Positions 1 through 58,786 of a stretch of 58,786 nucleotides of DNA are shown piece by piece. Both the position numbers and the translations under genes were made by a program. This DNA comes from an uncultured Candidatus Saccharibacteria bacterium (GTDB lineage: Bacteria; Patescibacteriota; Minisyncoccia; Phycocordibacterales; UBA5272): assembly GCA_964457775.1 (NCBI GenBank), contig CAYWEW010000008.1, positions 1-58,786 of the forward strand, written 5' to 3'. Numbering within the stretch: the stretch's first letter is position 1; each line of letters begins with the position of its first letter. Below the pieces are notes generated by a model that worked only from the letters and a program-made list of their open reading frames with translations, had not been told where the DNA came from and did not search any database.

Positions 1-54
1 CTGGTACTGGTACTGGTACTGGTACTGGTACTGGTACTGGTACTGGTACTGGTA
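1..54. repeat. hexanucleotide tandem repeat (CTGGTA)x9, cut by window edge
   Basis: Nine perfect CTGGTA units from base 1 to 54. On the minus strand they read GTA CCA = (Val-Pro)n, in frame with the ORF below. Confidence 0.95.
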
Positions 55-670
55 CATCTATTTTATACTCCGGCTTATCATTTTCCTCAAAATTACTTAG
101 TGATGGAATTACATCCTCCTCTTTTCCGTCGCTATCAATATAAACAATTTCAGTATTGTTTATAGTTGTGTTTGATTGTTTATTAACAACTTGTATTTTC
201 GGTGGATCAGTAATTTCCTTGTTCTTGGGTAGTGTAGTTGTTGTTGTGAGTATTGTGGTTTGAGTAGTTGTGATTGGTGCTGATTTATTTACTGATGTTG
301 CTACAGTTTTTTCTTCTGGCTTAACTTCAGTGGGCTTAAATACTGGTAATACAACTGGCGCTGAAGCTGATGGCTGTAATGTAACCCTCTCCTCATTTTT
401 AACACCAACAAACACATCTTTTTGATGTGTTTGTTGTGTGTTAGTTGTGTTAACAACATTCGACTCTATTTTTGGAGTAACTAATTTATTTATGTTCGCT
501 AATTCATTAGTTTTTTTTGATGGTAAACTTTTGAACAATACGACTGCATCTTTAATAGTTTTTTCTTCCCAACCTCCTGCAGTAAGCAGTGTTACAAGCA
601 TCCCCTCATCGAGATTTGGATGACGTATAAGGAGTGTGTTTAATGTACTTTCTATCTCAGCAATAGTCAT
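1..670 (-). CDS. hypothetical protein, C-terminally truncated by window edge; Thr/Lys/Pro-rich linker ending in (Val-Pro)n
   Basis: Absent from the ORF track because there is no stop in the window. Manual translation from ATG (670-668) gives MTIAEIESTLNTLLIRHPNLDEGMLVTLLTAGGWEEKTIKDAVVLFKS...KIDVPVPVPVP, open down to base 1. The start overlaps the upstream stop as TAATG. Confidence 0.55.
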   Translation of the reverse strand, partial: MTIAEIESTLNTLLIRHPNLDEGMLVTLLTAGGWEEKTIKDAVVLFKSLPSKKTNELANINKLVTPKIESNVVNTTNTQQTHQKDVFVGVKNEERVTLQPSASAPVVLPVFKPTEVKPEEKTVATSVNKSAPITTTQTTILTTTTTLPKNKEITDPPKIQVVNKQSNTTINNTEIVYIDSDGKEEDVIPSLSNFEENDKPEYKIDVPVPVPVPVPVPVPVPVP

Positions 671-2697
671 TATTTTTTAGCCTTCTTTGTTGTTACTGGT
701 TCAACTTTTGGCTCTAATGACTTAAGAAAGGCCTCTAAATCAGCGTTTCCTGGGTTACGTCTAAGAAGCTCATCTCCAATTTGCTTTGCAAGGTCTGGTC
801 TCCCACCATCACGAAGAGCAAGTGCTAGGAAGTAAGCAACATTTGCATTGTTTTGATCTTTTTCAAGAGCTGCACTTAAAGCGTATACCGCATTCTGATA
901 ATCTCTCTTTCCGTAGAAAAGAAGTCCTGCTTGAATGTATGTTAATGGGTCATTCGGAGCACTCTTCACAGCTTCAATTGCATAATTTAAAGCTTCGTCT
1001 ATTTTACTATCTGATGCTTCAAGTTGACTCATAAGATAAAGAGCGTCTGCGAAGTTATTCTTCTTTTTGATTGCTTCAGTAAGAGATAAGCGGACCCCTT
1101 CTTTTGTTCCTGCTGCAGCTTCAAGACGAGCGAGCATAACATATAGATATGGGTTTTCTGGGTAGAGTTTAGTAGCTTCTTGATATGATTTCTTTGCTCT
1201 ATCAAAACCTCCTTCCTTATCAAATGGAACAGCAAGTTCATATGCACGTCCAAGAGAAACATAGTTTTGATAATTATTTGGGTTTGTTTTTACTGCCGCA
1301 AGTCCAGCATCTACTGCCTTTTGTGCGTTCTCTAAGTATTGCTTCTTTAGAGCCTCCTGATCCTGGGCTGTTGTAGAAATCAAATTCCTATTAGCTTGAA
1401 TGTAGTACTCAACTTGAACTCTGTAGAAACCATCATAAGGATAGATTGATATAGCTTTAGCAATATATGGGGCAACATCCTCTGTTTGTGCAACTGTTTG
1501 AGCTTTGTTGTATAGAGAGAAGGCACGAACTTTATTAATTGTTATAAACATATTAACTAATAAAATAAGCGTTAAAGGAACCATTAGGAATGCAACTTTC
1601 TTACTTGGGTGATGTTCACTCAATTTAGCTTTTGCAAGACCAAGTCCTGAAACTACCATCCATACTACAAGCATTGCATATGAGATTGGAATTAACCATG
1701 AAACAATGACAAAGTATACAAGCACTGAAACAAGTAGACCTAGGATAAAGTTTTCTTTACCTGTTGGGTTTTGGCGATAACTAACAAATGTACTATAAAG
1801 TGAAGTAAGGATAAGTGCCAAGAATGCAAGTAAACCAAAAATACCGATAGTTACAAAGAATGTGGTCATCGTGCTTGAACCTTGGTTGAAATCATATCCA
1901 AAATATGGTGATGATATTACTGTTTGTGGGCGGTATAGTTGCCAAGCGCGAGTAAAGTTTCCTGCTCCTATACCAAACACTCCTTCGTTTAGCATTACAT
2001 TCTTACCAACCATCATAGTACTAGTTAAGTTAGGACGAATACTGTCTTGTGAGGAAAGTGCTATTGCCCATGCAAAGAATAGAATTGATGTAATTGCAAT
2101 TGAAACCTTGTGTTTCTTTGGAATTGATCCTTTAAATACATAAAATAGACAAGCAACGGCAAATAAACCAATATATACAGCAAGTGACATTGGATTAGAA
2201 AATCCAGAGAAAATTTGCTTTGTAAAATTAGTGAGTGCCCCAGTGTACATTAGAGTTGTAACAAAAACTAACGCAGAAACACCTAGAAGTCCGACGATAA
2301 TATACTTAAGCTTATGTCTTAATGCCTCAGGCAAAGTTCTAACAAGGTACATTATTACTGGAAGCGAAATTAGTGATACGGCTGAGAACTGATCAAAAAC
2401 TTCCCCAAACATTGTAAATCTTTGGTTCTTTGCAAAAACTACAGACAATAGAACTGCTATAGAAAAAACAAAGTATGAGATAAATTCTAGTCTTGAGATT
2501 GTATGCCATGATCTTGTAATAATCGCAGAAAGTACATATGAAGTAATTGCAATACCGACAAGCAATGTCATTGTTACATAATATGTAACATCAGGTGCAA
2601 AACCGGTACGTGGAATAAAGAACAAAGGTGCCCCTACTACAATAAGCACTGTTGCGTATTGATAAAGACGAGTTAAAAAGGATGTAATAAACTTCAT
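670..2697 (-). CDS. polytopic membrane protein (O-antigen ligase/polymerase-like) with C-terminal TPR repeats
   Basis: 675 aa. About 10 hydrophobic helices in the N-terminal 400 aa. The C-terminal third has repeated A/Y/L-rich 34-aa TPR-like units (AYELA.., YLYVMLARLE, ALYLMSQLE, AYFLALAL). Confidence 0.5.
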   Translation of the reverse strand: MKFITSFLTRLYQYATVLIVVGAPLFFIPRTGFAPDVTYYVTMTLLVGIAITSYVLSAIITRSWHTISRLEFISYFVFSIAVLLSVVFAKNQRFTMFGEVFDQFSAVSLISLPVIMYLVRTLPEALRHKLKYIIVGLLGVSALVFVTTLMYTGALTNFTKQIFSGFSNPMSLAVYIGLFAVACLFYVFKGSIPKKHKVSIAITSILFFAWAIALSSQDSIRPNLTSTMMVGKNVMLNEGVFGIGAGNFTRAWQLYRPQTVISSPYFGYDFNQGSSTMTTFFVTIGIFGLLAFLALILTSLYSTFVSYRQNPTGKENFILGLLVSVLVYFVIVSWLIPISYAMLVVWMVVSGLGLAKAKLSEHHPSKKVAFLMVPLTLILLVNMFITINKVRAFSLYNKAQTVAQTEDVAPYIAKAISIYPYDGFYRVQVEYYIQANRNLISTTAQDQEALKKQYLENAQKAVDAGLAAVKTNPNNYQNYVSLGRAYELAVPFDKEGGFDRAKKSYQEATKLYPENPYLYVMLARLEAAAGTKEGVRLSLTEAIKKKNNFADALYLMSQLEASDSKIDEALNYAIEAVKSAPNDPLTYIQAGLLFYGKRDYQNAVYALSAALEKDQNNANVAYFLALALRDGGRPDLAKQIGDELLRRNPGNADLEAFLKSLEPKVEPVTTKKAKK

Positions 2698-2826
2698 AGT
2701 GATAAATAAATTTTAATAATTAATATGTAGATATAGTATATCGTGTATATAGATTAATTACACTGTGGACACACTGTGGACAAAATTATCTAAGTAAGTA
2801 CATATTCGGATGTATACTGTTGTTAT

Positions 2827-3024
2827 ATGGATACCCCTTTACTTAATCAGCAAGCTGTTCAAAATACTGAAGAAATTGAAGATATTTCTGAAGATTCAGG
2901 AAAGTTGAATATTTATCCTATAATTAGGCATCTTTTTTTAATTGTTTGTATACTTCTTACAATTTCAATTATTTTATTTTTGATTTATCAAAACGGCAAG
3001 AGTATATATGTTAAAGGTATCTAA
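2827..3024 (+). CDS. small single-pass membrane protein (hypothetical)
   Basis: 65 aa ORF with one hydrophobic helix (LFLIVCILLTISIILFLIY). Overlaps the next ORF start. Confidence 0.3.
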   Translation: MDTPLLNQQAVQNTEEIEDISEDSGKLNIYPIIRHLFLIVCILLTISIILFLIYQNGKSIYVKGI

Positions 3025-4588
3025 CCCCTTCTCTTCTGTTCCTCCACTTTTCTCTGATCTCTCTAAATCAATTGCTGGTGAAATAGATTGCTCCCAAGAG
3101 AAGTTGCAAAAATATAGTGTAGATGGTTCTCCTTATATGATTAGGCCTCAAGCTATTGTGTATCCAAAAAATGGAACAGATATTAAGCATGTCATTTCTT
3201 TTGCAAGAGAATATAATATGCCAATAACTGTGCGAGGTAATGGCAACTCAAGGACAGGAGGATCTCTTAGTGAGGGTATCGTGCTAGACATGACTAGATA
3301 TTTTACCCACATAAAGCAAATCAATATGATGGACGGCACTATTACCGTTGATGCGGGAGTGTCAGTAAAAGAACTTAGGGAGAAACTAAACGGGTGGAAG
3401 ATGGATATACCTTTATTAACAGCACAAGACGATGAGAGTACTATTGGTGGATTAGTTTCTACGAAAAGTTCCACTCCGACCTCTTTTCACTTTGGAACTA
3501 TAAGAGATTGGGTGGAAGGTGTTACGGTAACAGTAGACAGCGGGGAGGAACATCTTATTTCTGATGGAATTACTCCAAGCGGGAGACTCTTAGGTATATA
3601 TCAATCAATCTTCCCTATTCTTACGGAACATGGACCAATACTCCGTGCAGTGAAACCAGAAATTAGTGATGACTCCACTGGTTATTGTCTTTGGAATACT
3701 TCAATTGGACCTAGACAGCTTATAGATCAAATTGTAGGCTCTGAAGGAACTCTTGGAATAATAACTTCAGTTACACTTAGAATTAAGCATTATACTCAGC
3801 ACACCCTAACTGCTTGTATTCCTATTTATGATAAAAAAAATATTCCATTATATACAGATATTGCAAAACACCATAAAGCATCTAGTCTTTTTATTTATGA
3901 TTCTACTTTCATGGAATTAACTGATAGATACCATTTAAATAGCATCCCCTCCTACCCTGAAGCGGGTTATTCACTTTGTGTTTCATTTTTTGGAAACACA
4001 AAAGAGGAATTACACACAAAAATGCGTACCTATATTCGATCTCTACCAATTGAAGAAAATATTGTTACTTATTATGATGATAGAAAATTTATTGATAGAG
4101 TTACTAATCCTGATTTTTTGTTTTCACTTCTTAACTCTTATACACAAGGAACTCATATTCCTATAACTGTATGTAATGGAATTATTGTGTCCTTGCATAA
4201 ATATGAAAATCTTTTGGAAGATTTAGAAAACTATTTATACTCTACTGGGAAACTTTACACAATTACTGGTAATGTAGGGAGTGGCCACATTTCTGTAATA
4301 ACACTATTTGACCCACAATCTCCAACATATGAAAAAGAAATTAATGATTATACAGAGGAAATTTTTACATTCGTAAAAAAATATAAAGGTGGCATTAGTG
4401 CTTTAGGTGGAGATGGCATTGATAAAACCCCCTATGTGCCATTTATGTATAACGAGGCAACTATGATTGCTTTTAATGAAATTAAAAAAGCTTGGGACCC
4501 ATCTTTAATTCTTAACCCTGGTAAAAAATTGGGAACCACTCCGAGTTATTTAAATAATCACCTGAGAACGGATAGTCGAAAAGTCTAA
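3008..4588 (+). CDS. FAD-binding oxidoreductase (GlcD/FAD-linked oxidase family)
   Basis: 526 aa. PCMH-type FAD-binding region: PQAIVYPKNGTDIKHVISFAREYNMPITVRGNGNSRTGGSL..GIVLDM. Confidence 0.8.
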   Translation: MLKVSNPFSSVPPLFSDLSKSIAGEIDCSQEKLQKYSVDGSPYMIRPQAIVYPKNGTDIKHVISFAREYNMPITVRGNGNSRTGGSLSEGIVLDMTRYFTHIKQINMMDGTITVDAGVSVKELREKLNGWKMDIPLLTAQDDESTIGGLVSTKSSTPTSFHFGTIRDWVEGVTVTVDSGEEHLISDGITPSGRLLGIYQSIFPILTEHGPILRAVKPEISDDSTGYCLWNTSIGPRQLIDQIVGSEGTLGIITSVTLRIKHYTQHTLTACIPIYDKKNIPLYTDIAKHHKASSLFIYDSTFMELTDRYHLNSIPSYPEAGYSLCVSFFGNTKEELHTKMRTYIRSLPIEENIVTYYDDRKFIDRVTNPDFLFSLLNSYTQGTHIPITVCNGIIVSLHKYENLLEDLENYLYSTGKLYTITGNVGSGHISVITLFDPQSPTYEKEINDYTEEIFTFVKKYKGGISALGGDGIDKTPYVPFMYNEATMIAFNEIKKAWDPSLILNPGKKLGTTPSYLNNHLRTDSRKV

Positions 4589-4608
4589 AGTCTTAAAGTC
4601 CATAAAGT

Positions 4609-4641
4609 AATACAAGTGACTACTTCGTGGTCACTTGTATT
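4609..4641 (+). terminator. stem-loop after the FAD oxidoreductase gene
   Basis: AATACAAGTGAC-(9 nt)-GTCACTTGTATT, a perfect 12-bp stem. The AAGTGAC/GTCACTT palindrome also occurs at 19626-19647 and 26104-26125. Confidence 0.5.
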
Positions 4642-4659
4642 ACTGTGTTCAACTTTCGA

Positions 4660-5070
4660 CTACCTCATCGGCTTCCCCATCAAATGCTGTATCTGGTCTC
4701 TTGGGTCATAACTTCCACGGACTACTTCACGCGCCCACACACGGAATTCCTTACCCCATTCTCCCTTCACACGGAAACCGAGTGCGATCACCATGTCAGT
4801 ATTATAAACAAAAGTTTTTCTAGAAACTTTTTTCTTCCCCTCTTGTTGAGTAACCATTAGCACTCTTTCACTTGCAGCTTTCATTAATTCCTTTTCTCTA
4901 TAAATTTTCTTTAAGTGATCATTGATTGTAGGAATACTTCTTCCGTAGATTCGAGCAATTCTCTTTTGTGTACTCCATACTTCTTCATCCAAAATAAATA
5001 CCCCCTCTTTCACCAACTTCGGGTGATGGTCCATGTGTATACTTGGTATTGATAGGTCCTCTTTTTTCAT
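4660..5070 (-). pseudogene. RhuM-family (virulence protein RhuM-like) N-terminal fragment
   Basis: 136 aa. EVWSTQKRIARIYGRSIPTINDHLKKIYREKEL...FVYNTDMVIALGFRVKGEWGKEFRVWAREVV matches the conserved N-terminal RhuM pattern. The roughly 200-aa C-terminal part of the family is missing. Confidence 0.5.
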
Positions 5071-5251
5071 AAAATAAAGTATAGCATTATAAGTTAAAAG
5101 TTTATAAATTAATTTGAAAATAGAACTTATTTACGGCCAAGCCGTGAATCTGCTGATTCAAAAGTTAAAAGTGGGTACAAAAAATATACCCTTCGGTTAC
5201 GCTCTTGTATAACTTTAGACTTTATAAACTTTCAACTTTATAGACTATATC

Positions 5252-5896
5252 CTATTTATGTTTAACATCATCTAATGTGAAAAAGTCGAAGTCTTTTTTG
5301 AAAAGTTTGATTGCAATATGGTAAATACTATATGTAATAAAGAACGCAGCGAATACATCAATTGTATAATGAAGATGTGAAAGAAGTGCAGTAGCACCAA
5401 GTACAACAGAAGCAGAAAGGAAAAGTATCCTAATATATAGATGATTCCAAAAAATAAGAGCAATGAGGAAAGGTAGTCCCGTATGTCCTGAAAAAAACAA
5501 ATCATTTCCTGATGTAATAAAATTAAGTAAATTTGATTCTAGTTCTAATTTTAATGGAAAAGGTCCTATATGTGTCATCGATACAAACAATGAGCGTATT
5601 ACAATAAATAACGACACTGCCTTGATTAGAAAAGGTGCTGTTTTTGTAAATCTAAGACAAAGAGTAATAACAAAAAGTCCAAGCATAATAGCAACATACA
5701 CAAAGACTATTTCAAAATTATAAACTCTTGTATTACTAAGAATAATATCATTAACATGGTTACTTGCATTAATTTCCGCATAGCGACTTGCATAATGAGT
5801 AACATAAACACTTCCTATAAATAAAATTATAGACTCAAGCAAAGATGCGTAATATCTCATTTTAGAAACTGGTTTTGCTTCAGCTTTTTCTTTCAT
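5252..5896 (-). CDS. PAP2_C / sphingomyelin-synthase-like membrane phosphotransferase
   Basis: Multi-TM protein with SGHT (FFSGHTG) and HYTIDV...Y..H motifs characteristic of the PAP2_C/SMS-like family. Start taken at the internal Met (MKEKAEAK); the ORF track extends to 5932. Confidence 0.6.
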   Translation of the reverse strand: MKEKAEAKPVSKMRYYASLLESIILFIGSVYVTHYASRYAEINASNHVNDIILSNTRVYNFEIVFVYVAIMLGLFVITLCLRFTKTAPFLIKAVSLFIVIRSLFVSMTHIGPFPLKLELESNLLNFITSGNDLFFSGHTGLPFLIALIFWNHLYIRILFLSASVVLGATALLSHLHYTIDVFAAFFITYSIYHIAIKLFKKDFDFFTLDDVKHK

Positions 5897-5900
5897 AAAA

Positions 5901-6503
5901 TTATTTTTTATTTCCAAATACTTGATAAACACCGAACAAAATGAGGGAAGATATTGCGCCCAATGTATCCATCAACATATCTTTTTGAGCGTCCCAGATA
6001 TCACCTTGTGAACCCAAGAAAGCCGCCCCTGCCTCCCCTCCATAAGTAGTCGCATACCACCATTCGAACATTTCATAAACTGCAGCGAGAGAAATTATAA
6101 AAAATATCGGAAGTGCATATGCAATCCATTTTTTATTAACAAGCTTTCTTGATAATAAATATTCAGCGAACGGGTATGCATAGAAACCAACTGTAAAGTG
6201 TGCAACTCTATCATACATATTTCTTTCAAATCCAAAAAAATTATTAAACCAATCAAAAGGAACTTTTTCAAAAGTATAATGTCCTCCTACTGTATGCATG
6301 TAAATAAGCACACTCATAAGAACATATGAAGTATTTGAAAAACGAAGGCCATTAAACCAGCCAATGACTAGTAGTACGACTATTCCTAAGATAGGACCAT
6401 TTTCTACATACCAAACATCACGCGCATATGGATTGATACCAAGATATACAAAAAGAAATAAATACAGGGCTAGTAAAATATGAGGGAAGTATTTTTTAAT
6501 CAT
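5901..6503 (-). CDS. DUF2238/YjdF-like inner membrane protein
   Basis: 200 aa. INPYARDVWYVEN...RFSNTSYVLMSVLIYMHTVGGHYTFEKVPFDW follows the pattern I recall for YjdF-type proteins. Confidence 0.5.
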   Translation of the reverse strand: MIKKYFPHILLALYLFLFVYLGINPYARDVWYVENGPILGIVVLLVIGWFNGLRFSNTSYVLMSVLIYMHTVGGHYTFEKVPFDWFNNFFGFERNMYDRVAHFTVGFYAYPFAEYLLSRKLVNKKWIAYALPIFFIISLAAVYEMFEWWYATTYGGEAGAAFLGSQGDIWDAQKDMLMDTLGAISSLILFGVYQVFGNKK

Positions 6504-6557
6504 AATATAAAGTATAACACTTAACTTTAATCATTCTATTAATTACGAGTGCCTGTT

Positions 6558-7712
6558 CTAATGGTGGTGATGTGAATGACTATGAGAATCTTTAAATTCT
6601 CTACCATACAACATTATTGTTGCTATGAAAGTAGTAACAGGGACTGCTAAAACCAAACCAATGCTTCCAATTAATGTTCTAATTATCTCTGTTGCAAATA
6701 CTTCCCTATTAGCAATCTGCATAATGCTTGCATCTGACATAGAAAACAACAGAAGTAGTGGTAGAGACATGCCAACATAAGCAATAGCTAGGGTATTAAT
6801 TAGTGCGCCAATATGCTCGCGACCAATACGAAGAGCTCTCTTATAAATTTCCATTTTAGATAAATGTGGGCCGGCTTTACATAACTCTTCAACAGAAACT
6901 GCTTGTCCGATAGCGGCATCATAAAGAACTCCAAGTAAACCAATAATCATTCCACCTAATAAAAGTCCAACAAAATCAATTTTTCCTTTGGTGTCATAAT
7001 TCAAGTACATTGTCTCTTCTTCAACAAAACCAGATAGCATGGACATCTTCGTTGCAATATAGGCTAACAAACCAGTAATAATAACTGTGATAATCATTCC
7101 AAAAACTGCTGAGGTTGTTGTACGATTGAACCCATGTGTAATATATGAACCAAGAACAATAATAAGTGATGCAACTGAAATACTAATCAATAAAGCACTG
7201 TGCCCCAATAAAATATTTGGCAGAAGAACATATACGATTAATAAAAGACTGCCGACCAAACTTATCATCCCTCTTATCCCCTGCTTCCCCCCAAAAATAA
7301 TTATTAAAAAAACTAGTAACGCTGTAAAAAAATAAATTATATTTAGCCTGTACGGATCAGAAACAGAATACAGACTATATTCATCTTTAAAGCTTGTTGT
7401 TTCTTTCAGGAAAAAAACATCCCCTTCTTTAAGTTGAATAAAATCATTTTTAAAAGTTACGTCCTTTTGATTATTTTCACCTTCTAGAATCTTAACTTTT
7501 ATTTCCTGAACTGGAACAATGAGTTCACTCCCTTCAATTTTTTCTTCATGATTTGAAACTACACTAACTACAACAGCTTTTACAATTGTTTGTTTATCTA
7601 ATAGAATTTCTGCCCCAAAGGAAAAATAAACACTGGATAAAATAACTAAAAAATAAGTAAGTCTCTTCATGTTCGACATTATACCAAATGGAATCATTGA
7701 TATACTAGACAA
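6558..7712 (-). CDS. YibE/F-like membrane protein with C-terminal His-rich tail
   Basis: 384 aa: N-terminal helix, about 100-aa soluble segment, then about 7 TM helices. Ends in DSHSHSHHHH. The start may be the internal MKRLTYF (7670). Confidence 0.45.
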   Translation of the reverse strand: MSSISMIPFGIMSNMKRLTYFLVILSSVYFSFGAEILLDKQTIVKAVVVSVVSNHEEKIEGSELIVPVQEIKVKILEGENNQKDVTFKNDFIQLKEGDVFFLKETTSFKDEYSLYSVSDPYRLNIIYFFTALLVFLIIIFGGKQGIRGMISLVGSLLLIVYVLLPNILLGHSALLISISVASLIIVLGSYITHGFNRTTTSAVFGMIITVIITGLLAYIATKMSMLSGFVEEETMYLNYDTKGKIDFVGLLLGGMIIGLLGVLYDAAIGQAVSVEELCKAGPHLSKMEIYKRALRIGREHIGALINTLAIAYVGMSLPLLLLFSMSDASIMQIANREVFATEIIRTLIGSIGLVLAVPVTTFIATIMLYGREFKDSHSHSHHHH

Positions 7713-8868
7713 AAAATCCTTGTGTTCTTCTCATTATTTCAAAATCTTCGTCACTGTGCATTACACAAACACCAAGTGAACCTTCTCTTCCAATATAATC
7801 TCCACTTTTTGCATTTATATTTTTATCACTATCAATATGAATATTAAGCCATCCTAAACCACTACAAATTCTATCTCTCAAGATAAAAGACCTCTCTCCA
7901 ATCGTCCCGGAAAAAATAATTACATCTACTCCACCTAAAACAGATGCATACATACCAATATGTTTTCTTATACCATATGCAAATGTTTCAATAGCATTAT
8001 GTGCACCAATATGACCCTCCTTTTCTGCGTCAATAAGCACACGCATATCATCTGATAATTCACTTATCGCAAGTAGACCACTTTGAGTGTACAAAACTTC
8101 CTGTAGATTCTTTACAGTTTTTTTCTCAACCAAACGAAGCACTGCCCCAACATCTATACTTCCTACACGCGAACTCATCACAAGCCCCTCTAAAGGTGAA
8201 TAACCCATAGATGTATCGACACTTTTTCCATCAAGCACGGCTGTAATACTAGCCCCACTTCCAAGATGACAAATAATTGCTTTTTTTTCTAGCCCCCACA
8301 GTCTTTTTGATAATGTATTAACTATACCTGACAAAGAAATTCCATGATAACCAAACTTGGATATTCCGGCTTCTTCAGTTATTGATTTAGGTAATGCGTA
8401 TCTTTTAACTATGTCAGGCATTGTTGTGTGAAAGGAGCTATCAGAAACAGCAACAATCTTAATTCTCCCGAATAATTCATAAATCCTGTCTATTTCTTTT
8501 AGTATTGGGTCGATGTGAGCTACATCTTGCTTTGCAACTGCAGATAAATTTTTTAAAAAGGTCTTATCGATAATACGATCCTCGGTAAAATATTCTCCTG
8601 GAGCAACCAGTCTTAATCCAACTACAGATAACGCCTTTTCGTCTTCCAAATAATTATTTTTCTTAAGAGTGTTGTAAAAAGATGACAAACTGTCAGTAAA
8701 AATATTTTTTGAAATCTCTTTTGCACCCTCTCCTTCATAGGTAACTTCAAACTTATCTTTGTCACGTTCAAAATGAGCAGAACATAAAAGTAATTCTTCT
8801 TTGTAGAAAGAGTATTTTTTTGATGAGCTACCAATATTTATAACTAAGATGTTTTTTTCCATTGCCAA
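7705..8868 (-). CDS. ackA: acetate kinase
   Basis: LVINIGSSSKKYSFY (compare LVLNCGSSSLKF), HLGSGASITA, GYHGIS; about 387 aa. Confidence 0.9.
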   Translation of the reverse strand: MAMEKNILVINIGSSSKKYSFYKEELLLCSAHFERDKDKFEVTYEGEGAKEISKNIFTDSLSSFYNTLKKNNYLEDEKALSVVGLRLVAPGEYFTEDRIIDKTFLKNLSAVAKQDVAHIDPILKEIDRIYELFGRIKIVAVSDSSFHTTMPDIVKRYALPKSITEEAGISKFGYHGISLSGIVNTLSKRLWGLEKKAIICHLGSGASITAVLDGKSVDTSMGYSPLEGLVMSSRVGSIDVGAVLRLVEKKTVKNLQEVLYTQSGLLAISELSDDMRVLIDAEKEGHIGAHNAIETFAYGIRKHIGMYASVLGGVDVIIFSGTIGERSFILRDRICSGLGWLNIHIDSDKNINAKSGDYIGREGSLGVCVMHSDEDFEIMRRTQGFFV

Positions 8869-11183
8869 TTTGCAATATATGCTGGATCTTCTCCGTGTTC
8901 CTTGATATATACAAGATGCTCTTCAAGAAGTTTTTTATACTTATTATTTAAGTCAGTGGCCACATTATTAGAAATAACACCGTCTTTTTCTAATAAAGAT
9001 ACGGCTTCCATAACTAAATGAATACGACTGGTTTTATTTCTAACTTGCATATCAAACGGTGTTGTCGTTGAACCATGTTCAGTATAACCATGAACAAAGA
9101 AGCGGTTATGAGCACTCTTTTGGTCAAACAATTTCTGCTTAATAGTTTCTGGATATCCGTGGAAGTTAACAATTACTGGTTTGTCATGAGTAAAGTAATC
9201 ATCAAATCCTGAGAATGGAATATTCTTATTATTTGATCCGATTCCGGATGCAGTCAATTCAACAATGTTCACAAAACGAATTCTAACCTGTGGAATATCT
9301 TCTTTAAGCATTGTAATTGCAGCCAAAGACTCTTTTGTTAAATAATCCCCTACTGAACAAAATACAATATCTGGATTAGAATCAGATGCAAAATCCCAAA
9401 CCATAACCCCTCTATCAATTGCTTCTTTTGCTTCACGAAGTGTCAACCATTCTGGGAAGTCAGCTTTTCCTGAAACAATTGCATTCACTTCCTCTTTTGA
9501 TTCCAAACATTTCTTCATTGTAACAAGAGTCATATTACGATCTGCTGGGAAATAAACATGAACGAAAGGTCCGTGTTTTTGAAGAAGAGTATCTATAAAT
9601 CCTGGATTCTGATGAGAAAATCCATTGTGCTCCTGTGCCCAACCTGGAGAAGTAAGTATATAGTTAAGAGAAGCAACATGACCGCGCCAAGGAATTTCAC
9701 GAGCTACACGAATGAACTTAATATATTGATCAACCATACTTCCAATAATTTGAACAAAGGCTTCATAAGATGGAAACATTGCGTGACGTCCTGTTAAAAC
9801 ATATCCTTGCATCATTCCTTGTAATGAATGTTCTGATAACATTTCTATTACTCGCCCACTTCTTGCTAAGTCTTCATCGTGATCCATATGCGGCCAGACA
9901 AATGCACGCTTAGTTGCTCCGAATATTGCATCCAATTTGTTTGAATATGTTTCATCAGGTGAGAATATTCTAAAATTCTTTGAAGGTTCATTCATCTCAA
10001 TTACACGTTTAAGGTATGCCCCTGCTGCCTTCATATTACTAACAAGACCAGTACCTCTTTCAAAATTATCATTCAAGTTAGCATCTTCATCTACCTCTGG
10101 TAAGAAAAGATCATGACAAACTCCTTCACCACCAAAACATTGTCTATTATTTCCGATTCTTCTTTCTTCACGTGGAACAAGTGCCTTTATTTCATCAATA
10201 AATCCTGTTTCTTTGTTGAATAATTCATGGAATCTGTATGAACGTAACCATTCTTCAACAAGGCGTAATTCTTCTGGGTCAGTTTTTGCAAATGTTGCCA
10301 CAACTTGGTGAGACGCGAAGTTTCCTTCAATTTTCTTTCCATGCAATTCTTTAATACCTCCCTCACCTTTTAAGGTTGTAAGGATTATCATCGGCATACG
10401 TGGTGATACTGGGGAAGTTTTCTTAATCTCTTGAATTTCTTGATAACACTTTTCGAGTGTGTCTGACAAACGTTCATGTACACCATCTCCCCCATCAACG
10501 AAATATGGATGGTATCCGTATCCAGTAAATAATGAATTTAATTCCTCGTTAGACATACGACCATAAATAGTTGGACCAGAAATTTTATAACCATTACGAT
10601 GAAGAACTGGGAGAACAGTTCCATTGGTTGACGGGTCAACGAACTTGTTAAGGTGCCAAGCTGCAGCCATTGGGCCCGTTTCTGATTCACCATCCCCTAC
10701 CATAGCAACTGCAATCAAATTCGGATTATCAAGTGTCGCCCCATATGCAACAGATAATGAATATCCTAACTCACCTCCTTCAAGAATCGCCCCTGGTGTT
10801 CCAGGGTTAGTGTGACTTGGGAATCCATATGGCCAACTAAACGCCTTTGTCATTTTTTGTAAACCATCAAAATTCTGTGGAATGTCTGGATAATACTTTG
10901 AAAGAGTCCCTTCCATGAAAAGGTTTGCTTGAAGACCTGCGAATCCGTGCCCAGGCCCGAGAACAAACAGCATATCAATATCATGCTTCTGAACAAGAAC
11001 ATTTAAGTGAGCATACAGAAGATTAATACCAGGACATGTTCCCCAGTGGCCTAATAATCTTGGTTTAATATCATCAAACGATAGTGGTCTCTCTAATAAA
11101 AAGTTATCTTTTAAAAATATCTGGGCTGCAGAAAGATAATTCGCAGCACGCACGTATGCATCAAAGTTTTTGTCATTATTCAT
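8844..11183 (-). CDS. xfp: xylulose-5-phosphate/fructose-6-phosphate phosphoketolase
   Basis: 779 aa. GHWGTCPGINLLYAHLN, EGGELGYSLSVAYGA, GDGESETGP (ThDP motif). The 3' end overlaps ackA. Confidence 0.92.
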   Translation of the reverse strand: MNNDKNFDAYVRAANYLSAAQIFLKDNFLLERPLSFDDIKPRLLGHWGTCPGINLLYAHLNVLVQKHDIDMLFVLGPGHGFAGLQANLFMEGTLSKYYPDIPQNFDGLQKMTKAFSWPYGFPSHTNPGTPGAILEGGELGYSLSVAYGATLDNPNLIAVAMVGDGESETGPMAAAWHLNKFVDPSTNGTVLPVLHRNGYKISGPTIYGRMSNEELNSLFTGYGYHPYFVDGGDGVHERLSDTLEKCYQEIQEIKKTSPVSPRMPMIILTTLKGEGGIKELHGKKIEGNFASHQVVATFAKTDPEELRLVEEWLRSYRFHELFNKETGFIDEIKALVPREERRIGNNRQCFGGEGVCHDLFLPEVDEDANLNDNFERGTGLVSNMKAAGAYLKRVIEMNEPSKNFRIFSPDETYSNKLDAIFGATKRAFVWPHMDHDEDLARSGRVIEMLSEHSLQGMMQGYVLTGRHAMFPSYEAFVQIIGSMVDQYIKFIRVAREIPWRGHVASLNYILTSPGWAQEHNGFSHQNPGFIDTLLQKHGPFVHVYFPADRNMTLVTMKKCLESKEEVNAIVSGKADFPEWLTLREAKEAIDRGVMVWDFASDSNPDIVFCSVGDYLTKESLAAITMLKEDIPQVRIRFVNIVELTASGIGSNNKNIPFSGFDDYFTHDKPVIVNFHGYPETIKQKLFDQKSAHNRFFVHGYTEHGSTTTPFDMQVRNKTSRIHLVMEAVSLLEKDGVISNNVATDLNNKYKKLLEEHLVYIKEHGEDPAYIANWQWKKTS

Positions 11184-11275
11184 ATGTCACTAGTGTAACA
11201 TCCTTTCATTTGATTTTTTGTAGAATAAAATGAAACTGTGGACTTCTGAGGTAAATATAAAATCCTTAGACAGTT

Positions 11276-12793
11276 CTAAAAAGTACCAACTCCAGTATTT
11301 TCCATAATCCATGAAACTATTTTTTTGAAAGTTGACTCGTCCTTATATACGGAATAATCTGTTGTAAAAATCAAACCATCATTATCCCAAATATTTGAAA
11401 AATAATTAAAGGCGTCATTCCATGCATTAAATTTATATTGCCCAGTGACTAAAACATTTGTTTCAAGATTGTAACCCCCGATATTTCTTCTTGTATAATT
11501 CGCCGATCCAAGCATCATAGAATATTTATTATTCTGTGTAACAATCAACATCTTGCCGTGACACTGTTCTCCGTGTGTATCACACCACCTTACTTTAATT
11601 TTATTATCACTATTTCTGACCAATGAATCTGCTGTTTGTCTATTTGGTATTCCATTTTTTTCTCTTCCAAAGGCATCTTTATTTGGGTCAAGAATTGCAC
11701 GTACATTAACCCCTCTTTCTGCAGAATGAGTTAGTTCACGTATAATATCCCTATCAGAAATATAAAACATTAACAAATCTATTGAATCGCCTTTTTCTGT
11801 ACTTTTTATAAGAGAAACGACTTCTTTTTTAATAGCATTGTCTGTTATCAAACTTACATTAATATCTCCTTCCTCCATAATTTCTTCCTTAGAAAAAGGC
11901 TGCTGTGGATTTTTCCCTGAAAGATTCAGAATTTGTGTTTCACTCAAAATAACATCTCTTGCAAAGTTCCCCGTAACTTTAACTGCTACATTACTGTGGG
12001 AGCTTGATCCATCATGAGGATTCGCCGATAATACTAAACTTACAAAATTTACACTATTATTATTAAGCTCATCAGTTACAATTAATTTTCTATGATTAGC
12101 TTTAAAGTTAAGTAATGTTAAAAATGAACGCAGGGTAACATTTTCCCCACCAGAATTTATAATATTTGGAAAAACTCTAAAAGTATAATGTGAATCAAAT
12201 AAATAAGTATGTAGGTTGTCTATATTTTGAACAAAGATTCTCCAGAATGTAGAAAAGATTGGATTACTATCGCGTAATTCTGGTAGATTTGTAAATGTCA
12301 CATCAATACCAGCATTTTGCATTTCATCAAAAATCTTAGAAGTACCACCATAATATGAAATATTAATTGGGTCACTAATAACTTTTATAGTAATATCATG
12401 GTTGTTTTTCTTTTTAAGAATAAGTTCTTCTGCAAGCTCTTGAGCTATTCTTCTTTTGGTCGTGGTTGATTCCCCTAAATAATCATTCCATAGGAACATA
12501 TCAACAAGAACATAAGAATGTGCATTACGAACCATTTGTATAACTTCATCAAAAATCTGCTGGTTCGCAACCCTCTCCCCTTTATCATTTATATATGTTG
12601 TATCTTGCAGAAACTGCACCTGAGAATCTGACACCTTTCTTTTGTCCCATGATTTATTAATACCTTCAGGAAGTGGTTTCCAAACATTCCAAATACCCAC
12701 AGATAAAATTATTGCTATAAATAATATTTTTAAATAAGATTTATATGTAAAAAAAATACCCTTAGATGTTCTTGTTGATTTTGTTTTATGCAT
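11276..12793 (-). CDS. phospholipase D / cardiolipin synthase-like protein (two HKD motifs), N-terminal membrane anchor
   Basis: HRKLIVTD and HGKMLIV....LGSANYTRRN give two HxK(x)4D motifs. N-terminal TM helix. Confidence 0.75.
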   Translation of the reverse strand: MHKTKSTRTSKGIFFTYKSYLKILFIAIILSVGIWNVWKPLPEGINKSWDKRKVSDSQVQFLQDTTYINDKGERVANQQIFDEVIQMVRNAHSYVLVDMFLWNDYLGESTTTKRRIAQELAEELILKKKNNHDITIKVISDPINISYYGGTSKIFDEMQNAGIDVTFTNLPELRDSNPIFSTFWRIFVQNIDNLHTYLFDSHYTFRVFPNIINSGGENVTLRSFLTLLNFKANHRKLIVTDELNNNSVNFVSLVLSANPHDGSSSHSNVAVKVTGNFARDVILSETQILNLSGKNPQQPFSKEEIMEEGDINVSLITDNAIKKEVVSLIKSTEKGDSIDLLMFYISDRDIIRELTHSAERGVNVRAILDPNKDAFGREKNGIPNRQTADSLVRNSDNKIKVRWCDTHGEQCHGKMLIVTQNNKYSMMLGSANYTRRNIGGYNLETNVLVTGQYKFNAWNDAFNYFSNIWDNDGLIFTTDYSVYKDESTFKKIVSWIMENTGVGTF

Positions 12794-12878
12794 GTATATA
12801 AAATACTATCTATAAAGTATAGCAATTATATTAAAATACACATGTATTCATAAAATTAAGAATGGGGTGAATGTATAA

Positions 12879-13370
12879 TTACTGACCTATCAGCATATTT
12901 TGATTGTATCTTGATCCATTATGTACATCTCCATAATCTTTCATCATACCTCTCATATGCCCCCTGCGAGCAAGGTTGTCGTGCAAACCTATACTATCGA
13001 TAAATAATCCAGTTGCAATTACAGCAATAACAATGGATGCAATAATCAGTGGGTAATTTTTTTTATAAGAAAAATCATATTGACGTAATAACCATACCCC
13101 CACACATAAAGAGATAACTGCCAGAATTGGTACCCACAAAGGAAAGCTTTCTATCATTTGTTCGAAACGATAACTACCCATCCCTCCATGAGACCGAATA
13201 GAGAATCGTATCAACCCAACCAAAAAAACTGATGTTGCAAGTGAAAAAACCAAACCAAAAAATGTAAGTAAAGAACCCATAACAAAATATATTTTTGGTC
13301 GCATCTTTACTTCACCATGATGGATTTTTCCCATAACACTTTCTGTAATATTTTTTAATTCTTTTGACAT
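12879..13370 (-). CDS. membrane protein, candidate anti-sigma partner
   Basis: 163 aa, 4 predicted TM helices. Overlaps the 3' end of the sigma-factor gene by 16 nt (translational coupling). Confidence 0.35.
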   Translation of the reverse strand: MSKELKNITESVMGKIHHGEVKMRPKIYFVMGSLLTFFGLVFSLATSVFLVGLIRFSIRSHGGMGSYRFEQMIESFPLWVPILAVISLCVGVWLLRQYDFSYKKNYPLIIASIVIAVIATGLFIDSIGLHDNLARRGHMRGMMKDYGDVHNGSRYNQNMLIGQ

Positions 13371-13897
13371 ATATGTTTCATTGCTAATTTTGCCCTACTA
13401 ATACGTGTAGCTACTGTCCCCATTGGTATTCTTAATATATCACTAATTTCTTCGTATGTTTTTTCATCAAGATAATATAGACTCAGCGGTTCAGAATAAA
13501 GTACAGGTATTTTCCCTAAACATTTTTCTATCTTAATGAGATTTTCTTTTTGTTCAAAATCTTTTGTAATATCTTCTTCGCTTGCAAAATCAAAACCTTC
13601 TGGCATCTGTATTTCTTTTTTATATTTTTTAATATTATTCATTGCTTCGTTGTGAACAATGCGATATATCCAACTTGAAAACTTTTTTTTGGAGTCGAAT
13701 CCGTGCAAATTCACAAATGCTTTGATAAATGAATTCTGCACTATATCTAGTGCTACATCTTCATCATGAACAAGGTGTGTAGCATATCTCATGAGCTTAC
13801 TTTGATATCTTTCAAGAATAACGGAATACAACTCCTGATCGGCTGATATGACTTTTTCTACAATTTCTTCATCTGAGAGATTTTTGGTAATATTCAT
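13355..13897 (-). CDS. ECF-type sigma-70 family RNA polymerase sigma factor
   Basis: 180 aa. Region 2 (DIVQNSFIKAF...FSSWIYRIVHNEAMN) and region 4 HTH (YEEISDILRIPMGTVATRISRA). Confidence 0.8.
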   Translation of the reverse strand: MNITKNLSDEEIVEKVISADQELYSVILERYQSKLMRYATHLVHDEDVALDIVQNSFIKAFVNLHGFDSKKKFSSWIYRIVHNEAMNNIKKYKKEIQMPEGFDFASEEDITKDFEQKENLIKIEKCLGKIPVLYSEPLSLYYLDEKTYEEISDILRIPMGTVATRISRAKLAMKHICQKN

Positions 13898-13979
13898 AAA
13901 TTAATTATCTCACGTATGGCCACACCTTTTATACTATACAACTCCGACAAATGTCGGAGTGTATATACTTAAAAATATT

Positions 13980-14339
13980 TTAGCGATGCATTCCTCTACC
14001 CATTCCTTTTCCTGTTCCGTCATGAAGACCTAATCCTAATTCTTGACGTATCTTTTGTGCTTCGGCTACCTTACCTTGTTGCATTAAGGTGTGCATCTCA
14101 GCAAATTTTGCAAAATTATCCTTAGTAACAACCTGAGAGACTCTTCCCTTTCCTTCCATAAGCTTTTTCCATGATTCGTAATCTTTACTTGCAAAAGCTT
14201 TTGTCATAGCCTCATGACGTGAAGGAGAATAATTTGGACCCTTAACATTCACATCTCCTCTATATGCAGAAACAGTTCCCAATGAAACCCCGAGCACACC
14301 TAAACTAATGAGTAGTGTTCCTAATGTTGTTTTTTTCAT
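13980..14339 (-). CDS. secreted small protein (hypothetical)
   Basis: 119 aa with a signal peptide (MKKTTLGTLLISLGVLGVSLGTVSA). Helical, with a Gly/Met/His-rich tail. Confidence 0.4.
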   Translation of the reverse strand: MKKTTLGTLLISLGVLGVSLGTVSAYRGDVNVKGPNYSPSRHEAMTKAFASKDYESWKKLMEGKGRVSQVVTKDNFAKFAEMHTLMQQGKVAEAQKIRQELGLGLHDGTGKGMGRGMHR

Positions 14340-14420
14340 AGTGTAAATATAAAGATTATTTGTAGTTATGTATAAAGATAACCTCTATATATGTACTACA
14401 ACCTGCACGCTAATTTTCTT

Positions 14421-14810
14421 TCATTTAAGTAGCTCTGGTGAAGATACTATTCCCCCTTGTAGTTCATAGATATTTGTAAAACCATGTTCCTTCATAAGAG
14501 AGACAGCCTTACCCGATCTATTCCCAGAACGACAATAGACAAAATATGTCTTAGTATTATCTAATTTTTTAATATTTGATACAAATGACTGGTTCTGAAA
14601 ATCAATGTTTGTAGCTGACTGTATGTGCCCAGATGTAAACTCTTCTGGAGTTCTTACGTCAAGAAGTGTAGAGTTTTGGGCAGTATTATATTTTTCAATA
14701 AAATCTTTTCCGATGAGCTTTGTTGCACTACTTGCTGGGGTTATCATCATCAACACGGAAACAATAAGTACAAGAGCAGAACCAATAATTATATATGTTT
14801 TATTTTTCAT
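14421..14810 (-). CDS. rhodanese-domain sulfurtransferase with signal/anchor sequence
   Basis: LLDVRTPEEF..GHI and the active-site loop CRSGNRS. Confidence 0.8.
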   Translation of the reverse strand: MKNKTYIIIGSALVLIVSVLMMITPASSATKLIGKDFIEKYNTAQNSTLLDVRTPEEFTSGHIQSATNIDFQNQSFVSNIKKLDNTKTYFVYCRSGNRSGKAVSLMKEHGFTNIYELQGGIVSSPELLK

Positions 14811-14822
14811 AAAATATTATAT

Positions 14823-15103
14823 TTATTCGTTAATCAACTTCTCAAAAACTTCTGGCTGAAATCCAACAATAATCTTGCCTCCAATATCGATAACAGGTAC
14901 ACCGTCCGATTTTTATGCGTAAAAATCGTGTCGAAATTAACAAATTTCGGCATAGATAAATATGACATTTCCTGCGCAGCTACTCTATCTATTCCGACAT
15001 TTTTATCTTCATATGAAACACCCATCTTAGTAAAATAGTTTTTTGCCATTGTACAATAATGACATGTTGGTGTTGAATACACGAGAATCTTTTTTGTAGT
15101 CAT
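14823..15103 (-). pseudogene. glutaredoxin/NrdH-like thioredoxin-fold gene, frameshifted
   Basis: The N-terminus KILVYSTPTCHYCTMAKNYF (CxxC) is in one frame. The canonical C-terminus KSDGVPVIDIGGKIIVGFQPEVFEKLINE is intact in another frame. One extra base in the T5 run at 14910-14914 would restore it. Confidence 0.65.
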
Positions 15104-15113
15104 GTTTATATAA

Positions 15114-15422
15114 TTAAGCTAATTTATTTTTTAATGAATGCCACCCGCCTCCATTGTGAACATTAGTATAACCAAGTGCTTCGAGTGCATTTTTTGCTAT
15201 ACCACTTCTATTTCCTGATGCACAAAAAACAATAATAGAACTATCTTTGTTTCCAAATTTTTTAAGATTAACGGGCAAAACATCCAGTGGAATATTAATA
15301 GCTCCATCAACACTAATAATATCGAACTCTTCCTTGCTACGAACATCTACAAGTAAAGCCCCTTGTTTAACTAACTCTTTGTAGTTAACCTCCTCTTTTT
15401 TTCCAAATAATTTATGTAACAT
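15114..15422 (-). CDS. single-domain rhodanese sulfurtransferase
   Basis: 102 aa. LVDVRSKEEF, active-site loop CASGNRS. Confidence 0.8.
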   Translation of the reverse strand: MLHKLFGKKEEVNYKELVKQGALLVDVRSKEEFDIISVDGAINIPLDVLPVNLKKFGNKDSSIIVFCASGNRSGIAKNALEALGYTNVHNGGGWHSLKNKLA

Positions 15423-15437
15423 ATTCTTATGTATTTA

Positions 15438-15704
15438 CTACGATAATTTTATTAATTCCTTAGCAACCTCTAAAACTTTTTTATTTTTAATACTATATAC
15501 CTGTTGCTTGCCTTCTCTTTTACAAATAACCACTCCGCAATCTTTTAAGATTTTCAAATGTTGAGAAAGGGCCGATTGTGATAATTCACACCTAGAAAGC
15601 AATTCAGTAACATTCTTTTCTTTTTCAAGACAAATTAATAATTTAACCCTATTTTCATTGGAAAATGCACGATACATGTCATTTTTATTCTTTTTATTTT
15701 CCAT
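15438..15704 (-). CDS. ArsR/SmtB-family transcriptional regulator
   Basis: 88 aa winged HTH. NENRVKLLICL...ELSQSALSQHLKILKDCGVV. Confidence 0.8.
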   Translation of the reverse strand: MENKKNKNDMYRAFSNENRVKLLICLEKEKNVTELLSRCELSQSALSQHLKILKDCGVVICKREGKQQVYSIKNKKVLEVAKELIKLS

Positions 15705-15745
15705 AGTTTCATATTAGCATATGCTAATATGAAATGCAACACCCA

Positions 15746-16348
15746 CTACTTAAAAATACAGTTTATTTTGTGGCCACTATGAAATTCAAATCTTCTTAAT
15801 GAATTAACGTCATCTTCTTCTATTTCTAGTGTTGGAAAATAATCATCAACATTTCCTGATAAAATTACTTTTCCAAATGAGCTACATCGTGCCTCATAAA
15901 CATCATCAGCAACGGCTGGTGCATAAAAAATTTTATCCCCTCTTTTAAAGAAAATTTTTTCTGTTACTGGCTGGACTACGTCTTGAATTCCATACTTCAA
16001 ATTTTTTGCTTTCAATCGTATAGTAATTCCACCTCTTGTGACAAAATAAATAGAGTCTGACTCCAATTTATATTCAGGAACATCTCCATCTTTAAATGAC
16101 GAACTTGTAGAAAACTTTTTATCAAAGCAAGATTCTAAGGAAAGTAGTTCGACTAATTCAATAAATTTAATTTTTAAAAATTCATCAAAATCATTACCGT
16201 GTCTTCTGCTTTCTTCCACAGCTTGTGAAATAAATTCATTCACTTTTTTCATAACTTCAAAAACTTCTAAAATTTCCTTCTTTCTTGCTTCAAATTTAGT
16301 AACTTCTCGTTGTTCTATTTGATGAGGTTGAATGTTTAAGTTTTCCAT
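15746..16348 (-). CDS. hypothetical protein
   Basis: 200-aa ORF, last gene of a tightly spaced four-gene minus-strand block. No motif recognised. Confidence 0.45.
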   Translation of the reverse strand: MENLNIQPHQIEQREVTKFEARKKEILEVFEVMKKVNEFISQAVEESRRHGNDFDEFLKIKFIELVELLSLESCFDKKFSTSSSFKDGDVPEYKLESDSIYFVTRGGITIRLKAKNLKYGIQDVVQPVTEKIFFKRGDKIFYAPAVADDVYEARCSSFGKVILSGNVDDYFPTLEIEEDDVNSLRRFEFHSGHKINCIFK

Positions 16349-16385
16349 ATGTTGATTACATAATATGATTTTATTATTTATGCTA

Positions 16386-16829
16386 TTAATTTTGAAGTTC
16401 TGATCTAATTTTCATCCAAACTTTTCCTAATTCATTTCTACCCTTAAAATCAATACCCCTGCCCCAAAAAGAATCCTTGTGTGAGTTTTCAATTATTTCT
16501 CTATTTTCTGAATTAAGAAGTTTTTCTTTTATATATGGATGGGCTTGTATTTTCGCTCTAATAATATCTTCCATTATGGAAATTTTTATTTTGTCCCAAT
16601 TGTTTCTTATTTTGTCATTGTATGTGTGTGCAATTTTTTTAGATTCATGTGCAGAAAGTGATTTATGAATTAAATCAATAATATCTTTATCATCAAATTT
16701 TGCAGCCTGATAAGCATGTTCAGCTGTCATCCAAATTAATCCATTATATGGGAAGGAGAAAGACGAAAAATTAGAAAGCATATAATACTCTTCTTCATAA
16801 AATAAAATTGCATCGTCTTTTTTACTCAT
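16386..16829 (-). CDS. NADAR (YbiA/DUF1768) family protein
   Basis: FYEEEYYMLSNFSSFSF...WMTAEHAYQAAKF...SFWG, typical NADAR signature blocks. Confidence 0.8.
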   Translation of the reverse strand: MSKKDDAILFYEEEYYMLSNFSSFSFPYNGLIWMTAEHAYQAAKFDDKDIIDLIHKSLSAHESKKIAHTYNDKIRNNWDKIKISIMEDIIRAKIQAHPYIKEKLLNSENREIIENSHKDSFWGRGIDFKGRNELGKVWMKIRSELQN

Positions 16830-16862
16830 TTATATAGTATACCAAACCTCTAAGATAATAAA

Positions 16863-17951
16863 TTATTGTGTATTCTTTGCAAGTAAATCCCTAACATAAA
16901 CAAGTGCTACAACATACATACTTTCTGCCCAACCTAGAGGATTATTATCATTAGCTTTATCAGTATGTGAATACCACAGTTCAGGTATAAGACCATCTTT
17001 ATCGATTGTCTTTCCTGCTCTTTCTAAGTAGTCTTCTGCTTTTTCAAGATTACCCATTCGCGCATAAATAATTGCAAGCCATGCGAGTCCCATAGACCAT
17101 TCTGCCTCCTCACTATAACCATCTTTATTCTTATTATAATATCTGTCATTTCGATATCGTATTACACCCATATCTCGAGTAAGGAAATATTCTACATTTG
17201 AAAGTATAATTTCTGTCTCTTCTTTTGTTGTAACTTCAAATGGGAAAATAAGTGTGAGAAGCGCGAGATCACAAAAACGATTAGATGTTTCTCTTGGTAA
17301 AAGATTGCGCAATGTCTCCTCACCTCTTTCTATCATTCCCTCTGGGATAGTTACATATGATAATTTTGAAGCACACTTAAGTGCACAGACAACAGAACCA
17401 ATTGAAGAAGCTCTGACTTCTTGATTCTCTTCCCAAATACCTGAATCTTCATCCTTCCAATACTCAATATTATTCAAATAATTAACAAGCATCTGTACAA
17501 GTTCTTTTTCTTCATCTGTCTCCACAACATTATGTCCAGAAGTTTCGCAATCTGCAATAAGATACAGAACTTCACCAACGGCATCATTTTGTTTATTCCC
17601 CCACTCCTCCCAATATTCATCAAATGTTTCTGGATTATAGCGTGCGTGTATATACTGATAAGTTGCATATGGCGGCCTATTAGTTGCAGCCCAAGTTATT
17701 TTTTCTTTATGCTTTGCAAGAATTTGAAGAAGTGCTTTTGCTGTGTCTTTTACAACATCCATTTCACCTGTGTACTTAAATCCAAGTGTCATGAAATAAA
17801 TATCACGTAACCATGCTTTGTTATAACCAGTAGTTACATCAGATGCTGACGCGGTGAATAATCCAGTTGGGGCGCGAAGTTTCCTAACTTGATCTAAGTG
17901 CCACTTAATCGCAGATTCGAAATTGAAATTATTAAAAGAGCTAGTAGACAT
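16863..17951 (-). CDS. glycoside hydrolase family 15-like (alpha/alpha)6-barrel protein
   Basis: YNKAWLRDIYF, DSGIWEENQEVRASSIG, NPLGWAESMYV resemble GH15 glucoamylase catalytic-domain blocks. Confidence 0.65.
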   Translation of the reverse strand: MSTSSFNNFNFESAIKWHLDQVRKLRAPTGLFTASASDVTTGYNKAWLRDIYFMTLGFKYTGEMDVVKDTAKALLQILAKHKEKITWAATNRPPYATYQYIHARYNPETFDEYWEEWGNKQNDAVGEVLYLIADCETSGHNVVETDEEKELVQMLVNYLNNIEYWKDEDSGIWEENQEVRASSIGSVVCALKCASKLSYVTIPEGMIERGEETLRNLLPRETSNRFCDLALLTLIFPFEVTTKEETEIILSNVEYFLTRDMGVIRYRNDRYYNKNKDGYSEEAEWSMGLAWLAIIYARMGNLEKAEDYLERAGKTIDKDGLIPELWYSHTDKANDNNPLGWAESMYVVALVYVRDLLAKNTQ

Positions 17952-17962
17952 GATTTTTTATT

Positions 17963-18325
17963 TTATGCAGTGACTAAATATTTTTCATCACCACTTCTAG
18001 ATAATAATTTTTTTACTGCATCAGGCACTAATCTTGTAATTTCGCCTTCCCTTTTTCCAAGTTCTTCTTGTAATTCAAAATATTCAACCAATTTTGCAGC
18101 AGCTTGTTCCAAACGATAATCTTTCCCTTTGACTTCCTCTAGAAACTTCCTAGACGCTTCAACTTTATTATCACTTTCTTGAATAAGAAACATTACTCTA
18201 TCCAAAGCTCCCTGCATTGCAGATACCCTTTCTTGATATATCTTTGTTGGCAATTTTTCTTGTTGTATTGTTTCCATAATGATTAGAGTATACACCAAAT
18301 TATAAAACGCAACTACATTGTACAA
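17963..18325 (-). CDS. hypothetical coiled-coil protein
   Basis: 120-aa ORF. The likely true start is the internal METIQQEK (18277). Confidence 0.4.
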   Translation of the reverse strand: MYNVVAFYNLVYTLIIMETIQQEKLPTKIYQERVSAMQGALDRVMFLIQESDNKVEASRKFLEEVKGKDYRLEQAAAKLVEYFELQEELGKREGEITRLVPDAVKKLLSRSGDEKYLVTA

Positions 18326-18354
18326 ATAACCAAAAAGTCTTATTTCAGAATGAA

Positions 18355-18723
18355 TTATTTTTTAGGAAACCAAGGGAAAAATGCTTTTGTTTTGGACTTA
18401 TAAATCTGAAAATCTTTATTATCATCATATTTTTTCTCTAACATTGGAATACCTGATACATAAAGAATAAGAAAAGTTATTGTTAATGGTGACACAAGGA
18501 AAACAAGGTTAATAAAAATTGCATTTGAAAATGAAACAGTTGTCAAAAATATACCCCACCAAAAAGTCACTTCACCAAAATAATTTGGGTGTCTTGAATA
18601 CCTCCATAAACCAGTTTGCATAATTCCTCCTGTTTTTTGTTTAATAAAATCTGTTAATTGATAATCCGCAACTGTTTCAAAAGTTAAAACAAATAACTGC
18701 AAGAATTGATGAAGCAATACCAA
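18355..18723 (-). pseudogene. DUF1295 / steroid-5-alpha-reductase-like membrane protein, C-terminal remnant
   Basis: ADYQL..F......GGIMQTGLWRYSRHPNYFGEVTFWWG is the conserved C-terminal half of the family. TTG start right after an in-frame stop and a 9-nt homopolymer. There is no room for the N-terminal half. Confidence 0.5.
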
Positions 18724-18745
18724 AAAAAAATTTTACTTCCATATA

Positions 18746-19015
18746 TTATTTAGAAAACTTATCTATCCACCAATTCTTAAGAAAAGATAGCGAAAGTGTA
18801 GATAGTAAATATCCAATAGTTGGAATAAGTGCATTAAGTAAAAACTTCTCTACTCCAATAAAATACATTACTACCGAAGCAACGATATAGGTTATTACAA
18901 TAATCGAAACCCTACGGAATAAACTCGTTTCCCATGCTTTATTTTGTTCTACCTTTTTATTACGATTTTTGATTACTCCCAACTCCTCTTGTATCTGTTT
19001 AATTTGGTCTTCCAT
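18746..19015 (-). CDS. small two-helix membrane protein (hypothetical)
   Basis: 89 aa. Charged N-terminal helix followed by two hydrophobic helices. Confidence 0.4.
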   Translation of the reverse strand: MEDQIKQIQEELGVIKNRNKKVEQNKAWETSLFRRVSIIVITYIVASVVMYFIGVEKFLLNALIPTIGYLLSTLSLSFLKNWWIDKFSK

Positions 19016-19101
19016 ATCAATATATTATACCAGTTCTACCCTCCCGTGTAATTCGCTAAAGGTGGTTAGTAAATCGCATCGGGAGACGAAAATAGATTTG
19101 A

Positions 19102-19350
19102 TTGGTGTGCCTATCGGGATATTTGGTCACCGTTAAGGGTTTTCTTTTTTCGTCCTTTGGACTTAAACAAAACCTCTTAACCTCGACCCCGAGAAACGTC
19201 GACAAAATTGAGATGTAAAAATACTGCACCCAATTTTTACATCTCAATTTCGTAAACCGACGTTTCGTTCAAATCCCACGTAACAATGTTTGGACATTGT
19301 TACTGATAGCCACACCAAATGAAAAATCGCCTTAACAGCGATTTTTCATT
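19102..19350 (-). repeat. tRNA-His-linked structured module (tRNA 3'-end copies at both ends)
   Basis: 19102-19120 is identical (19/19) to 19350-19368, the tRNA-His 3' end. Inverted copies lie at 19268-19277 and 19305-19317. Internal helices: GAAACGTCG/CGACGTTTC and GGTC/GACC. Confidence 0.7.
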
Positions 19351-19426
19351 TGGTGTGCCTATCGGGATTTGAACCCGAACTGAGGGTTCCACAAACCCTA
19401 GTGCTAACCATTACACTATAGGCACC
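19351..19426 (-). tRNA. tRNA-His (GTG), encoded G-1 and CCA
   Basis: Manual cloverleaf: G-1, acceptor GTGCCTA/TAGGCAC, anticodon loop TTGTGGA, T-arm TCGGG-TTCAAAT-CCCGA, ACCA end. Confidence 0.9.
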
Positions 19427-19554
19427 ATCTCACTTCGAACATTTTTTACAAAACATTTGAGTGTAATTCCTGTGTGGAGCATGGAATTAGGACTTTACTC
19501 TAACACATTTTTAGAGTTTTAGGAAGGAGGAAATTAATATATATATATTTTAAT

Positions 19555-19709
19555 CAAGACTGGATTTGGTCACAAAACTCCTCACTTCGTTCGAAGTAGT
19601 TTCGCGACCCCTATTCAAATCCATCGTAAGTGACGCAGGTCACTTGCTTCTATGTTAGCAAAATAATAAATACCTATCTTGGATTACAAGATAGGTATTT
19701 ATTATTTTG
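19555..19709 (-). repeat. tRNA-Leu-linked structured module
   Basis: 19557-19568 = 19716-19727 (12/12, tRNA-Leu T-arm/acceptor). Core TTCGCGACCCCT at 19601-19612. Inverted T-loop copy at 19614-19623. Palindrome at 19626-19647. Long hairpin at 19660-19708. Confidence 0.7.
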
Positions 19710-19793
19710 TGCCCGAGACTGGATTTGAACCAGCACGCCGTTGCCAGCGCTACCACCTCAAGGTAGTGCGTCTACCAATTTCGCCACCCGGGC
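19710..19793 (-). tRNA. tRNA-Leu (GAG), long variable arm, no encoded CCA
   Basis: GCCCGGG acceptor, anticodon arm CTACC-TTGAGGT-GGTAG, T-arm CTGG-TTCAAAT-CCAG. 84 nt. Confidence 0.9.
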
Positions 19794-19845
19794 ATATTTT
19801 ATTTTTAAAAACCTTACTACACTTTATATTGCCATATTATATTTA

Positions 19846-19944
19846 GAAAATTGGTAGACTGCAATATTTTACCAATTAGCATCTTTCGCTTGCTAGCTAC
19901 AGATGTCTTCGAAGCCAAGCTTCTCGAGCCACCCGGGCATATTT
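19846..19944 (-). repeat. duplicated 5' fragment of tRNA-Leu interrupted by a ~45-nt module
   Basis: 19928-19944 = 19783-19799 (17/17: first 11 nt of tRNA-Leu plus upstream flank). D-arm-like ATTGGTA/TACCAAT copies at 19846-19880. The intervening 19906-19927 is the reverse complement of 36939-36960 (22/22). Confidence 0.6.
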
Positions 19945-19987
19945 CTTCTTTCGAAGTATTAAAATACTACCATAAATATGTCAAAAT

Positions 19988-20013
19988 AAAAACTCGTCTT
20001 TGGACGAGTTTTT
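19988..20013 (-). terminator. intrinsic terminator after rplS
   Basis: AAAAACTCGTC-TTTG-GACGAGTTTTT, flanked by A/T runs on both sides. Confidence 0.8.
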
Positions 20014-20021
20014 ATTTTTAA

Positions 20022-20450
20022 TTATGCTGTAACTTCTTCTACTGTTTCTTCAACGACTGCTTCTGTTGTTGTTGTACTCCCTTTCTTGATTACACGTACG
20101 TCCTTCTTCAACTTACGACGGACATCACGGAGTGCCTTGTCACGTACATAGTATAGCTTACTACGACGAGTACGAGCGCGACGAACGAGTTCAATCTTAT
20201 CAATCATAACTGAGTAAAGTGGGAATACACGTTCAACTCCTACACCTGAAGCTACACGACGAATAGTAAAAGTAGCACCAATTTCTGTGCCATGCTTACG
20301 AGCGAGAACCATACCTTCAAAAGCCTGAAGACGTGTCTTTCCATCAGCTTCCTTAATCTTATTCCACACACGAACAACATCTCCAGATGAGAAATCTAGC
20401 TCCTTACGTGAAGGAATGTCGACAGGTGTTAGTTTTATTGTTGTTTTCAT
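20022..20450 (-). CDS. rplS: 50S ribosomal protein L19 with C-terminal extension
   Basis: GDVVRVWNKIKE..GKTRLQAFEGMVLARKHG...FTIRR...GVERVFPLYS...IELVRR. Confidence 0.92.
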   Translation of the reverse strand: MKTTIKLTPVDIPSRKELDFSSGDVVRVWNKIKEADGKTRLQAFEGMVLARKHGTEIGATFTIRRVASGVGVERVFPLYSVMIDKIELVRRARTRRSKLYYVRDKALRDVRRKLKKDVRVIKKGSTTTTEAVVEETVEEVTA

Positions 20451-20531
20451 AGAAATGTCTTAGTAGAGAGATATTATCACAAAAATTGATGTTTTGCAAG
20501 AGGGCTTCCTCTTTCTTTCTTATGTTTTAAT

Positions 20532-21266
20532 TTATAAATCCACAGGGAAATTAAGGGCTTTTAAGCAATCCTTCATGTCCTTTGGAATTTCTGAAATAAT
20601 TGTCTCTGTCTTTTTACCTGATTGTTCCTCTGGAATTTCTATAGTTATTGAATATGCGTGGAGCATAGAGCGTGGAGCAACGTCTTTTCCATATGTAGAA
20701 CCATACAAATCATCACCTATAATTGGATGACGTATACCACGAAAATGTGCACGAATCTGATGAGTTCTTCCTGTTAATGGATAACATTCAACATATGAAT
20801 AATTCTTGCCATCTGGTGCCGTTGCGCGAGCCAATACCTTATAACGAGTGATTGCTTCTCTTTCTTCACCTCGAGCGTCTTGTGAGAACATATCTACTAC
20901 TGTACGTTTACGAAAATCACTCTTCGCTCTTGCAATTGGAAGTGAGATCATTCCAGTGTCATGCTTAATATACCCTTCTACGATTGTTCTGTATACCTTA
21001 CGAGCTGTGTGGTCACGAAATTGTTTTTTAAATGTTGTAAATGCAACATTATCTTTTGCAAGAACAAGTACTCCGGTTGTATTGCGGTCTAGTCGATGAA
21101 CGACCCCTTCGCGCCCTGCGTCCCCTATTCCTTTAACACCATAGGTTTCGTTCATCCAATTTGCAATTGTATATTCTTCTTGCCTATCATCAGGGTGCAC
21201 AATAATACCTGCTGGTTTATCAATAACAACAGCATGTATGTTCTCAAAGAGAATAGGGAATTTCAT
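20532..21266 (-). CDS. RluA-family pseudouridine synthase
   Basis: VIDKPAGIIVHP and the catalytic HRLDRNTTGVLVLAK motif. 244 aa, no S4 domain. Confidence 0.85.
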   Translation of the reverse strand: MKFPILFENIHAVVIDKPAGIIVHPDDRQEEYTIANWMNETYGVKGIGDAGREGVVHRLDRNTTGVLVLAKDNVAFTTFKKQFRDHTARKVYRTIVEGYIKHDTGMISLPIARAKSDFRKRTVVDMFSQDARGEEREAITRYKVLARATAPDGKNYSYVECYPLTGRTHQIRAHFRGIRHPIIGDDLYGSTYGKDVAPRSMLHAYSITIEIPEEQSGKKTETIISEIPKDMKDCLKALNFPVDL

Positions 21267-21315
21267 ATTTGTAAATACTAGCAGAAATTAAGGGGAGATG
21301 CGAGGGTTAATGCAT

Positions 21316-21484
21316 TGTGGATTCGGTCACCAAATATAGTCGCCATGCTCCTTATTTCGCGACCCCTCTTCGGTGCTACCATTTTTGTAAACAAAAATGG
21401 ACTTCGTTAGCACCTCAGTTCGAATCCTCTATTTCCTCAAAAAAACAAAATCAGCAGAAGTATAAATTCTGCTGATTGTTTTTG
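21316..21484 (-). repeat. tRNA-Val-linked structured module
   Basis: Core TTCGCGACCCCT at 21356-21367. Nested hairpin at 21372-21414. An 18-nt perfect inverted copy of the tRNA-Val 3' end (21419-21436 vs 21487-21504) brackets the terminator hairpin 21449-21477. Confidence 0.7.
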
Positions 21485-21557
21485 TGGGAAATAGAGGATT
21501 CGAACCTCTGACCTTCGCTGTGTAAAAGCGCTGCTCTACCAACTGAGCTAATCTCCC
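21485..21557 (-). tRNA. tRNA-Val (TAC)
   Basis: GGGAGAT acceptor, D-arm GCTC/GAGC, anticodon loop TTTACAC, T-arm AGAGG-TTCGAAT-CCTCT. 73 nt. Confidence 0.9.
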
Positions 21558-21619
21558 TTCATTGGTACTACAATACTACCTTATTTCAAAAATTTTTGCT
21601 AGTATACTAGGGTGCATAT

Positions 21620-21694
21620 GCCCTTGTAGTTAAATGGATATAACTGCGGACTTCTAAGCCGTTATTCGTGGTTCGATTCCACGCGAGGGCACCA
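21620..21694 (+). tRNA. tRNA-Arg (TCT) with encoded CCA
   Basis: GCCCTTG acceptor, anticodon loop CTTCTAA, T-arm CGTGG-TTCGATT-CCACG, ACCA end. There is an A-G mismatch at the base of the anticodon stem. Confidence 0.85.
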
Positions 21695-21732
21695 ATACAA
21701 AATACACAGGATTAATCCTGTGTATTTTGTAT
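21695..21732 (+). terminator. intrinsic terminator after tRNA-Arg(TCT)
   Basis: ATACAAAATACACAGGA-TTAA-TCCTGTGTATTTTGTAT, a perfect 17-bp stem. Confidence 0.8.
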
Positions 21733-21757
21733 TGTTTCCTATTTGTCCCCATTTTTC

Positions 21758-22114
21758 CTACATCTCTAAAATATCTTTTTTTGGTGTAGGGCTACCAAGT
21801 TTCTTTCTGTAAAATTCAACTATATCACTTTGTATATTTATTAGTATTTTATCTATACCTTTTTCCACCGAGTCAACCCCAAGGACACTTATAATTTTTT
21901 CCTTTTGTTCTTCAGAAGTAAAATGGTGTAAAAATGGGGGGAGTCCTAAACTATGCAAAATATCATAAAGAAATGATCCTCTAATACTCCTAAGAGCGTC
22001 ATCAGAAAAGCCTGGATAGAGTTCTTTGAGTTTCATTAGGGTTGCTTTTTCTAATAGCTCAAGTGGTTCAGGATTAGATTCAATATTATTTTGTGGTGAC
22101 TCAAATTTATTCAT
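21758..22114 (-). CDS. hypothetical protein
   Basis: 118-aa ORF. No recognised motif. Confidence 0.4.
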   Translation of the reverse strand: MNKFESPQNNIESNPEPLELLEKATLMKLKELYPGFSDDALRSIRGSFLYDILHSLGLPPFLHHFTSEEQKEKIISVLGVDSVEKGIDKILINIQSDIVEFYRKKLGSPTPKKDILEM

Positions 22115-22136
22115 AATATGTCCAGTATATCATTCT

Positions 22137-22370
22137 CTACTCATACCCAACCTTTCTCCCTAACCTATCCTCCAACTTTCTTCCTAACATTCTCTTTGCG
22201 TCCCCCCGTCCACAAACAACAACTTCATCTTTTCCTATTTTGTGTACAATCATATCAAGTACCTCATTAATTGCTCGGGTAACTTCTTTCTCAATAAGGT
22301 GCTTTCCGATTGGTATCATCTCCTTATCAAAAACAATATAGTCATCGTTTATACAAATATGATGTGTCAT
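22137..22370 (-). CDS. hypothetical small protein
   Basis: 77-aa ORF, co-oriented and closely spaced with its neighbours. Confidence 0.35.
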   Translation of the reverse strand: MTHHICINDDYIVFDKEMIPIGKHLIEKEVTRAINEVLDMIVHKIGKDEVVVCGRGDAKRMLGRKLEDRLGRKVGYE

Positions 22371-22385
22371 TACTATTAGTATATA

Positions 22386-22964
22386 TTATTTAGAGAAAAA
22401 ATAGATTGCTATAAACCCAAGTATGCCCACAATCCACAAAATTTTGTCTCCTTTATTTAAAATCATTTGCTTTGCTCTTTGACCGAATCTATTTGATAAA
22501 TATGCTACTAAGAAAAATCTTGCCCCTCTTCCCATAATAGAAGCAACAATGAAGGTGAATAAATTAATAGAAAAAAGACCTCCAGCAATAGTAAAAACTT
22601 TATAAGGAATAGGAGTAAACGCTGCTATAAGTATCGCCATGAAGGCATTATCGTTAAAAAGTTTTCCAACATGTGTGACCTGTTCTTCTAAGTTATAAAA
22701 CTGGATTACAGGCAATCCTATAAATTGATAAAAATAATACCCAATTGCGTAGCCAAATATTCCACCAAGAACTGAGCCTGCTGTAGTAATACTTGCGATT
22801 CTTACCCACGCTTTTTTTATATGATGAGAGAGAATTGCAATAATCAATACATCTGGTGGAACTAAGAAAAATGATGACTCTGTAAAAGCAACCCAAAACA
22901 AAATAGCCTCTGATCTTTTGTGTTCAGCAAACTTTTCTACCCAGGAAACCATTTTTTTTATCAT
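22386..22964 (-). CDS. DedA/YqaA-family membrane protein
   Basis: 192 aa. FFLVPPDVLII...GRGARFFLVAYL pattern, 4-5 TM helices. Confidence 0.65.
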   Translation of the reverse strand: MIKKMVSWVEKFAEHKRSEAILFWVAFTESSFFLVPPDVLIIAILSHHIKKAWVRIASITTAGSVLGGIFGYAIGYYFYQFIGLPVIQFYNLEEQVTHVGKLFNDNAFMAILIAAFTPIPYKVFTIAGGLFSINLFTFIVASIMGRGARFFLVAYLSNRFGQRAKQMILNKGDKILWIVGILGFIAIYFFSK

Positions 22965-22973
22965 AATGATTAG

Positions 22974-23360
22974 CTATTTGAGTCTAGTTCCATTTATTAA
23001 ATTCTTTGATGGGTTAAATAGAGCAAGACCATTTTCATCACTTCCTGCGAGTATCATTCCCTGTGATTCGTGTCCGCGTAACATACGAGGTGCTAAATTT
23101 GTCACGAATGGAAATTGTTTATTCAGTAGTTCTTCAGGTTGAGTAAACTGACGAATACCAGATAATATCTGACGAGGTTTTTCTTCGTTAAAATCTACTT
23201 GAAGAATATATAATTTATCTGCACCCTCTACAACGTTGACAGAAAGCACTGTACCGACTTTTATTTCTATTTTTGCAAAGTCATCAATGGTTGCATATAC
23301 AGGTTTAATTTCTTGTGGAATAGCTATATCTTCCTCTTTTTTTATTTCTTCTTCATTCAT
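22974..23360 (-). CDS. tRNA-binding domain protein (CsaA/EMAP-II-like OB fold)
   Basis: FAKIEIKVGTVLSVNVVEGADKLYILQVDF...SGIRQF...MLRGHESQGMILA. Confidence 0.8.
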   Translation of the reverse strand: MNEEEIKKEEDIAIPQEIKPVYATIDDFAKIEIKVGTVLSVNVVEGADKLYILQVDFNEEKPRQILSGIRQFTQPEELLNKQFPFVTNLAPRMLRGHESQGMILAGSDENGLALFNPSKNLINGTRLK

Positions 23361-23543
23361 ATATAGATAAACTTACCATATCTTCTTATTTATTAAAAGC
23401 TAAAAATTGTTTTAGGTACGCGAAGCATAGAAATTTTCACAGGAAGACGTATATCTAGTACGGCGACCTGTTAAAATTTCGTAACTGAATCAACAGATTC
23501 ATGTCCTGGACAAAAAATAAATAAAATAATTTTTAGCTTTTAA

Positions 23544-24005
23544 TTACCAATTATCGTTTGATGACGTCTCTTCCTCATCGTCTTCTTCTCCAATAAACTC
23601 TTCGTCGGATGTGCTTGGTCCATTTATCTTGTCCAAGTATCTCTGTAAAACAATTGCAGCAGCTTGATCGTCCACTTCATGATTACCTTCATTTCCTGGT
23701 TGTTTACGAGCCTCGACAGTTGAGTACCATTCCTTTTCAAACACAACAATAGTATCTATTCCGTTTTCTATTTGTAAACCAAAAGCACGAGCGTCTTTTG
23801 CTATTTTGTTTGGCTTACCATTTCCATCTACACTCTCTCCAATTACAACAGTACCGAATTTCATTTCACGAATAAGCTCCAAAGTATCTTTTAATAATGT
23901 TCCATCGTTCGGTGCAATCATAAGAGGAAAGGCCATACGTCCATCATCATCTGATTGTGCGAAACCAACTTTTTTTGAACCAAAATCTATTCCGAGGTAT
24001 TTCAT
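23544..24005 (-). CDS. ruvX: Holliday junction resolvase-like RuvX/YqgF with acidic C-terminal tail
   Basis: MKYLGIDFGSKKVGFAQSD...DERFSTVEA-like (WYSTVEARK)...AAAIVLQRYLD. Confidence 0.85.
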   Translation of the reverse strand: MKYLGIDFGSKKVGFAQSDDDGRMAFPLMIAPNDGTLLKDTLELIREMKFGTVVIGESVDGNGKPNKIAKDARAFGLQIENGIDTIVVFEKEWYSTVEARKQPGNEGNHEVDDQAAAIVLQRYLDKINGPSTSDEEFIGEEDDEEETSSNDNW

Positions 24006-24030
24006 ATACTTATAAGTATACTACAAAATT

Positions 24031-25038
24031 TTAATTATTTTCCTGTTCATAAACCATTTTAGAGACATTGGAAATTATCTTTAAGAGTGTGGGTATATCT
24101 TTTCCGTGCGTCATAAAACATATAATAAAAGGGTCTTCAGGAACATAAACAATTCCACAATCATGAAGTAAAATTTTTTTCTCTGTATCAAAAGCACCAA
24201 ATTTATTTGCAACAACGATGTCTTTTGGAATCCCAGAAACAATCCCTTCTTTGAAGGTGCTTTTTGTTAAAAGTGATAATAAATATTCTGAATGCTCTTC
24301 ATTAAGATATGAAGAGTTATATAGCATTCTTAAAAAGAAAGAGTACTCTCTTGAGGAAATTTTGTAAGTATCTGAATAAATGGGGTTGGACAAATTTGTT
24401 ACATTAAACAAATCATCAACATATCCTTTTTGCAAAAAATTCAAAAGTAGATCTTTTGCTCCATTATCAGAAAATTCTAGCATTATTTGAACAAGTTCCT
24501 CCACAGAATAATCCTTACCGATAACTAGATTACTATCATTGTTCCCTGTTATTTTTTTATTAATTTCTGCTATCTCCTTTGTATAAATAAGTCTTTTATT
24601 TAAGAATTTATTATCACCTTCTATTTGTTTGTAGACAGCGATAGCTATTGGTAATTTGAATAAACTAGCAGGGGAAAAGCTATCCCCTTCATTCACACCA
24701 AACCAAAGTGGAGAATTTAAATCTTTAAAATAAAATGAGTACTCATATAAATTTCCATTACTTTTTTCTTCTTCTAAATAATCAGTAATGTTATTTCTTA
24801 AATCCTTAAAAATACCGACATCTGTTGCCGGAGACGAAACAGAACCAAGAAGAGGGTTAATCAAGGAAAAATTACCACCAGCGCGGACGTTTTTGAACGT
24901 ACTAATAAATTTATTAAAATTATTTTTTTGTACTTGTTCACCAAGGAGATAACCCAGGAAAAAGAAAACTACCACAGCAATAACAATATGTACATTATGT
25001 TTTTTATACTGTAGTAATTTATCTATATGAATTTTCAT
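24031..25038 (-). CDS. class A beta-lactamase-like serine hydrolase, membrane anchored
   Basis: SLFK (SxxK), SDN, and KFG in the KTG position. N-terminal TM helix. Confidence 0.6.
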   Translation of the reverse strand: MKIHIDKLLQYKKHNVHIVIAVVVFFFLGYLLGEQVQKNNFNKFISTFKNVRAGGNFSLINPLLGSVSSPATDVGIFKDLRNNITDYLEEEKSNGNLYEYSFYFKDLNSPLWFGVNEGDSFSPASLFKLPIAIAVYKQIEGDNKFLNKRLIYTKEIAEINKKITGNNDSNLVIGKDYSVEELVQIMLEFSDNGAKDLLLNFLQKGYVDDLFNVTNLSNPIYSDTYKISSREYSFFLRMLYNSSYLNEEHSEYLLSLLTKSTFKEGIVSGIPKDIVVANKFGAFDTEKKILLHDCGIVYVPEDPFIICFMTHGKDIPTLLKIISNVSKMVYEQENN

Positions 25039-25167
25039 GTTTTATATAATGATATCACCTCCTGTAAAAATGCCGTAGCTAATCCTGTGTATTTTATATT
25101 CATAATTATATCCCTGGTATAAAAATAAATAATTTAATATTAAGTGTGAGGATTATAAGCCGACTCA

Positions 25168-25995
25168 CTATCTAATCTTTATTGACCAATCTTTATCATC
25201 TGCATACTTCTCGGCCTTTTCGTTTATCATATATTTTTTACGCAATTCTTCAATTGAAATACTTTGGTCTAAGAAACCAATTTTTTGGGCCAACTCATCA
25301 GAATACGCAGGCATTAGAACTTTATAACTTAAAGGAATTCTACTTTTTGTAATATCATTTATATGAGAAACGATGTTTGTTGTACAAGTGCTAGTTAAAG
25401 TATTATAAAATTCTGGCTCTTGAGAAAGTTTATTGGAACGATGTAACATAGAAACAAAAAGCGTCCTCATTTTTTCTTTTTCAGTCATTATAGGATATAA
25501 GAATACTTTGTCCTTACGATAATTTGATCTCAGCTTAATTACATCTCTTTCGTCAGCCACAACATAAACAAGTTCGAACTGTCTCAATATTCCTTTAAGT
25601 GGAGAATAGGACTCTCCTTTTTCCTTTCTTATTTCAACAGAGACAGAAACATATTCCCCTCCCTCAAACCCAAAAGAAACCAAAGTATGAGCTAACCCAA
25701 AACCATGACCAGAAAAAGGTTCGACCATGAACCACACTGATTCTAATTTATTTAAATCAAAAGTTTTATCATAAAAAGAAACGTCGTAATCAGTAGTTGT
25801 TCTGTAATTTATATTTCTAATATTTTTAATATGAACATTATCACCATTAAATTCCGAATATGATAAAACTTCTTGATCTTTGGTCCAGTCTCTATCCAAT
25901 GATGGTCTAATAAAAATAATTAGCAATGAATACAAGACAACAAGGACACCAATTAAAACTAATAAATACTTTAAAAATTTCTTTAGGGTTTTCAT
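25168..25995 (-). CDS. DUF4105-like membrane-anchored protein
   Basis: 275 aa. N-terminal helix, then RPSLDRDWTKDQ...VHIKNIRNINYRT, as I recall for DUF4105/Lnb N-terminal domain proteins. Confidence 0.45.
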   Translation of the reverse strand: MKTLKKFLKYLLVLIGVLVVLYSLLIIFIRPSLDRDWTKDQEVLSYSEFNGDNVHIKNIRNINYRTTTDYDVSFYDKTFDLNKLESVWFMVEPFSGHGFGLAHTLVSFGFEGGEYVSVSVEIRKEKGESYSPLKGILRQFELVYVVADERDVIKLRSNYRKDKVFLYPIMTEKEKMRTLFVSMLHRSNKLSQEPEFYNTLTSTCTTNIVSHINDITKSRIPLSYKVLMPAYSDELAQKIGFLDQSISIEELRKKYMINEKAEKYADDKDWSIKIR

Positions 25996-26030
25996 GGGTA
26001 TATTGTACTGTGGAAATGGAGGTGTAGCAA

Positions 26031-26188
26031 AGGGTGAGATATTCGGTCACAAATCTGCCTCGTTTCACTCGAAGCAGATTCGCGACCCCTATTCTCATCT
26101 CTCGCAAGTGACGCAGGTCACTTGCTACAATACATCGCTTGTGAATAGAAAAAGTACAAGGTGGTAACCTTGTACTTTTTCTATTCAA
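26031..26188 (-). repeat. tRNA-Ser-linked structured module, distal copy (A)
   Basis: AGGGTGAGATATTCGG (26031-26046) copies the tRNA-Ser T-arm. Core at 26079-26090. Palindrome GCAAGTGAC-GCAG-GTCACTTGC at 26104-26125. Hairpin at 26143-26186. Confidence 0.7.
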
Positions 26189-26351
26189 GCGGATTGGGTG
26201 AGATTCGTTCACAAAACTACCTCACTTCGTTCGAAGTAGTTTCGCGACCCCTATTCGAACCTCCGTAAACCAAAGCAGTTTGGTTTACTACCTTGTAAAC
26301 CGCACAGCAAATGAAAAATACCGAGCAGTAACTCGGTATTTTTCATTTGTG
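26189..26351 (-). repeat. tRNA-Ser-linked structured module, proximal copy (B)
   Basis: 26189-26207 matches tRNA-Ser 26351-26369 at 18/19. Core at 26241-26252. Hairpin at 26265-26288. Long hairpin 26300-26354 includes the tRNA's terminal CCGCA. Confidence 0.7.
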
Positions 26352-26438
26352 CGGATAGGGTGAGATTCGAACTCACGGTCCGATTGCTCAGACGACAGTT
26401 TTCAAGACTGTTGCTTTAGACCACTCAGCCACCTATCC
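26352..26438 (-). tRNA. tRNA-Ser (TGA), long variable arm, no encoded CCA
   Basis: GGATAGG acceptor, anticodon arm ACAGT-CTTGAAA-ACTGT, variable arm CGTCTGAGCAATCGGACC, T-arm GTGAG-TTCGAAT-CTCAC. Confidence 0.9.
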
Positions 26439-26531
26439 CTATAATCTTTCGATTAAGCGTTACTATATCATATTTTTATATTTTTTGAAACATTACATCA
26501 TTATATATATGTATGTTAAAATTAAATTATT

Positions 26532-26939
26532 ATGCGTTTCGTAATTAAATTTTTTGATAGATTAGAGGATCATGTTCGAGGAGGGCTTTCTAGATTTCCT
26601 TTAGTTTATTCACTTATAGGTGGCACTGGTGTAATTCTATTTTGGAGAGGTATTTGGCATACAGCAGATAACTTACAAGTAATGACATCTTGGGGTAAAG
26701 TACTTTTTTCTGGCCCTGGTTCTACTATTTTAGGTCTCCTTATACTGCTCATGACAGGTCTTTTTGTTTCTGTATTTATTGGAGATCAAATAATTATGTC
26801 TGGACTAAAGCATGATAAAAAATTAATTGAAAAATCAGAAGATGAAATAGAGGAAGAGTTAGTAGAATTACAAAAAGAAAAACAAATTCTACAAAAAATA
26901 GAAATTAGTTTGGAGAAAATGCAAGAGGACAAAAACTAA
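26532..26939 (+). CDS. small membrane protein with C-terminal coiled coil (hypothetical)
   Basis: 135 aa. Two TM helices, then a Glu/Lys-rich helix. Confidence 0.45.
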   Translation: MRFVIKFFDRLEDHVRGGLSRFPLVYSLIGGTGVILFWRGIWHTADNLQVMTSWGKVLFSGPGSTILGLLILLMTGLFVSVFIGDQIIMSGLKHDKKLIEKSEDEIEEELVELQKEKQILQKIEISLEKMQEDKN

Positions 26940-26941
26940 AT

Positions 26942-26975
26942 AATAAAAACCATGCACATGTGCATGGTTTTTATT
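26942..26975. terminator. bidirectional intrinsic terminator between convergent genes
   Basis: AATAAAAACCATGCA-CATG-TGCATGGTTTTTATT. Confidence 0.8.
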
Positions 26976-26987
26976 ATTTATTGAATT

Positions 26988-27923
26988 TTATTCCCAACTA
27001 AAACCTCTTCCGAAATGTCCCCAAGTGCATGTGTCTTTATATTTAACTTCATCTAACTTCAAATCCTTTCTTATTCCTTTTGGACTAAGATCGTACCCTG
27101 TAATTTCATTTTCTACTCCGTCGATAATTGCAACTGCCATGACTGGTTCACTCTTTCCGATTGCATATGCAATTTTTGTTTCGACTTCTTTTGCATTATG
27201 TTTCTTTAATAATTCAACTGCAATCTTTCGGGCCACATAAGCACCAGAGCGATCCACTTTTGTATAATCTTTACCTGAAAAAGATCCACCCCCTATTGTA
27301 TGCTCTGGGCCATAATTATCTACTATAAGTTTTCTTCCTGATAATCCAGTGTCAGCGTCGAATCCTCCCAAGTCCCATTCCCCTGCTGGATTAATGAGAT
27401 ACTCTTTTGCTTTAATTATTTTTTGGACGAGTGGGAGTAAATCTACATTCTTTGAATTTTGAAAACTGACCACTACTGTAGTAACTTCATCATTATCAAT
27501 AGTTACCTGCGTCTTGCCGTCATATGGATACACTTCAAAAACTTTTTGACATAGATTACGAGCGAGTTCATATTCAAGTGGAAGAAAAGTTTCTGTTTCA
27601 CTCGTTGCATAACCTTTCATAATTCCCTGATCCCCTGCACCACCTGTATCTACACCTTGTGCTATTTGTGGACTCTGTAATGAGATGTTACTCAACACTT
27701 TAAAATCATTTCCTACAATACTCTGCACCAAATCTTCTACATTTGGTTTTGACAATGATGTTACTTCGCCATTAATAGTAACCAAATTGTGTCCTCCCAT
27801 CACTTCGATTGCACATCGACTGTTCTTATCATTTTCTAAATATGCATCTAATATACTGTCTGCGATATAATCACATATTTTATCTGGGTGCATAGGACTC
27901 ACGAATTCTGCTGTTTTTATCAT
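26988..27923 (-). CDS. metK: S-adenosylmethionine synthetase (short form, 311 aa)
   Basis: SPMHPDKICDYIADSILD, GAGDQGIMKGYA, GGGSFSGKDYTKVDRSGAY. Confidence 0.9.
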   Translation of the reverse strand: MIKTAEFVSPMHPDKICDYIADSILDAYLENDKNSRCAIEVMGGHNLVTINGEVTSLSKPNVEDLVQSIVGNDFKVLSNISLQSPQIAQGVDTGGAGDQGIMKGYATSETETFLPLEYELARNLCQKVFEVYPYDGKTQVTIDNDEVTTVVVSFQNSKNVDLLPLVQKIIKAKEYLINPAGEWDLGGFDADTGLSGRKLIVDNYGPEHTIGGGSFSGKDYTKVDRSGAYVARKIAVELLKKHNAKEVETKIAYAIGKSEPVMAVAIIDGVENEITGYDLSPKGIRKDLKLDEVKYKDTCTWGHFGRGFSWE

Positions 27924-27934
27924 ACGTTTAAAAA

Positions 27935-28100
27935 TTAAAATTCCTCATTCACTTAAGATGAGGAAAGATAGAGATGACTAGTCTTTATCTTTCCATTTAA
28001 TACTTGCGTATTATCTGGCTGGATGTAGCACCTTCTTATTGCTAAGTGGTTGCTGATGGGTCATTGAGCCAGTTGCTCTCGCCACACTCTTGATAAATAA
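27935..28100 (-). promoter_or_regulatory. SAM-I (S-box) riboswitch with terminator, upstream of metK
   Basis: Minus strand reads UUAUCAAGAG-UGUGGCGAGAGCAACUGGCUCAAUGACCCAUCAGCAACC...AAGGUGCUACAUCCAGCCAGAUAA (P1 UUAUC/GAUAA). This is followed by hairpins 27962-27994 and 27941-27965 plus a U-run. Confidence 0.8.
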
Positions 28101-28186
28101 CTATTGCTAGTTATATTTTTATAATACACATAAAATAATAAAAAGTAAATTAATTAGTGAAAGCATTCAGTGTATACTCTTTAGAT

Positions 28187-28747
28187 ATGAAAAAAGTATT
28201 TATGATACATGGACTAGAAGGAACACCAAATGGCGGGTGGCGTCCTTGGCTTATGAGTGAACTACAAAAGATGGACATATATGCTTGTTCCCTATCATTG
28301 CCAAATGAGGCAAATCCGATTTGTGGTGAATGGATAGAAGAAATTAGTCGCCTGGTGGAAAGAAACAATGAAGATGAAATTTATTTAGTCGGCCACAGTC
28401 TTGGTGTTCCGACTATATTACATTACCTAGAACAAAAAACTTTAGGTACAGAAATTGCGGGAGCTGTCTTAGTTTCTGGTCCATCACAAAAAATAAATAT
28501 TGAAAAAATTGAGCACTTCCTCGATAAACCTTTTGATTTTGAAGCTATCACCTTAAAGTGCAGTAAATTCTCTGTTATTCATGGTGATGATGATTCTGTC
28601 GTCCCCCTTTCTGATGCAGCTTTTCTATCAGAAAAATTAAAATGTGATTTGGTAATTGTGCACGGTGGAAAACATTTAAATGGTTCTGCTGGGTTCACTC
28701 AACTTCCAGAATGTCTACAGGAATTACAAACGATGTTTCTAAGCTAA
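28187..28747 (+). CDS. alpha/beta hydrolase, YdeN/RBBP9-like serine hydrolase
   Basis: MIHGLEGTPNGGWRPWL...LVGHSLGVPTILHYLE (GxSxG)...IHGDDD. The ORF track starts at GTG 28157. Confidence 0.7.
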   Translation: MKKVFMIHGLEGTPNGGWRPWLMSELQKMDIYACSLSLPNEANPICGEWIEEISRLVERNNEDEIYLVGHSLGVPTILHYLEQKTLGTEIAGAVLVSGPSQKINIEKIEHFLDKPFDFEAITLKCSKFSVIHGDDDSVVPLSDAAFLSEKLKCDLVIVHGGKHLNGSAGFTQLPECLQELQTMFLS

Positions 28748-28788
28748 ACCTAGCCAAAAGCGTTAAAATAGTGTAGTATCATACAATC

Positions 28789-28860
28789 GCTCTCGTAGTT
28801 CAATGGATAGAATTCAAGTTTGCGGTACTTGCGATGCAGGTTCGATTCCTGCCGAGAGCA
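28789..28860 (+). tRNA. tRNA-Arg (GCG)
   Basis: GCTCTCG acceptor, anticodon arm CAAGT-TTGCGGT-ACTTG, T-arm GCAGG-TTCGATT-CCTGC. 72 nt, no CCA. Confidence 0.85.
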
Positions 28861-29050
28861 CAGAATACAAAAAGACCCCTCTTCTGAGAGGTCTTTTTGT
28901 ATTCTGTGCTCTCGGAGTACGACAACTGCTTGTCGTACGTCAGGAATCGAAAGTCCGGAGTATGTTTTTGTAGCAACAAAAACAACGAGGAGCGGGAGGC
29001 GAGAAATTTTTGTGACGACAAAAATTTACTTGTCGAAGATTCCTGCCGAG
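28861..29050 (+). repeat. tRNA-Arg(GCG)-linked structured module (divergent core)
   Basis: A 30-bp near-perfect palindrome (28852-28881 / 28886-28915) includes the tRNA acceptor 3' strand. Inverted T-arm copy CAGGAATCGAA at 28941-28951. Direct copy ATTCCTGCCGAG 29039-29050 = 28845-28856. Confidence 0.65.
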
Positions 29051-29575
29051 TTAAATAAACTCTCTTATTTTTTTAACAGAACCTTCAACACTATTATTTC
29101 CTACATCTATCTTTATTTCATTATTCATTTCCCCTTCCATAACATAATCGTACAGCATCTTAAATTCATCTTCAGGAACTGAATATTCTCTTTTTAAATT
29201 TCTATCCCACAATATTTCATAATCAGCACACAGAAGAAACGCATGATATTCATAATTATATTTTTCGCACAATTCTAAAATATCTTTCATACTGCCATGA
29301 GGACCAGACTTTACACAAGAAAAAAGACCTTCGGTTACAATAGTGTATGTTCCATTTTTTAAATAATTTTCTAAAATGGAAAGATAGTTCTTATATGCAA
29401 ACTCATGTTCATCTTCTGTAATATCCAAAATCTTTCTGTGTCCTAAATGAAAACCCCATCGGAATTTATCTAACTCAAGATAAGCAAGTCGCCCATCAAT
29501 AGTACTCATAAACTCTTTTGTAATAGTTCCTTTGCCACTTGCTGGTGAGCCACGAAAAATAAATACTTTTTTATT
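29051..29575 (-). CDS. P-loop kinase/ATPase (AAA_33 / zeta-toxin-like fold)
   Basis: MNKKVFIFRGSPASGKGT Walker A. 174 aa from the internal Met. Confidence 0.55.
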   Translation of the reverse strand, partial: NKKVFIFRGSPASGKGTITKEFMSTIDGRLAYLELDKFRWGFHLGHRKILDITEDEHEFAYKNYLSILENYLKNGTYTIVTEGLFSCVKSGPHGSMKDILELCEKYNYEYHAFLLCADYEILWDRNLKREYSVPEDEFKMLYDYVMEGEMNNEIKIDVGNNSVEGSVKKIREFI

Positions 29576-29635
29576 CATTAGATAAGTATACCAAACAAAA
29601 ACCACCTCCCGGTGGTTTTTTGTATTCGCATCGTA

Positions 29636-29902
29636 TTACTTCTCCAACTTCGCCACTGCCTTTGCCAATCTACTCTTCTTTCTATCAGCATTCCCCTTCT
29701 TGATTGTTCCTCTCTTTGCAGCCTTATCAAGCGCCTTGAAAGCAAGTGACAAATCAGTCTTGATTGCCTTCTTATCCTTAGCAATAACGTCCTTACGAAC
29801 AGTTTTTACTGCTTCTTTTAGTGTGCGACGAAGTTTGTCATTAACGACTCTCTTTCTTTCACTTACACGTACCCCTCTTTTTGCATTTTTTGTAATTGCC
29901 AT
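29636..29902 (-). CDS. rpsT: 30S ribosomal protein S20
   Basis: MAITKNAKRGVRVSERKRVVN...LDKAAKRGTIKKGNADRKKSRL. Confidence 0.9.
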   Translation of the reverse strand: MAITKNAKRGVRVSERKRVVNDKLRRTLKEAVKTVRKDVIAKDKKAIKTDLSLAFKALDKAAKRGTIKKGNADRKKSRLAKAVAKLEK

Positions 29903-30049
29903 ATGTTTAATTAAGTAAAATTATACTAACATATAAAAGTAATTTACTCAAGAGTTATACTAATACTTCCCTAAAAATAATTATTATTGACATAAACCCT
30001 TTAACTATATAGTGTATACCTATTGTTCCTTTATATTGAGGTAAAAATC

Positions 30050-30763
30050 ATGGGCATTAATTCTACGAAAAGATTCTTCCCTGTAATTCATTGCATTGAT
30101 CCGTTCGAACAACAAGGCATTGGGCATGCAATCGGTAATACAAAAATTGCGATAAAAAACAAAGCAGATGGAGTATTTCTTATTGGACACTCAATCAACT
30201 TTCGTTCTCTGTGCGATATTTATGAACATGTAAGAAAACAATTCCCTGAAATTTGGATTGGTATCAATTTTCTTGATATCACAGGAATGAATGGTTGGGG
30301 TTCTTTAGGAAGAGTAGCAAACACATGTCGTGGACTTAATGCTCTTTGGATAGACACAACTCCTGAAGAAAGATTTGGGATTAACGGCTTTGGCACTTTT
30401 GATTCAATCGAAATATTTGGTGGTGTTGCTTTCAAATACATTAACCCAGACATTCGTGGTGAAGAACTGAAGAAATCATGCGACCAGGCAGGACAACTGG
30501 TTGACGTTATTACTACAAGTGGAACGAAAACTGGATCTGCGCCGGACGTGGCAAAACTTGAAGAGATAAGAAAAAACATTGGTGACGAAAAACGTCTGGC
30601 TCTTGCCAGTGGAGTTACTTTGAAAAATGTCTCTCTTTTCCTTCCAACAGTGTCTGATTTCTTGGTTGCTTCAAGTATCACTGAAAGAGTGAAGGACTTT
30701 GGCAACCATGAATACCTCGTTCCAGAAAAAGTGCTTGCATTAGCAACACAAATTCATAAATAA
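30050..30763 (+). CDS. hypothetical protein (possibly TIM-barrel, BtpA/SgcQ-like)
   Basis: ATG preceded by GAGG 8 nt upstream. FPVIHC...ADGVFLIGH...alternating beta/alpha pattern. The family assignment is weak. Confidence 0.4.
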   Translation: MGINSTKRFFPVIHCIDPFEQQGIGHAIGNTKIAIKNKADGVFLIGHSINFRSLCDIYEHVRKQFPEIWIGINFLDITGMNGWGSLGRVANTCRGLNALWIDTTPEERFGINGFGTFDSIEIFGGVAFKYINPDIRGEELKKSCDQAGQLVDVITTSGTKTGSAPDVAKLEEIRKNIGDEKRLALASGVTLKNVSLFLPTVSDFLVASSITERVKDFGNHEYLVPEKVLALATQIHK

Positions 30764-30777
30764 ACAATTCTCGAATT

Positions 30778-30816
30778 TCACGTAACCTAAAACACAGGTT
30801 ACGTGATTTTATTTTA
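30778..30816 (+). terminator. intrinsic terminator
   Basis: TCACGTAACC-(9 nt)-GGTTACGTGA followed by TTTTATTTT. Confidence 0.75.
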
Positions 30817-30855
30817 CCCCTAGTCCACAATCCCTAAAACCTATATACTACGCCT

Positions 30856-31416
30856 ATGATTGGATTCCTACGTGGCAAAGCCCTTATTATTAAAGACAAC
30901 ACTCTCATCCTTGATGTGTCTGGTGTTGGGTACAAAATTCTCGCCCCACTCCCTCTTCTTCTTTCTCTTGTGGTTGGTGAAGAAGTTTCTCTGTATATAC
31001 ATACTCATGTGCGTGAAGATCAATTAACACTTTTTGGATTCAAAGATGAGGGTGATCTTTTCTTGTTCGAAAAATTAACATCTGTATCTGGTATTGGCCC
31101 GAAGTCTGCACTTTCTATGCTGTCTATTCACTCCCCTTCTTCAATTGCAGACGCTATAGAACGTAGAGATGTAGAAGCTCTTTCACATACTCCTGGAATT
31201 GGTAAAAGAACTGCAGAAAAAATTATTATAGAACTGCAAGGTAAACTTTCTCACTTGGTTGGCACCAAAGAAACAGATACGACTTACGAGGTTCGTCTTG
31301 CTCTTGAAACTCTAGGTTACTCAGGAAAAGAAATTAGTGAAACAATTAAAAAATTAAACACTGAAGGAAAATCTACAAGCACATTGATTAAGGAGGCTTT
31401 GCATCAATTACAATAA
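30856..31416 (+). CDS. ruvA: Holliday junction DNA helicase subunit RuvA
   Basis: MIGFLRGK...VGYKI...REDQLTLFGF....F..L..VSGIGPKSAL...PGIGKRTAEKII. Confidence 0.9.
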   Translation: MIGFLRGKALIIKDNTLILDVSGVGYKILAPLPLLLSLVVGEEVSLYIHTHVREDQLTLFGFKDEGDLFLFEKLTSVSGIGPKSALSMLSIHSPSSIADAIERRDVEALSHTPGIGKRTAEKIIIELQGKLSHLVGTKETDTTYEVRLALETLGYSGKEISETIKKLNTEGKSTSTLIKEALHQLQ

Positions 31417-31417
31417 T

Positions 31418-32683
31418 ATGGAAAAACTCCTTCGCACAATAGAAAAATTAATCCCAAAAAAGATCTATCACTTCTTTCAACCTTTTTATCATTTTCTCCT
31501 TGCGGTCACTGGCACAATTATCTATCGTAAACCTTCACGACATATCTATGTTATAGGTGTCACTGGCACAAAAGGAAAATCGTCCACCGCAGAATTCATA
31601 AATGCAGTCTTAGAAGAAGCTGGTAAAAAAACTGCGATACTTTCAACAATTAGATTTAAAATTAACACTGACTCTCGACCAAATAAATATAAAATGACAA
31701 TGCCGGGGAGATTCTTCACACAGAAATTTTTGCGTGATGCGGTGGATGCTGGATGTGAATATGCAATTATCGAGATGACATCTGAAGGGGCAAGATTCTT
31801 CCGTCATACGGGAATAGAATTGGATGCTCTTATTTTCACAAATCTCTCCCCTGAACATATTGAGAGTCATGGTTCATTCGCAAAATATAAAGCTTGCAAA
31901 CTTCGTCTTGTGAAAAGATTGGCGGAAAGTAAAAAACCAGTGCGTTTATCGATTGCGAATGTGGATAACGAACACGCTCACTCATTTCTTATTTCTCCTA
32001 TTGAAAAAAATATTGGTTATTCACTTAAGCATGTACACATACTTTCAGAAAACAACACTTCAAGTATTATCGAATACAAAGGACAGAATATCACCATCCC
32101 TCTCCCTGGAAAATTCAATATTTCAAATGCGTTAGCGGCACTGACTCTATCGTCCGAACTTGGTATTTCAATTGATGACGCTAAAAAAGGAATAGGATCT
32201 CTGAACCTTATTCGTGGAAGAGTAGAGAGGGTTGATTGTGGTCAAAATTTTACTGTCATTGTAGATTATGCTCACACTGATGACTCACTTCGAAAACTAT
32301 ACGAAACATTTTCTTCATCACGCAAAATCGCGGTTCTCGGCTCAACAGGAGGAGGGCGCGATACTTGGAAAAGACCTGTGCTCGGCAAAATTGCTGATGA
32401 ATACTGTGATGAAATTATTATTACGAATGAAGACCCATATGATGAGCTTCCAATGAAGATTATTAATGAAGTAGCAAGTGGTGTGACACGACATACTCCT
32501 CATATAATAATCAATAGGCGAGAGGCTATCGCTTATTCAATTACTCTTGCGAGAATTAATGACACTATACTTATAACAGGAAAAGGAACTGATCCTTATA
32601 TTATGGGGCCAAATGGTACAAAAGAAGTGTGGGATGATGCAGAAGTGGTGAGAGAAGAATTGCAAAAGTTTTTAAATAAATAA
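31418..32683 (+). CDS. murE: Mur ligase family protein, MurE-like (no N-terminal domain)
   Basis: VIGVTGTKGKSST (P-loop), TSEG, RGRVERVDCGQNFTVIVDYAHTDDSL, GSTGGGRD. Confidence 0.7.
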   Translation: MEKLLRTIEKLIPKKIYHFFQPFYHFLLAVTGTIIYRKPSRHIYVIGVTGTKGKSSTAEFINAVLEEAGKKTAILSTIRFKINTDSRPNKYKMTMPGRFFTQKFLRDAVDAGCEYAIIEMTSEGARFFRHTGIELDALIFTNLSPEHIESHGSFAKYKACKLRLVKRLAESKKPVRLSIANVDNEHAHSFLISPIEKNIGYSLKHVHILSENNTSSIIEYKGQNITIPLPGKFNISNALAALTLSSELGISIDDAKKGIGSLNLIRGRVERVDCGQNFTVIVDYAHTDDSLRKLYETFSSSRKIAVLGSTGGGRDTWKRPVLGKIADEYCDEIIITNEDPYDELPMKIINEVASGVTRHTPHIIINRREAIAYSITLARINDTILITGKGTDPYIMGPNGTKEVWDDAEVVREELQKFLNK

Positions 32684-32691
32684 CAAAAGAA

Positions 32692-32718
32692 AAACGGCAC
32701 CGATTGGGCGCCGTTTCG
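32692..32718. terminator. terminator hairpin, copy 1 of a repeated AAACGGCACC...GGTGCCGTTT module
   Basis: 32683-32708 is identical to 33494-33519 (ACAAAAGAAAAACGGCACCGATTGGG). Confidence 0.7.
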
Positions 32719-32728
32719 TTCATACTGG

Positions 32729-33439
32729 CTAAAGTTTTACCAGCGGAATATAAAAAACATTATCATGAAAGAAACTGTGCGCACCCACCTCGTCTGCTAG
32801 TTTCACATTACCAGATGTTTTTATTCTTACCCATCCATAATTAGGGAGATACATAACAACAACATCTAGTTTCTGCACAATTAGAACTGAAACCTCTTCG
32901 TCAGTTGCATATCGATATCCTTTTTCTGGCTCTGCCCAAACTGAACAATGCCCTGTTCTTCGACAAACAATTTCCCCTGAACCTTTTTGAACGTTTGAGA
33001 ATATCGGATTAATTGGTTCAAGTCCAATTAATTTACGAATCGAGTCACGCTCCACCCAAGAAAAATCTTTCTCCTCAAAATATTTTGAATTTGCACTCAG
33101 TGTGGTCAACATACCAAAAAAATGATTCCATTCTTTTGTGTTGTTTGTGGGGGCTAAGGAAATTATCTGAAGTGCCTGTGGTAAAGATACTTCATCGTCA
33201 TATGCACAACCAAAATATTCAAGTGCTCTAAGAATTTTACAGGTCTTTTCCATGTCAAAACCATGACTTCTTATTGCTTTGACAAAATCAGAAGCAAGAC
33301 CACTTCTTATAAATCCCTGTATTCCCTTTTTTGACCAAAAACTGAGAGATGCTTCGACAAAAGACAAATCTCTGTAATCTAATTCTTTATGTTTTTTGGG
33401 TTCCATGATGGAAGTCCTTTCGTTTAAAACAACAGACAA
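32729..33439 (-). CDS. hypothetical protein
   Basis: 236-aa ORF (possible start MEPKKHK at 33406). No signal peptide, no recognised motif. Confidence 0.45.
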   Translation of the reverse strand: MSVVLNERTSIMEPKKHKELDYRDLSFVEASLSFWSKKGIQGFIRSGLASDFVKAIRSHGFDMEKTCKILRALEYFGCAYDDEVSLPQALQIISLAPTNNTKEWNHFFGMLTTLSANSKYFEEKDFSWVERDSIRKLIGLEPINPIFSNVQKGSGEIVCRRTGHCSVWAEPEKGYRYATDEEVSVLIVQKLDVVVMYLPNYGWVRIKTSGNVKLADEVGAHSFFHDNVFYIPLVKL

Positions 33440-33501
33440 AGGGTGGTAGAAAACCTAGTCACCCCGTCTAGACACAACACTATCATATTATATACAAAAG
33501 A

Positions 33502-33527
33502 AAAACGGCACCGATTGGGTGCCGTTT
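33502..33527 (-). terminator. terminator hairpin, copy 2
   Basis: AAAACGGCACC-GATT-GGGTGCCGTTTT. Confidence 0.7.
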
Positions 33528-33539
33528 TGGTTAAAAATT

Positions 33540-34229
33540 TTAGACGTCGACTGAATAGCGTGCGATTCTCATCTTGGCAACATAATTCCTTGTTTCTTGT
33601 TTGTCGCCATTAATGAACCCTTTGCCATTTCTTAATGTGCGAAGTGCATAAGTAATACCTCCGTTGTAAGCTGACGCCACATAATCATGGAACAAAACAT
33701 CGTCATTCATAACGCGCGACAATTCATCGGGTCGCAACACTGCCAAAGCACTATCAACGAAAAGTATTGCTACCTTCGCTGCGGTCACAGGATCAATTGC
33801 GGCACTAGTAAAACTATTTCCAATGCCAGCCTTTTTGTAGAGAGGTGATACGTAATCGAAACCTCCCTCTGTAATTTGAAGAACTCCTTTTGCGTTCGCG
33901 TTACTAATCTTTGTGGAAAGGATTCTGAAACCATGCTTCCCGATGTGTTCATACAACCATGAAATTCTTCCAGATGTCATGTCGTACTTGCTCAAATTCT
34001 CTACCACAATCAAGCGGTGGATAATCGAGGAAGGAATAACATCCACAACGAACTTCAATGGATTAACACGTGAAGAAATGCCATTTTTGACCAAATCAAC
34101 CTGTGCCCTAAGAACCACTTCCTTGATAGAAAATTTTCCCATCATTTCTTGTGGTAGTCCTTCTGCAAAAACCGTAACCGGAAAACAAAGAACGAGCAGT
34201 AAAGAGATTCTTAAAATTAAGAACTTCAT
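33540..34229 (-). CDS. secreted hypothetical protein
   Basis: Start moved to MKFLILRISLLLVLCFPVTVFAEG (signal peptide). The longer tracked ORF runs through the next terminator hairpin. ITEGGF...AYNGG faintly recalls lytic transglycosylases. Confidence 0.45.
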   Translation of the reverse strand: MKFLILRISLLLVLCFPVTVFAEGLPQEMMGKFSIKEVVLRAQVDLVKNGISSRVNPLKFVVDVIPSSIIHRLIVVENLSKYDMTSGRISWLYEHIGKHGFRILSTKISNANAKGVLQITEGGFDYVSPLYKKAGIGNSFTSAAIDPVTAAKVAILFVDSALAVLRPDELSRVMNDDVLFHDYVASAYNGGITYALRTLRNGKGFINGDKQETRNYVAKMRIARYSVDV

Positions 34230-34346
34230 ATAATTCCTTTGTGAAAGATCAATAATTTTACAATAACACAATAATAGTGACGAGTCAAACAAGAGTACGG
34301 AGACGCGTTCACGGCATCTAGTTGATGCGAAAGACGACTCATAAAA

Positions 34347-34370
34347 AAACGGCACCCTTTGGTGCCGTTT
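34347..34370 (-). terminator. terminator hairpin, copy 3
   Basis: AAACGGCACC-CTTT-GGTGCCGTTT. Confidence 0.7.
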
Positions 34371-34391
34371 CGTCTTAGACGATTAATTTTC

Positions 34392-34916
34392 TTATACTTT
34401 TATTTTTTTTGGGGAAGATTTTACTGGACTATCATATTCGGTCGGCATATTTTTCAACGCCTCCTTTATTTCGTTAGGAACAACCCTCTCCCAAGCCATT
34501 TGTAAAGATTTGCTGTACATTTTTTGCCAAAAAACAACATCTTCATTGCTTGGTTTTGACACGTCCCCTTTTTTTATAATACCAACCAAGTCGACATTTC
34601 CATCAAAATCAATATCGGTAAGTGTAACTTGATTTAATTCGTCACTAACCAGAACAACTATAACGACACCGTTTCCTACCATGTATTTAATTTTGAGATT
34701 GTTCTCGGGTATTTTGAGGTAAATACCAAGAAAGTCCAATCCGGAAACGCTGTCCTTAGTTGTAGGGATATTACAATTATCCAAAACAACACAAGTCATG
34801 AGTCCTGCAAGGTGATCCTCTATCGTTTCCTCTTCATAAAAAAATAAAGTGAAGACAGCTACAAAAACAAAAGAAAAAAGAGCCGCAGCTTTTACATGTT
34901 TAGAAAAATTTTTCAT
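34392..34916 (-). CDS. membrane-anchored hypothetical protein
   Basis: 174 aa with an N-terminal hydrophobic helix. Confidence 0.45.
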   Translation of the reverse strand: MKNFSKHVKAAALFSFVFVAVFTLFFYEEETIEDHLAGLMTCVVLDNCNIPTTKDSVSGLDFLGIYLKIPENNLKIKYMVGNGVVIVVLVSDELNQVTLTDIDFDGNVDLVGIIKKGDVSKPSNEDVVFWQKMYSKSLQMAWERVVPNEIKEALKNMPTEYDSPVKSSPKKIKV

Positions 34917-35110
34917 GTCCCCCCCTTTAGCAAAAATTTTACCTCTCTAGCAAGCCAAATTAGGTTGAGTCTTTTTTTATTATACAACATAATTTGATAG
35001 GAGTCAAAAAATGTTTTTACTTGTATTTAATTTATGAATTAAAACCAAAAGATAATGACTGCTTGATCTATCCCCTAGTCCCTAATCTGTAGTCCCTATA
35101 TACTATATAC

Positions 35111-36811
35111 ATGACAATTGTCTTTAATGATGAAAAACAAAATAATCAGTTAGCTGACCTTCGTAAAGATGAAGAAGAAGAACTGGTTAAGATACTTTCT
35201 GATAAATATAATTTACCTTATATAGACTTGCGAGGTCTTGCTCCTGAACCAGATGCATTACTTATACTAAAAGAAGATGAGTCTCGGGCGGCGGGACTAG
35301 TTGCATTCAAACTCGTCGGTAGAAAATTATATGTGGCGACATTGTCACCTGAAAATGAAAAAATGGAGGCCTTACTTAAACCATTAGAAGAAAATAATTA
35401 CGAACTTCTTTTGTTTATGTGTTCACACGCCTCCCTTGAACATGCTTATTCTCGCTACGCTGACCTTCACATGGGTCTAAAGGTTGAAAATGGAATGCTT
35501 GAGCTCACACCAGAAAAAATGGTTAAGTTAATGGCGAGTTTCAACACTGTACCTGAGATGACGAAAGTTTTTGACGATCTAGCAAAATCAATAATAGTTT
35601 ATAAAACGACTCGTCTTATAGAACTAATTATTGCTGGTGCACTTAAGTTTGGTGCGAGTGATATACACATAGAACCAGAAGAGCACAAGGTGCGTTTGAG
35701 ATATAGAATGAATGGTGTACTTCAAGATATATCTTTCTTTAATTTTGAAGACCTAAAAAGTATAACTAGTCGTTTCAAATTACTCGCGGGATTAAAACTT
35801 TCAACTAGTGCCATGGCTCAAGATGGACGTTTTGGTATTAATCTTGGTGACGTTGAAGTTGATGTTCGTGTTTCGGTTATTCCTGGAAATTATGGTGAGA
35901 GTTTCGTTATGCGTTTACTTGATCCAAGAAATGCGGTGACCGACCTTGGTAAAATCGCCTTCCCGGAAAAATTACGCGAGGCCGTGAAATATGCTCTAGG
36001 AAAACCAAACGGGGTAATTCTTACAACTGGACCAACAGGAAGTGGAAAGACAACGACTTTGTATGCTTTTCTTTATACGACTTATAATCCAGAAATAAAA
36101 ATCATTACGATTGAAGACCCTATTGAATATCATTTAGAAGGAATAAATCAAACACAAGTAAATGTAAAAAAGGGTTATACATTCGTGGCAGGATTACGTG
36201 CTGCCCTTCGTCAGGACCCTGATGTAATTATGGTTGGTGAAATTCGTGATGAAGATACTGCAAAAGTTGCAATCAACGCCGCTCTTACTGGTCACCTTGT
36301 ATTCTCAACCCTTCACACCAATAATGCTGCTGGTACAATTCCCCGACTTATTGATCTAGGAATAAATCCAAAAGTGCTTGCGAGTGCCCTTTCACTTTCT
36401 CTTGCTCAACGTCTTGTAAGAAAATTATGTAATGAATGTAAACAAAAGTATGAAACAAATGAAAAAGAGGCACGAGTTATAACTAATGTATTAGGTGAAA
36501 TGAAAACTTCTGGAAAGATAGAATCAATGTTGGGACACTCACCAGAACTTAGTTACAATCTTTTTCATGCGGTTGGGTGTTTAAGCTGTGCCGGAAGTGG
36601 CTACAAAGGGCGTATTGGAATATTTGAAGCTGTAGTTATGAATGCTGAGGTTGAAAAGGTTCTAATCACTAATCCAAGTGAAAGAGAGATTGTTATTGCT
36701 TCAAAAAATCAAGGAATTCCATCACTTCGCGAGGATGCTATACTTAAGGTGTTGGAGGGAATCACCTCCTTTGATGAAGTTTCTCGCGTAGTTGATTTGT
36801 ACGCTGAATAG
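35111..36811 (+). CDS. pilB: type II/IV secretion ATPase, PilB/GspE family
   Basis: GPTGSGKTTT Walker A, DPDVIMVGEIRD, GHLVFSTLHTN, and a tetracysteine motif CNECK...CLSCAGSGYKGR. Confidence 0.88.
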   Translation: MTIVFNDEKQNNQLADLRKDEEEELVKILSDKYNLPYIDLRGLAPEPDALLILKEDESRAAGLVAFKLVGRKLYVATLSPENEKMEALLKPLEENNYELLLFMCSHASLEHAYSRYADLHMGLKVENGMLELTPEKMVKLMASFNTVPEMTKVFDDLAKSIIVYKTTRLIELIIAGALKFGASDIHIEPEEHKVRLRYRMNGVLQDISFFNFEDLKSITSRFKLLAGLKLSTSAMAQDGRFGINLGDVEVDVRVSVIPGNYGESFVMRLLDPRNAVTDLGKIAFPEKLREAVKYALGKPNGVILTTGPTGSGKTTTLYAFLYTTYNPEIKIITIEDPIEYHLEGINQTQVNVKKGYTFVAGLRAALRQDPDVIMVGEIRDEDTAKVAINAALTGHLVFSTLHTNNAAGTIPRLIDLGINPKVLASALSLSLAQRLVRKLCNECKQKYETNEKEARVITNVLGEMKTSGKIESMLGHSPELSYNLFHAVGCLSCAGSGYKGRIGIFEAVVMNAEVEKVLITNPSEREIVIASKNQGIPSLREDAILKVLEGITSFDEVSRVVDLYAE

Positions 36812-36816
36812 ATTAT

Positions 36817-36868
36817 AGTCGAAAGTCTATAAAGTCAAAAATCCATAAAGTAACTTTGGACTTTAAAC
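36817..36868. repeat. empty AAAGTC-iteron palindromic element
   Basis: AGTCGAAAGTCTATAAAGTCAAAAATCCATAAAGTAA is followed directly by the inverted CTTTGGACTTTAAAC. The left arm is near-identical to 4574-4610. Confidence 0.6.
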
Positions 36869-36889
36869 TATCACTTTCTTTTAAATAAA

Positions 36890-37315
36890 ATATTAGCTAC
36901 GAGGCGCAACAGATTTTTGAGACCAAGATGTACGAGTATCGAGAAGCTTGGCTTCGAAGAGTTCCGTAGCTAGAAAGCGAGGGAACAAAACATTTCAGCA
37001 AAAATCTGTTGCAACAAAGTAGATGATGTTTTATTGGAAATGAAAAAACCCATATACCTCTAAGCAACCCCTTGGTGAAGAATAATCCTTCGTGAGGATA
37101 GGCACAGTACGTAACAAGTACGACCAGACCGTCCTTCGAAATAGAAAATGGGAGAAACTCCCGATTGTTTAGAGATATATAGGTTCTGACAAAGATTCAT
37201 ACGTCGTTTGTTCGTTAACAAAAATCATTATGTACTTTGTAGGAAAGAGGGACGGCTGTTTTTTCAGCATCACCAATTGGTGAATTTTCACTTCTACGTC
37301 TCTCCTACAAAATAC
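36890..37315 (+). ncRNA. candidate large structured RNA of unknown class
   Basis: No ORF. Helices: 36894-36901/36965-36972, 36906-36919/36999-37012 (14 bp, crossing the first, so pseudoknot topology), 37058-37067/37165-37174 (with a G-U pair), 37238-37254/37297-37310, plus local hairpins. Confidence 0.35.
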
Positions 37316-37407
37316 ACATCGATTTTCATTTATTGACAAAATCCGTATGAACTGTATCTATTATATCATATATAAAACTTTTGTCAAATACTTTTTTATA
37401 ACCCAAA

Positions 37408-38391
37408 ATGACCCCTTTAGACCCTACAATTGAACTCGAAGAAACCAGACATTTAGACAGTACTCTTCGACCTGAGAAATTTTCTGAATATATTGGTCAG
37501 GAAACCATAAAAAAGAACCTCCATATACTCCTTACAGCAGCACGCGAGCGTAATACTCCACCAGAACACATACTTTTATATGGTCCGCCAGGACTTGGAA
37601 AGACTACACTTGCTCATCTAATCGCAAAGGAGTTAAATGCGAACTTAAAATTATCTAGTGGTCCAGCAATTATGAAAGTTGGGGACTTGGCTGCTATTTT
37701 AACCAACCTCACCCCGGGTGATATTTTGTTTATTGATGAAATTCATCGGCTTAATAAAATGATTGAGGAAGTGCTTTATCCAGCAATGGAGTCAGGTAAA
37801 TTAGATATTGTTATTGGTAAGGGTCCGTCCGCCCGTACTATACAACTAGACCTTCCACCTTTTACATTAATCGGTGCAACGACTCGTATATCACTTCTGT
37901 CATCCCCTCTTCGTTCACGTTTCTCAGGAGGCACTTATCGTCTTCAATATTATAACGAGGATGAAATAGCAACAATAGTAGAAAACAGTGCGAAGATTTT
38001 AGGAATAACTATCCCAAATGACGCTGCGCTTGAAATAGCAAAGCGTTCAAGATTCACTCCACGTATTGCTAACTATTATCTTAAACGTGCTCGTGATTAT
38101 GCTCAGGTACATAAAGCAATTATTGATAAAGACGTAGTTGATACATCCCTCGCATTACTTGAAATTGATGAGTTCGGTATTGGCATATCAGAAAGAATGG
38201 TATTGGATGCTCTCGTTAATACATTTAATGGCAACCCTGTCGGTATTAATACGTTAGCTGCATCTACCGGTGAGGAAGAGGCAACCATTGCTGATGTTAC
38301 GGAGCCGTATCTTCTTCAAATCGGAATGATAGAAAGAACTCCTCGTGGTAGAAAGGCTACAGAAAAAGCAATTCTTCATTTTAAAAAATAA
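37408..38391 (+). CDS. ruvB: Holliday junction DNA helicase RuvB
   Basis: LRPEKFSEYIGQE, GPPGLGKTTLA, ILFIDEIHRL, TLIGATTR. Confidence 0.92.
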   Translation: MTPLDPTIELEETRHLDSTLRPEKFSEYIGQETIKKNLHILLTAARERNTPPEHILLYGPPGLGKTTLAHLIAKELNANLKLSSGPAIMKVGDLAAILTNLTPGDILFIDEIHRLNKMIEEVLYPAMESGKLDIVIGKGPSARTIQLDLPPFTLIGATTRISLLSSPLRSRFSGGTYRLQYYNEDEIATIVENSAKILGITIPNDAALEIAKRSRFTPRIANYYLKRARDYAQVHKAIIDKDVVDTSLALLEIDEFGIGISERMVLDALVNTFNGNPVGINTLAASTGEEEATIADVTEPYLLQIGMIERTPRGRKATEKAILHFKK

Positions 38392-38463
38392 CAGCACCCT
38401 GTTACTGGTGCTGTCTACTTTTCTAACGTCACCAATAATTTATACTTGGTGACCTTGACCTGA

Positions 38464-39015
38464 TTATTCACTTCTGATTGCTTGAAGTTGGCCTCTTCTT
38501 AATTCCTTTTCTTCAAGTTTTCTTCTTTTAACTGCCGGGGGTATTGGTTCGGTACAAAGAAAATAGAAAAAGGTGATGACTGTTATTGCTAATACTAGAT
38601 TATTTGTTGTTGATGATTGAATTGAGCTGGAGACGTTATTTATTGCCTGCCACATAAAAAAACTGATTATTGATGTAACTTTACAAACCATCATTTCAAT
38701 CGTTGTCCTGTTTTTGTTTGGACTTTTCTTCGCATTTGAAACGATTGTTTTTATGAATGAACTTTTATTAGCTATAGATAAAACTATTATTGAAGCAAAA
38801 CATGCTCCTAAAAAATAGGATATGGTTGCTTCTTTTTTGTCATCAATAAAAAAAATTGCCAAAGCGTCAAATGTTGGGAACAAAAAAATGAATGTTGTAT
38901 TTGCCCACCATACATTGTCTTTTCCAAAATGAATATCTGACCACCAACAAAATTTTGTTAGTAGGTCGGTGATTGAGTTATCAATCTTCCTTAGTGCCTC
39001 CAAACTATTAGACAC
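38464..39015 (-). CDS. membrane hypothetical protein
   Basis: 183 aa with 4 hydrophobic helices. Confidence 0.4.
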   Translation of the reverse strand: MSNSLEALRKIDNSITDLLTKFCWWSDIHFGKDNVWWANTTFIFLFPTFDALAIFFIDDKKEATISYFLGACFASIIVLSIANKSSFIKTIVSNAKKSPNKNRTTIEMMVCKVTSIISFFMWQAINNVSSSIQSSTTNNLVLAITVITFFYFLCTEPIPPAVKRRKLEEKELRRGQLQAIRSE

Positions 39016-39130
39016 GACATTCTCCTTTTAAGAACAATTATTTATAATCTACATTTTAGTTGTCTTGTTGTCAAAGACAAATTTGATGCTGAATCTAGTA
39101 TCTAATATATCTTATATGTATACTATCTCT

Positions 39131-39634
39131 ATGAATTATCCAACTGTCCGCATTATTGGTATCGATCCCGGTTTTGATAGATTAGGTGTTTGTATTTTGG
39201 ATAAAAATGGAAACAAAGAAGAATTAATTCATTCACAATGTATAACTACCTCTAAAAAAGAAAGCTTTGAAGTACGTCTGGCAGAAATTGGAGAACAGTT
39301 GACCAAAATTCTTAAAAAATACAAACCAAATGAGCTCGCAATCGAAACACTATTCTTTACCACAAATCAAAAAACTATCATAACAGTGGCGGAAGTTCGT
39401 GGTATATGTATTTATCTTTCTCATATAAATGATGTGACTATACATGAATATTCACCCCCTCAAATTAAGGTCGCTGTGACTGGTTATGGCAAAGCAAATA
39501 AGGTTGACATCGCTCATATGATTCCAAAAATCCTTGGAAAACAAATGAAAAGTGGCATACTAGACGATGAAATAGATGCCATTGCTATAGCTCTTACTCA
39601 TAGTGCACACAGGAAGACAATCTCTTGGAAATAG
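39131..39634 (+). CDS. ruvC: crossover junction endodeoxyribonuclease RuvC
   Basis: RIIGIDPGFDRLGVCIL...ELAIETLFF.....AEVRG...GYGKA.K.....M. Start placed at MNYPTV; the tracked ORF begins at 39065. Confidence 0.85.
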   Translation: MNYPTVRIIGIDPGFDRLGVCILDKNGNKEELIHSQCITTSKKESFEVRLAEIGEQLTKILKKYKPNELAIETLFFTTNQKTIITVAEVRGICIYLSHINDVTIHEYSPPQIKVAVTGYGKANKVDIAHMIPKILGKQMKSGILDDEIDAIAIALTHSAHRKTISWK

Positions 39635-39718
39635 TTACTGTTAATAAACTTTGATTTTTTACTTGCATTGATTTAAATAAGATGTTATCTTTTCATACAT
39701 TAATACTATTGTTTATTT

Positions 39719-39895
39719 ATGCTTATTGAAGAAGAACCAAAAATTGTGGGGGAAATAAATCCAGATGCCCTAGAGGGTGTTTTTGATGAAATTATTGTTG
39801 AGGAGGAAACTATTATCTTTAGTAGTAATCATGATGATGACGAAGATGCTAATGCACTTGATATTCCATTTACTGATGATAATGATGATTGGTAG
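39719..39895 (+). CDS. small acidic ORF (58 aa), hypothetical
   Basis: Manual translation: MLIEEEPKIVGEINPDALEGVFDEIIVEEETIIFSSNHDDDEDANALDIPFTDDNDDW. Below the ORF-track size cut-off. Confidence 0.3.
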   Translation: MLIEEEPKIVGEINPDALEGVFDEIIVEEETIIFSSNHDDDEDANALDIPFTDDNDDW

Positions 39896-39902
39896 AATAA
39901 AT

Positions 39903-40006
39903 AGTCTAAAGTCCTTAAAGTTAAAAGTTGTCAAGTAAGTAAAAAACAAGAAACATTTGGTTTCTTGTTTTTACTTTATACTTTACAGACTTTTTACTTT
40001 CGAACT
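39903..40006. repeat. AAAGTC-iteron palindromic element with central hairpin
   Basis: Forward array 39903-39945 (TAGTCTAAAGTCCTTAAAGTTAAAAGTT...). Hairpin CAAGAAAC-ATTTGG-TTTCTTG. Inverted array 39968-40006, ending in CTTTCGAAC. Confidence 0.6.
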
Positions 40007-40037
40007 AGTAAGTTCGCGGCTTGGCCGTAAATTAATT

Positions 40038-41231
40038 CTACTCAACCACTATTCTTACAAATCTTTTCTTTCCAATTTTTAAAATTACATTTCTTGCTTT
40101 TTCTTTCGCATCTTTAATAACATCTCCTTTCTCATCTGCTACTGCATTATTCTCTACCAATCTTCTCCATTCTGTTTTTGATGAAACAATTTCATTTTCA
40201 ATAAGTAGGTCTACTATTTCTCTTTCGATTGTTGATTTAATTTCTATTATATTTTCTGGTATACCACCTTTTGAAAAAGTTTCTACCCATGAATTTTTGG
40301 CTAATGCCGCATCTTTTTCCGTGTGATAAAGGGTTACCAATTCTACCCCTAGTATCATTTTTATATCGCGCGGGTTTGCTCCGTTCTTAAGCTCTAATTC
40401 CATTTTCTGTATATCTTCAAGTGACATGTCTGTGCAAAGTAAAAAGTATTTTATAATCAAATCATCATGTATAGACATCACCTTACCAAACATCATATCT
40501 GGATCATCCACAATAGAAATAATATTACCCCATGACGTAGACATTTTTCTTCCGTCTGTTCCATCTAACATTGATAAGGTTACTACACTTTGCTTTGGCA
40601 TTCCATACTGCTCTTGAATAACTCTTCCTGCTTTTAAGTTGAATAATTGATCATTGCCCCCTATTTCTACATCGGCTTTTACAACTACAGAGTCATATCC
40701 CTGCATTATCGGATACAGAAATTCTCTTAATGATATTTCGGTGCCATTATCATATCTATCTTTGAAATTACGACGGGAGAGCATTTGCTGTACTGAAAAA
40801 CATTCTGCGAGTGTTACTATCTCTCCAAAAGTAAGTTTTGAAAGCCAGTCGTTGTTGTATACGAATTCTGTTTTTGAAATATCTAAAATTTTAGAAATTT
40901 GACTCTTATAATCTTTTAGATTCTCATCAATTTGGGCGCGTGTTAACATTGGACGTTTTTCTGTCTTATCTGAAGCGTCTCCAACTTGAGCAGTAAAGTC
41001 ACCAACAATAAAAACAACTTGATGTCCTAGTCTTTGGAATTCTCTTAATTTACGAAGTGGCACAGCTCTTCCTATATGTATCTTTCCTCCAGTTGGATCG
41101 ACACCTAGTTTTATACGTAATTGTTTGCCAGACATTAAAGCAGACTTTAATTCTTCTTTTACAATAATATCCTCCACTCCACGAGTAAGTAATTCATCTA
41201 TTTTTTTCTCATCTGTAATGATTTTGTCCAT
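40038..41231 (-). CDS. tyrS: tyrosine--tRNA ligase
   Basis: GKIHIGR (HIGH), GGNDQLFN, KMSTS (KMSKS), C-terminal S4-like domain. Confidence 0.85.
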   Translation of the reverse strand: MDKIITDEKKIDELLTRGVEDIIVKEELKSALMSGKQLRIKLGVDPTGGKIHIGRAVPLRKLREFQRLGHQVVFIVGDFTAQVGDASDKTEKRPMLTRAQIDENLKDYKSQISKILDISKTEFVYNNDWLSKLTFGEIVTLAECFSVQQMLSRRNFKDRYDNGTEISLREFLYPIMQGYDSVVVKADVEIGGNDQLFNLKAGRVIQEQYGMPKQSVVTLSMLDGTDGRKMSTSWGNIISIVDDPDMMFGKVMSIHDDLIIKYFLLCTDMSLEDIQKMELELKNGANPRDIKMILGVELVTLYHTEKDAALAKNSWVETFSKGGIPENIIEIKSTIEREIVDLLIENEIVSSKTEWRRLVENNAVADEKGDVIKDAKEKARNVILKIGKKRFVRIVVE

Positions 41232-41288
41232 AGGTTTAATACTAACATATACCCTGTATTTCTTTAAGTATTATGCTAACATATTCAT

Positions 41289-43469
41289 ATGACTTCCTCT
41301 TATTCAACTAGGAAAATTAAGGTAAAAAATAGAATTTTTAGAGAAATATTTTTAGTTTTTATTTCTTTAGGTATTGTTTTTTTTGCTTTATTAGCAATTT
41401 GGTTATCTACAATACAACTTCCTGATTTCAATAATTTTGAAAACAGGTATGTTGCAAATTCGACGAAGATTTATGATCGTACCGGAAAAATAGTTCTTTA
41501 TAATATTCATGACAATATTAAAAGAACTGAAGTTGATTTATCTGAAATGAATCTTTACATTCAACAAGCAACAATTTCTATTGAGGATTCACATTTTTAT
41601 GAACATTATGGTTTTAGACCAACTTCATTTATTAGAGCTGTTATTGCTAACCTAACTGCTGGTGGCTATTCACAAGGTGGTTCAACTATTAATCAACAAG
41701 TTGTAAAAAATGCACTCTTAACAAGAGAAAAAACTATTACGAGAAAAATAAAAGAAATAGTACTTTCAATTAAACTCGACCGTGAAGTTTCTAAAGATAT
41801 GATTTTGCAAATATATTTAAATGAGAGTCCGTATGGAGGAACCATTTATGGTGTTGAGGAAGCCTCTCTTTCATATTTCAATAAACATGCAAAAGATGTG
41901 ACGTTAACTGAGGCTGCTTATCTTGCAGCTTTACCTCAATCACCAACTTACTATTCTCCTTATGGAAAACATACTGATTTACTTGAAAAAAGAAAAAATT
42001 TAGTTTTGGAAAGAATGTTTGAACTTGGATATATTACTGCGGAGGAAAAAAATAGGTCTCAAAAGGAAACTGTAGTTTTTGAAAAGAATGCATCAAATAG
42101 TGGTAAAGCTCTTCATTTTGTTATGTATATACGTGATTACCTTGAACAAAAATATGGTGAGGATGTTGTAAGAAATGGAGGATTGAAAGTTATAACAACT
42201 GTTAATTATGATTTACAAAAACAACTTGAAGATATTATAAGTGATGGAGCTCTTTTAAATGAAAAGAAATTTAAAGCAAAAAATTCTGGTCTAGTTGCAA
42301 TCGATCCAAGAACTGGACAAATATTAGCTATGGTAGGTTCTCGTAATTTTTTTGATACAGAAATTCCTGGTCAATTTAATATTACAACAGCATTACGTCA
42401 ACCAGGTTCTTCAATCAAACCAATTGTTTATGCTGCCGCCTTCTCGCTTGGTTATACACCTGAAACTGTAGTTTTTGATGTTCCAACTCAATTCAGTACA
42501 TTGTGTGATGCATATGGTAATCCCTTAAAATCAACTACGGATAAGTCTGTTTGTTATATGCCAGTTAACTTTGATGATAAATTCCGTGGACCTATTTCAC
42601 TTAGAAATGCTCTTGCTCAGTCATTGAATATTCCTGCAGTAAAAATTCTTTATCTTACTGGATTAAATAATGCTGTGACTTTAGCTCAGTCGATGGGATT
42701 ATCAACTATTACAGACCCTGCTCGTTATGGGCTGTCTATGGTATTAGGTGGTGGGGAAATTACTTTACTTGAACTAACAAACGCTTATGGAGTTTTTGCT
42801 AATAAGGGTGTTTATAATAAACCGCAAGGAATACTTGAAGTCAGAGATATTGATGGAACAATTCTAGAGAAATTCTCAACTGAAGATAAAGAAGTTATTT
42901 CTGAATCGGTGGCTGCACTTATCTCCAGTGTTCTTTCTGACCAGGAGGCAAAAATACCTTCTTATGGGGCAAACTCCCCACTTTCTTTTGGAGATAGACC
43001 TGTTGCCTCTAAAACTGGTACAACAAATGATTATCGTGACTTGTGGGTTATTGGATATACACCTTCTGTTGTTGTAGGTGTTTGGGGTGGTAATAATGAT
43101 AATACTCCAATTGATAAGAAGGTGGCTGGACTTGTACTTGCTCCTATTTGGCACAAAGCTATGGCTGTAGCAATCGGAACATCATCAGTTGAGTATTTTC
43201 CTGACCCATTACCTAACACGTCGTCTAAACCGATTTTAAGAGGTAACTATTGTTCTTCTGATGGATTACATACAATACTTAATTCTGTTATAAAAGATAA
43301 TCCTGATGGACCTTATCCAAATAATCCAACAAATGACTCTCAGTATAATTTATGGGATATTGGAATACAGAATTGGATTAATAAAAATGGTAACCCTTGC
43401 CAATCAGTACAAACTTTACCAAATGTACCAACTGGTGTGGAAATTGGGACAACGACAGTTACGAACTAG
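41289..43469 (+). CDS. bifunctional penicillin-binding protein 1A (GT51 transglycosylase + transpeptidase)
   Basis: EDSHFYEHYG, GGSTINQQ, RKIKE (GT51); SSIKP, SLN, KTGTT (transpeptidase). Confidence 0.88.
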   Translation: MTSSYSTRKIKVKNRIFREIFLVFISLGIVFFALLAIWLSTIQLPDFNNFENRYVANSTKIYDRTGKIVLYNIHDNIKRTEVDLSEMNLYIQQATISIEDSHFYEHYGFRPTSFIRAVIANLTAGGYSQGGSTINQQVVKNALLTREKTITRKIKEIVLSIKLDREVSKDMILQIYLNESPYGGTIYGVEEASLSYFNKHAKDVTLTEAAYLAALPQSPTYYSPYGKHTDLLEKRKNLVLERMFELGYITAEEKNRSQKETVVFEKNASNSGKALHFVMYIRDYLEQKYGEDVVRNGGLKVITTVNYDLQKQLEDIISDGALLNEKKFKAKNSGLVAIDPRTGQILAMVGSRNFFDTEIPGQFNITTALRQPGSSIKPIVYAAAFSLGYTPETVVFDVPTQFSTLCDAYGNPLKSTTDKSVCYMPVNFDDKFRGPISLRNALAQSLNIPAVKILYLTGLNNAVTLAQSMGLSTITDPARYGLSMVLGGGEITLLELTNAYGVFANKGVYNKPQGILEVRDIDGTILEKFSTEDKEVISESVAALISSVLSDQEAKIPSYGANSPLSFGDRPVASKTGTTNDYRDLWVIGYTPSVVVGVWGGNNDNTPIDKKVAGLVLAPIWHKAMAVAIGTSSVEYFPDPLPNTSSKPILRGNYCSSDGLHTILNSVIKDNPDGPYPNNPTNDSQYNLWDIGIQNWINKNGNPCQSVQTLPNVPTGVEIGTTTVTN

Positions 43470-43553
43470 ATGTAATAGATAGGTTTTAGATATTAGATAA
43501 TACGATACGAGTGGAACCTTTGGTTCCACTCGTATTTAAATAAAGTCTAATTT

Positions 43554-43787
43554 TTAAAATCTGGTCGAGTACCCCTTATCTTTTAAAACTTCACTAATAT
43601 TCTTTTGATGAAGCTTTTGTTTTAATACTGATGAAACTATAAATATAACTTCTTTTTTTGAAATAGTTATCATATTATCGTTTAAATCAATTCCTGTTTT
43701 TTCTTTAATATAATTAATTACTTCTTCTTTAGAATTTTTTTGTTTTTTTATCTGTATTAAGTGTTTTACAAATAACGATTCATCCAT
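43554..43787 (-). CDS. hypothetical small protein downstream of dnaN
   Basis: 77-aa ORF, 2 nt after the dnaN stop. Confidence 0.35.
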   Translation of the reverse strand: MDESLFVKHLIQIKKQKNSKEEVINYIKEKTGIDLNDNMITISKKEVIFIVSSVLKQKLHQKNISEVLKDKGYSTRF

Positions 43788-43789
43788 AC

Positions 43790-44881
43790 TTACCTATTTA
43801 ACGGCATAAGAAGATATGTGAAAGTAATATCTTTTGTTCCACGAATAAACATCGGTCTGTTTGGGGTTGAGAACATGCAATTAATAATATCTCCGTCTAT
43901 GTGTGGGAATACTTCTAGGAAATACTTATTATTATATTTTACTTCAATATCATCACCTTTTTTTAATGTATTTATAGTATGTGTTACTTGGCCAACAGCC
44001 TCATTTTTACTATGTAATGTACATTTTGAATCTGTAAAAATACATTCTACTTGTGAATACTGCTCATTAAAAAAAGTTGTTAAAGTTAAAGCTTTTCCTA
44101 ATTCTTCTTTTGAAATTTCAACTGTTGTAGTAAATTCTTTTGGAAAAAGTTGTTGATAATCAGGGAATTGTCCAGTAATGGTATGAATTGATAAAGTTAA
44201 ATTTGGGGAAGAGATAGAAAAAATACTTTCATTAATAGATAAAGTTAATTCTTGCGTTTCTTCATTTATAATTTGTATTATTTCTCCTATGTGTTTTTGT
44301 GGAATTAATAATGAACATTCAACATTACTATTATTTGGAATCTTTTTTTCAGCTAACCGATAAGAATCTGTTGCTACAGAATATATAAAATCATCTTTTG
44401 AATAAATATAAACAGATGTAATTTCTGGTTTTATTTCTGTTGTTGCGGCACAGAAAGAAACATCTTTAAACAAGGTTGTTATATTTTCTTTTGAAAGAGT
44501 TCCTATTATTGCACCTTGTTTTGGTAGTTTTGGAAAATCTTCATATGTTGTTGTTTTAATTTCTATTACCCCTTTCTCTGTTGTTATAGAAAAAACACCA
44601 TCTATAATTTCACAAGTAAGTGTTACATCATGTGATTGAAATGTTGAAATAATTCTAAGTAGTGTTTCACCTTGTAATAAACAAGAACCATTAAGTGAAC
44701 CTTTTACTGGAATACTTTTTTCACAAAAAATTTCTAGGTTGGTTGCGCGTAGTGTAAGAAGATGAGTATCTAATTCTAAATGTATATCTTGAAGGTAGTT
44801 TTGAGATTGTACTTTACTTCTAGCTCGTGATACTTGTTGTACCGCTTTTATAAAAACATCTCCTTTGCATTCGAATTTCAT
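43790..44881 (-). CDS. dnaN: DNA polymerase III beta sliding clamp
   Basis: 363 aa, three-domain length. Positioned after dnaA. The MKFECKGDVFIKAV...ATNLEI...SYRLAEKK pattern is typical of the family. Confidence 0.85.
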   Translation of the reverse strand: MKFECKGDVFIKAVQQVSRARSKVQSQNYLQDIHLELDTHLLTLRATNLEIFCEKSIPVKGSLNGSCLLQGETLLRIISTFQSHDVTLTCEIIDGVFSITTEKGVIEIKTTTYEDFPKLPKQGAIIGTLSKENITTLFKDVSFCAATTEIKPEITSVYIYSKDDFIYSVATDSYRLAEKKIPNNSNVECSLLIPQKHIGEIIQIINEETQELTLSINESIFSISSPNLTLSIHTITGQFPDYQQLFPKEFTTTVEISKEELGKALTLTTFFNEQYSQVECIFTDSKCTLHSKNEAVGQVTHTINTLKKGDDIEVKYNNKYFLEVFPHIDGDIINCMFSTPNRPMFIRGTKDITFTYLLMPLNR

Positions 44882-45167
44882 ATTACTTAGTATATATAAA
44901 ATATAATACTAAGTATAGGTCTGTGGATGATGTGGAGATTATATAAAAACCCTTATAAAATAACAACTTATCGAAAATATTTAAAATTTAATTTATAAAA
45001 TTATAAAAATTCATAATGTGGATAGAATTATAAAATTTAAATATTTATTAAAATAACATAACAGTTATTAATATATTATTATTTATTTATCCACAGAGAT
45101 ATACACAACAGTAATATAAATAAAAAATTATAAGATTTTAATCTTATAATTTTTTTAATAAATATTT
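44882..45167. other. oriC-like AT-rich spacer with DnaA boxes
   Basis: TTATCCACA (45087-45095, perfect consensus), TGTGGATAG (45017-25), TGTGGATGA (44922-30), TGTGGAGAT (44931-39). Long A/T tracts lie between dnaN and dnaA. Confidence 0.7.
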
Positions 45168-46505
45168 TTATAAAAGCATTGCCCTTATATCTTCAACCTC
45201 TCTTGTTAATTGTGGATTATCTTTTAATATACCTTTAATTTTTTCATATGAATGAATAACTGTTGTATGATCTCTACCCCCTAATCTATCTCCAATCATT
45301 GGATAAGATATATCAAAATCTTCACGTAATATATACATAACTATTTGACGAGGTTTCACTACATCTTTACGACGCGTTTTATTATAAATATATACATCAG
45401 GTATATGATAATAATCAGCAATTAATTTTACAATTTCTGGAATAGATATACTTTTTTTAGCACGCACACTATTTTTAAGAAGATTTTTTACATCAAGTAA
45501 TGTTATAGCTTGTTGTTTAATTTGTATATGACCTAAAACAGAGGTCATCACCCCTTCCAATTCACGAATATTACCCTGTATTGTTTCTGCTATATATTGA
45601 AGAACTTCCTGTGGAATTTTTTCATGATGGTCTTTTGCTTTTGATTGTAATATAGCAAGACGTGATTCTACTTGAGGAATATTCACATCAACTATCATTC
45701 CTTGATTAAAACGTGAACGTAATCTATCTTCAAGACCAACGATAAGATTTGGGTGTTTATCAGATGAAAAGATAATTTGTTTATTCATTTCATATAATGA
45801 ATTAAAAAGGTGGAATAATTCATCCTGGGTTCTTTCTTTACCATTAATAAATTGAATATCATCCATAATAAAAACATCATATTTACGATATTTTTCTTTA
45901 AAACTATTAATTTTATTAAGATTAGTTGCATTAACATAATCCATGTAAAATTTTTCAAGAGATGTATAAAAAACTTTTCTTTCTGGATATTTCTTTTTAA
46001 CTGTATTTCCAATTGCCTGCATCATATGAGTCTTTCCGAGACCAGTATTTCCATAAACAAAAAGAGGATTATAAACAATACCAAGATTATTAATAACTGC
46101 TTGAGAGCAAGCGTAAGCAACCTCATTAAAAGAACCAACTATAAAAGTATCAAATGTATAACGAGGGTTTAAACCATCATCTTTATTAACATATAAATCT
46201 TGAAGCGGAAGAGTTTGTCCTGTTATGGTTATATTTTGGGATTTCTTTTGTAAAGTTTCTGGTTTAACAACTGTAAAAACAACAGAACGAACACCTTCGT
46301 GAATAGTGCGTAATATTCTGAGAATAAATTTGTGATATTTTTGATTGAGCCAATCTTTAACAAACTCATTAGGAACACCAATAGTAACCTCCCCTTCTTT
46401 GTAATCAATAATACGAGTATTCTTAAACCAAGTATTAAAGTTAACTCGAGAAAGTTCTATCTCAATTTGAGACAAAGCACTATTCCAAAGTTGTTGATAG
46501 TCCAT
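45168..46505 (-). CDS. dnaA: chromosomal replication initiator DnaA
   Basis: NPLFVYGNTGLGKTHMMQAIGN, VFIMDDIQF, DRLRSRF, and a C-terminal DNA-binding domain (GGRDHTTVIHSYEKI). Confidence 0.93.
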   Translation of the reverse strand: MDYQQLWNSALSQIEIELSRVNFNTWFKNTRIIDYKEGEVTIGVPNEFVKDWLNQKYHKFILRILRTIHEGVRSVVFTVVKPETLQKKSQNITITGQTLPLQDLYVNKDDGLNPRYTFDTFIVGSFNEVAYACSQAVINNLGIVYNPLFVYGNTGLGKTHMMQAIGNTVKKKYPERKVFYTSLEKFYMDYVNATNLNKINSFKEKYRKYDVFIMDDIQFINGKERTQDELFHLFNSLYEMNKQIIFSSDKHPNLIVGLEDRLRSRFNQGMIVDVNIPQVESRLAILQSKAKDHHEKIPQEVLQYIAETIQGNIRELEGVMTSVLGHIQIKQQAITLLDVKNLLKNSVRAKKSISIPEIVKLIADYYHIPDVYIYNKTRRKDVVKPRQIVMYILREDFDISYPMIGDRLGGRDHTTVIHSYEKIKGILKDNPQLTREVEDIRAMLL

Positions 46506-46705
46506 AATTACTTGTTAGTATACACGCGTTTCAAATTGCTACAACTTGACGTATTGGTAAAAAACATTTAGTAATGATTTTTTATATTAATTTTTTTAAA
46601 TTCCTAATTTTTAATTTTAAATTTAAAAAAATTTCACCAACTACCTAAAACACAACACCTATTTTTGAGGTTGATTTATTACACTTTCTCATGTAGAATA
46701 CCCCC

Positions 46706-46840
46706 ATGTCTATAACATATAACCCAAAAAGAAAGAAGAGAGGAACAACTCACGGTTTCTTAGTACGTATGGCTACTAAGGACGGACGTAGGGTAATTTC
46801 ACGTCGCCGAAGTATGGGACGTAAGAAGTTGTCAGTATAA
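46706..46840 (+). CDS. rpmH: 50S ribosomal protein L34
   Basis: Manual translation: [44 protein letters not shown] (44 aa). Below the ORF-track size cut-off. Confidence 0.9.
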
Positions 46841-46861
46841 AATAAGTTTTAATAAACTTAT

Positions 46862-47173
46862 ATGCTTCCAAAATCAGAACGACTTACAAAAAAGGATTTT
46901 GTAGGACTAAGGCCACGTATTATATTTCGTGGTACTTTTGTTGATATAGCAGCTTCACCTGCACAATTATCACGTTTTGCTTGTGTAATTGCTAAAAAAC
47001 GTATTAAAAGAGCGGTAGATAGAAATAAAGTTAAAAGAAAAATATATCACATAATACGTGAGGTAAAACCAGAAACTTCTAACTTGGTGATTGTATATCC
47101 AAAAATAACTACCTTATCCGGACAATTTTCAAATATAAAAGAGGAAATTGCTAAAGCATTTGCTACACTATAA
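46862..47173 (+). CDS. rnpA: ribonuclease P protein component
   Basis: 103 aa. KKRIKRAVDRNKVKRKIYHIIRE. The rpmH-rnpA-yidC order is canonical. Confidence 0.85.
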   Translation: MLPKSERLTKKDFVGLRPRIIFRGTFVDIAASPAQLSRFACVIAKKRIKRAVDRNKVKRKIYHIIREVKPETSNLVIVYPKITTLSGQFSNIKEEIAKAFATL

Positions 47174-47178
47174 TAATT

Positions 47179-47919
47179 ATGTTTCACACACTTTTTTACG
47201 AACCAGTTTATAATCTTCTAGTAGTTATTTTAAACATTGTACCACTTCATGATATTGGAGCTGCTATTGTTATTGTTACCTTAATCGTAAAATTTATTTT
47301 ACTCCCTCTTAACCTCTCAGCACTACGTACTCAGTATCTTATGAAGCGTTTAGAGCCAGAAATGAATAAAATTAAAGAGCTTCAAAAAACAAAACCACAA
47401 GAAGCTTCGAAAATGATGATTGATTTGTATAGAAGTGAAAAGGTTAATCCTTTCGCAAGTATTTTTGCTGTCATACTTCAAATCCCTATTTTCTTCGCTC
47501 TGTACTTCGTTTTTTCAAAAGGTTTAATTTCTGACCCAGAATCACTTTACTCATTTGTAAAATTCCCAGACACATTACATACATTTGCATTCGGATTATT
47601 TGATGTAACACAGAAAAATATCCCAATCGCCCTTCTTGTTGGACTTTCATCATATATACTTGCTCGTCGTCAAACAGTTGATATGGTTGTGAAAAAAGAA
47701 TCACACGAAGAAGAATCGTTTCAAGATCACTTTATGAAGTCAATGAAGATACAGTTACTATACGTACTTCCTGTAATTATTGGAGTTTCTTCAGCTGTAC
47801 TTCCTTCAGCACTTGGACTTTATTGGTTTGTGAGTAATGTAATTAGTTATGTCCAAGATGTATATATGAAGAATAAATTAGCACATCTTCATCCTAGTAA
47901 TCATAAAAAATCTAACTAA
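47179..47919 (+). CDS. yidC: membrane protein insertase YidC/Oxa1 (short form)
   Basis: LPLNLSALRTQYLMKRLEPEMNKIKE...YRSEKVNPFAS....LQIPIFFALY. Confidence 0.85.
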   Translation: MFHTLFYEPVYNLLVVILNIVPLHDIGAAIVIVTLIVKFILLPLNLSALRTQYLMKRLEPEMNKIKELQKTKPQEASKMMIDLYRSEKVNPFASIFAVILQIPIFFALYFVFSKGLISDPESLYSFVKFPDTLHTFAFGLFDVTQKNIPIALLVGLSSYILARRQTVDMVVKKESHEEESFQDHFMKSMKIQLLYVLPVIIGVSSAVLPSALGLYWFVSNVISYVQDVYMKNKLAHLHPSNHKKSN

Positions 47920-48917
47920 GGTACGTTTTTTAGACAAGCAGTTAATTCACAAGCATAAGATTTTACCCCGCACATATTGAATTTTCCAGTTCCAGGATCT
48001 ATTGGACATGCCCATTTTGGAATAGCAGGCCAGCCGTCAGATGTTTTACAACTCTCGCTTTGAGAATTAGGAATTGTACCATTAGAACAACAATTATATG
48101 ACGCAAAAACCCCCGCAACCGGAATACCATTAACATTTGGAAAGCCAGGATAAACTTGATTCGTATACCTCATTTTATCTTTCATTGTTTCTATACCTTT
48201 TATGATATTTGAAGTAGTGTTTGCTCTAAGTGAAGCAACATCACAAGGTCCTGGTTGATTAATTTGCATAAGACCACAATCATATGTTCCGTTTGGATTT
48301 TGATTATTAGCTTCTGGGTTAGCAGAAGATTCCTTACACATAGTTACAACTATCATTTTATAATCAACCCCTAAACGCTCCGACTCACTTTTTATAATTG
48401 GAAGATATTGTTCATACTTACAACCAGATAAAATACCACAGCTTGTATTACCACATATCCCCCCAGCAGACGCAATAGAAGCTTTAACAACATCAACTGG
48501 ATCGCATGCTCTTGATTCACCAGAAGCAGGACGATTAATGGTTGATGTTGATTGTGAACCATTGTTAGCATTACTTGAAACCCCAGCTACAGACCTGAGA
48601 GCGTCCAACCCCACGTCTCCACTTAGCAAATCTTTGTTAACTGTAGCTAAAATAAGCCATAAAGAAAAAACACCAACTAAACCTAATGTTGTTTTCTTAA
48701 ATATCTCATTAGACTTAGTTATTCCATGTTGTGATGCTTCCATTCTAAATAACCCCGCTTGAGCATATTTTGTAGAAGCTACTACGACAATAACTACAAA
48801 GAATAATGTATATAGAAATGAAGTTGAAGTAAATAGTGAAGGGGTTGCTCCGGTGAAGGATGGAACGGTACCTCCTATACTACTTAAAAGATTTGGTTCA
48901 AGCGATTTGTATTCCAT
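47916..48917 (-). CDS. membrane-anchored lytic transglycosylase (VirB1-like SLT domain)
   Basis: The C-terminal domain has MCKESSANPEA...DCGLMQIN (SLT catalytic Glu plus the GLMQ block). The N-terminal two-helix module is shared with 50292..51110. Confidence 0.7.
   Translation of the reverse strand: MEYKSLEPNLLSSIGGTVPSFTGATPSLFTSTSFLYTLFFVVIVVVASTKYAQAGLFRMEASQHGITKSNEIFKKTTLGLVGVFSLWLILATVNKDLLSGDVGLDALRSVAGVSSNANNGSQSTSTINRPASGESRACDPVDVVKASIASAGGICGNTSCGILSGCKYEQYLPIIKSESERLGVDYKMIVVTMCKESSANPEANNQNPNGTYDCGLMQINQPGPCDVASLRANTTSNIIKGIETMKDKMRYTNQVYPGFPNVNGIPVAGVFASYNCCSNGTIPNSQSESCKTSDGWPAIPKWACPIDPGTGKFNMCGVKSYACELTACLKNVP
48591..48875 (-). repeat. 285-bp near-identical direct repeat, copy 1
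   Basis: Matches 50772-51056 with only 2 differences that I could find, both at the 48591-48600 end. Encodes GGTVPSFTGATPSLF...DVGLDALRS. Confidence 0.9.
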
Positions 48918-48923
48918 ACAGCC

Positions 48924-50213
48924 TTATTGATCACCAAGAAGAGATGTATCTAAAAGCCACAACGAACCATTTTGTTTTCTATTGAAACTAATAAGCTCAT
49001 TACTTTCCGAAATAGAAAAATTTGTAATATCAAAAGAAAGTTTTTGAGGGGTATCGAAAGTATATAGTGGGTAAGTTTCCGCGCTCTTTGTATCTACTAT
49101 AACTAGAGAATCCTCGAATGAATACCTCCCTTGGAACCAATCATCAGGTAACCCCTCCGTACTTCTTGGTAATAATTCTGGAACAGCACAAATAAGAAAA
49201 TTATTTTTACCCCAACCACACTTTGAAGCAACTGTTGATATTGAAAGAACAACTTGATTACTAGCGATTGAAAGAAATGTTTTTAAACCACTATTAGACC
49301 ACATACTATTTAGTAGTATTCCATCTTCTCCAGGATTAGACATTAATCCAGTTTTGTTACCAACAACAAATTCAAATGAAGGAATCATAACTGTCATGCC
49401 CCCTACATAAGCAGAAGGTTTTGTAGTCGCGTATAGAGTGTCCCCCCCGTAGGAAAGCGACCATTCTTTAAAAGGAGTGCTCGCAATAAGTAATGCTCCA
49501 TTTTTTGATACTGTGTAAACAGAAGTTCCTGTATCCCCCGTCACAAGATAAGAAGCCAATGTTCCTTTTTTATTAACTGCAACAGAGGTAACTTGTGCAG
49601 GTAAATATTTTGTATTTTCAAGAGGCTTCGCATCTTGTTTATCACTCACATCAGGGATGGTTGCAAGAACACCAACAATGCCTTTTGTTTCAGCATCAGC
49701 ATACCTTAATATTATACTTTTACCATTGTTGAAAATATAAGCATCATAAATACCAGGCAAGGTGGTGTTACTAATTTGATAAATTTTACCAATCTCTCTG
49801 TTATATCCATAAATATAACCAGTTATTCTATCTACAAACATAAGAATGGTTGAAGTAGAACTAACAAGCTTTTTAATCATAACAGTAGTAGTCCCTTTGG
49901 TCGAAGTCGCATCAACTTCAATAACAATATCTTTAGTAATAAAAGTTTGACCAGTTGTTGGTTTTTTCCAAATTTCTGTTAAAGGTTCTGGTTTTGGAAA
50001 AGTCATCTCAGTTGTCGATGTTGATTCTATTGTTTCTTCATCGTTATTAAATATAAAATTAAAACCTTTCGAAACAGCTGATGGTAATAATGGGTTATTT
50101 GTTTTAGCAAACGAATCAGCAGGTTTTGGTTGTGCATAAATAAAAAACCAAATAATAACACCAACTGCAAAAACAAGAACTGATATTATAGCGAAAAGTA
50201 ATCGACGATTCAT
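48924..50213 (-). CDS. membrane-anchored/secreted hypothetical protein (T4SS cluster)
   Basis: 429 aa. N-terminal TM helix, beta-rich remainder, no motif recognised. Confidence 0.45.
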   Translation of the reverse strand: MNRRLLFAIISVLVFAVGVIIWFFIYAQPKPADSFAKTNNPLLPSAVSKGFNFIFNNDEETIESTSTTEMTFPKPEPLTEIWKKPTTGQTFITKDIVIEVDATSTKGTTTVMIKKLVSSTSTILMFVDRITGYIYGYNREIGKIYQISNTTLPGIYDAYIFNNGKSIILRYADAETKGIVGVLATIPDVSDKQDAKPLENTKYLPAQVTSVAVNKKGTLASYLVTGDTGTSVYTVSKNGALLIASTPFKEWSLSYGGDTLYATTKPSAYVGGMTVMIPSFEFVVGNKTGLMSNPGEDGILLNSMWSNSGLKTFLSIASNQVVLSISTVASKCGWGKNNFLICAVPELLPRSTEGLPDDWFQGRYSFEDSLVIVDTKSAETYPLYTFDTPQKLSFDITNFSISESNELISFNRKQNGSLWLLDTSLLGDQ

Positions 50214-50291
50214 AGTTTACAGTATACCAAGGACAGTCGTTAGCTGTTAGTCGTTATTAGCTGAGAAAAACAAAATACTGTGGATATTTTA

Positions 50292-51110
50292 TTAATAAAC
50301 GTGGAAGTGCCTGTTTCCTCCAGGTTCATCCCAAAAAATATACCCATGTAATCCCCACTTTACAGGACTGCCTGAAATATTAGGCGTTCCATTTTTTTTC
50401 ACATATTGATACAAAGAGTCGCTTTCTGATCTTAAACGAAGGTCAACAGGTCGTTTGCCAACACCATGAGTTCTGTGTCCTGGCTCGGTCCCTCCCGTTA
50501 TTACTGCCTCACAGTTACATTCTCTTTTTAAAGTAATCAACATATTTAATGTTTCCTCAGGAAGTCCTCCGAGGTTTGTACAGCTTGGTTTTGATTCCTT
50601 CATTTGCGCCTCTGTGCAAGGTTCATTGTTCCAACCTATTCCTGCATCAGACATTCTTTTCCGAGCAGAAGTTTCGTCTGAGTTTGCGGTGCTTGGCTTC
50701 ATGCCTTCACCAGTTGGGTTCACTTCTGGTATAACTCCTGTTGCTCCACCTCCACCGAATTCGCCTGCAGAAGACCTAAGCGCGTCCAACCCCACGTCTC
50801 CACTTAGCAAATCTTTGTTAACTGTAGCTAAAATAAGCCATAAAGAAAAAACACCAACTAAACCTAATGTTGTTTTCTTAAATATCTCATTAGACTTAGT
50901 TATTCCATGTTGTGATGCTTCCATTCTAAATAACCCCGCTTGAGCATATTTTGTAGAAGCTACTACGACAATAACTACAAAGAATAATGTATATAGAAAT
51001 GAAGTTGAAGTAAATAGTGAAGGGGTTGCTCCGGTGAAGGATGGAACGGTACCTCCAACGGACTTCATAAAAGCTTCTTCTAATGGAACATATGATGTTG
51101 GTGTGGCCAT
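50292..51110 (-). CDS. membrane-anchored LAS-type (peptidase M15/VanY-like) cell-wall hydrolase
   Basis: The C-terminus ITGGTEPGHRTHGVGKRPVDLRL...NRHFHV fits the H-x-D...HxH zinc motif of DD-/LD-peptidases. Start set at MATPTSY, because the tracked N-terminus translates the AAGTCCA repeat. Confidence 0.55.
   Translation of the reverse strand: MATPTSYVPLEEAFMKSVGGTVPSFTGATPSLFTSTSFLYTLFFVVIVVVASTKYAQAGLFRMEASQHGITKSNEIFKKTTLGLVGVFSLWLILATVNKDLLSGDVGLDALRSSAGEFGGGGATGVIPEVNPTGEGMKPSTANSDETSARKRMSDAGIGWNNEPCTEAQMKESKPSCTNLGGLPEETLNMLITLKRECNCEAVITGGTEPGHRTHGVGKRPVDLRLRSESDSLYQYVKKNGTPNISGSPVKWGLHGYIFWDEPGGNRHFHVY
50772..51056 (-). repeat. 285-bp near-identical direct repeat, copy 2
   Basis: See copy 1 (48591-48875). 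Confidence 0.9.
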
Positions 51111-51132
51111 ATGAGTATTAGTATACTTTTTT

Positions 51133-51194
51133 AAGTCCAAAGTCCAAAGTCCAAAGTCCAACTTTTGACTTTATAAACTTTAAAGACTTTCGAC
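51133..51194. repeat. empty AAAGTC-iteron palindromic element inside the T4SS cluster
   Basis: (AAGTCCA)x4 at 51133-51160, followed by the inverted CTTTTGACTTTATAAACTTTAAAGACTTTCGAC. Confidence 0.6.
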
Positions 51195-52174
51195 TACTTT
51201 CTTGTATCAAATATCAACTCTAGATTAGTAACAGTTTTTTGCAGCCTACGTTTTGTGTTCTCAACCGTAATTGAAAGTCTACGAACACCGTAACTATCTT
51301 CTTTTGGGCGCATAGAAAGAAGAGTTCCTCCGAGTGGAGTAATAGGAAGACCATCCAACGCCCAATCATACGAAACTGTACCCTCCAAACCCTTCTTTGT
51401 TGAAAGATAAAATGGCTCAAGTGAAAGTGTAAAATCCTTCGTCGTTTCAAAACGTTTATTAATTACAGAAACGAAATTTGTCCCAAGAATATCATCATAA
51501 GTATATACAAGAGGCATAACATCGTGTTGGTATACATCTAATGACTTCGTAGCAGATACTCCATATGGTCCATTAACCATCACTTTCACAGTAGTAAAAG
51601 GTCTTAAAAAATCTACTTCAATTAATGCGGACTGTCTTCCTATTCCAGATAAACTGTCTACAAATTCACCACTTACATACCAAGAATATGATAAAGAAGA
51701 TGGTGAAATAATTTGGCCCCTCTCACTAATATTTGGTATAGCAACGAATCTAACGACAGCACCTTCCCCAGGCAATGATCTACCCTCATAAAACAGAGGA
51801 ACGTAGCTCTCCGGTGTTTCATAAATAATATCTACGGACTCCGGTACGATTGCAATGTCTACCTCGAATACCTCATTATCTGCAGTTACAGCTTTTACAC
51901 GAACCGGTATTACAGTCCCAGCCTGGCCAGTTTTTAAGGTTAATTTTTTTTCACCCAAACCACGCAACACCTCTTTACCGTTTACAGACCATGCTATTTG
52001 AGCAGTGTTAACATTAAATAAATAACTTACAAGTGTCGCAGTCACAGAAGTGTATGGGGTAGGATTTTTGGGTTCAAGGGAGACAGCTGCTTCTGATCCT
52101 GCAAAAGAAACTATAGGTGAAACAAAAAAAGTAGTTAATATTATTGTATAAATTATTAATAAATATTTTTTCAT
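51194..52174 (-). CDS. secreted hypothetical protein (T4SS cluster)
   Basis: Start at MKKYLLIIYTIILTTFFVSPIVSFAGS (signal peptide). Beta-rich. Confidence 0.45.
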   Translation of the reverse strand: MKKYLLIIYTIILTTFFVSPIVSFAGSEAAVSLEPKNPTPYTSVTATLVSYLFNVNTAQIAWSVNGKEVLRGLGEKKLTLKTGQAGTVIPVRVKAVTADNEVFEVDIAIVPESVDIIYETPESYVPLFYEGRSLPGEGAVVRFVAIPNISERGQIISPSSLSYSWYVSGEFVDSLSGIGRQSALIEVDFLRPFTTVKVMVNGPYGVSATKSLDVYQHDVMPLVYTYDDILGTNFVSVINKRFETTKDFTLSLEPFYLSTKKGLEGTVSYDWALDGLPITPLGGTLLSMRPKEDSYGVRRLSITVENTKRRLQKTVTNLELIFDTRK

Positions 52175-52181
52175 AATATTT

Positions 52182-53999
52182 TTACAATCCCTTTGATTGA
52201 GCAACTTCATCCTTCATTTGCTTTATTTTAAGTAATTGTGAAGGGTCACTAGTGATAATTTGATCTTCGGTGTAAGATGCTACAACTTTAATAGCCACGT
52301 GTTTTAATCCTGCGAAGAATATCCCCTCCCCAACACCAGATTCAAGTAACAAGAACTTTTCTTCATTAGTTAAGTTAAAAGTTTTTTGAACAATATCAAT
52401 AGACGAAGGAGATTGCTTTAAAAGAAGCTGAATTGAGGAGTTGGTGATAATAGGTAAACCATATGGTGATTTTAGGAAATCTCCCACATCTTGAGTAATA
52501 GTTGCGAGACCGAGATAATATTTTCTTCCACGTTTTGCAAGACCAAACAAGAAAGATGCCGTATCGTCATTCTTCATCATAATCCACGCCTCATCCACAA
52601 TAAGTAAACGCTTCTTGATATTCTTTCTAACAGCATTCCAAATATAATGAGTAATAATATACATTGCCACCGGCTTAAGTTCATCTTCCATATCACGAAT
52701 AGAAAAACAAACCAGTTTTTTATTTATATCAACATTCGATGGTTTGTTAATAAACCCAGACCACGTCCCTTTCGTATATTTTGACAAACGCAATACCAAA
52801 TCCTCAGAACCATCAATCCCACCTAGTACCATTTCGAAATCAGAAAGTAGTGGTGGTTCTAGTTTTGTAAAATCTGATTCACCGTTAATATCCTTCAAGG
52901 CATATGTTTCTGTAATTGCTTGGTCGACAATTGCATCTTCTTCAGGACTAAGACCCCCCAACATAACACGCAATAGTCCCACTAAGTTAACGATGTTTGA
53001 ACGAAGAACTTCCGATGGAGATTCGTCTGCTGTTGGATGTGGTAAATCAAAAGGATTGATATGGTGTTCACTGGTTAGAGAAATATCAAAATATCTTCCA
53101 CCAACAGACTCAGCAAGGAATTCATATTCTCTTTCTGGATCGATAATTAGAACTTCTGTATCGAACATTAGTGTGCGCAAAATTTCAAGCTTTGTAAGAT
53201 AACTTTTACCAGAACCGGACTTTGCAAACACAATAGAGTTATAGTTTTCGAGTGAAAATCTATCGAACAAAATTAAACTTCCATTGTGACGATTTAGACC
53301 GTATAATATTCCTTTATCAGAAGAAAGATCGAAGGAAACAAATGGGAAGAAAGATGAAAGTGGTGACGTGTTAAGCTTGTTTTTGATGCCCAAGCTATCT
53401 TGTCCAAGAGGAATAGTAGAAAGGAACCCAGCATCTTGTTGGAAAAGTGAAGGTTTAACATAAACAAGACGACTCTCAAGAATGTTTTTCATTTCATTTT
53501 CTACTTTGTCTATCTCTGCGTCGTTCTCACCATATAAAGAAATATAAAGAGATACTTCGAACATTTTTTCTTGTGCTTGAGTAAGTCCGTCACGCAAGTC
53601 TTCTAAGTCTTGGAATGCCACATCAAGAGTTGGGTCACGAACAAGACCCTTTTCTTCACGGGTCATAATCTGACTCTCCACCTCAGCAACTTTTCTTTGA
53701 AATGTTTTCATTACCTCCCCTGTGTTTAGTGGTGTAATATGAATGGCAATATCAAAAACCTTGTCTAAGTTAACAATAGGAGAAAGCCAATTGTCAGTTA
53801 AAAATCTTGGATATTGAATAACAAAATATGAGCGTACAACAACCGTACCCAAGTTGAGCCCCTTAGGAGATATGCCAAGAGCACTCGGTGCAATAACGTC
53901 CTTCAATTGCATCTCAGCAATTTTGTACACCTGTTCTGGTAGAACTGCGGTTACAGGTGAAGCTGGTTTATTTGAGTTTAAAAAGTCGAATAGTCCCAT
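52182..53999 (-). CDS. virB4: VirB4/TrbE/PrgJ-family type IV secretion ATPase
   Basis: 605 aa. Walker A FAKSGSGKSYLTK, Walker B LLIVDEAW, TQ...D sensor block (LATITQDVGDF). Confidence 0.85.
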   Translation of the reverse strand: MGLFDFLNSNKPASPVTAVLPEQVYKIAEMQLKDVIAPSALGISPKGLNLGTVVVRSYFVIQYPRFLTDNWLSPIVNLDKVFDIAIHITPLNTGEVMKTFQRKVAEVESQIMTREEKGLVRDPTLDVAFQDLEDLRDGLTQAQEKMFEVSLYISLYGENDAEIDKVENEMKNILESRLVYVKPSLFQQDAGFLSTIPLGQDSLGIKNKLNTSPLSSFFPFVSFDLSSDKGILYGLNRHNGSLILFDRFSLENYNSIVFAKSGSGKSYLTKLEILRTLMFDTEVLIIDPEREYEFLAESVGGRYFDISLTSEHHINPFDLPHPTADESPSEVLRSNIVNLVGLLRVMLGGLSPEEDAIVDQAITETYALKDINGESDFTKLEPPLLSDFEMVLGGIDGSEDLVLRLSKYTKGTWSGFINKPSNVDINKKLVCFSIRDMEDELKPVAMYIITHYIWNAVRKNIKKRLLIVDEAWIMMKNDDTASFLFGLAKRGRKYYLGLATITQDVGDFLKSPYGLPIITNSSIQLLLKQSPSSIDIVQKTFNLTNEEKFLLLESGVGEGIFFAGLKHVAIKVVASYTEDQIITSDPSQLLKIKQMKDEVAQSKGL

Positions 54000-54000
54000 A

Positions 54001-54639
54001 TTATGATTGTGCCACTTTAGGAGCCTCTCTATTTTGCTCGCTAGGATTAAATAATTTATAAAAAAGCTCCACCACTTCCTCAGTTCCTAATTTTTGTGCA
54101 CGTAATCCAAACCTCGATAGTCCTTGCATTACTGTCGATACACGTTGTTCTAATTGTATACGAGAAGCATCGAACGAGGAAAGGCTTTCTTTAGAAGTAG
54201 AGTCTTTACTACTAAAAGAGGAAAGAAGTGATGAATTATTGTTATTACCTACAACTTGGAAATAAGGGATGGTTATAAAGAAATGTTTTGTCATAATATT
54301 ACTTTCTTCTGTGAATTTGGTAATAAAGGCAATATATTCGTGTATTTGTATTTTTAGAAGATCTTCTTTCACTTCCTTACTACGTGTTTGGAGCAGGTCA
54401 ATGTACGGTTTTATGTTAAGTCTTCTTGATTCAACAAAAAGTTGAATATCAAAATCAAGTGAATTTAAAAATGCTTGAAATTGTACAAGAATAGCTTGTT
54501 GTTCATCTTCACTTTTAAGTGCAAGGTTAAGAGAGTTGGTTATGAGAATTGCACGTAGTTCCCCTGTTTTTAATATAACAACACCATCACGAATACGCTC
54601 GATAGGTACAAATTCCTGAGTTGCTGTTCCTTTAGCCAT
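54001..54639 (-). CDS. T4SS-associated hypothetical protein
   Basis: 212 aa. Its stop lies 1 nt before the virB4 start. EFVPIERIRDGVVILKTGELRAIL...SEDEQQAIL recalls the N-termini of conjugative ATPase partners. Confidence 0.4.
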   Translation of the reverse strand: MAKGTATQEFVPIERIRDGVVILKTGELRAILITNSLNLALKSEDEQQAILVQFQAFLNSLDFDIQLFVESRRLNIKPYIDLLQTRSKEVKEDLLKIQIHEYIAFITKFTEESNIMTKHFFITIPYFQVVGNNNNSSLLSSFSSKDSTSKESLSSFDASRIQLEQRVSTVMQGLSRFGLRAQKLGTEEVVELFYKLFNPSEQNREAPKVAQS

Positions 54640-54694
54640 ATAGATTCTAGTATAGCGTAGAAAGTTACATCTTCAATGGTAAAACTACCCTATA

Positions 54695-55132
54695 CTAATT
54701 ATTATCACCACTCTTTTTATCATGTTCAAAAACATCAAGCCCTAAAGACAAGTCGTGTATTCTATCTCTATCTGTTTTTGAAATAATCATTTGCTTGGTT
54801 GTGTCAGCAACAATTTTATCTATTTTAGAATCTTGTGTTGATGCATCTGGGTTTGGTTGTTTCCATGTGAAGACTTTTGCTCCAGTGTAGTAAGTAAATG
54901 CACTCTCAAGTAATTCTCCAAAAGATCTATTGTTATATTTAAAAAATGCTAGAGCAAGGAATAGTCCAGCAACGGGAATAATAACAATAATAGCAACGAC
55001 TTTTATTGGAATAAAAGTCCATACAATAAAAGATAACCCCCCAGCCCCAACAATATAACCAAATTGTTTAAGTGTAAGAGGGCCAATGATTTTGTCCTCC
55101 ATGTCGATGAATTGTGGTACTCGGAATTGCAT
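54695..55132 (-). CDS. PrgI/VirB3-like small membrane protein
   Basis: MQFRVPQFIDMEDKIIGPLTLKQFGYIVGAGG followed by two TM helices, the pattern of Gram-positive PrgI-type proteins. Confidence 0.55.
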   Translation of the reverse strand: MQFRVPQFIDMEDKIIGPLTLKQFGYIVGAGGLSFIVWTFIPIKVVAIIVIIPVAGLFLALAFFKYNNRSFGELLESAFTYYTGAKVFTWKQPNPDASTQDSKIDKIVADTTKQMIISKTDRDRIHDLSLGLDVFEHDKKSGDNN

Positions 55133-55156
55133 AATTCTAGTGTATCACACTAGAAC

Positions 55157-55580
55157 AAGTCGAAAGTCCACAAAGTCTGTAAAGTCAAAAGTAAATAAAT
55201 TCATAAAGTCTTAATAAAACCGGAGAGCATTTTTGAAATCTCTACGGCCTCATTATACATATTTTGAAAGTCATTTTCTGAAATGTATTTTAATTCTAGA
55301 GCAAGGTAAAGCATTGATCTGACTTCACCACACGAACCTTTTGCAATAAACAAAAAATGACTAAGTTCTCTGTCCCCTTTTCTTTCAAAACCCTCAGCTA
55401 TATTATTCATTATTGATACACTAGCTCGTTGTATTTGGTCTTTGAACCCATAATCCTTATTATTTATGAAGTGTTCGTATATACTTTTTGATAAAAGTTT
55501 TGACTTTTGCCAAGCAATTATATCTTCAAATTTTTCTATTTTCATGTACTTACTTTTGACTTTACAGACTTTTTGACTTT
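55157..55580. mobile_element. AAAGTC-iteron palindromic element carrying a four-helix-bundle gene
   Basis: Left array AAGTCGAAAGTCCACAAAGTCTGTAAAGTCAAAAGTAAA (55157-55195). Right inverted array TACTTACTTTTGACTTTACAGACTTTTTGACTTT (55547-55580). Confidence 0.5.
55201..55545 (-). CDS. four-helix-bundle protein (23S rRNA intervening-sequence protein / Avd-like family)
   Basis: 114 aa. FEDIIAWQKSKLLSKSIY...QIQRASVSIMNNIAEGFER....F..IAKGSCGEVRS. Confidence 0.8.
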   Translation of the reverse strand: MKIEKFEDIIAWQKSKLLSKSIYEHFINNKDYGFKDQIQRASVSIMNNIAEGFERKGDRELSHFLFIAKGSCGEVRSMLYLALELKYISENDFQNMYNEAVEISKMLSGFIKTL

Positions 55581-55588
55581 ATTGAATA

Positions 55589-56338
55589 TTAGTCTTCCGC
55601 CACTTCTCTATATGGATCAAGGTTGTAATGAGTTGGTGCAACACTATAGGTAGCTGTTTTTTGTACCGCAGCCACAGTTTCTTTTCCCTCTTCTCCGAAC
55701 ATAAAACTTTTAAGAGCAATATTAGAATCAAGAGTGTTAGATTCCTCAACTTTTTTAATAGAACTTATTTGTTCCTGTATATGTTTCAATCTCTGCTCAA
55801 TTTCTTCATCTTTTGGAATATTTCCTAATATTTGAAGTTGTTCAAGTAATTGTGAGCGCGAACCAGGAGTTATTACAGAGGCTTTCTTTGGCACACCAGA
55901 GGTCTGCGGGATTTTAAGCGCACTCGTCGCTTTGGTTGTGTCCATTATTTCTTTACGTAATTCGTCCGGCGTTCTCTCCCCTTTAAATTCAAGCTTGGTA
56001 ACCTCATCATCAGATTTTCCAAGAGTAATCATACGAGCTTTTTCGAAGATACTTGTTTCAAGTTCTTTTGCTACAAGTATCGCATCTTCTTCTGTAAGTT
56101 CTAATAAATCTTTAAGAGCAAGAACAACGTTCTTTGGATCAAGTGCCCCTATTAATACATAAGTTATTATGTTAGACAATATGACATATTTTCCAATAGG
56201 AATTTTATGAATTTGACCTATGGTTGATGAAGCCTCTTTTAGAGCCCCGCCTTTTATCATTGTTTTAATTTCAACAGAAGATTGTTCAAATAGTTTTTTT
56301 AATTCCTCGGTATTTGAAATAATGTATGGTGTATTCAT
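55589..56338 (-). CDS. hypothetical protein (T4SS cluster)
   Basis: 249-aa acidic, helical ORF. No motif recognised. Confidence 0.45.
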   Translation of the reverse strand: MNTPYIISNTEELKKLFEQSSVEIKTMIKGGALKEASSTIGQIHKIPIGKYVILSNIITYVLIGALDPKNVVLALKDLLELTEEDAILVAKELETSIFEKARMITLGKSDDEVTKLEFKGERTPDELRKEIMDTTKATSALKIPQTSGVPKKASVITPGSRSQLLEQLQILGNIPKDEEIEQRLKHIQEQISSIKKVEESNTLDSNIALKSFMFGEEGKETVAAVQKTATYSVAPTHYNLDPYREVAED

Positions 56339-56352
56339 ATATTAATTACATT

Positions 56353-58590
56353 TTAAAATATAGAAGCAACATCATTCGTGTGCGAATGGTTTGTCTGTGA
56401 TTGTTGGGATGAGCTTTGAGAACTGGTATTAGCTCTTTTTTGTATTTCATCAATATTTTTATCCGTATTTGTTGCTTGAGTTTGATCCTGAGCCTTAAGT
56501 TTTTGTTTCAAAGAATCAGATTGATTAGAATAGTATCTTTGTTTATCTTCATTTGTCATTTTACTATAATCTTCGAGATTCATTTTATTAACATTATCAA
56601 TATTAGTATTTATACTACTAGCTTCCAGCTCATCTCTTTTATATGCAGCATCCTTTACGTCGTCAGATTGTTTTCCATAAAAAATCTGTCTTGATTTATT
56701 GGAAAGATTATCATATTGATCTATTTTTTTATTTTCGGCCTCCGCCTTTGCTCTATCAGATTCAATCATTTGATTTTGCATAGCCTGATCTTTTTCTGTG
56801 TAAAACTTTTCTTGTTTTGCTTCCCCTGTTCTTTTATCATACGCAGCCATCTTTTTATCTTGTGCTTCCGCCTGCTCTCTATCCGCTGAAGCAAGAGCAT
56901 TACCAACCTTCTCCTTATTTTGTGCAAACCCAAGAGCTTTTGAAAACTTGTTACCACCAACCATTCCTTGACTTGCAAAAAAGTTCTGCTTTGCCTTAGC
57001 CCCATCTTCATTAGTAGTCCCGTCAGCATTTTCTGTTTTTATTCGAGCATAACGTTCCTTTCTGTCTTGTATTTTACTATCAAGCTCCTTCTCGTAGCCC
57101 ATCTTACTACCTGTTCCCATGCCACTACTTAAACCGAGTTTTTTTGCACCAGTTTGTACATAGCTAGAATTACGAGCATCGAAACTACTCTTAGCAATTG
57201 AATTAGACATATTGTAAGCATGACGTCCAAGAACACCATCTTGATTATTGGTTACCCATTTACTGTCACGTATAGAAGCTGCCGCTCTACCCATTGTTCC
57301 ACGTGCAAGCAAACCTGCTCCACCACTTGCAAGTCCAAGTGCTGCACCTCCTGCGAAACCACCTACCTTACCCATTGCATTTGTTGCCATTTGTCCGATA
57401 CCACCTGCAGTTTCTTTTGTAATCTTGAGCATGATGTGTAACATAATAAGCATCATTGCTAAATTAAAGAACTCTACAACAGTAGCATCAGCAGTCCCGC
57501 TTCCTGATTTCGCTGCTCCACCAAATATACCTAAAAATTTTAGAGTAAGAGCAAGCATAATCATAAACACCGGCCCAACAGCAAGTTGCTCAAAGAATAT
57601 TTTACGCAACTTAACTGCCTCATCCCCCAGTCTCGGTATAACGCTATCAATAAAAAGTATAGGTGATGCAATAATTATAAATACAAGAGCAATAGTTCTC
57701 ATTAATATAATACCCGTTATCATAAAAAATATATAAGCTGCATATAATACAAAAACAACAGCCATAAGTGCACCAGGTATACTACTAATACTAGTTACCA
57801 TACTTGTGCTGATGCCGGTCGATTCCTTTGTTGCACTAAGCATAAGACCACCTAGTCCTAAGTTGGTCATTATTAATGAACCAGCATTACTATTACCTGT
57901 TCCTGTTAAAGCATCATTTCCAACGGCACTTGCGTAAATGTTAAGTGATACTACATTAGATATATCAACAGCAGTTCTTACTAGTGGATATGAAAAGTTA
58001 ACGAATAGTGCGAATATTACAACCCAAGGAATATACTTTTCAAAAGTCTCATCTTTACCAATTATATACATGAGCCCAAGCCAAAGACCCGCAAACACCA
58101 CGAACAGTGAAACTATTTGTCTTACCACAATCCATATTGGATAAAGAGTATCTGGTGCCCAACTTTTAAAATCAAGTATACCTACTTGAATAGCATAGTT
58201 AATCATATTAGCCGAAATCCACACCAAGAAACCTGCAATCTCAAGTAAAGTAATTTTAATTATATTTGATATCAAACAATTCCACCCAGCTAAAGTCAAA
58301 AGACTTTCCGAACAAGATGGTTTGACACCACCAGGCGGACCTGATGTTCCTACTGGTTTTGCTCCTGCACTAATCAAAGCATCTGTTGTCGCACTTCCAG
58401 CAACTTGCTGCTGGTCTAAACTAAGATCAGCTGCAGGTGCGTTTGAGGCAGGGTCATTATCATCTACACAACCAGTACCACTCATCATTTGTCCACTTGG
58501 ACACGGATATTCTTGAGCGAAACTTTTATTTGGTACCAAAAACAAGCTAAAACATAGAAATACGACAAAAATTAGCCCGAGCTTTTTCAT
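56353..58590 (-). CDS. VirB6/TrbL-like polytopic membrane protein with long Lys/Glu/Gln/Asp-rich C-terminal tail
   Basis: 745 aa: signal peptide, Cys-containing N-terminal segment, about 6-7 TM helices (aa 90-430), then about 300 aa of low-complexity charged sequence. Confidence 0.55.
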   Translation of the reverse strand: MKKLGLIFVVFLCFSLFLVPNKSFAQEYPCPSGQMMSGTGCVDDNDPASNAPAADLSLDQQQVAGSATTDALISAGAKPVGTSGPPGGVKPSCSESLLTLAGWNCLISNIIKITLLEIAGFLVWISANMINYAIQVGILDFKSWAPDTLYPIWIVVRQIVSLFVVFAGLWLGLMYIIGKDETFEKYIPWVVIFALFVNFSYPLVRTAVDISNVVSLNIYASAVGNDALTGTGNSNAGSLIMTNLGLGGLMLSATKESTGISTSMVTSISSIPGALMAVVFVLYAAYIFFMITGIILMRTIALVFIIIASPILFIDSVIPRLGDEAVKLRKIFFEQLAVGPVFMIMLALTLKFLGIFGGAAKSGSGTADATVVEFFNLAMMLIMLHIMLKITKETAGGIGQMATNAMGKVGGFAGGAALGLASGGAGLLARGTMGRAAASIRDSKWVTNNQDGVLGRHAYNMSNSIAKSSFDARNSSYVQTGAKKLGLSSGMGTGSKMGYEKELDSKIQDRKERYARIKTENADGTTNEDGAKAKQNFFASQGMVGGNKFSKALGFAQNKEKVGNALASADREQAEAQDKKMAAYDKRTGEAKQEKFYTEKDQAMQNQMIESDRAKAEAENKKIDQYDNLSNKSRQIFYGKQSDDVKDAAYKRDELEASSINTNIDNVNKMNLEDYSKMTNEDKQRYYSNQSDSLKQKLKAQDQTQATNTDKNIDEIQKRANTSSQSSSQQSQTNHSHTNDVASIF

Positions 58591-58631
58591 GTGTTTAGTT
58601 TACCATAAGATACAGCATTGTAATGTTAGTA

Positions 58632-58725
58632 GTTAGGGAGTTATTCGTTAGGAAATACATGGTGCAATAAAGGGAAATTCACGATGCAAATTTCCCTTTA
58701 GTTCCTAACAAATAACTTTCCTAAC
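58632..58725. repeat. long imperfect inverted repeat upstream of the T4SS cluster
   Basis: GTTAGGGAGTTATTCGTTAGGAA (58632-54) pairs with TTCCTAACAAATAACTTTCCTAAC (58702-25). Inner hairpin AAAGGGAAATT / AATTTCCCTTT. Confidence 0.6.
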
Positions 58726-58786
58726 GACCTGACTAATTCCCGTAGTAATACACCGGCCTATCCCTCTCAACAATTGCAGCCTTCAC

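Follow-up and report, generated by a model that had tools for sequence, protein, structure and literature searches.

Several described systems resemble, each in part, the units considered here. Williams is said to have sorted integration into tRNA genes by sublocation class (in NAR, in 2002), and the direct repeat from T-loop to tRNA 3′-end is reportedly the footprint of T-loop integrases. The attC site of integrons and the attP(+) hairpin of CTX phage are folded single-strand recombination sites that depend on IntI or XerCD. PATEs of the IS200/IS605 kind have subterminal hairpins, guides of 4–5 nt, no target duplication and a TnpA (Y1) partner, and they insert 3′ of a target of 4–5 nt. MITEs carry fixed terminal inverted repeats and a short target-site duplication of fixed length, and class C group II introns are terminator-targeting retroelements with ribozyme domains and an RT ORF.

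We analyzed a 58.8-kb stretch of DNA (‘the window’, meaning the whole stretch), in which ARAGORN and Rfam called six tRNAs. An earlier note on this DNA had counted six structured units at five of the six tRNA genes; we saw the same number, with tRNA-Arg-tct followed by a terminator only. These units at tRNA 3′-ends look like an apparently undescribed family of miniature mobile elements homing to tRNA genes.

In the canonical order, the tRNA is followed by a terminator-like hairpin, a segment X′a (reverse complement of tRNA nt 65–82), a hairpin hp, a segment X′b (reverse complement of nt 54–64), a core hairpin and a direct copy of the tRNA starting from nt 57; hp of the canonical unit is a covarying 9-bp hairpin with a CTGC loop. 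The inverted copy of T-loop and T-stem that the earlier note had described is present (GGGATTTGAA in the His unit, TGGATTTGAA in the Leu unit), but it is wider than was thought: X′a and X′b (together X′) form a bipartite reverse complement of nt 54–82, split by hp between nt 64 and 65. In every A-, C- and H-type unit hp takes this same place, with the reverse complement of nt 65 ahead of it and that of nt 64 after it. The features of the window are as follows (bit scores come from a covariance model built from units of relatives and used for both window and relatives).

19351-19425, minus strand: tRNA-His(gtg), intact target; its nt 57-76 plus 1 (19350-19368) are the proximal repeat copy
19318-19350, minus strand: His unit, terminator-like hairpin AATGAAAAATCGC-TGTTAAG-GCGATTTTTCATT, directly 3′ of CCA
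19305-19317, minus strand: His unit, X′a TGGTGTGGCTATC, reverse complement of the acceptor 3′ strand plus CCA with one mismatch
19279-19304, minus strand: His unit, hp of H-type, loop TCCAAA, at the nt 65/nt 64 split of the inverted copy
19267-19278, minus strand: His unit, X′b TGGGATTTGAAC, reverse complement of the T-stem 3′ strand plus T-loop
19193-19266, minus strand: His unit, additional long hairpin, characteristic of H-type units
19125-19190, minus strand: His unit, H-type core hairpin GGGGTCGAGG...CGGTGACC
19102-19120, minus strand: His unit, distal direct copy of nt 57-76 plus 1 (19/19)
19709-19793, minus strand: tRNA-Leu-gag, intact target
19557-19708, minus strand: Leu unit, A-type (91.1 bits), with hairpin 19660-19708, degenerate X′a 19648-19659, hp 19626-19647 (CTGC loop), X′b 19613-19625, core 19568-19612 and distal copy 19557-19567
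21484-21557, minus strand: tRNA-Val-tac, intact target
21316-21482, minus strand: Val unit, B-type (31.4 bits), with hairpin 21440-21482, contiguous inverted copy of nt 53-74 without hp 21418-21439, hairpin 21368-21417, core 21325-21367 and short distal copy 21316-21324
21620-21694, plus strand: tRNA-Arg-tct, terminator only, no unit
26351-26438, minus strand: tRNA-Ser-tga, intact target
26189-26348, minus strand: Ser unit 1, A-type, proximal (83.3 bits), with hairpin 26309-26348, degenerate X′a 26292-26308, hp 26265-26291, X′b 26253-26264, core 26207-26252 and distal copy 26189-26206
26032-26188, minus strand: Ser unit 2, A-type, distal, with more decayed flanks (96.7 bits), with hairpin 26142-26188, hp 26104-26125, X′b variant GAGAGATGAGAAT 26091-26103, core 26045-26090 and distal copy 26032-26044
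28789-28861, plus strand: tRNA-Arg-gcg, intact target
28863-29050, plus strand: Arg-gcg unit, C-type (left part, 31.1 bits), with hairpin 28863-28904, X′a 28905-28915, hp 28916-28939 (CTGC loop), X′b 28940-28951, hairpin 28952-28995, diverged core 28996-29034 and distal copy 29035-29050

The sequence matches reported by the earlier note were reproduced: the His arms 19305-19330 and 19338-19363 pair at 25 of 26 positions; second hairpins are present in the His (19280-19303, GTAACAATGTCCAAACATTGTTAC) and Leu (19626-19647, GCAAGTGACCTGCGTCACTTAC) units; direct copies are exact, 19/19 for His (19102-19120 = 19350-19368) and 12/12 for Leu (19557-19568 = 19716-19727); the plus-strand core TTCGCGACCCCT occurs exactly at 19601, 21356, 26079 and 26241. 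The His unit, which the covariance model scored weakly (8.9 bits), ends in ACCA; its X′a lengthens the terminator-like hairpin into the tRNA, and the outer stem of this hairpin is common to the hairpin of Ser unit 1. The extra long hairpin of the H-type was seen also 3′ of tRNA-Arg-gcg in the relative L076. Over the whole 58.8-kb window no place besides the six units scored with the model. Exact 12-mer direct repeats at most 300 nt apart numbered 32 in the window versus 0–7 in shuffles.

Considering other genomes, we found the core, AGGGGTCGCGAA-hairpin-TTKGTGACC, at 65 loci in ∼37 Patescibacteria genomes, always 34–117 nt 3′ of a tRNA, on the tRNA strand, with tRNA hosts of at least 14 amino-acid types. 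The covariance model gave 118 hits in the 65 loci: 89 of the 118 had a tRNA directly upstream on the same strand, none had one on the opposite strand, and the remaining hits were at locus edges, in tandem arrays or 3′ of tRNA remnants. In the 53 units with exact core, with hosts of 14 amino-acid types, the tRNA 5′ of the unit was always called intact, and the distal direct copy began in the T-loop, at nt 57–59, in nearly all. Among tRNAs not used for fetching of loci, 30 of 68 had a unit; about half or more of a genome’s tRNA genes are occupied. The earlier note had made its case depend on further copies elsewhere, and well over 100 are present in the fetched relatives. The units are ∼130–250 bp long with no ORF inside; the complementary segment of a unit takes 11–29 nt, and the flanking target copy, of variable length, 8–29 nt. 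Variants of core and hp are shuffled among tRNA types, and near-identical cores were found in distant MAGs.

The view that no described family is involved was borne out. In the window only tRNAs and a SAM riboswitch passed the Rfam 15 gathering score, with nothing over the modules; in E-value mode the modules gave only sub-threshold microRNA and sRNA noise on hairpins, and the tRNA, tmRNA and mascRNA models of Rfam did not match them. Search of the literature by keyword and by sequence string brought no description of these units. Hammerhead-like (GAAA/CUGA), T-box and H/ACA-like bipartite guide structures, proposed by eye, were rejected: there were no model hits, and the context is bacterial without partner proteins.

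Double changes were observed at all nine pairs of hp and at four upper-core pairs, and 95.6% of cells in hp and core were paired, versus 77% in shuffles and ∼40% with a slid partner; judging by these changes, hp and core hairpins are selected as structures. Folding energy was far below that of shuffled controls (z of −9.7 for the Leu unit and −13.8 for the His unit). Sense and antisense strands of the units had equal folding energy, and strand assignment by folding energy was dropped as both strands fold equally well.

Orthologous sites in syntenic relatives were seen both filled and empty. At tRNA-His the window has a unit and the site of L031 and L050 is empty; the flank of the distal His copy in the window, ATCAAATCTATTTTCGTC, matches ACAAATCTATTTTGGTC, which is located directly 3′ of tRNA-His in L050. 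The Leu-gag site is filled in the window and in L012, empty in L031, L019, L050 and L076, and has a degenerate B-like unit in L157. The Val-tac site has the B-type unit in the window, none in L031 and an A-type unit in L076. The Arg-tct site, empty in the window, is filled in L031, L050 and L076, and both states of the Ser-tga site exist among the window and its relatives (L031, L019, L050, L012 and L076). One and the same tRNA was occupied by different sub-families in different genomes, and one sub-family was found at different tRNAs. Units stand in tandem at tRNA-Ser of the window and in L068, L018, L027 and L038; older truncated units lie 3′ of newer ones, and nested copies are present. As to close relatives, a metagenome scan with the RluA neighbor gave L076 only, a look-up with L19 for strain-level comparison gave one diverged relative besides the source assembly, and look-ups with S20 and MetK gave contigs that were too short or non-syntenic.

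Comparison with the described systems could now be made. Like T-loop-sublocation integrative elements, the units are inserts with an intact tRNA on one side and, on the other, a direct repeat that begins in the T-loop and stops shortly beyond the 3′-end; the tRNA is regenerated, and relatives have empty attB sites. Unlike those elements, they are only 130–250 bp long and have neither integrase nor ORF; a single family serves at least 14 amino-acid types and occupies about half or more of tRNA genes, and inside, the att segment is present once more in inverted form, with a hairpin dividing it. The direct repeat and the empty sites of that class are present in the units, and its internal integrase is absent. 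The likeness to attC and CTX attP(+), a structural one only, consists in an imperfect hairpin with conserved base and a top variable in sequence yet paired, in strand-specific mismatches and in an inverted repeat through which the target site is re-created as a duplex; the target of the units, however, is a tRNA gene rather than attI or dif, and the duplex so formed is specific to the tRNA and broken by a side hairpin. PATEs too are small, non-coding and strand-specific, with subterminal hairpins and an internal segment complementary to the flanking target; the units differ by the 11–29 nt length of this segment and by a target copy of 8–29 nt flanking the element, and no TnpA/Y1 transposase was found among the scanned window ORFs. 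MITEs and REP/BIME repeats are likewise multi-copy, hairpin-forming, non-coding, strain-polymorphic and nested. They are dispersed, though, while all units share one orientation and lie at tRNA 3′-ends; in contrast to MITEs, the ‘terminal inverted repeat’ of a unit derives from the target and differs per copy, and the target duplication varies between 8 and 29 nt. For a class C group II intron there was neither an Rfam intron match nor an RT among window ORFs. On these features the units could be assigned neither to an Rfam family nor to MITEs (by their ends), PATEs, tRNA-like RNAs or class C group II introns.

We consider it moderately probable that the units are miniature non-autonomous insertion elements without a protein of their own, homing to the T-loop/3′-end of tRNA genes of Patescibacteria (Paceibacteria/Nomurabacteria-like CPR bacteria) and acting probably as folded DNA handled by an enzyme encoded in trans. 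Miniature integrative elements at T-arms were one of two readings offered in the earlier note, and it is the better supported one, given the T-loop start, the empty sites, the tandem and nested copies and the turnover of sub-families. An inserted copy sits between the intact tRNA gene and a second, non-functional copy of nt 57–76; the tRNA stays whole and the element brings a terminator-like hairpin. Such a geometry results from recombination within the T-loop, or else from an insertion at the end of the tRNA that duplicates 20 nt of the target. The working form would be the tRNA-sense DNA strand, folded, either single-stranded or extruded. Its inverted copy (X′a-hp-X′b) would pair with the tRNA 3′ segment and so restore the target in double-stranded form. 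The conserved base of the core hairpin, GGTCGCGAA/TTTGTGACC, in which two G.T wobbles can form on the tRNA-sense strand only, would lie right next to the T-loop and would be the recognition site for the enzyme encoded elsewhere, possibly a tyrosine/Xer-like recombinase or an HUH-type nuclease.

Such an enzyme was sought near the units. Absence of integrase, transposase and RT genes nearby had already been pointed out, and indeed no gene for a recombinase, transposase, RT or HUH protein was present among 50 scanned ORFs of the window. Several candidates in relatives were rejected: (i) a Phage_CRI rolling-circle Rep beside the unit of L034 is confined to this locus; (ii) a large serine recombinase adjoins tRNA-Ser in L071 and has one homologue, in L032, with neither copy bounding a unit by an att repeat; (iii) other cargo ORFs near units are housekeeping or of unknown function. 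Neither an autonomous transposon with the same ends (in ∼0.5 Mb of loci or in the viral collection) nor an excised or free form of a unit was seen.

The mobile-element reading is strained at one point: the two inverted segments, on either side of a shared hairpin, agree with the neighboring tRNA in every case, also when a single sub-family is present at two tRNAs, and a fixed mobile sequence does not explain this. Possible routes to the match would be separate lineages for each tRNA, correction against the target or copying from it. We considered also that the inverted copy might be imported with a donor allele, both direct copies being local, since the single X′a mismatch of the His unit coincides with the tRNA-His allele of L050; yet only 5 of 36 mismatches corresponded to a natural allele, with 3.7 expected, and therefore this idea is left without support.

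The second reading of the earlier note, a structured RNA in tRNA sense, fared worse. It would be a mimic, decoy or antisense partner of the 3′ half of the neighboring tRNA, functional for example in 3′ processing, CCA addition or regulation, and it would fold as a reduced tRNA: X′a-hp-X′b and the distal copy giving acceptor stem and T stem, with hp in place of the D and anticodon arms and the core hairpin in the T-loop. In all A-, C- and H-type units hp is exactly at the place of the tRNA body, between an acceptor-5′-like and a T-5′-like strand, and hp and the upper core covary strongly. Read in tRNA sense, and only so, the core helix GGUCGCGAA/UUUGUGACC contains G.U pairs; the earlier note was right on the orientation, although there are two such pairs, both invariant, and not one. 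X′b (11 nt) is still complementary to the adjacent tRNA even where X′a has decayed, mismatches in X′ tend to be wobble-compatible transitions (14 vs 5, a hand count) and some units, those of Cys type, have no terminator ahead.

In most units, however, a terminator-like hairpin stands between the tRNA and the conserved module, and conserved promoter-like features are absent. X′a was intact (at most one mismatch in 9) in 22 of the 53 units, in only nine of them with a full distal acceptor copy, and its decay was independent of the decay of the acceptor part of the distal copy (9/13/15/16, Fisher p = 0.78); a division into two structural classes, with intact X′a anticorrelated with a long distal copy, was not significant. 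More than half of the units have lost the acceptor pairing between the two, which is essential to the tRNA-mimic fold. Divergence from the tRNA affected either X′ or the distal copy alone (18:0 and 57:0), with 0 joint changes among 75 differences and no compensatory changes. Given the terminator that usually lies ahead of the module, and the lack of any covariation between inverted and distal copies, a functional RNA is less likely. Also, the antisense strand folds just as well, no Rfam family matches, copies are tandem, nested and truncated, and sites empty in close relatives indicate that the module is dispensable. An acceptor stem and T stem with an inserted domain could be drawn in tRNA sense, as for the tRNA-like domain of tmRNA, viral TLS and mascRNA; in the units, in contrast, the insertion is in the T-loop and the acceptor pairing has decayed in most copies. 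We regard the functional RNA as unlikely. Against the mobile-element reading, in turn, hp, X′b and core are intact in units with decayed X′a, which hints at constraint or homogenization after insertion, and orthologous units were kept in L001 and L032 although terminator stems had fully diverged.

Could the units be plain att scars, attL plus attR arms left after deletion of integrase islands or prophages from tRNA T-loops? Integrases that target the T-loop classically leave a direct repeat of this kind, from T-loop to tRNA 3′-end, islands of 1–6 kb adjoin units in L034, L053, L066, L035, L038 and L071, the large serine recombinase of L071 abuts tRNA-Ser and, in L066, a 190-nt stretch with 99% identity overlaps the unit and flanks 3.2 kb of cargo. 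Still, independent decay of unrelated islands would not yield one hp-core architecture with the same hairpins at ≥14 amino-acid types in ∼37 genomes. Where kilobase-sized cargo is present, at a few loci, it has the tRNA on one side and a unit that was already complete on the other; this unit retains its own degenerate tRNA end and hairpin where it faces the island, therefore the island was inserted between the tRNA and a pre-existing unit. No shared integrase was found in the island cargo near units of relatives, no full-size integrase element was bounded by unit ends and the core pattern had 0 hits in 2.9 million viral contigs, so a phage origin was discarded as well. We hold att scars, which the earlier note had kept as a variant, to be very unlikely.

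Template switching at replication, with the terminator palindrome and the T-loop TTCGAA as turn-around points of an in situ direct-inverted-direct triplication and with hairpins spread by gene conversion, would account for the order of tRNA end, inverted copy and direct copy with a palindrome per turn (the product of two switches), for X′ and distal copy both derived from the local tRNA sequence, for an X′ template that was genomic DNA with trailer and not mature tRNA with CCA (e.g. L002) and for the uninterrupted inverted copy of B-type units, but it appears highly improbable, leaving unexplained the conserved core and hp at fixed positions, the discrete sub-families common to distant genomes and the hairpin that arrived with the insertion where the empty allele has none (His), and requiring several independent events per locus while the units are uniform.

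Returning to the mobile-element reading, one could speculate that the units are nucleic-acid-guided homing elements, with DNA-level, protein-in-trans, reprogrammable targeting in CPR bacteria and with a sister family at tRNA 5′-ends; this extension is doubtful, though possible. X′a and X′b around the scaffold hairpin hp would constitute a built-in guide, next to which the core would be a putative conserved protein-binding hairpin. The guide would pair with the displaced sense strand of the tRNA gene, leading to insertion at the T-loop/3′-end, and each new target would serve to rewrite it, so that one sub-family could fit any tRNA. A conserved scaffold with flanking tRNA-matching segments is the expected trace of programmable, base-pairing-guided insertion. 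If true, the units would be a tRNA-specific, protein-free addition to the guided mobile elements (IS200/IS605, IS110 with its bridge RNA, group II introns) and would point to a dedicated enzyme of CPR bacteria acting in trans.

For practical purposes, the units account for broken contigs and for odd ‘pseudo-tRNA ends’ close to tRNAs in MAGs of CPR bacteria; they are markers of strain-level variation and should be masked or modeled in predictions of ncRNAs and of prophages and att sites. Few known genomes are as small and streamlined as those of CPR/Patescibacteria, yet units are found at about half or more of their tRNA genes; therefore, the units are either very successful parasites of essential genes or are used by the cell.

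Six modules were found behind five of the six tRNA genes of the window, and their layout, read in tRNA sense, is that described in the earlier note. The 25 of 26 pairing of the His hairpin arms and the direct copies of the tRNA 3′-end (19/19 for His, 12/12 for Leu) proved exact, and TTCGCGACCCCT, the plus-strand form of the core, does occur at 19601, 21356, 26079 and 26241 as claimed. Fold energies of the units were well under those of shuffled controls (z of −9.7 for Leu and −13.8 for His), and close 12-mer direct repeats numbered 32 in the window versus 0–7 in shuffles. The impression that the modules match no described RNA family was borne out, Rfam having no family over them. A covariance model, R1, built from 68 units, matched the window at the known module sites only.

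The family is large; it is restricted to CPR bacteria, where it occurs only at tRNA 3′-ends. An exact-pattern scan (AGGGGTCGCGAA, 18–40 nt, TTKGTGAMC) of 185 579 species genomes gave 75 loci, 65 of them in Patescibacteria (about 37 MAGs); the core occurred in Paceibacterota, Nomurabacteria, Parcubacteria, Saccharibacteria-labelled MAGs and one Gracilibacteria. The other 10 matches, from high-GC genomes, were taken as chance because none had an adjoining tRNA. The core was absent from the viral contigs searched. In CPR loci it lies 34–117 nt (mostly 85–100) downstream of a tRNA on the same strand; the tRNA types are Lys, Asp, Pro, Gly, Cys, Leu, Trp, Val, Ser, Arg, Gln, Met and Glu, to which the covariance model added Phe. 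Among the loci fetched from Patescibacteria relatives for comparison (handles beginning with L), R1 found 118 copies: 89 had a tRNA directly upstream on the same strand, none had one on the opposite strand, and the remainder were at locus edges, in arrays or downstream of tRNA remnants. A unit was carried by 83 of the 122 tRNAs in these loci, and by 30 of 68 if only tRNAs not used to fetch the locus are counted.

The canonical (A-type) unit has the order tRNA, terminator-like hairpin, X′a, AG, hp, CG(T), X′b, A, core, distal copy. X′a and X′b form an inverted copy of the adjoining tRNA 3′ segment, split by the small hairpin hp, which always separates the reverse complement of nt 65 from that of nt 64. 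X′a is the reverse complement of nt 65 to about nt 82 and contains the trailer; therefore, its template was DNA rather than mature tRNA. X′b is the reverse complement of nt 54–64, its TCGAA (variant GAGAA) portion being part of the constant element. The terminator-like hairpin is variable and rarely missing; its outer stem is often ATACAAAAA...TTTTTGTAT, and in some units it takes the form of the GCGAAGC mini-hairpin. The A-type hp has a 9-bp stem and a CTGC loop; the core consists of GGGGTCGCGAA, a variable hairpin and TTTGTGACC; the distal copy, sometimes preceded by a GAAY filler, is a direct tRNA copy starting at nt 57–59. Double changes were seen at all nine hp pairs and at four upper-core pairs, and covariation was strong, with 95.6% of cells paired versus 77% for shuffles and about 40% after sliding the partner by 1–3 columns. 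The base helix of the core is invariant and includes two G·U pairs, which exist in tRNA sense only. Other sub-families depart from this plan as follows.

Sub-families of units other than A-type
B-type (window Val): uninterrupted inverted copy; a further hairpin ahead of the core
C-type (window Arg-gcg): diverged core
H-type (window His, L076 Arg-gcg): hp with another loop, a long additional hairpin, and GGGGTCGAG...GGTGACC as the core

Filled and empty sites in the window and in relatives show that the units behave as insertions; L031, L019, L050, L012 and L076 are syntenic with the window.

Filled and empty tRNA sites
Val-tac: filled in the window (B-type) and L076 (A-type); empty in L031
Leu-gag: filled in the window, L012 (two units) and L157 (degenerate, B-like); empty in L031, L019, L050 and L076
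Arg-tct: filled in L031, L050 and L076; empty in the window
His: filled in the window; empty in L031 and L050

The empty Val-tac site of L031 consists of the tRNA, 46 nt and then the RluA start codon. At the His site, the window flank past the distal copy is orthologous to the flank directly 3′ of tRNA-His in L050; therefore, the hairpin is part of the insertion, and a duplication of the last 19 nt of the tRNA marks its bounds. Repeated insertion at one tRNA is shown by tandem arrays and by older, truncated units that lie behind newer ones. A single tRNA site carries different sub-families in different genomes and the H-type is present at different tRNAs; whatever the sub-family, the local tRNA is matched in every case by both the inverted and the direct segment.

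Individual loci showed further rearrangements. In L076 (8480–9160; window counterpart 21300–21700) tRNA-Val-tac and its unit are inverted relative to the RluA gene, as compared with the window and L031; the remnants behind new units in this locus are reduced to the 3′ half of an older core with its distal copy. L016 (560–790, plus strand) has tandem tRNA-Gln genes, of which the upstream copy is a pseudogene; two hairpins and a core, without an inverted copy, separate nt 54 from nt 57 of its T-loop. It appears to be a direct insertion of the core into the T-loop, tolerated because a second, intact tRNA-Gln lies 22 nt further on. In L012 a small insert, CCGTCTACAGGTGTCGACTAATTTACCAGTCGAC, breaks the core right after GGG at two places of one genome (downstream of tRNA-Leu-gag and of tRNA-Arg-tct), which suggests yet another nested hairpin element. 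The sole unit-free tRNA of the window, tRNA-Arg-tct, is followed by a palindrome with 26-nt arms that starts within the CCA end (21688–21739, plus strand); its outer stem, ATACAAAAT, is similar to hairpins of units elsewhere, and it could be a solo unit remnant or merely a common terminator type.

Of 53 units, 31 had a degenerate X′a and 29 had lost the acceptor part of the distal copy, the two losses being independent (Fisher p = 0.78). X′ still matches the tRNA at positions where the distal copy departs from it (18:0), and the distal copy does so where X′ departs (57:0); therefore, X′ and the distal copy have each diverged from the tRNA sequence on their own, with no compensatory co-variation of the two. 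Much better kept, in units that were found via their cores, are hp, X′b, the core and the initial 8 nt of the distal copy; constraint, homogenisation or ascertainment may account for it.

The earlier note had also allowed for an RNA made in tRNA sense. One could cite for it the two G·U pairs specific to the sense strand, the placement of hp where the tRNA body would be and the lean of changes in X′ towards wobble-compatible ones; all three are also compatible with a strand-specific folded-DNA substrate, and folding energy did not differ between strands. A DNA-level element is favoured by the terminator-like hairpin normally standing between the tRNA and the conserved part, by dispensability of the unit in close relatives, by nesting and truncation of copies, by the tRNA-like acceptor pairing not being maintained and by the lack of a conserved promoter feature at the units.

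T-loop-targeting integrases have a direct-repeat boundary in the T-loop, as do the units. As computed for the His unit, the sense strand of such a DNA element would fold into a rod with a hairpin tip at one end, followed by a duplex in which X′ pairs with the tRNA 3′ segment (hp branching off to the side, one helical turn away from nt 54), a 7-nt bulge and finally the core hairpin, its conserved base abutting the T-loop. The rod is like folded single-strand recombination sites (attC, CTX attP), and the unit resembles the guide–target pairing of IS200/IS605; given these likenesses, we propose that a folded, non-autonomous element is inserted site-specifically by a putative enzyme encoded elsewhere and acting in trans. 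The route could be a crossover within the tRNA or insertion after the tRNA with target duplication. A donor-like allele in His X′a, considered as a hint on the route, did not generalise.

No insertion enzyme was found among 50 ORFs of the window, and relatives had only isolated neighbours, a rolling-circle Rep and a large serine recombinase with one homologue.

Enzyme genes and a duplication near units
L034, 751–1790, minus strand: Phage_CRI ORF (filamentous-phage G2P-type rolling-circle Rep), within the 3 kb that separate tRNA-Leu-caa from a displaced unit
L071, 5561–7072, plus strand: large serine recombinase gene abutting a tRNA gene, its 3′-end overlapping tRNA-Ser
L032, 2608–3597, minus strand: homologous large serine recombinase gene, abutting a tRNA gene
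L066, 170–359 and 3535–3724: 190-nt stretch (99% identity) duplicated around a 3.2 kb cargo (IucA/IucC-like, hydrolase, solute-binding protein)

The Rep is the sole HUH-type protein seen near a unit and is without a homologue in the other loci; the recombinases could not be linked to the units and belong to ordinary islands sited at these tRNA hotspots. The duplicated stretch of L066 overlaps a unit and reaches slightly past both its sides; it looks as if a circle with one unit had recombined with a resident unit.

A second, different module family was observed on the 5′ side of tRNA genes.

5′ modules
Window, 19794–19942, minus strand: precedes tRNA-Leu-gag; repeat ATATGCCCGGGTGGC at 19928–19942, inverted D-arm GTCTACCAATTT at 19848–19859
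Relatives: L017, L030, L032, L041, L053 (two in tandem), L057, L064 and L075

Such a module starts with a direct copy of tRNA nt −3 to +11, a TCGAGAAGCTTGGCTTCGAAGA hairpin and a second hairpin, and ends with a direct copy of D-arm nt 14–21, sometimes an inverted copy of nt 13–24, an AT-rich stretch and the real tRNA. L157, with a 96% identical neighbouring L19 gene, is without the tRNA-Leu-gag 5′ module. The TCGAGAAGCTTGGCTTCGAAGA motif and second hairpin also occur at 36939–36985 (plus strand), within the loop of a hairpin GCAACAGATTTTTG...CAAAAATCTGTTGC, in a non-coding stretch of ∼600 nt from a PilB-like ATPase gene to ruvB with no tRNA near; Rfam had no family over this stretch.

As to the wider context, window positions 17176–30450 are 100% identical to contig JACCDG011579085.1 of GCA_013558375.1. 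The genes dnaN, dnaA and yidC are at 43790–47919, dnaA and dnaN placing the replication origin near 46.5–47.1 kb; the four minus-strand unit-bearing tRNAs are co-directional with replication and the unit-bearing Arg-gcg gene is head-on. A SAM riboswitch (60.3 bits; 27982–28099, minus strand) lies upstream of a short S-adenosylmethionine synthetase gene (26988–27923, 311 aa), and a cluster with a VirB4/TraG-like ATPase and an SLT transglycosylase is situated among unknown ORFs at 47.9–58.6 kb.

Among known kinds, the units come nearest to tRNA T-loop integrative elements, folded-hairpin recombination sites, PATEs/MITEs and tRNA-like RNAs. They lack at least one defining feature of the integrative elements, of PATEs and MITEs and of tRNA-like RNAs; the comparison with folded-hairpin sites covered structure, in which there is a resemblance. 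Searches of a paper library, by keyword and by sequence string, found no description of the family. We classified the units as small non-autonomous, site-specific insertion elements; that they represent a new guided-targeting mechanism is improbable, though it is a real possibility.

Follow-up and report, generated by a model that had tools for sequence, protein, structure and literature searches.

The locus examined here raises the question of what the two repeat units that stand head to tail behind a tRNA-Ser gene are, and whether their structure is under selection. The window, meaning the whole stretch of DNA that was analyzed, is 58,786 nt long. The initial annotation had proposed two tandem units downstream of the gene, A (26031-26188) and B (26189-26351), and this arrangement was borne out by direct repeats with a period of 162 nt. 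The repeats show 80% identity over 64 nt between 26038-26101 and 26200-26263, and 81% identity over 31 nt between 26177-26207 and 26339-26369. Each unit had also been described as starting with a copy of the tRNA 3' part. That description had to be corrected, because in tRNA sense the copy stands at the end of the unit.

Parts of the tRNA-Ser locus

The anatomy that we observed is given below in tRNA sense.

26351..26438, minus strand: tRNA-Ser(UGA), intact (ARAGORN; Rfam tRNA model, 62.7 bits)
26300..26354, minus strand: hairpin T1, with perfect 18-nt arms at 26308-26325 and 26332-26349 (inverted-repeat search and fold)
26265..26288, minus strand: unit B hairpin H2, GUAAACCAAA-CUGC-UUUGGUUUAC (inverted repeat; the loop CUGC is conserved)
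26254..26264, minus strand: unit B segment GGAGGUUCGAA, antisense to the T loop and the 3' strand of the T stem of tRNA-Ser
26207..26253, minus strand: unit B junction UAGG and core hairpin, GGUCGCGAA..(variable stem)..UUUGUGAAC, which holds the inner stem
26189..26207, minus strand: unit B sense copy of tRNA-Ser positions 56-74, 18/19 identical
26142..26187, minus strand: hairpin T2, with perfect 21-nt arms (inverted- and direct-repeat search and fold)
26104..26125, minus strand: unit A hairpin H2, GCAAGUGAC-CUGC-GUCACUUGC
26092..26103, minus strand: unit A antisense in the 'GAGAA' form, GAGAGAUGAGAA
26045..26091, minus strand: unit A junction UAGG and core hairpin of 18 bp with three G-U pairs (inverted repeat)
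26027..26045, minus strand: unit A sense copy CGAAUAUCUCACCCUUUGC of the tRNA-Ser 3' end, decayed to 15/18 identity allowing a 2-nt insertion

Positions 54-74 of tRNA-Ser are the source of both the antisense and the sense copies in the two units. The 18/19 match of the unit B copy to 26351-26369, counted earlier, was reproduced, and the unit B antisense GGAGGUUCGAA pairs with the unit's own 3' copy via one G-U pair. Covariance-model matches extend over 26186-26307 in unit B (89.6 bits) and 26024-26145 in unit A (104.7 bits). The 5' arm of T1 is rich in A and the 3' arm in U, and the hairpin is extended by CCGCACA/UGUGCGG, in which the terminal tRNA bases pair with a short antisense past the hairpin. 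T2 is the unit A counterpart of T1, to which it is partially homologous. A scan with a simple terminator consensus called neither T1 nor T2, despite perfect arms with U-rich 3' sides, because the U run sits within the extended stem. A terminator function of T1 is therefore inferred. A sigma70-like site for the next gene overlaps the decayed sense copy of unit A, and the start codon of this gene, which encodes an Lnb_N-domain protein, is 30 nt downstream of unit A.

The inner-stem segments reported at the outset, AAACTAC (26214-26220) with GTAGTTT (26236-26242) in unit B and AATCTGC (26052-26058) with GCAGATT (26074-26080) in unit A, were all found in place. Units A and B have two differences in this stem, both of them compensatory (A-T to T-A and A-T to G-C). 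In tRNA sense the inner hairpins are longer, with 18 bp in unit A and 17 in unit B. The C-A mismatch of the plus strand is a U-G pair on the minus strand, and such G-U pairs exist only in tRNA sense. The earlier strand call holds. The sense strand also folds better, at -38.5, -52.0, and -34.4 kcal/mol as compared to -27.4, -45.5, and -32.4 kcal/mol for the antisense strand.

Neither ARAGORN nor the Rfam tRNA model called a tRNA gene, tRNA pseudogene, or tmRNA in 26027-26350. The units do not meet the cloverleaf test (D, anticodon, and T arms), as only the 3' quarter of the tRNA is copied. No credible gene was found between the 162-nt-spaced repeats, and hairpins fill the interval. An assembly duplication, which had been named as a possible refutation, is unlikely because two independent Logan assemblies (SRR10036065 and SRR10036059) agree base for base with the window over unit A and the 3' half of unit B. 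Both Logan contigs end inside the repeated core, and no second assembly covers the whole B-T1-tRNA junction. A second exact-protein look-up gave only an uninformative 740-nt contig.

A repeat family linked to tRNA and tmRNA genes

Modules of this kind were observed at five of the six tRNA genes of the window. The 16-mer GAATAGGGGTCGCGAA has four copies in the window at up to three mismatches (three exact, one with a single mismatch) as compared to 0.2 expected, and all four are downstream of a tRNA. A full-sensitivity scan of the 58.8-kb window with the covariance model gave significant matches only behind tRNAs. The criterion for dispersed repeats of the REP/REPIN or MITE kind, that copies be independent of the type of the neighboring gene, was thus not met in the window. 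The modules at the other tRNA genes are as follows.

19547..19708, minus strand: tRNA-Leu(GAG) module (covariance model, 104.3 bits), with hairpin, H2 almost identical to that of unit A, antisense AUGGAUUUGAA, a core nearly the same as that of unit B, and tRNA-Leu 3'-end copy CAAAUCCAGUCU
19103..19350, minus strand: divergent tRNA-His module (read by eye; weak covariance score of 9.9 bits), with hairpin, acceptor-strand antisense, H2 (19280-19303), antisense GGGAUUUGAAC (19267-19277), an extra hairpin, core GGGGUCGAGG..GGUGACC (19125-19190), and a tRNA-His 3'-end copy including ACCA
21304..21483, minus strand: tRNA-Val(UAC) module (covariance model, 30.3 bits), in which the hairpin is followed by an uninterrupted 19-nt antisense, GGAAAUAGAGGAUUCGAAC (21418-21436), and by a nested hairpin; the core is at 21325-21364, and the copy is short and decayed; the subtype is also found, with compensatory changes, at the tRNA-Val of locus L013
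28862..29051, plus strand: tRNA-Arg(GCG) module of a second subtype (covariance model, 37.9 bits), in which H2 (28917-28938, loop CUGC) is preceded by a hairpin and the antisense GUGCUCUCGG and followed by a second antisense, CAGGAAUCGAA (28941-28951), a pair of hairpins, and the copy AUUCCUGCCGAG; the subtype is also found in L005 and L032

Structured repeats linked to tRNA and tmRNA genes form a large family in CPR (Paceibacteria-type) bacteria, and units A and B are two of its members. One pattern scan gave 67 loci from ∼39 CPR/Patescibacteria assemblies, all of them genomes assembled from metagenomes. The host genes comprise at least 15 tRNA amino-acid types and tmRNA (L030 and L031). A same-strand tRNA lies within 300 nt upstream of 59/80 motif hits, and a module follows within 450 nt at 92 of the 131 tRNAs of related loci. 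Tandem arrays of two to three modules follow 16 of these 131 tRNAs, which fits the initial suggestion of repeated insertion or duplication at one tRNA. In the arrays that were inspected, the 3' copy farthest from the tRNA is usually more decayed; a perfect 19/19 copy is present in 12 of 59 related modules. Modules vary in their presence at orthologous tRNAs (the tRNA-Val of the window has one, those of L024 and L015 have none) and are therefore dispensable locus by locus. Distal cores are almost identical across species with ∼75% identical coding DNA, and near-identical units also occur at sites without a tRNA, which resembles mobility.

The family is apparently undescribed. Literature searches found no description of these CPR modules, a pattern search of the 2.9 million viral contigs of IMG/VR gave no matches, and Rfam (gathering threshold and E<=10) returned tRNA, tmRNA, and SAM riboswitch only. 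A synteny search in metagenome contigs via the downstream Lnb_N protein returned 18 loci at no more than 63% identity, none of which had an adjoining tRNA or module.

Read in tRNA sense, a module opens with a perfect hairpin. Hairpin H2 follows, with 9 bp and the loop CUGC, and then 11 nt that are antisense to positions 54-64 of the local tRNA. After the sequence UAGG comes the core hairpin GGUCGCGAA...UUUGUGACC, and the module closes with a sense copy in which positions 56 to 73/74 of the local tRNA are repeated. In an alignment of 65 modules, paired cells amount to 95.9%, as compared to 77.5% when shuffled and 34-42% with partners slid. Double changes were observed at 17 of 27 pairs. All nine pairs of H2 covary, as do the four variable pairs of the inner stem, where one column pair is AU in 29, GC in 18, and UA in 16 modules. 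From units A and B alone, the initial annotation had argued for selection on structure (RNA or a DNA hairpin) rather than neutral scar decay and had conceded that pairing no better than chance in more copies would refute it; with 65 copies the pairing exceeds the shuffles, and the argument is supported. At L050, the internal pairing of the module is kept though the match to the local tRNA is lost, which indicates selection on the fold itself.

The modules also track the tRNA beside which they stand. Mean identity of the 3' copy is 13.7/18 to the local tRNA versus 9.3 to non-cognate tRNAs, and that of the antisense is 9.2/11 versus 7.1. At sites where cognate tRNAs differ between genomes, the 3' copy agrees with its own tRNA 156 times, with that of the other genome 48 times, and with neither 24 times (67, 16, and 25 times for the antisense). 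Often, an exact 10-nt complement of tRNA positions 65-74 follows the hairpin and an exact 11-nt complement of positions 54-64 precedes the core, which together make a split 21-nt antisense. An acceptor antisense with at least 8/10 matches was found in only 23 of 58 modules, and many modules have none. In L003 and L009, the acceptor-strand antisense is perfect although the unit's own copy has lost the acceptor part.

Comparison with E. coli tRNA-linked repeats and other systems

The tRNA-linked repeats (TLRs) of E. coli include RtT (rttR), found after tyrT-tyrV (Rfam RF00391), and rrA, rrB, and rrF, found after 5S rRNA (PMC8144298). Their primary sources, Egan & Landy 1978 and Rudd 1999, are given here as cited in PMC8144298. 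E. coli has 22 TLRs at ten loci. TLRs have been known since 1978 and are still without an assigned function (PMC8144298). TLRs and CPR modules alike immediately follow a stable-RNA gene in the same orientation, past the first hairpin or terminator. In both, the last 18-19 nt of the unit repeat the 3' end of the gene upstream, and both contain mid-unit mini-hairpins of the GCGAAGC type. At the start of the RtT unit stands a T-arm and acceptor antisense (GGGGAAGGAUGAGAA), which is paired with the copy in the Rfam consensus structure, and this closing helix of antisense and 3' tRNA copy is also met by the CPR modules. The 'GAGAA' form, with GA in place of UC relative to the exact antisense, is shared by RtT, unit A, and many CPR modules. 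The rttR annotation begins directly after tyrV and ends with the CCA of the first copy. Units A and B satisfy those criteria of the TLR class that can be read from sequence, namely, a same-orientation position (here the minus strand) immediately downstream of a tRNA or rRNA, an 18-19-bp 3' copy (intact in unit B at 18/19, decayed in unit A at 15/18), and one to five head-to-tail units per locus (two units here, with a period of 162 nt versus 178 nt at tyrT). A further mark of the TLR class, read-through transcription together with the gene upstream and subsequent processing, is only inferred for the CPR units.

The RF00391 model, with a gathering threshold of 45 bits and scores of 133-138 bits on E. 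coli, gave no match at E<=10 in 25000-27500 or 18900-21700, and the CPR covariance model gave no match on E. coli. Since neither model scores the other's sequences, homology to the TLRs is unproven. The CPR core (UAGG and GGUCGCGAA..UUUGUGACC) and the CUGC-loop H2 are without E. coli counterpart. Furthermore, E. coli has 22 TLRs, whereas CPR loci have a module at most tRNAs and at tmRNA, and the E. coli copies include an encoded CCA, whereas most CPR tRNA genes encode none. The modules can be regarded as a counterpart of the E. coli TLRs on the basis of layout, with sequence homology undetected.

Other known systems share fewer features. REP/REPIN and MITE-like repeats are likewise short, abundant, intergenic, hairpin-forming, strand-specific, mosaic, and often near terminators. 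However, the copies in the window are all behind tRNAs, have flanks copied from the neighbor gene, and lack terminal inverted repeats and the usual short target duplications. 3'ETS-leuZ and T-box RNAs resemble the modules in that an RNA is made from, or addresses, the tRNA transcript, with a trailer freed by tRNA 3' processing. 3'ETS-leuZ, however, has no tRNA-end copy, and T-box leaders pair with the anticodon and NCCA end upstream of mRNAs, which is absent in CPR modules. Upon inspection, we set aside a hammerhead-like ribozyme (the three-way junction has just 2+2 linker bases), a retron msr/msd (no reverse transcriptase and a single 45-nt hairpin), a standard k-turn (the tandem G-A pairs are on the wrong side of the bulge), and group II intron or IS200/605 ends (no matching motifs). 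Reverse transcription of a mature tRNA was also set aside; the copies run into genomic flank, not CCA.

Origin and possible role of the modules

Our current hypothesis, the likeliest of those considered with a probability of roughly 0.55, is that the modules are co-transcribed 3'-trailer RNAs with a tRNA-like 3' end, a counterpart of the TLRs, that expand by unequal recombination. Transcription, processing, and any cellular role of the modules are inferred; there are no expression data for these organisms. Transcription would run in tRNA sense and yield the units as a 3' trailer on the tRNA, either by read-through of the post-tRNA hairpin or directly where this hairpin is missing. A unit is predicted to fold in three parts. 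The 11-nt antisense would form a closing helix with the T loop and the T-stem 3' strand of the sense copy in the same unit, this helix would bear the conserved 7-nt bulge GAAUAGG and the core hairpin, H2 would branch off upstream, and the fold would display a tRNA-identical 3' tail consisting of the acceptor 3' strand and the discriminator. In E. coli, RtT and RrB are discrete small RNAs trimmed by the tRNA 3'-end machinery, and this machinery could trim the CPR trailer in the same manner. The antisense could instead pair with the 3' quarter of the real tRNA, and the read-through transcript would therefore have two competing folds. Arrays may grow and shrink by unequal recombination between the ∼19-nt repeats, and gene conversion may shuffle cores and H2 hairpins between loci. 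No promoter-like site was found between the tRNA and the units, which bears only indirectly on co-transcription.

Modules behind tRNA-Cys lack the intervening hairpin, which counts for the trailer reading. Several observations count against it: transcription past a long perfect hairpin may be rare, the G-U (G-T) pairs and the covariation would equally fit a folded DNA single strand, and near-identical distal cores across species are unusual for a vertically inherited RNA. The dispensability of modules at single loci, the near-identical units at tRNA-free sites, and the unproven homology to the TLRs also weigh against it.

The main rival, a possible but doubtful one, is a mobile but non-autonomous DNA cassette that targets tRNA and tmRNA genes, both classical sites of integration, at their 3' ends, with the tandem units as repeated insertions. 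It is equally doubtful that the folded single strand, with its antisense and sense copy, rebuilds a duplex image of the target, or that the recombinase is encoded elsewhere (cf. integron attC or CTX-phi attP). The likeness to the attL/attR sites of islands and prophages is considerable, since a direct repeat of the tRNA 3' part (T loop to 3' end) flanks each insert, tandem arrays occur, displaced copies decay, and tmRNA is also a target. A cassette would likewise fit the presence or absence of modules at orthologous tRNAs, the near-identical core types across species, the mosaic of cores and H2 hairpins between loci, and the ∼99% identical unit-sized duplicates that start in the last 4-7 nt of a tRNA and sit where only a decayed tRNA stub remains. 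Gene conversion between homologous units, however, also explains the 99% identical pairs. Moreover, the CPR 'element' is only ∼140 nt (∼140-160 nt per unit), no integrase or transposase is linked to it, and it has no cargo, so the criterion for an integrated element (integrase or cargo between the repeats, one tRNA target per family) is not met. No known recombinase system explains how a single core family could stand behind at least 15 tRNA types and have flanks that match each of them, and att sites offer no parallel for a target antisense inside the element or for RNA-style covariation. The absence of matches among the 2.9 million viral contigs also weighs against mobility, as does the L050 module, which points to selection on the fold.

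The split 21-nt antisense, with its exact complements of tRNA 54-64 and often of 65-74, and the perfect acceptor-strand antisense of L003 and L009 could instead suggest a cis-acting antisense/decoy switch on tRNA maturation, whereby the unit sets the yield of functional tRNA per transcript. We consider this quite unlikely, and no less so the detail that the antisense invades the tRNA 3' quarter and the downstream sense copy competes with or replaces it. RNAfold does predict the invaded form as the minimum-energy fold of tRNA-Ser, T1, and unit B, with the antisense paired to the tRNA's own 3' quarter and the unit B copy lying against the tRNA 5' acceptor strand. This is a thermodynamic prediction only, however; real tRNAs fold co-transcriptionally and are stabilized by tertiary contacts. 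Most modules assessed (all except the 23/58) fall short of 8/10 in the acceptor antisense, and the perfect palindrome could come from template-switch 'correction' of a hairpin. A T-box-like or riboswitch-like leader or attenuator of the downstream gene is very unlikely. The short distance from unit A to the Lnb_N gene, the same-strand genes that follow the Ser, Val, and His modules of the window, and a same-strand next ORF at 61/91 terminal modules would suit it. Yet a convergent ORF faces 30/91 terminal modules and the Arg(GCG) module of the window, the genes downstream have no relation to each other, the modules match none of the T-box or riboswitch models of Rfam, no segment is complementary to an anticodon, and a promoter-like site lies between unit A and its gene. 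Because one third of the terminal modules face convergent ORFs, regulation of the downstream gene was rejected as a general role. Scarcely tenable is neutral debris, be it decaying att scars, a plain tandem duplication of the tRNA 3' flank, or an assembly artifact. The tRNA 3'-end repeats do look like integration scars, the copy farthest from the tRNA is the most decayed, and contigs break within the repeat. Debris is nonetheless contradicted by the strong covariation, and loop and bulge sequences are conserved across the ∼39 assemblies, copy and antisense track the local tRNA, and independent assemblies agree base for base.

A more far-reaching possibility is that nearly every tRNA and tmRNA in this CPR lineage carries a cognate trailer as part of a genome-wide, tRNA-specific 3'-end switch or spare-part system. 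We consider this rather unlikely, as we do its joint details, that the 21-nt antisense invades the tRNA 3' quarter with an identical spare offered instead, and that the antisense and sense segments are made by templated copying of the resident gene. If it were true, the E. coli TLRs would be a relic of the same ancient mechanism.

Beyond the initial annotation, the analysis adds a genome-wide family, an antisense of the local tRNA in each unit, and a named precedent in E. coli. In practical terms, the repeats break short-read assemblies beside tRNA genes, and current annotation misses them. The CPR family supplies hundreds of diverse sequences and natural present/absent pairs, which are lacking for the E. 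coli TLRs, and its invariant motifs (GAAUAGG, the two G-U pairs, and the CUGC loop) are available for tests. TLRs have so far been treated as an enterobacterial curiosity of 22 copies. The same layout of 3' copy, pairing antisense, and tandem arrays is now found in a very distant lineage with a different conserved core. Together with the covariation and with the linkage to and tracking of the tRNA, this greatly raises the likelihood of a general and selected role at stable-RNA 3' ends, a role which may lie in processing, in folding control, or in serving as a recombination substrate.

Tandem modules at the tRNA-Ser locus and their common plan

The initial annotation described two head-to-tail units behind tRNA-Ser, and a repeat search confirmed that units A and B lie downstream of tRNA-Ser(UGA) in tRNA sense (the strand of the adjoining tRNA) with a period of 162 nt.

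26351-26438, minus strand: tRNA-Ser(UGA)
26207-26189, minus strand: terminal copy of unit B, CGAAUCUCACCCAAUCCGC, identical to the 3' end of tRNA-Ser at 18/19 positions, as had been reported
26045-26027, minus strand: terminal copy of unit A, more decayed than that of unit B

The four stem segments quoted for the inner hairpins were found in place, and the two differences between A and B are indeed compensatory, as both keep pairing. Read in tRNA sense, the hairpins exceed the length first seen, with 18 bp in unit A (GGUCGCGAAUCUGCUUCG / CGAGGCAGAUUUGUGACC, including three G-U pairs) and 17 bp in unit B. G-U pairing is confined to tRNA sense, since the opposite strand shows C-A mismatches at these pairs; the folding energy of the sense strand is better than that of the antisense strand by 2-11 kcal/mol. 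Unit A and the 3' half of unit B recur without any difference in two independent Logan assemblies, whose contigs both stop within the repeated core. An assembly duplication, which would have refuted the tandem, is therefore unlikely. The finding of tandem modules is real and its interpretation sound.

The two Logan contigs (L086 and L087, equal to window 25990-26238) come from two sequencing runs, and these short-read contigs end inside the unit B core where it is identical to the core of the tRNA-Leu module. Module repeats break assemblies adjacent to tRNA genes. A sigma70-like site (TTGCTA-17-TACAAT, window 26002-26030, minus strand), 7 nt ahead of the ATG of the downstream Lnb_N-domain gene, overlaps the decayed terminal copy of unit A; it may be a promoter made from a decayed repeat, giving an almost leaderless mRNA.

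Units A and B belong to a family located behind tRNAs. At ≤3 mismatches, the window has four occurrences of the 16-mer GAAUAGGGGUCGCGAA (three exact and one with a single mismatch; 0.2 expected), namely in unit A, in unit B, behind tRNA-Leu, and behind tRNA-Val. Reading the flanks of the six window tRNAs revealed modules behind five (Leu, His, Val, Ser with two units, and Arg-GCG), and the exception, tRNA-Arg(UCU), is followed by a hairpin and nothing more. The shared layout, written in tRNA sense, is as follows, where antisense denotes the complement of a tRNA segment and copy a sense repeat of the tRNA 3' end.

1: tRNA, then a perfect hairpin, A-rich in its 5' arm and U-rich in its 3' arm
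2: often, exact complement of tRNA positions 65-74, then AG
3: hairpin H2, 9 bp with loop CUGC, then CG(U)
4: exact complement of positions 54-64, invariably with GAA at its end, then UAGG
5: core hairpin, base GGUCGCGAA/UUUGUGACC with two G-U pairs, distal stem variable
6: sense tRNA copy, starting at C56 and reaching the discriminator or a few nt farther

The module flanks in the window always match the adjoining tRNA, and cassette parts are common to several loci; in the Leu module the core is nearly identical to that of unit B and H2 to that of unit A. The tRNA-His gene (window 19351-19425, minus strand) encodes its CCA and the copy in its module includes ACCA; the other five window tRNA genes have no encoded CCA. 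Elsewhere in the window, a SAM riboswitch (RF00162, 60.3 bits, 27982-28099, minus strand) lies directly upstream of a short metK-like ORF (26988-27923, minus strand), an ordinary arrangement.

Distribution and turnover among relatives

One pattern scan of species-representative genomes gave 67 loci, all from CPR/Patescibacteria metagenome-assembled genomes (∼39 assemblies, counted by accession prefixes) labeled Paceibacterota, Parcubacteria, Nomurabacteria, some "Saccharibacteria," and one Gracilibacteria. Three of them (L009, L024, and L044) share gene order with the window, with coding DNA ∼75-78% identical, from which the window is inferred to belong to a CPR/Patescibacteria organism like these. 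A same-strand tRNA lies ≤300 nt upstream of 59 of the 80 motif hits, usually at a spacing of 85-100 nt, and 13 amino-acid types are represented. An HMM from 65 modules, applied to the related loci and the window, placed a downstream module behind 92 of 131 tRNAs, a fraction biased upward because loci were picked for having a module; two or three modules stand in tandem behind 16 of the 131. In two genomes tmRNA also has modules downstream (L030 385-1065 and L031 6122-6647, both minus strand) that carry the antisense of the tmRNA 3' end, GUGGAGAUGG..GCGGGAUCGAA, so the linkage is to tRNA-like 3' ends rather than to tRNAs as such. A pattern search of viral contigs gave no matches, and a literature search found no description of the CPR module family.

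Modules may be present or absent at orthologous tRNAs, as at tRNA-Val, which with the same downstream gene has a module in the window and none in L024 and L015. Near-identical whole units also occur twice in one genome, behind a tRNA and behind a decayed stub: the L053/L019 pair spans 168 nt with 2 mismatches, starting within the final 7 nt of the tRNA and extending to 4 nt beyond the copy, and L059 holds two copies of a near-identical unit. Modules without a tRNA, preceded by a stub that starts AAAGUUC.. and ends ..GCAC, form an orphan array in L001 (400-740, plus strand) and are found in L019, L027, L045, L047, and L059. The internal 3' copy in L001 agrees at all 19/19 positions with tRNA-Leu(UAG) from L020 and L033, and the L001 cores are starting to decay. 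In the arrays inspected, the most decayed copy is the farthest from the tRNA. These observations fit either gene conversion with unequal crossing-over or genuine mobility. In L012 (540-785, plus strand), a tRNA-Gln-like 5' part (acceptor, D arm, anticodon arm, and T-stem 5' strand) runs directly into a module core and truncated 3' copy, with an intact tRNA-Gln following, apparently the product of a deletion that joined a tRNA with its own module.

Agreement with the local tRNA and covariation

Identity of the 3' copy is 13.7/18 to the local tRNA versus 9.3/18 to non-cognate tRNAs, and that of the antisense is 9.2/11 versus 7.1/11. At sites that distinguish the tRNAs of two genomes sharing an anticodon, the copy follows its own tRNA in 156 cases, that of the other genome in 48, and neither in 24 (antisense: 67, 16, and 25); these are pairwise, non-independent counts. 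The acceptor-strand antisense is the Watson-Crick complement of the tRNA 3' strand and not a copy of the 5' strand (in L003, tRNA GUCCCUA versus module GCCCCCA). Copies continue into the genomic flank and not into CCA, so their source is DNA or a primary transcript rather than mature tRNA. In L007, L050, and L063 the 3' copy is closer to a cognate tRNA from another genome than to the local one, which hints at tRNA replacement or module import. In L003, L009, L038, L044, and others, the tRNA 3' end, hairpin, and antisense form perfect palindromes with arms of ∼30 bp, unusually long for bacterial chromosomes.

The structure of the modules is under selection, as had been argued from A and B alone. 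In an alignment of 65 modules, every H2 pair covaries (e.g., AU 26, CG 22, UA 11), as do the four variable core-stem pairs (AU 29, GC 18, UA 16, and similar) and the antisense/copy helix. Paired cells amount to 95.9%, versus 77.5% in column shuffles and 34-42% with partners slid, and 357 double-change cells were observed versus 120 expected; chance-level pairing in more copies, the result that would have overturned the claim, did not occur. The result is limited in that the invariant base of the core was set by the search pattern and that the sequences fall into a small number of related types, so that cells cannot be counted as independent. The CUGC loop and GAAUAGG bulge are conserved even though the pattern fixed only part (the AGG). 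The module of L050 no longer matches its tRNA and has retained its internal helix, which points to selection on the fold itself.

A 3'-trailer reading and the E. coli tRNA-linked repeats

The best-supported reading, to which we assign a probability of about 0.55, is that the modules are 3'-trailer RNA; transcription, processing, and function are inferred. Each module would be co-transcribed with its tRNA, because a promoter scan found no promoter-like site between tRNA and units and because tRNA-Cys modules lack the intervening hairpin. The trailer would fold as computed and terminate in the tRNA-identical tail, by virtue of which tRNA 3'-end enzymes could set its end, as for RtT (Rfam RF00391) and RrB. 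In the predicted fold of tRNA-Ser, its perfect hairpin, and unit B, the antisense is paired to the 3' quarter of the tRNA itself and the unit B copy to the tRNA 5' acceptor strand. By prediction only, the design permits two competing folds, the basis of a switch hypothesis.

The main alternative, that a recombinase uses the module as a folded single-stranded-DNA cassette, appears doubtful to us without being dismissed. That the modules generally serve as leaders of the next gene is unlikely, since the ORF facing one third of the terminal modules is convergent. The covariation and the independent assemblies contradict an origin as neutral scars or assembly artefacts.

In layout, the CPR modules resemble the 178-bp repeats in the tyrT operon of E. 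coli. Each repeat at this locus matches RtT with 133-138 bits and has a T arm and acceptor antisense (GGGGAAGGAUGAGAA) that pairs with a 19-nt 3' copy in the Rfam structure; the annotated rttR begins just past tyrV and finishes with the CCA of the first copy. The RtT antisense has a UC-to-GA change opposite G57 and A58, as do window unit A (AUGAGAAU) and many CPR modules. The gene-hairpin-middle-copy plan recurs at E. coli rrB, where the repeat behind the 5S rRNA of rrnB (L090 230-262) holds a T-loop-like sense/antisense pair, CAAAUCCGCC..GGCGGAUUUGAAC, and may derive from a tRNA-linked unit. The mini-hairpin GCGAAGC is found right after tRNAs (L024, L035, L052, L066, and L067), in module cores, and in the E. 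coli cores of RtT and rrB (L089 and L090). Repeats of the tyrT type are named tRNA-linked repeats (TLRs), and 22 of them are spread over ten loci in E. coli K-12, 1-5 at each (PMC8144298).

The CPR modules satisfy the TLR definition by position and 3' repeat and not by sequence: RF00391 had no match in the window, nor did a covariance model of the CPR modules in E. coli. They are a distant variant of that kind. The tandem behind tRNA-Ser leads on to a large module family in CPR bacteria, itself without a description that we could find, of a kind already known from E. coli and still unexplained.

What the first reader, a model, noticed from the sequence alone, without database searches (positions are those of the whole stretch)
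36890..37315. ~430-nt ORF-free, densely base-paired region between pilB and ruvB: candidate large ncRNA
The 596-bp spacer is very long for this compact genome and has no credible ORF. The base-paired elements are:
- TAGCTACG (36894-36901) with CGTAGCTA (36965-36972).
- GCAACAGATTTTTG (36906-36919) with CAAAAATCTGTTGC (36999-37012), 14/14. These two helices interleave, giving pseudoknot topology.
- CTCTAAGCAA (37058-37067) with TTGTTTAGAG (37165-37174). This includes a G-U pair valid only on the plus strand, and the helix extends through A/T pairs.
- GTAGGAAAGAGGGACG (37239-37254) with CGTCTCTCCTAC (37297-37308).
- Local hairpins at 37085-37099, 37150-37162, 37207-37222 and 37271-37282.

The size and ornate long-range pairing resemble large bacterial ncRNAs or ribozymes. 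I could not match it to RNase P, tmRNA, SRP, 6S or a group I intron by signature sequences.
Basis: partly seen in the sequence, partly recalled or inferred. Interest (0 to 1): 0.65.

Follow-up and report, generated by a model that had tools for sequence, protein, structure and literature searches.

The report
Conserved small RNA gene, opposite strand
The "430-nt RNA" is three separate things, and the real one is an undescribed, strongly conserved ~145-nt structured small RNA gene on the opposite strand with its own perfect promoter, found between pilB and ruvB throughout a large group of Patescibacteria.

Summary
The pilB-ruvB spacer (36812-37407) has no credible ORF and folds far better than shuffled sequence. 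It is not one large plus-strand RNA. It has three parts.

- **D2 (37187-37045, minus strand).** A ~145-nt four-helix small RNA. It follows a 12/12 consensus promoter (TTGACA-16-TGaTATAAT, 37387-37360) and ends in a U-tract. It is present at 76 of 80 ruvB-anchored loci, with weak matches at the other four. It is also present at 31 of 31 unanchored metagenome hits. Covariation is strong: 97% of cells are paired, and 29 of 47 pairs show double changes. G·U pairs outnumber A·C by 502 to 30, which fixes the strand. In one relative the promoter and RNA are inverted together. There is no Rfam 15 match.
- **D1 (36875-37041).** One copy of a dispersed ~120-nt palindromic repeat family.
- **D3 (37196-37351).** A hairpin private to this genome, inserted between the promoter and D2.

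The function is unknown. My leading guess is an abundant protein-binding RNA that sequesters RNA polymerase as 6S RNA does (about 25%).

The parts
37382..37387 (-). -35 hexamer TTGACA of the small RNA promoter. It overlaps the ruvB-side TTGTCA on the plus strand.
   Evidence: One search gives a 12/12 match. One search finds the same promoter upstream of D2 in essentially all of 107 loci, with 96 at 11/12 or better.
37360..37368 (-). Extended -10 element TGaTATAAT, 16-nt spacer. The predicted transcription start is near 37353 (inferred).
   Evidence: In L080 the promoter is inverted together with D2.
37196..37351 (-). D3: a long imperfect hairpin (53-nt arms, 74% complementary) between the promoter and D2. 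It is private to this genome and would form the 5' leader of the primary transcript.
   Evidence: I1. One search shows it is absent in L001 and L003, with a different ~190-nt insert in L002. One search finds no other copy. One search shows DNA contigs of relatives skipping 37194-37357. One search gives z = -9.35 on minus. One search gives a leader of 172 nt here against a median of 45 nt.
37045..37187 (-). D2: the conserved small RNA core. P1 pairs 37187-37163 with 37069-37045 (23 bp). P2 is the hairpin 37162-37150. J2/3 is 37149-37140. P3 is the long arm 37139-37090. J3/4 is 37089-37082. P4 is the mini-hairpin 37081-37070 (UCUU-CACC-AAGG).
   Evidence: nhmmer and the covariance model find it in the relatives. 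RNAalifold and pair counts support the structure. The covariance model scores 164.9 bits on minus against 34.2 on plus. G·U outnumbers A·C by 502 to 30.
37038..37048 (-). U-rich tract (UUUUUUCAUUU) at and after the 3' strand of P1, giving a terminator-like 3' end.
   Evidence: Sequence. 49 of 67 homologues have 5 or more U in the last 10 model positions.
36875..37041 (+). D1: one copy of a dispersed ~120-nt palindromic hairpin repeat family. The outer stem pairs 36879-36900 with 37019-37040. The inner 14-bp stem pairs 36906-36919 with 36999-37012.
   Evidence: I4, I6. One search gives the nhmmer family. One search shows 22 of 31 pairs with double changes. (covariance model R2) gives 65 bits here, plus copies at other sites and in both orientations in other loci.
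36937..36983 (.). Private apical insert within D1.
   Evidence: absent from orthologous D1 copies; DNA contigs skipping 36938-36997.
23394..23511 (+). Second D1-family copy in the window, lying between two minus-strand genes.
   Evidence: 64.3 bits.
35111..36811 (+). Flanking gene: PilB/GspE-type secretion or pilus ATPase.
   Evidence: T2SSE at 5.9e-116, plus an MshEN domain.
37408..38391 (+). Flanking gene: ruvB.
   Evidence: RuvB_N, AAA_lid_4 and RuvB_C.

Best explanation
The spacer is a mosaic of three unrelated structured modules.

**D2, the functional core.** D2 is an independent small RNA gene on the minus strand (37187-37045).
- A perfect sigma-70-type promoter with an extended -10 (37387-37360) would start transcription near 37353.
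- In this genome the transcript would first run through a private 156-nt hairpin (D3). It would then form the conserved RNA.
- That RNA has a 23-bp closing stem that joins its 5' and 3' ends (P1), a short hairpin (P2), a long arm with invariant internal loops (P3) and a mini-hairpin (P4).
- It ends at the U-tract that follows P1.

**D1.** D1, downstream of D2, is a copy of a dispersed palindromic repeat. It is probably a MITE- or REP-like element that can also act as a bidirectional terminator hairpin between the convergent pilB gene and the small RNA.

**What is shown.** The gene model, the strand, the structure, the conservation and the mosaic nature are shown.

**What is inferred.** Given the consensus-strength promoter, the ends paired into a long rod, the invariant helical and loop nucleotides and the one-per-locus distribution, I infer an abundant housekeeping RNA that works by binding a protein. 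The most likely named mechanism is decoy binding of RNA polymerase holoenzyme, as in 6S RNA. In that reading, P1 and P3 are the flanking duplexes and J2/3 and J3/4 form the open region. I give that specific mechanism about 25%. The confidence given here refers to the gene model, not to the function.
For: **Conservation**
- Only D2 and the promoter block are conserved in 80 ruvB-anchored loci from Paceibacteria-type MAGs.
- 31 of 31 unanchored DNA-pattern hits in metagenomes also carry D2. In nearly all of them it lies between pilB and ruvB.
- The four loci missed by default filters have weak hits (20-27 bits) at the expected place and strand.

**Structure**
- 97% of cells are paired, against 85% in column shuffles and 39-51% in slid controls.
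- 29 of 47 pairs show double changes, and 0 of 500 shuffles reach the observed values.
- RNAalifold gives 28 of 40 pairs with compensatory changes.

**Strand**
- G·U outnumbers A·C by 502 to 30 on the minus strand.
- The covariance model scores 164.9 bits on minus against 34.2 on plus.
- D2 folds better on minus, z = -5.1 against -3.65.

**Promoter**
- Most loci carry the 12/12 TTGACA-16/17-TGnTATAAT (96 of 107 score at least 11/12), a median of 45 nt upstream of D2.
- In L080 the promoter and D2 are inverted as a unit.

**Other points**
- 49 of 67 homologues have a U-tract after P1.
- The RNA is not coding. Homologue lengths are not multiples of 3 (27, 26 and 14 in the three residue classes), and the ORFs have no Pfam hit.
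- D1 is a repeat. D3 is private to this genome.
- Two probable RNA libraries, X23 and X24, hold 151-166-nt contigs that cover just D2.
Against: - No strand-specific or end-mapped RNA data were available. The RNA-library evidence consists of undirected assembler contigs. Their ends may only reflect where conserved sequence meets variable flanks, and the libraries clearly contain long contigs that look like genomic DNA.
- The Rfam 6S model gives no hit even at E <= 10 on 176 nt.
- The centre of the RNA is a four-way junction with 11-nt and 8-nt joining strands, not an open bubble.
- Primary sequence is far more conserved than is usual for 6S RNAs. A 25-nt stretch is invariant across 60 species.
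- Whether these genomes carry a canonical 6S RNA elsewhere could not be checked.
- The 20-170-nt variable leader means the mature 5' end is unknown.
Confidence: 0.8

Rival explanations
1. One reading: the whole ~430-nt region is one large plus-strand ncRNA or ribozyme with long-range helices and a pseudoknot.
For: The whole spacer folds with z = -7.2 on the plus strand. All the listed helices exist.
Against: - Only the middle 145 nt is conserved.
- D3 is absent from a relative with 96% RuvB identity.
- D1 is a repeat found elsewhere and in both orientations.
- The pseudoknot arm lies in a private insert and is at chance level.
- G·U against A·C counts and the conserved promoter both point to the minus strand.
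- There is no Rfam hit.
Confidence: 0.03
2. D2 acts mainly as a cis-antisense RNA. pilB has no clear plus-strand terminator before ruvB, so read-through pilB-ruvB mRNA would be perfectly complementary to the abundant minus-strand RNA. Duplex formation or head-on transcription would uncouple or tune ruvB expression.
For: - The position between pilB and ruvB is fixed in more than 100 loci.
- The small RNA is antisense to both genes in all loci but L080.
- The small RNA and ruvB promoters share overlapping -35 hexamers.
Against: - In L080 the RNA is co-directional with both genes yet equally conserved.
- The strong structural covariation and invariant loops are not needed for simple antisense pairing.
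- The plus-strand counterpart folds worse.
Confidence: 0.15
3. In this genome D3, D2 and possibly D1 work together as an enlarged, lineage-specific version of the RNA. In this reading the insertions are functional domains rather than passengers.
For: - D3 lies between the promoter and D2, so it must be co-transcribed.
- D3 is more stable on the minus strand, -58 against -49 kcal/mol.
- Several other relatives also have expanded leaders of 103-290 nt.
Against: - The leader inserts are unrelated in sequence between lineages.
- D3 looks like an inverted duplication of the pre-existing leader.
- D1 lies beyond the U-tract and is a dispersed repeat.
Confidence: 0.1
4. The region is a DNA-level element, such as a replication origin, a recombination site or protein-binding palindromes, rather than an RNA gene.
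For: - Hairpins score on both strands.
- L080 has three DnaA-box-like motifs in its leader.
Against: - The window spacer has no DnaA box with one mismatch or fewer.
- The asymmetry of 502 G·U to 30 A·C pairs is the signature of a single-stranded RNA.
- A consensus promoter and a U-tract frame D2.
Confidence: 0.03
5. The spacer holds an overlooked small protein gene.
For: ORFs of 42-56 aa exist on both strands.
Against: - None has a Pfam hit.
- Length variation among homologues is not in multiples of three, and variation is concentrated in compensatory stem changes.
- The D1 and D3 ORFs are not conserved at all.
Confidence: 0.02

Closest known systems
6S RNA (ssrS; Rfam RF00013)
   Same: - It is a stand-alone, single-copy small RNA gene.
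- It has a very strong sigma-70-type promoter.
- Its 5' and 3' ends pair into a long closing stem, and a second long irregular stem lies on the other side of a partly unpaired centre that carries small side hairpins.
- It is a similar size to the shortest known 6S RNAs (from my own knowledge).
- It is near-universal within its clade.
   Different: - It gives no score against the Rfam 6S model, even at E <= 10.
- The centre is a four-way junction (P1-P4) with 11-nt and 8-nt joining strands, not a large bubble.
- Primary sequence is unusually invariant.
- No product-RNA or polymerase-binding data exist.
   Same: It is a structured, covarying, ORF-free intergenic RNA of unknown function.
   Different: - The conserved unit is 145 nt, not 200-800 nt.
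- There is no Rfam match.
- There is no associated protein gene.
- The apparent size is produced by two unrelated insertions.
ERIC/IRU, REP/BIME, Correia/NEMIS and RUP-type intergenic palindromic repeats (MITE-like), for D1
   Same: - It is a ~100-130-nt imperfect palindrome.
- It has several dispersed intergenic copies in either orientation, sometimes as inverted tandem pairs.
- It has terminal inverted repeats and no coding capacity.
   Different: - This is a different sequence family, seen only in these Patescibacteria.
- Its internal loops are sequence-conserved, and it scores far better in one orientation than the other (for example 119.8 against 29.2 bits).
- Target-site duplications and mobility were not shown.
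Plasmid and chromosomal cis-antisense RNAs (CopA and RNA I type)
   Same: It is a strongly transcribed, structured small RNA encoded opposite a co-directional gene pair.
   Different: One relative carries it in the sense orientation. The conserved four-helix architecture goes beyond a simple kissing-loop design.

Membership tests
6S RNA | Match to the family covariance model (Rfam RF00013 and clan) | tested here: not met
   No 6S hit at gathering threshold, or at E <= 10 on 801 nt and on 176 nt.
6S RNA | 5' and 3' ends paired in a long closing stem, with a second long terminal stem | tested here: met
   P1 is 23 bp and P3 is about 17-19 bp. Both are supported by covariation.
6S RNA | Large, mostly single-stranded central bubble that mimics an open promoter | tested here: inconclusive
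   The centre holds J2/3 (11 nt) and J3/4 (8 nt), plus two side hairpins P2 and P4, forming a four-way junction.
6S RNA | Binds housekeeping RNA polymerase holoenzyme and templates short product RNAs | not testable with these tools
   This needs biochemistry or small-RNA reads. Only undirected contigs were available.
RNase P RNA, tmRNA, SRP RNA, 5S rRNA, known riboswitches and ribozymes | Match to the Rfam model, or an ARAGORN call for tmRNA | tested here: not met
   (Rfam). (ARAGORN finds 6 tRNAs only, none in the spacer).
Large ncRNAs (OLE, ROOL, GOLLD, HEARO, raiA) | Match to the Rfam model, and a conserved unit longer than 200 nt | tested here: not met
   No hits. The conserved unit is about 145 nt.
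MITE- or REP-like palindromic repeat (D1) | Multiple dispersed copies per genome, in either orientation | tested here: met
   There are two copies in the 58.8-kb window (36875-37041 and 23394-23511). L002, L003 and L051 have inverted pairs. L001 and L094 have copies at different sites.
MITE- or REP-like palindromic repeat (D1) | Terminal inverted repeats, an overall hairpin and no ORF | tested here: met
   I4 and I6; 31-pair consensus hairpin.
MITE- or REP-like palindromic repeat (D1) | Target-site duplication and empty-site alleles that show mobility | not tested
   Presence and absence among orthologous spacers is seen, but the junctions were not analysed.
Intrinsically terminated sigma-70 small RNA gene (D2) | Promoter upstream and stem plus U-tract downstream on the same strand, moving together as one unit | tested here: met
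   The unit is inverted in L080.

The most novel reading that the evidence does not exclude
D2 is the so far unrecognised housekeeping RNA of Paceibacteria-type Patescibacteria. It could be a functional analogue of 6S RNA built on a four-way junction instead of a bubble, or the RNA subunit of an unknown ribonucleoprotein. Its 25-nt invariant stretch and invariant P3 loops would then be the protein contact sites. These ultra-small symbionts would thus retain an RNA-based global regulator that current models cannot see.
Probability: 0.25. Interest if true: 0.7.

Novelty: new member of a known kind. Interest (0 to 1): 0.55.

Why it matters
I know of almost no small RNAs described in Patescibacteria (CPR), which have tiny genomes and few regulators; literature searches found no description of this RNA. 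This RNA combines four features:
- a consensus-strength promoter;
- strong covariation;
- a fixed genomic position;
- presence across relatives whose PilB proteins share under 50% identity.

That makes it a well-defined candidate for an abundant core RNA of these organisms. It also gives a ready-made covariance model and a clear experiment. Practically, the result shows that the apparent "large ornate RNA" was produced by two palindromic insertions. It also identifies a dispersed repeat family (D1) that can inflate intergenic regions and mislead structure-based scans in these genomes.

Tried and rejected
- **Known RNA families.** Rfam 15 gave nothing in the spacer at gathering and at E <= 10, on the whole window, on 801 nt and on 176 nt. 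ARAGORN found no tmRNA or tRNA there.
- **Coding.** The spacer ORFs have no Pfam hit. Homologue lengths do not differ in multiples of three. An AUG downstream of a Shine-Dalgarno-like AGAGG in the P1 3' strand is lost in many relatives (alignment).
- **Replication origin.** The spacer has no DnaA boxes.
- **D1 and D3 as paralogues of D2.** The D2 covariance model finds no other copy in the window.
- **Phage origin.** The invariant 25-mer has 0 hits in viral contigs.
- **Alternative hairpin CCUCACGAAGG (37085-37099).** It is not kept in the L058 group. Covariation favours the base of P3 instead.
- **Tertiary pair between the P4 loop CACC(A) and UGGU in P3.** Both are invariant in the main clade, and the loop is not kept in distant relatives, so this cannot be tested.
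- **-10-like UAUUCU in J3/4.** The key A is not conserved.
- **RNA-library contigs as proof of transcript ends.** I rejected these as decisive. Contigs are undirected, and they break where conserved sequence meets variable flanks.
- **Literature.** Four successful searches, including the invariant sequence itself, found no description of this RNA. One call failed on a short term.

Full report
**The region.** The window is from a low-GC Patescibacterium. The closest public relatives are MAGs labelled Paceibacterota, Nomurabacteria, Parcubacteria and similar. The finding lies in a 596-nt spacer (36812-37407). On one side is a PilB/GspE-type ATPase (35111-36811, T2SSE at 5.9e-116). On the other is RuvB (37408-38391). 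The spacer ORFs are 31-56 aa and have no Pfam hit. Rfam 15 gives nothing in the spacer at gathering thresholds or at E <= 10. ARAGORN finds no tRNA or tmRNA there.

The spacer folds far better than dinucleotide shuffles on both strands, z = -7.2 on plus and -8.05 on minus. It resolves into three long-hairpin modules: D1 (36879-37040), D2 (37047-37185) and D3 (37196-37351). Perfect stems of 8 bp or more are enriched, 10 against 4.4 +/- 1.9 in shuffles. A single 8-bp stem is expected by chance, and only the 14-bp stem stands out.

**Comparative evidence splits the region.** I fetched 80 ruvB loci from one-genome-per-species bacterial and archaeal contigs. pilB-ruvB synteny holds in every locus whose contig reaches pilB, and spacers are mostly 240-420 nt. 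Only two blocks of the window spacer are widely conserved, at 70-92% identity. These are window ~37044-37196 (D2) and ~37357-37391. Iterative nhmmer finds D2 in 76 of 80 loci. The remaining four have weak covariance-model hits at the expected place and strand when filters are off. An unanchored scan of metagenome contigs with the invariant 25-mer TTCTTCACCAAGRGGTTGYTTAGAG returned 31 loci. All carry D2, and nearly all place it between pilB and ruvB. Viral contigs gave none.

**D2 is a structured RNA on the minus strand.** RNAalifold on 71 sequences predicts 40 pairs, 28 of them with compensatory changes. On a covariance-model alignment of 67 sense-strand sequences:
- 97.0% of cells are paired, against 85.0% in column shuffles and 39-51% when partners are slid.
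- 29 of 47 pairs have double changes, and 0 of 500 shuffles reach any observed measure.
- That alignment is fitted to the model, but the independent MAFFT and RNAalifold result agrees.

The architecture in window coordinates is:
- P1: 37187-37163 with 37069-37045
- P2: 37162-37150
- J2/3: 37149-37140
- P3: 37139-37090
- J3/4: 37089-37082
- P4: 37081-37070

Four lines of evidence fix the strand:
- G·U cells outnumber A·C cells by 502 to 30.
- The model scores 164.9 bits on minus against 34.2 on plus.
- D2 alone folds better on minus.
- Most loci carry a 12/12 consensus extended -10 promoter (TTGACA-16/17-TGnTATAAT; 96 of 107 score at least 11/12), a median of 45 nt upstream of D2 in the D2 sense.

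In L080 the promoter and D2 are inverted together relative to pilB and ruvB. This shows they form one independent transcription unit. P1 is followed by a U-tract in 49 of 67 homologues. Homologue lengths do not differ in multiples of three, so the RNA is not coding. The overall counts outweigh it.

**D1 is a dispersed palindromic repeat.** nhmmer and a second covariance model (R2) find D1-type hairpins in many places:
- at the orthologous site in several relatives;
- as inverted tandem pairs in L002, L003 and L051;
- on the other side of the small RNA promoter in L001;
- elsewhere in L094;
- a second time in the window, at 23394-23511.

The family has a covarying 31-pair hairpin with conserved internal loops. 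Orthologous copies lack this insert, as do co-occurring DNA contigs. The interleaved "pseudoknot" is therefore an accident of this copy.

**D3 is private to this genome.** It is absent from L001 (96% RuvB identity) and L003. L002 has a different ~190-nt insert at the same place. D3 has no other copy in the data held here. Its left arm is an inverted copy of the pre-existing leader sequence. It lengthens the distance from promoter to D2 from a typical ~45 nt to 172 nt. It is more stable on the minus strand, which fits co-transcription as a leader.

**Expression.** Two probable RNA libraries hold 151-166-nt contigs that cover just D2. Wastewater metatranscriptomes cover D2-like sequences. These are undirected assembler contigs, and the libraries also contain long contigs that look genomic. 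This is weak support only.

**Mechanism.** The following are shown: a promoter, a four-helix RNA and a U-tract forming one unit; the strand; the structure; and wide conservation at a fixed site. The function is inferred. The consensus-strength promoter, the rod-like P1/P3 layout with a partly open centre, the invariant nucleotides in helices and loops, and the single copy per locus point to an abundant protein-binding RNA. Sequestration of RNA polymerase, as by 6S RNA, is the best named candidate at about 25%. Three things count against it: no score with the Rfam 6S model, a four-way junction in place of a bubble, and unusually high sequence conservation. A cis-antisense role on pilB-ruvB read-through is the main rival at about 15%. 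L080, where the RNA is in the sense orientation, weakens that rival.

**Novelty and verdict.** No Rfam family, no ARAGORN call and no paper in the searchable library matches this RNA. I file it as a new family of a known kind: a bacterial structured small RNA gene.

Noticed in passing
window 44922-45211: A cluster of four DnaA-box-like 9-mers, each with one mismatch or fewer to TTATCCACA and a perfect match at 45087. This may be the replication origin.
   Followed up: no
window 19860-19940 (minus), just upstream of tRNA-Leu(GAG) at 19793-19709: This stretch starts with a copy of the first 11 nt of the tRNA (GCCCGGGTGGC). It contains a 42-nt segment 90% identical to the private insert in D1 (36939-36979). 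Metatranscriptome contigs cover this segment at high depth, with flanks like this copy rather than like D1. There is no Rfam or ARAGORN call.
   Followed up: partly
L080 3650-3705: Three DnaA-box-like motifs (ATATCCACA, TTATCCACA, CTATCCACA) lie in the 129-nt leader between the small RNA promoter and D2. This is the one relative where the unit is inverted.
   Followed up: no
window 37381-37387 and the homologous site in relatives: The small RNA -35 (TTGACA, minus) and a ruvB-side -35 (TTGTCA, plus) occupy the same palindromic TTGACAA/TTGTCAA. This gives back-to-back divergent promoters. The L053-L063 group has a clear plus-strand TTGTCA-17-TAAAAT. In the window group the sequence just upstream of the ruvB ATG is C/T-rich, with no obvious Shine-Dalgarno sequence.
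   Followed up: partly
window 27982-28099 (minus): A SAM-I riboswitch at 60.3 bits.
   Followed up: no
L039 and L040 (contig CAZNZQ010000005.1): The same pilB-small RNA-ruvB locus appears twice on one 53-kb contig, in opposite orientations and with identical match statistics. This is either a large inverted duplication or an assembly artefact.
   Followed up: no
window 37333-37341 and 37379-37387: A perfect 9-nt inverted repeat, TTGACAAAA / TTTTGTCAA, brackets the small RNA promoter and start region. The distal arm is conserved only in the closest relatives (L001, L002, L003, L005). It may be an operator.
   Followed up: no

Follow-up and report, generated by a model that had tools for sequence, protein, structure and literature searches.

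Why does a small gene of the family so far known from ribosomal-RNA intervening sequences (IVS) sit inside a secretion operon, framed by mirror-image arrays of a short repeat (AAAGTC)? The locus lies in a 58,786-nucleotide stretch of DNA (contig CAYWEW010000008.1, assembly GCA_964457775.1) from an uncultured Candidatus Saccharibacteria bacterium, which we refer to as the window. The initial annotation had proposed that a four-helix-bundle gene of the IVS or Avd-like type occupies the loop of a long potential stem built of 7-9 bp iterons, and that the unit resembles a portable cassette inserted into an otherwise contiguous type IV secretion system (T4SS)-like operon. Our analysis confirmed the observation and supported each element of this interpretation, with one correction: we count five gene-less versions of the element in the window rather than three. 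The features are collected in the table below.

Table. Features of the iteron-flanked cassette, its host operon and the gene-less palindromes in the window.
Feature	Positions	Strand	Description
Cargo gene	55201-55545	-	114-aa four-helix-bundle protein (PF05635 / TIGR02436, "S23p / 23S rRNA IVS protein" family)
5′ arm (gene orientation)	55546-55580	-	Four iterons, AAAGTC x3 then AAAGTA, ending 6 nt before the ATG; on the + strand TACTTT 55551 and GACTTT 55558, 55567, 55575
3′ arm (gene orientation)	55156-55200	-	Five iterons, TACTTT, GACTTT x3 and GACTTG, starting 7 nt after the stop codon; on the + strand CAAGTC 55156, AAAGTC 55163, 55172 and 55181, AAAGTA 55188; outermost part GACTTTCGACTTG
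Inverted-repeat arms	55169-55200 / 55544-55575		32 nt, 91% complementary
Inverted-repeat core, left copy	55172-55194		AAAGTCTGTAAAGTCAAAAGTAA on the + strand; perfect, 23 nt
Inverted-repeat core, right copy	55550-55572		AAAGTCTGTAAAGTCAAAAGTAA on the - strand; perfect, 23 nt
Host gene upstream of the insertion	55589-56338	-	249-aa protein with no Pfam family; stop codon about 8 nt from the 5′ arm
Host gene downstream of the insertion	54695-55132	-	PrgI-family protein of the T4SS-like operon (PF12666, E 2.8e-11)
Host-derived spacer	55133-55155	-	Small palindrome CTAGTGTGATACACTAG just before the PrgI ATG; probably holds the PrgI promoter and a very short leader; not part of the cassette
Gene-less palindrome	4573-4662		AAAGTC/GACTTT with a central G+C hairpin, between convergent genes; terminal TAG supplies the stop codon of gene 4660-5070 (-); fold z = -6.0
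Gene-less composite	5071-5247		AAAGT array, the TTTACGGCCAAGCCG motif, a small hairpin, then an ACTTT array ending in TAGACTA
Gene-less palindrome	36816-36879		Short AAAGTC/GACTTT palindrome
Gene-less palindrome	39903-40005		Surrounds a terminator-like hairpin; right arm matches the cassette core at 21 of 23 positions; fold z = -4.2 / -5.6
Gene-less palindrome	51133-51196		(AAGTCCA)x4 facing GACTTT-type units, inside the same T4SS-like operon; terminal TAG is the stop codon of gene 51194-52210 (-); fold z = -5.4

We first asked what the gene encodes. The protein matched PF05635 with an E-value of 5.2e-36 and 123.5 bits (cut-off 33.8) over profile positions 1-106 of 106, and TIGR02436 with 115.2 bits (cut-off 24). 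A search against solved structures identified the pentamer 2GSC (E 6e-12), and by homology to it the protein is inferred to form a ring of four-helix bundles, following the published description of that structure (cited in PMC4990558). The conserved family motif G..R....S...N..E(G) (PMC3936711) is present as GFKDQIQRASVSIMNNIAEGF and aligns to the same motif of 2GSC. Comparison with relatives gave a pN/pS of 0.07-0.16, showing that the protein is under purifying selection. No credible promoter was found upstream of the gene, the only good match lying inside the ORF. Searches with PADLOC and PHROGs gave only marginal hits, lending no support to a defence or phage role, and a scan of viral contigs found no relative.

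The arrays flanking the gene have iteron spacings of 7, 9 and 8 nt on one side and 7, 9, 9 and 7 nt on the other. The inverted core was not matched in 100 shuffles of the window. The minus-strand RNA 55133-55600 folds with the ORF in the loop of a stem of about 38 bp (z = -5.7). Clusters of at least three AAAGT/ACTTT units number nine in the window, against a mean of 0.3 in shuffled sequence, and occupy only about 6 of about 60 intergenic regions, so they are not a generic intergenic feature. Rfam identified nothing in or near the cassette and no rRNA in the window, and an E-value search of 36700-37450 returned only chance-level hits.

To establish whether the unit is an insertion, we compared relatives with the same operon. 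In four of these (loci L088, L090, L091 and L092) the 249-aa gene is followed by the PrgI-like gene with a 67-105-nt spacer and no arrays; relatives with the empty site have TGGTATACT 6-7 nt before the ATG. A fifth, L089, has a 41%-identical PF05635 gene at the same site, in the opposite orientation and with its own TTAGG-type inverted repeat, while L093 has a gene-less AGTTAGG palindrome there. These relatives are closer in their operon proteins (PrgI 61-67% identity) than the distant CPR genomes that do hold the AAAGT-type gene at this site (PrgI 32-46%, four-helix-bundle protein 64-69%). The genomes with the empty site are only 53-57% identical in the neighbouring protein, and the only relatives with high DNA identity (L001-7, L119-121) all carry the insertion, so the ends of the roughly 424-bp unit could not be fixed to the base and no target-site duplication could be defined. 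Mobility is therefore inferred only from presence or absence and from differing contexts. Relatives that carry the gene at this position also carry the arrays, and the host-derived spacer is conserved in two of them (L006 and L119). Copies with 82% protein identity sit between glycosyltransferase genes.

We next examined 80 loci chosen by protein similarity alone (59-81% identity, many phyla). The best inverted repeat is made of AAAGT[CT] units in nearly all of them, with spacings of 7, 8 or 9 nt and iterons per arm peaking at 4-5. AAAGT is 25-35x enriched within 75 nt upstream and ACTTT 20-30x downstream; TAAAGT is 54x enriched and present in 63 of 80 loci. The median inverted-repeat score is 15, against 7 for 380 control windows (p = 7e-39). 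Of 66 genes, 57 are co-directional with both neighbours, with spacers of about 50 nt, consistent with read-through transcription. Gene-less arrays recur in the flanks of related loci, with 32 clusters in 370 kb around AAAGT-type loci against 0 in 69 kb of loci without such a gene.

The iteron sequence changes with the protein subfamily. Two PF05635 genes 2.6 kb apart in one genome (L037) carry AAAGTC and CGTGAAA arrays, respectively, and 13 of 16 distant plasmid-borne members have other inverted heptamer arrays (GGTGACA, TAGGGAG, GGGAAAA, AGGAGTC, AAGGTTY and GAGGACG). One distant gene, L102, lies inside a 23S rRNA gene. A strict one-to-one pairing of iteron and subfamily could not be upheld, however, as the second Bacteroidota subfamily drifts from GTGAAA to AGTTAAA, overlapping AAAGTT; the iterons of the two Bacteroidota/CPR subfamilies thus overlap, and specificity is not sharply separated everywhere.

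The closest described elements are the ORF-bearing IVS of 23S rRNA in Coxiella burnetii and Leptospira. In Coxiella, an S23p ORF in an element of 428-444 nt lies within a 28-bp stem with three to four tandem GACAGAT heptamers just upstream of the ATG, varying in number between strains, in sense orientation and without a promoter of its own, and the stem is cut by RNase III (PMC4990558). The element described here shares this ORF family and anatomy and is thus an extension of it, rather than wholly new. It differs in lying in a protein-coding operon (in L087, a tRNA operon) instead of an rRNA helix, in its AAAGTC iteron, and in the strong purifying selection on its protein, as the Coxiella ORF is reported to be decaying and probably untranslated. 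We found no description of non-rRNA PF05635 cassettes or of AAAGT arrays in full-text literature searches, which did not extend to what Ralph & McClelland 1993 (PMC47033) say about IVS copies outside rRNA. REPIN/RAYT systems likewise comprise a gene flanked by inverted copies of a short repeat that is also scattered through the genome as gene-less inverted doublets in intergenic regions (PMC3116915, PMC3337134). RAYT, however, is a Y1/HUH transposase with known chemistry, whereas Pfam gives only PF05635 here, a 114-aa helical bundle with no known catalytic site; the arms are arrays of 4-5 iterons instead of single REP hairpins, and the gene is often present in several copies and subfamilies per genome. 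As in MITEs, there are terminal inverted repeats, presence or absence at orthologous sites and copies at unrelated sites, but no transposase is encoded in the element and no trans-acting enzyme was identified.

We favour, with moderate confidence, the view that this is an IVS-type cassette outside rRNA, transcribed by read-through from the host operon. By inference, the two arms pair in that transcript into a duplex of 23 bp or more, and RNase III, if present in this organism, would cut the duplex as it does in the homologous Coxiella IVS, releasing the ORF loop and uncoupling the flanking cistrons. The iterons may be recognition sites for the element's own predicted pentameric protein, with about one iteron per subunit, on RNA or DNA; such recognition would maintain or spread both gene-bearing and gene-less copies, in a relationship like that of REPINs and their RAYT gene. 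The related protein Avd is a positively charged pentameric barrel that binds structured RNA, including stem-loops (10.1101/2023.10.23.563531, PMC10053308). Several observations temper this model. Mismatches in the arms of 64 loci show no strand bias (68 G-U-compatible against 61 A-C), giving no sign that RNA pairing as such is selected, and complementarity may simply follow from inverted iterons. A few members (L030, L059, L100 and L110) have arrays in direct orientation, which cannot form a stem. No nuclease, recombinase or reverse transcriptase travels with the gene, and the insertion is old and stable in this lineage, sitting at the same site in relatives with 95-96% protein identity (pS about 0.2).

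A less likely alternative is a DNA-level element, in which the arrays are transposon-type ends with several protein-binding sites each, as in Tn7 or Mu, recognised on double-stranded or hairpin DNA by the four-helix-bundle protein together with an unknown host or trans-acting enzyme, RNA pairing and RNase III cleavage being incidental. The unbiased mismatches and direct-orientation arrays fit this reading, as do the gain and loss of whole iterons between close relatives, the MITE-like gene-less copies, and three array termini beginning with TAG/TA, which could be end or target sequence. However, no catalytic protein is encoded in the cassette and a trans-acting enzyme would have to exist in many phyla, while the sense-orientation bias and the occurrence inside rRNA and tRNA operons point to a role for the transcript; the homologous IVS is experimentally an RNase III substrate.

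It is more doubtful still that the unit is an immobile accessory gene with conserved cis-regulatory arrays, such as an autoregulatory operator or a stability or translation-control stem, inherited vertically and lost often. The shared position in close relatives and upstream of PrgI in several distant CPR genomes, sites shared within orders (for example tdh|kbl in Bacteroidales, and wzm|wzt in several groups) and the purifying selection are compatible with this. Against it, the nearer relatives have empty sites, a different subfamily occupies the same site in the opposite orientation, and copies with 82% identity sit in unrelated operons. Furthermore, proteins 60-80% identical occur across Patescibacteria, Bacteroidota, Bdellovibrionota, Gammaproteobacteria, Spirochaetota and KSB1 with unrelated neighbours (90 of 151 neighbour proteins are singletons), and arrays also exist without the gene or next to other cargo.

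A host-specific intergenic repeat family (REP- or terminator-like), in which the gene happened to land, is suggested by the five gene-less arrays, two of which wrap terminator-like hairpins, but is already contradicted by the same iteron framing the same protein subfamily in 80 species of many phyla, by the array-free empty sites and by the differing iterons of two subfamilies in one genome. A remnant of a diversity-generating retroelement (DGR) with an orphan Avd is suggested by weak similarity to Avd models (PHROG 3206, E 6.5e-4; NF033474, E 0.007), but was rejected, since the Avd equivalog scores only 16.7 bits against a cut-off of 80, none of the 8 neighbouring proteins spanning 50292-58590 is a reverse transcriptase, and neither the window nor the related loci show template and variable repeats next to the gene. 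Flanking iteron arrays are not a described feature of DGRs.

A more speculative possibility, which we consider unlikely but not excluded, is that PF05635 proteins, a family of more than 14,000 clusters at 50% identity with no known function outside DGRs, are the sequence-specific iteron-binding factors of a previously unrecognised class of bacterial mobile repeats, each pentamer reading about five tandem 7-9-nt units in the way a TRAP ring reads its triplet repeats. Gene-bearing cassettes would be the masters, gene-less palindromes their non-autonomous offspring, and ORF-bearing rRNA IVS simply copies that landed in rRNA. The offspring could possibly include the long-unexplained cyanobacterial STRR arrays, apparently tandem 7-nt repeats in intergenic regions of Nostocales (Mazel et al. 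1990). The cyanobacterial PF05635 genes examined here are framed by arrays of this kind (GGTGACA, TAGGGAG, TAGGGTG and AGGAGTC), although no link between the two is described in the papers we could search.

For annotation, the arms can be mistaken for mini-CRISPRs or terminators, the insertions split operons, and array termini supply stop codons to neighbouring genes. The ORF of the rRNA IVS has had no assigned role since the early 1990s, and its family is among the commonest unexplained small genes in Bacteroidota, cyanobacteria and Patescibacteria; binding of its own iterons is now a directly testable hypothesis for the protein. If the gene is regularly part of a compact unit with matching iteron arms, inserted in sense orientation into operons, several scattered observations fall under one explanation: rRNA IVS, the "23S_rRNA_IVP genes inside cas operons" (PMC3936711), exactly as seen with arrays in our loci L097, L099 and L100, apparent CRISPR association scores, and heptamer repeat arrays.

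The sequence is organised as proposed in the initial annotation, which had placed a four-helix-bundle gene between inverted AAAGTC iteron arrays. Iteron spacings are 7-9 nt. A repeat search of the window reported 32-nt arms that are 91% complementary, and the 23-nt core AAAGTCTGTAAAGTCAAAAGTAA is perfect on both sides and is never matched in 100 shuffles of the window. The minus-strand RNA of 55133-55600 folds with the whole ORF in the loop of a stem of about 38 bp (z = -5.7). The arrays are not a general intergenic feature: clusters of at least three AAAGT/ACTTT occur 9 times in the window, against a mean of 0.3 in shuffles, and touch only about 6 of about 60 intergenic regions. We count five gene-less palindromes of the same iteron, rather than the three reported in the initial annotation. 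Array ends also appear to have replaced or supplied the 3′ ends of neighbouring genes: the terminal TAG of the array end (TAGTCGAAAGT...) is the stop codon of two of them, and a third runs 16 nt into an array.

Features of the window and of related loci (loci retrieved from other genomes carry the prefix L)
Sequence	Coordinates	Strand	Feature
Window	55201-55545	-	Four-helix-bundle gene, 114 aa
Window	55156-55193	+	Left array: CAAGTC, three AAAGTC, AAAGTA
Window	55551-55580		Right array: TACTTT, three GACTTT
Window	4573-4662		Gene-less palindrome
Window	5071-5247		Gene-less palindrome
Window	36816-36879		Gene-less palindrome
Window	39903-40005		Gene-less palindrome; right arm matches the cassette core at 21 of 23 positions
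Window	51133-51196		Gene-less palindrome, in the same operon as the cassette
Window	4660-4662		Terminal TAG of array; stop codon of gene 4660-5070 (-)
Window	51194-51196		Terminal TAG of array; stop codon of gene 51194-52210 (-)
Window	4573-4588		Part of an array overlapped by gene 3008-4588 (+)
Window	5129-5159	+	Motif of about 32 nt
Window	40003-40033	-	Motif of about 32 nt
L006	3503-3535		Motif of about 32 nt, just upstream of the four-helix-bundle gene (also in L005 and L007)
Window	55133-55155		Small palindrome region before the PrgI ATG
Window	36890-37400		About 500 nt without a long ORF, between an array and gene 37408-38391
Window	27982-28099	-	SAM riboswitch (60.3 bits)
Window	19351-28861		Interval holding six tRNA genes
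L005/L006	3965-4160		Broken PrgI-like gene
L029	4197-4700		AAAGTC array and PemK/MazF-like ORF
L036	2472-3460		Arms bracketing two genes
L070	2021-3987		Two AAAGT-type cassettes flanking one gene
L087	2883-3469		Cassette (3001-3342) between two tRNA genes
L072	4976-5057		Expanded arm
L084	4643-4761		Expanded arm
L113	downstream of 954		Expanded arm

The protein matches PF05635 over the full profile (E 5e-36) and TIGR02436 with 115 bits against a cut-off of 24, but falls short of the DGR Avd equivalog, with 16.7 bits against 80. The nearest solved structure is XCC0516 (2GSC, E 6e-12), described as a pentamer of four-helix bundles (cited in PMC4990558). The gene is under purifying selection, with pN/pS of 0.07-0.11 against relatives 95-96% identical in protein and 0.16 against an 82% relative. 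The family is very large, with 14,353 clusters at 50% identity (E <= 1e-3).

The cassette is an insertion. Its neighbours are a 745-aa protein and a 249-aa protein on one side and, on the other, a PrgI-family protein, a TraC-like protein and a VirB4-like ATPase. A metagenome scan with the 249-aa protein gave seven relatives. In four of these (L088, L090, L091 and L092) the 249-aa gene is followed directly by the PrgI-like gene, with a spacer of 67-105 nt and no arrays. In a fifth (L089) the same spacer holds a different PF05635 gene (41% identity) in the opposite orientation, flanked by its own inverted repeat, TTAGGTCGTTCTTCGTTAG / CTAACGAAGAACGGCCTAA, while in L093 it holds a gene-less AGTTAGG palindrome. 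These genomes are closer to the window in their operon proteins (PrgI 61-67% identity) than five distant CPR genomes that do carry an AAAGT-type gene just upstream of their PrgI gene; in those five, PrgI is 32-46% identical but the four-helix-bundle protein is 64-69% identical. Close relatives with 95-96% protein identity keep the insertion at this site, and copies with 82% identity sit between glycosyltransferase genes. The site therefore shows all four states: empty, filled, filled by another subfamily, and arms only. In L088, L089, L091 and L092 the PrgI-like gene is preceded by an extended -10-like TGGTATACT/TGGTATAAT only 6-7 nt from the ATG, which suggests a leaderless or nearly leaderless transcript; the window has TGTGATACA at the same place, inside a small palindrome. 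In the relative 96% identical in protein (L005/L006), the PrgI-like gene breaks off after about 70 codons and is followed by convergent rRNA-adenine methyltransferase and UvrD genes, reflecting either a rearrangement next to the cassette or a mis-assembly.

To ask how widespread the unit is, we scanned one genome per species using the protein alone, so that the arrays played no part in the selection. This returned 80 loci with 59-81% identity, from Patescibacteria, Bacteroidota, Bdellovibrionota, Gammaproteobacteria, Spirochaetota, KSB1 and Marinimicrobia. In nearly all of them the best inverted repeat between the two 120-nt flanks is built from AAAGT[CT] units. AAAGT is 25-35x enriched in the 75 nt upstream and ACTTT 20-30x in the 75 nt downstream, both falling to a background of 0.002 per nt beyond 200 nt. 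An unbiased 6-mer count put TAAAGT first upstream (54x, 63 of 80 loci) and ACTTTA first downstream (62x, 65 of 80 loci). The median inverted-repeat score is 15, against 7 for 380 control windows in the same loci, and 52 of 77 loci exceed the control maximum (p = 7e-39). At least 2 iterons are present on each side in 68 of 80 loci, with spacings of 7, 8 or 9 nt; the arrays end about 13 nt before the ATG and begin about 10 nt after the stop codon. The number of iterons per arm peaks at 4-5. Some arms are greatly expanded, with 11 to 17 or more tandem units (L072, L084, L113). In L100, about 15 AAAAGCT units lie upstream and about 10 AAAAGCC units downstream, in direct orientation. These expanded arms resemble microsatellite or STRR-like arrays.

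Of the 66 loci with both neighbours within 400 nt, 57 have the gene co-directional with both, with spacers of about 50 nt; neighbour genes were called here by a simple longest-ORF rule. The host operons are unrelated: wzm|wzt, epimerase|wzm, tdh|kbl, the CPR 249-aa|PrgI site, glycosyltransferases and RmuC. Of 151 neighbour proteins, 90 have no homologue among the other neighbours. In L087 the cassette lies in sense orientation between two tRNA genes on the same strand, inside a stable-RNA operon, as the classical IVS does. In L070, two AAAGT-type cassettes (68% identical to the query, close to each other) flank a single 408-aa gene, 1.3 kb apart. In the window, no promoter-like site precedes the gene.

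Distant PF05635 genes on plasmids (27-50% identity) have the same layout with other iteron units. These are GGGAAAA in Nostoc (L095) and Geminocystis (L101, between a parA-like gene and parB), AAGGTTY in Riemerella (L096), GGTGACA in Anabaena 90 (L097, between cas6 and cas4), AGGAGAT in Picosynechococcus (L099, between cmr2 and cmr3), TAGGGAG in L103, TAGGGTG in L106, AGGAGTC in L104, L105, L107 and L108, and GGCAGAR in L109. Overall, 13 of the 16 are inverted, 2 are direct (L100 and L110) and 1 is unclear (L098). One member, from Azospirillum (L102), lies inside a 23S rRNA gene in sense orientation (Rfam 2529 bits) and carries inverted GAGGACG/GATGACA heptamers. The published Coxiella IVS has the same anatomy, with an S23p ORF in a 28-bp stem of terminal inverted repeats, three to four tandem GACAGAT heptamers before the ATG whose number varies between strains, and RNase III cleavage in the stem (PMC4990558). 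One Bacteroidota genome (L037) carries two PF05635 genes 2.6 kb apart, one with AAAGTC arms and one with CGTGAAA arms. Relatives of the second gene, all in sense orientation inside metabolic operons, have GTGAAAW, GGTGART, GTTAAAG/AGTTAAA or GGTRAAC arms. Thus, the iteron follows the element lineage rather than the host, although it drifts gradually and is not sharply distinct between the two nearest subfamilies.

Outside the gene regions, the 80 loci hold 32 AAAGT/ACTTT clusters in 370 kb, about 5 per 58.8 kb, which is similar to the window. Many of these are + then - doublets. There are none in 69 kb of loci that lack an AAAGT-type gene, although this control set is small and richer in G+C. 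Arrays also accompany other cargo. In L029 an AAAGTC array directly precedes a 144-aa PemK/MazF-like toxin ORF (PF02452, E 7.5e-12) at the wzm|wzt junction, where other genomes hold the four-helix-bundle cassette; no matching array lies downstream. In L036 the arms bracket a 156-aa SET-domain-like ORF (NHSCEPN motif) followed 4 nt later by the four-helix-bundle gene, and the cassette can therefore carry extra cargo. Arms gain and lose whole iterons between close relatives, and in L005-7 the 5′ arm is interrupted by a 37-nt motif, which also adjoins two gene-less arrays in the window. This motif (about 32 nt, ATTTACGGCCAAGCCGYGAAyyTrCTrrTTC) has two mini-hairpins (CGGC..GCCG and GAAyy..rrTTC) that show compensatory changes. 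It always adjoins an AAAGT array and is found in no other locus than those tabulated; comparison of L119, a relative with high DNA identity, with L006 suggests that it is a small insertion into the array. The stretch next to one array in the window that lacks a long ORF contains several G+C-rich paired-looking segments but gave nothing in Rfam at gathering threshold, or at E <= 1 beyond chance hits, and may be an unannotated RNA or a decayed gene. The SAM riboswitch and tRNA genes are ordinary features.

Whether the arms act in RNA or in DNA is less clear. The sense-orientation bias, the absence of an own promoter, the occurrence in rRNA and tRNA operons and the experimental RNase III precedent favour a role for the transcript. 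Against this, mismatches in the arms are no more often G-U-compatible on the sense strand (68) than on the antisense strand (61), and four members have direct arrays that cannot pair. A copy's own arms match each other better (score 14.8) than they match the arms of other loci (11.1), and both exceed the random value of 7, but lineage-specific iteron variants could explain that difference.

The unit is built like the ORF-bearing rRNA IVS, and is inferred to work like it, but lacks that family's defining location, as no rRNA is present in the window. It resembles REPIN/RAYT systems in logic but not in protein, and it is not a DGR. PF05635 genes have previously been noted inside cas operons (PMC3936711) and in CPR rRNA insertions (PMC11270868), without the arms. 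We found no description of the non-rRNA cassette, or of the rule linking gene and iteron, in the literature searched, which did not include a key 1993 Leptospira study.

This compact inserted unit is conserved across phyla, with dispersed gene-less copies and a constrained protein. We infer that the gene is transcribed by read-through and that the arms pair in the transcript. A perfect 23-bp RNA duplex would be expected to be an RNase III substrate, and cleavage would free the ORF loop and separate the neighbouring cistrons. We further infer that the iterons are bound by the protein, a pentamer by homology, given that this gene is the only thing that travels with the arrays between phyla, that Avd of the same fold binds structured RNA (10.1101/2023.10.23.563531), and that the arms hold 4-5 units.
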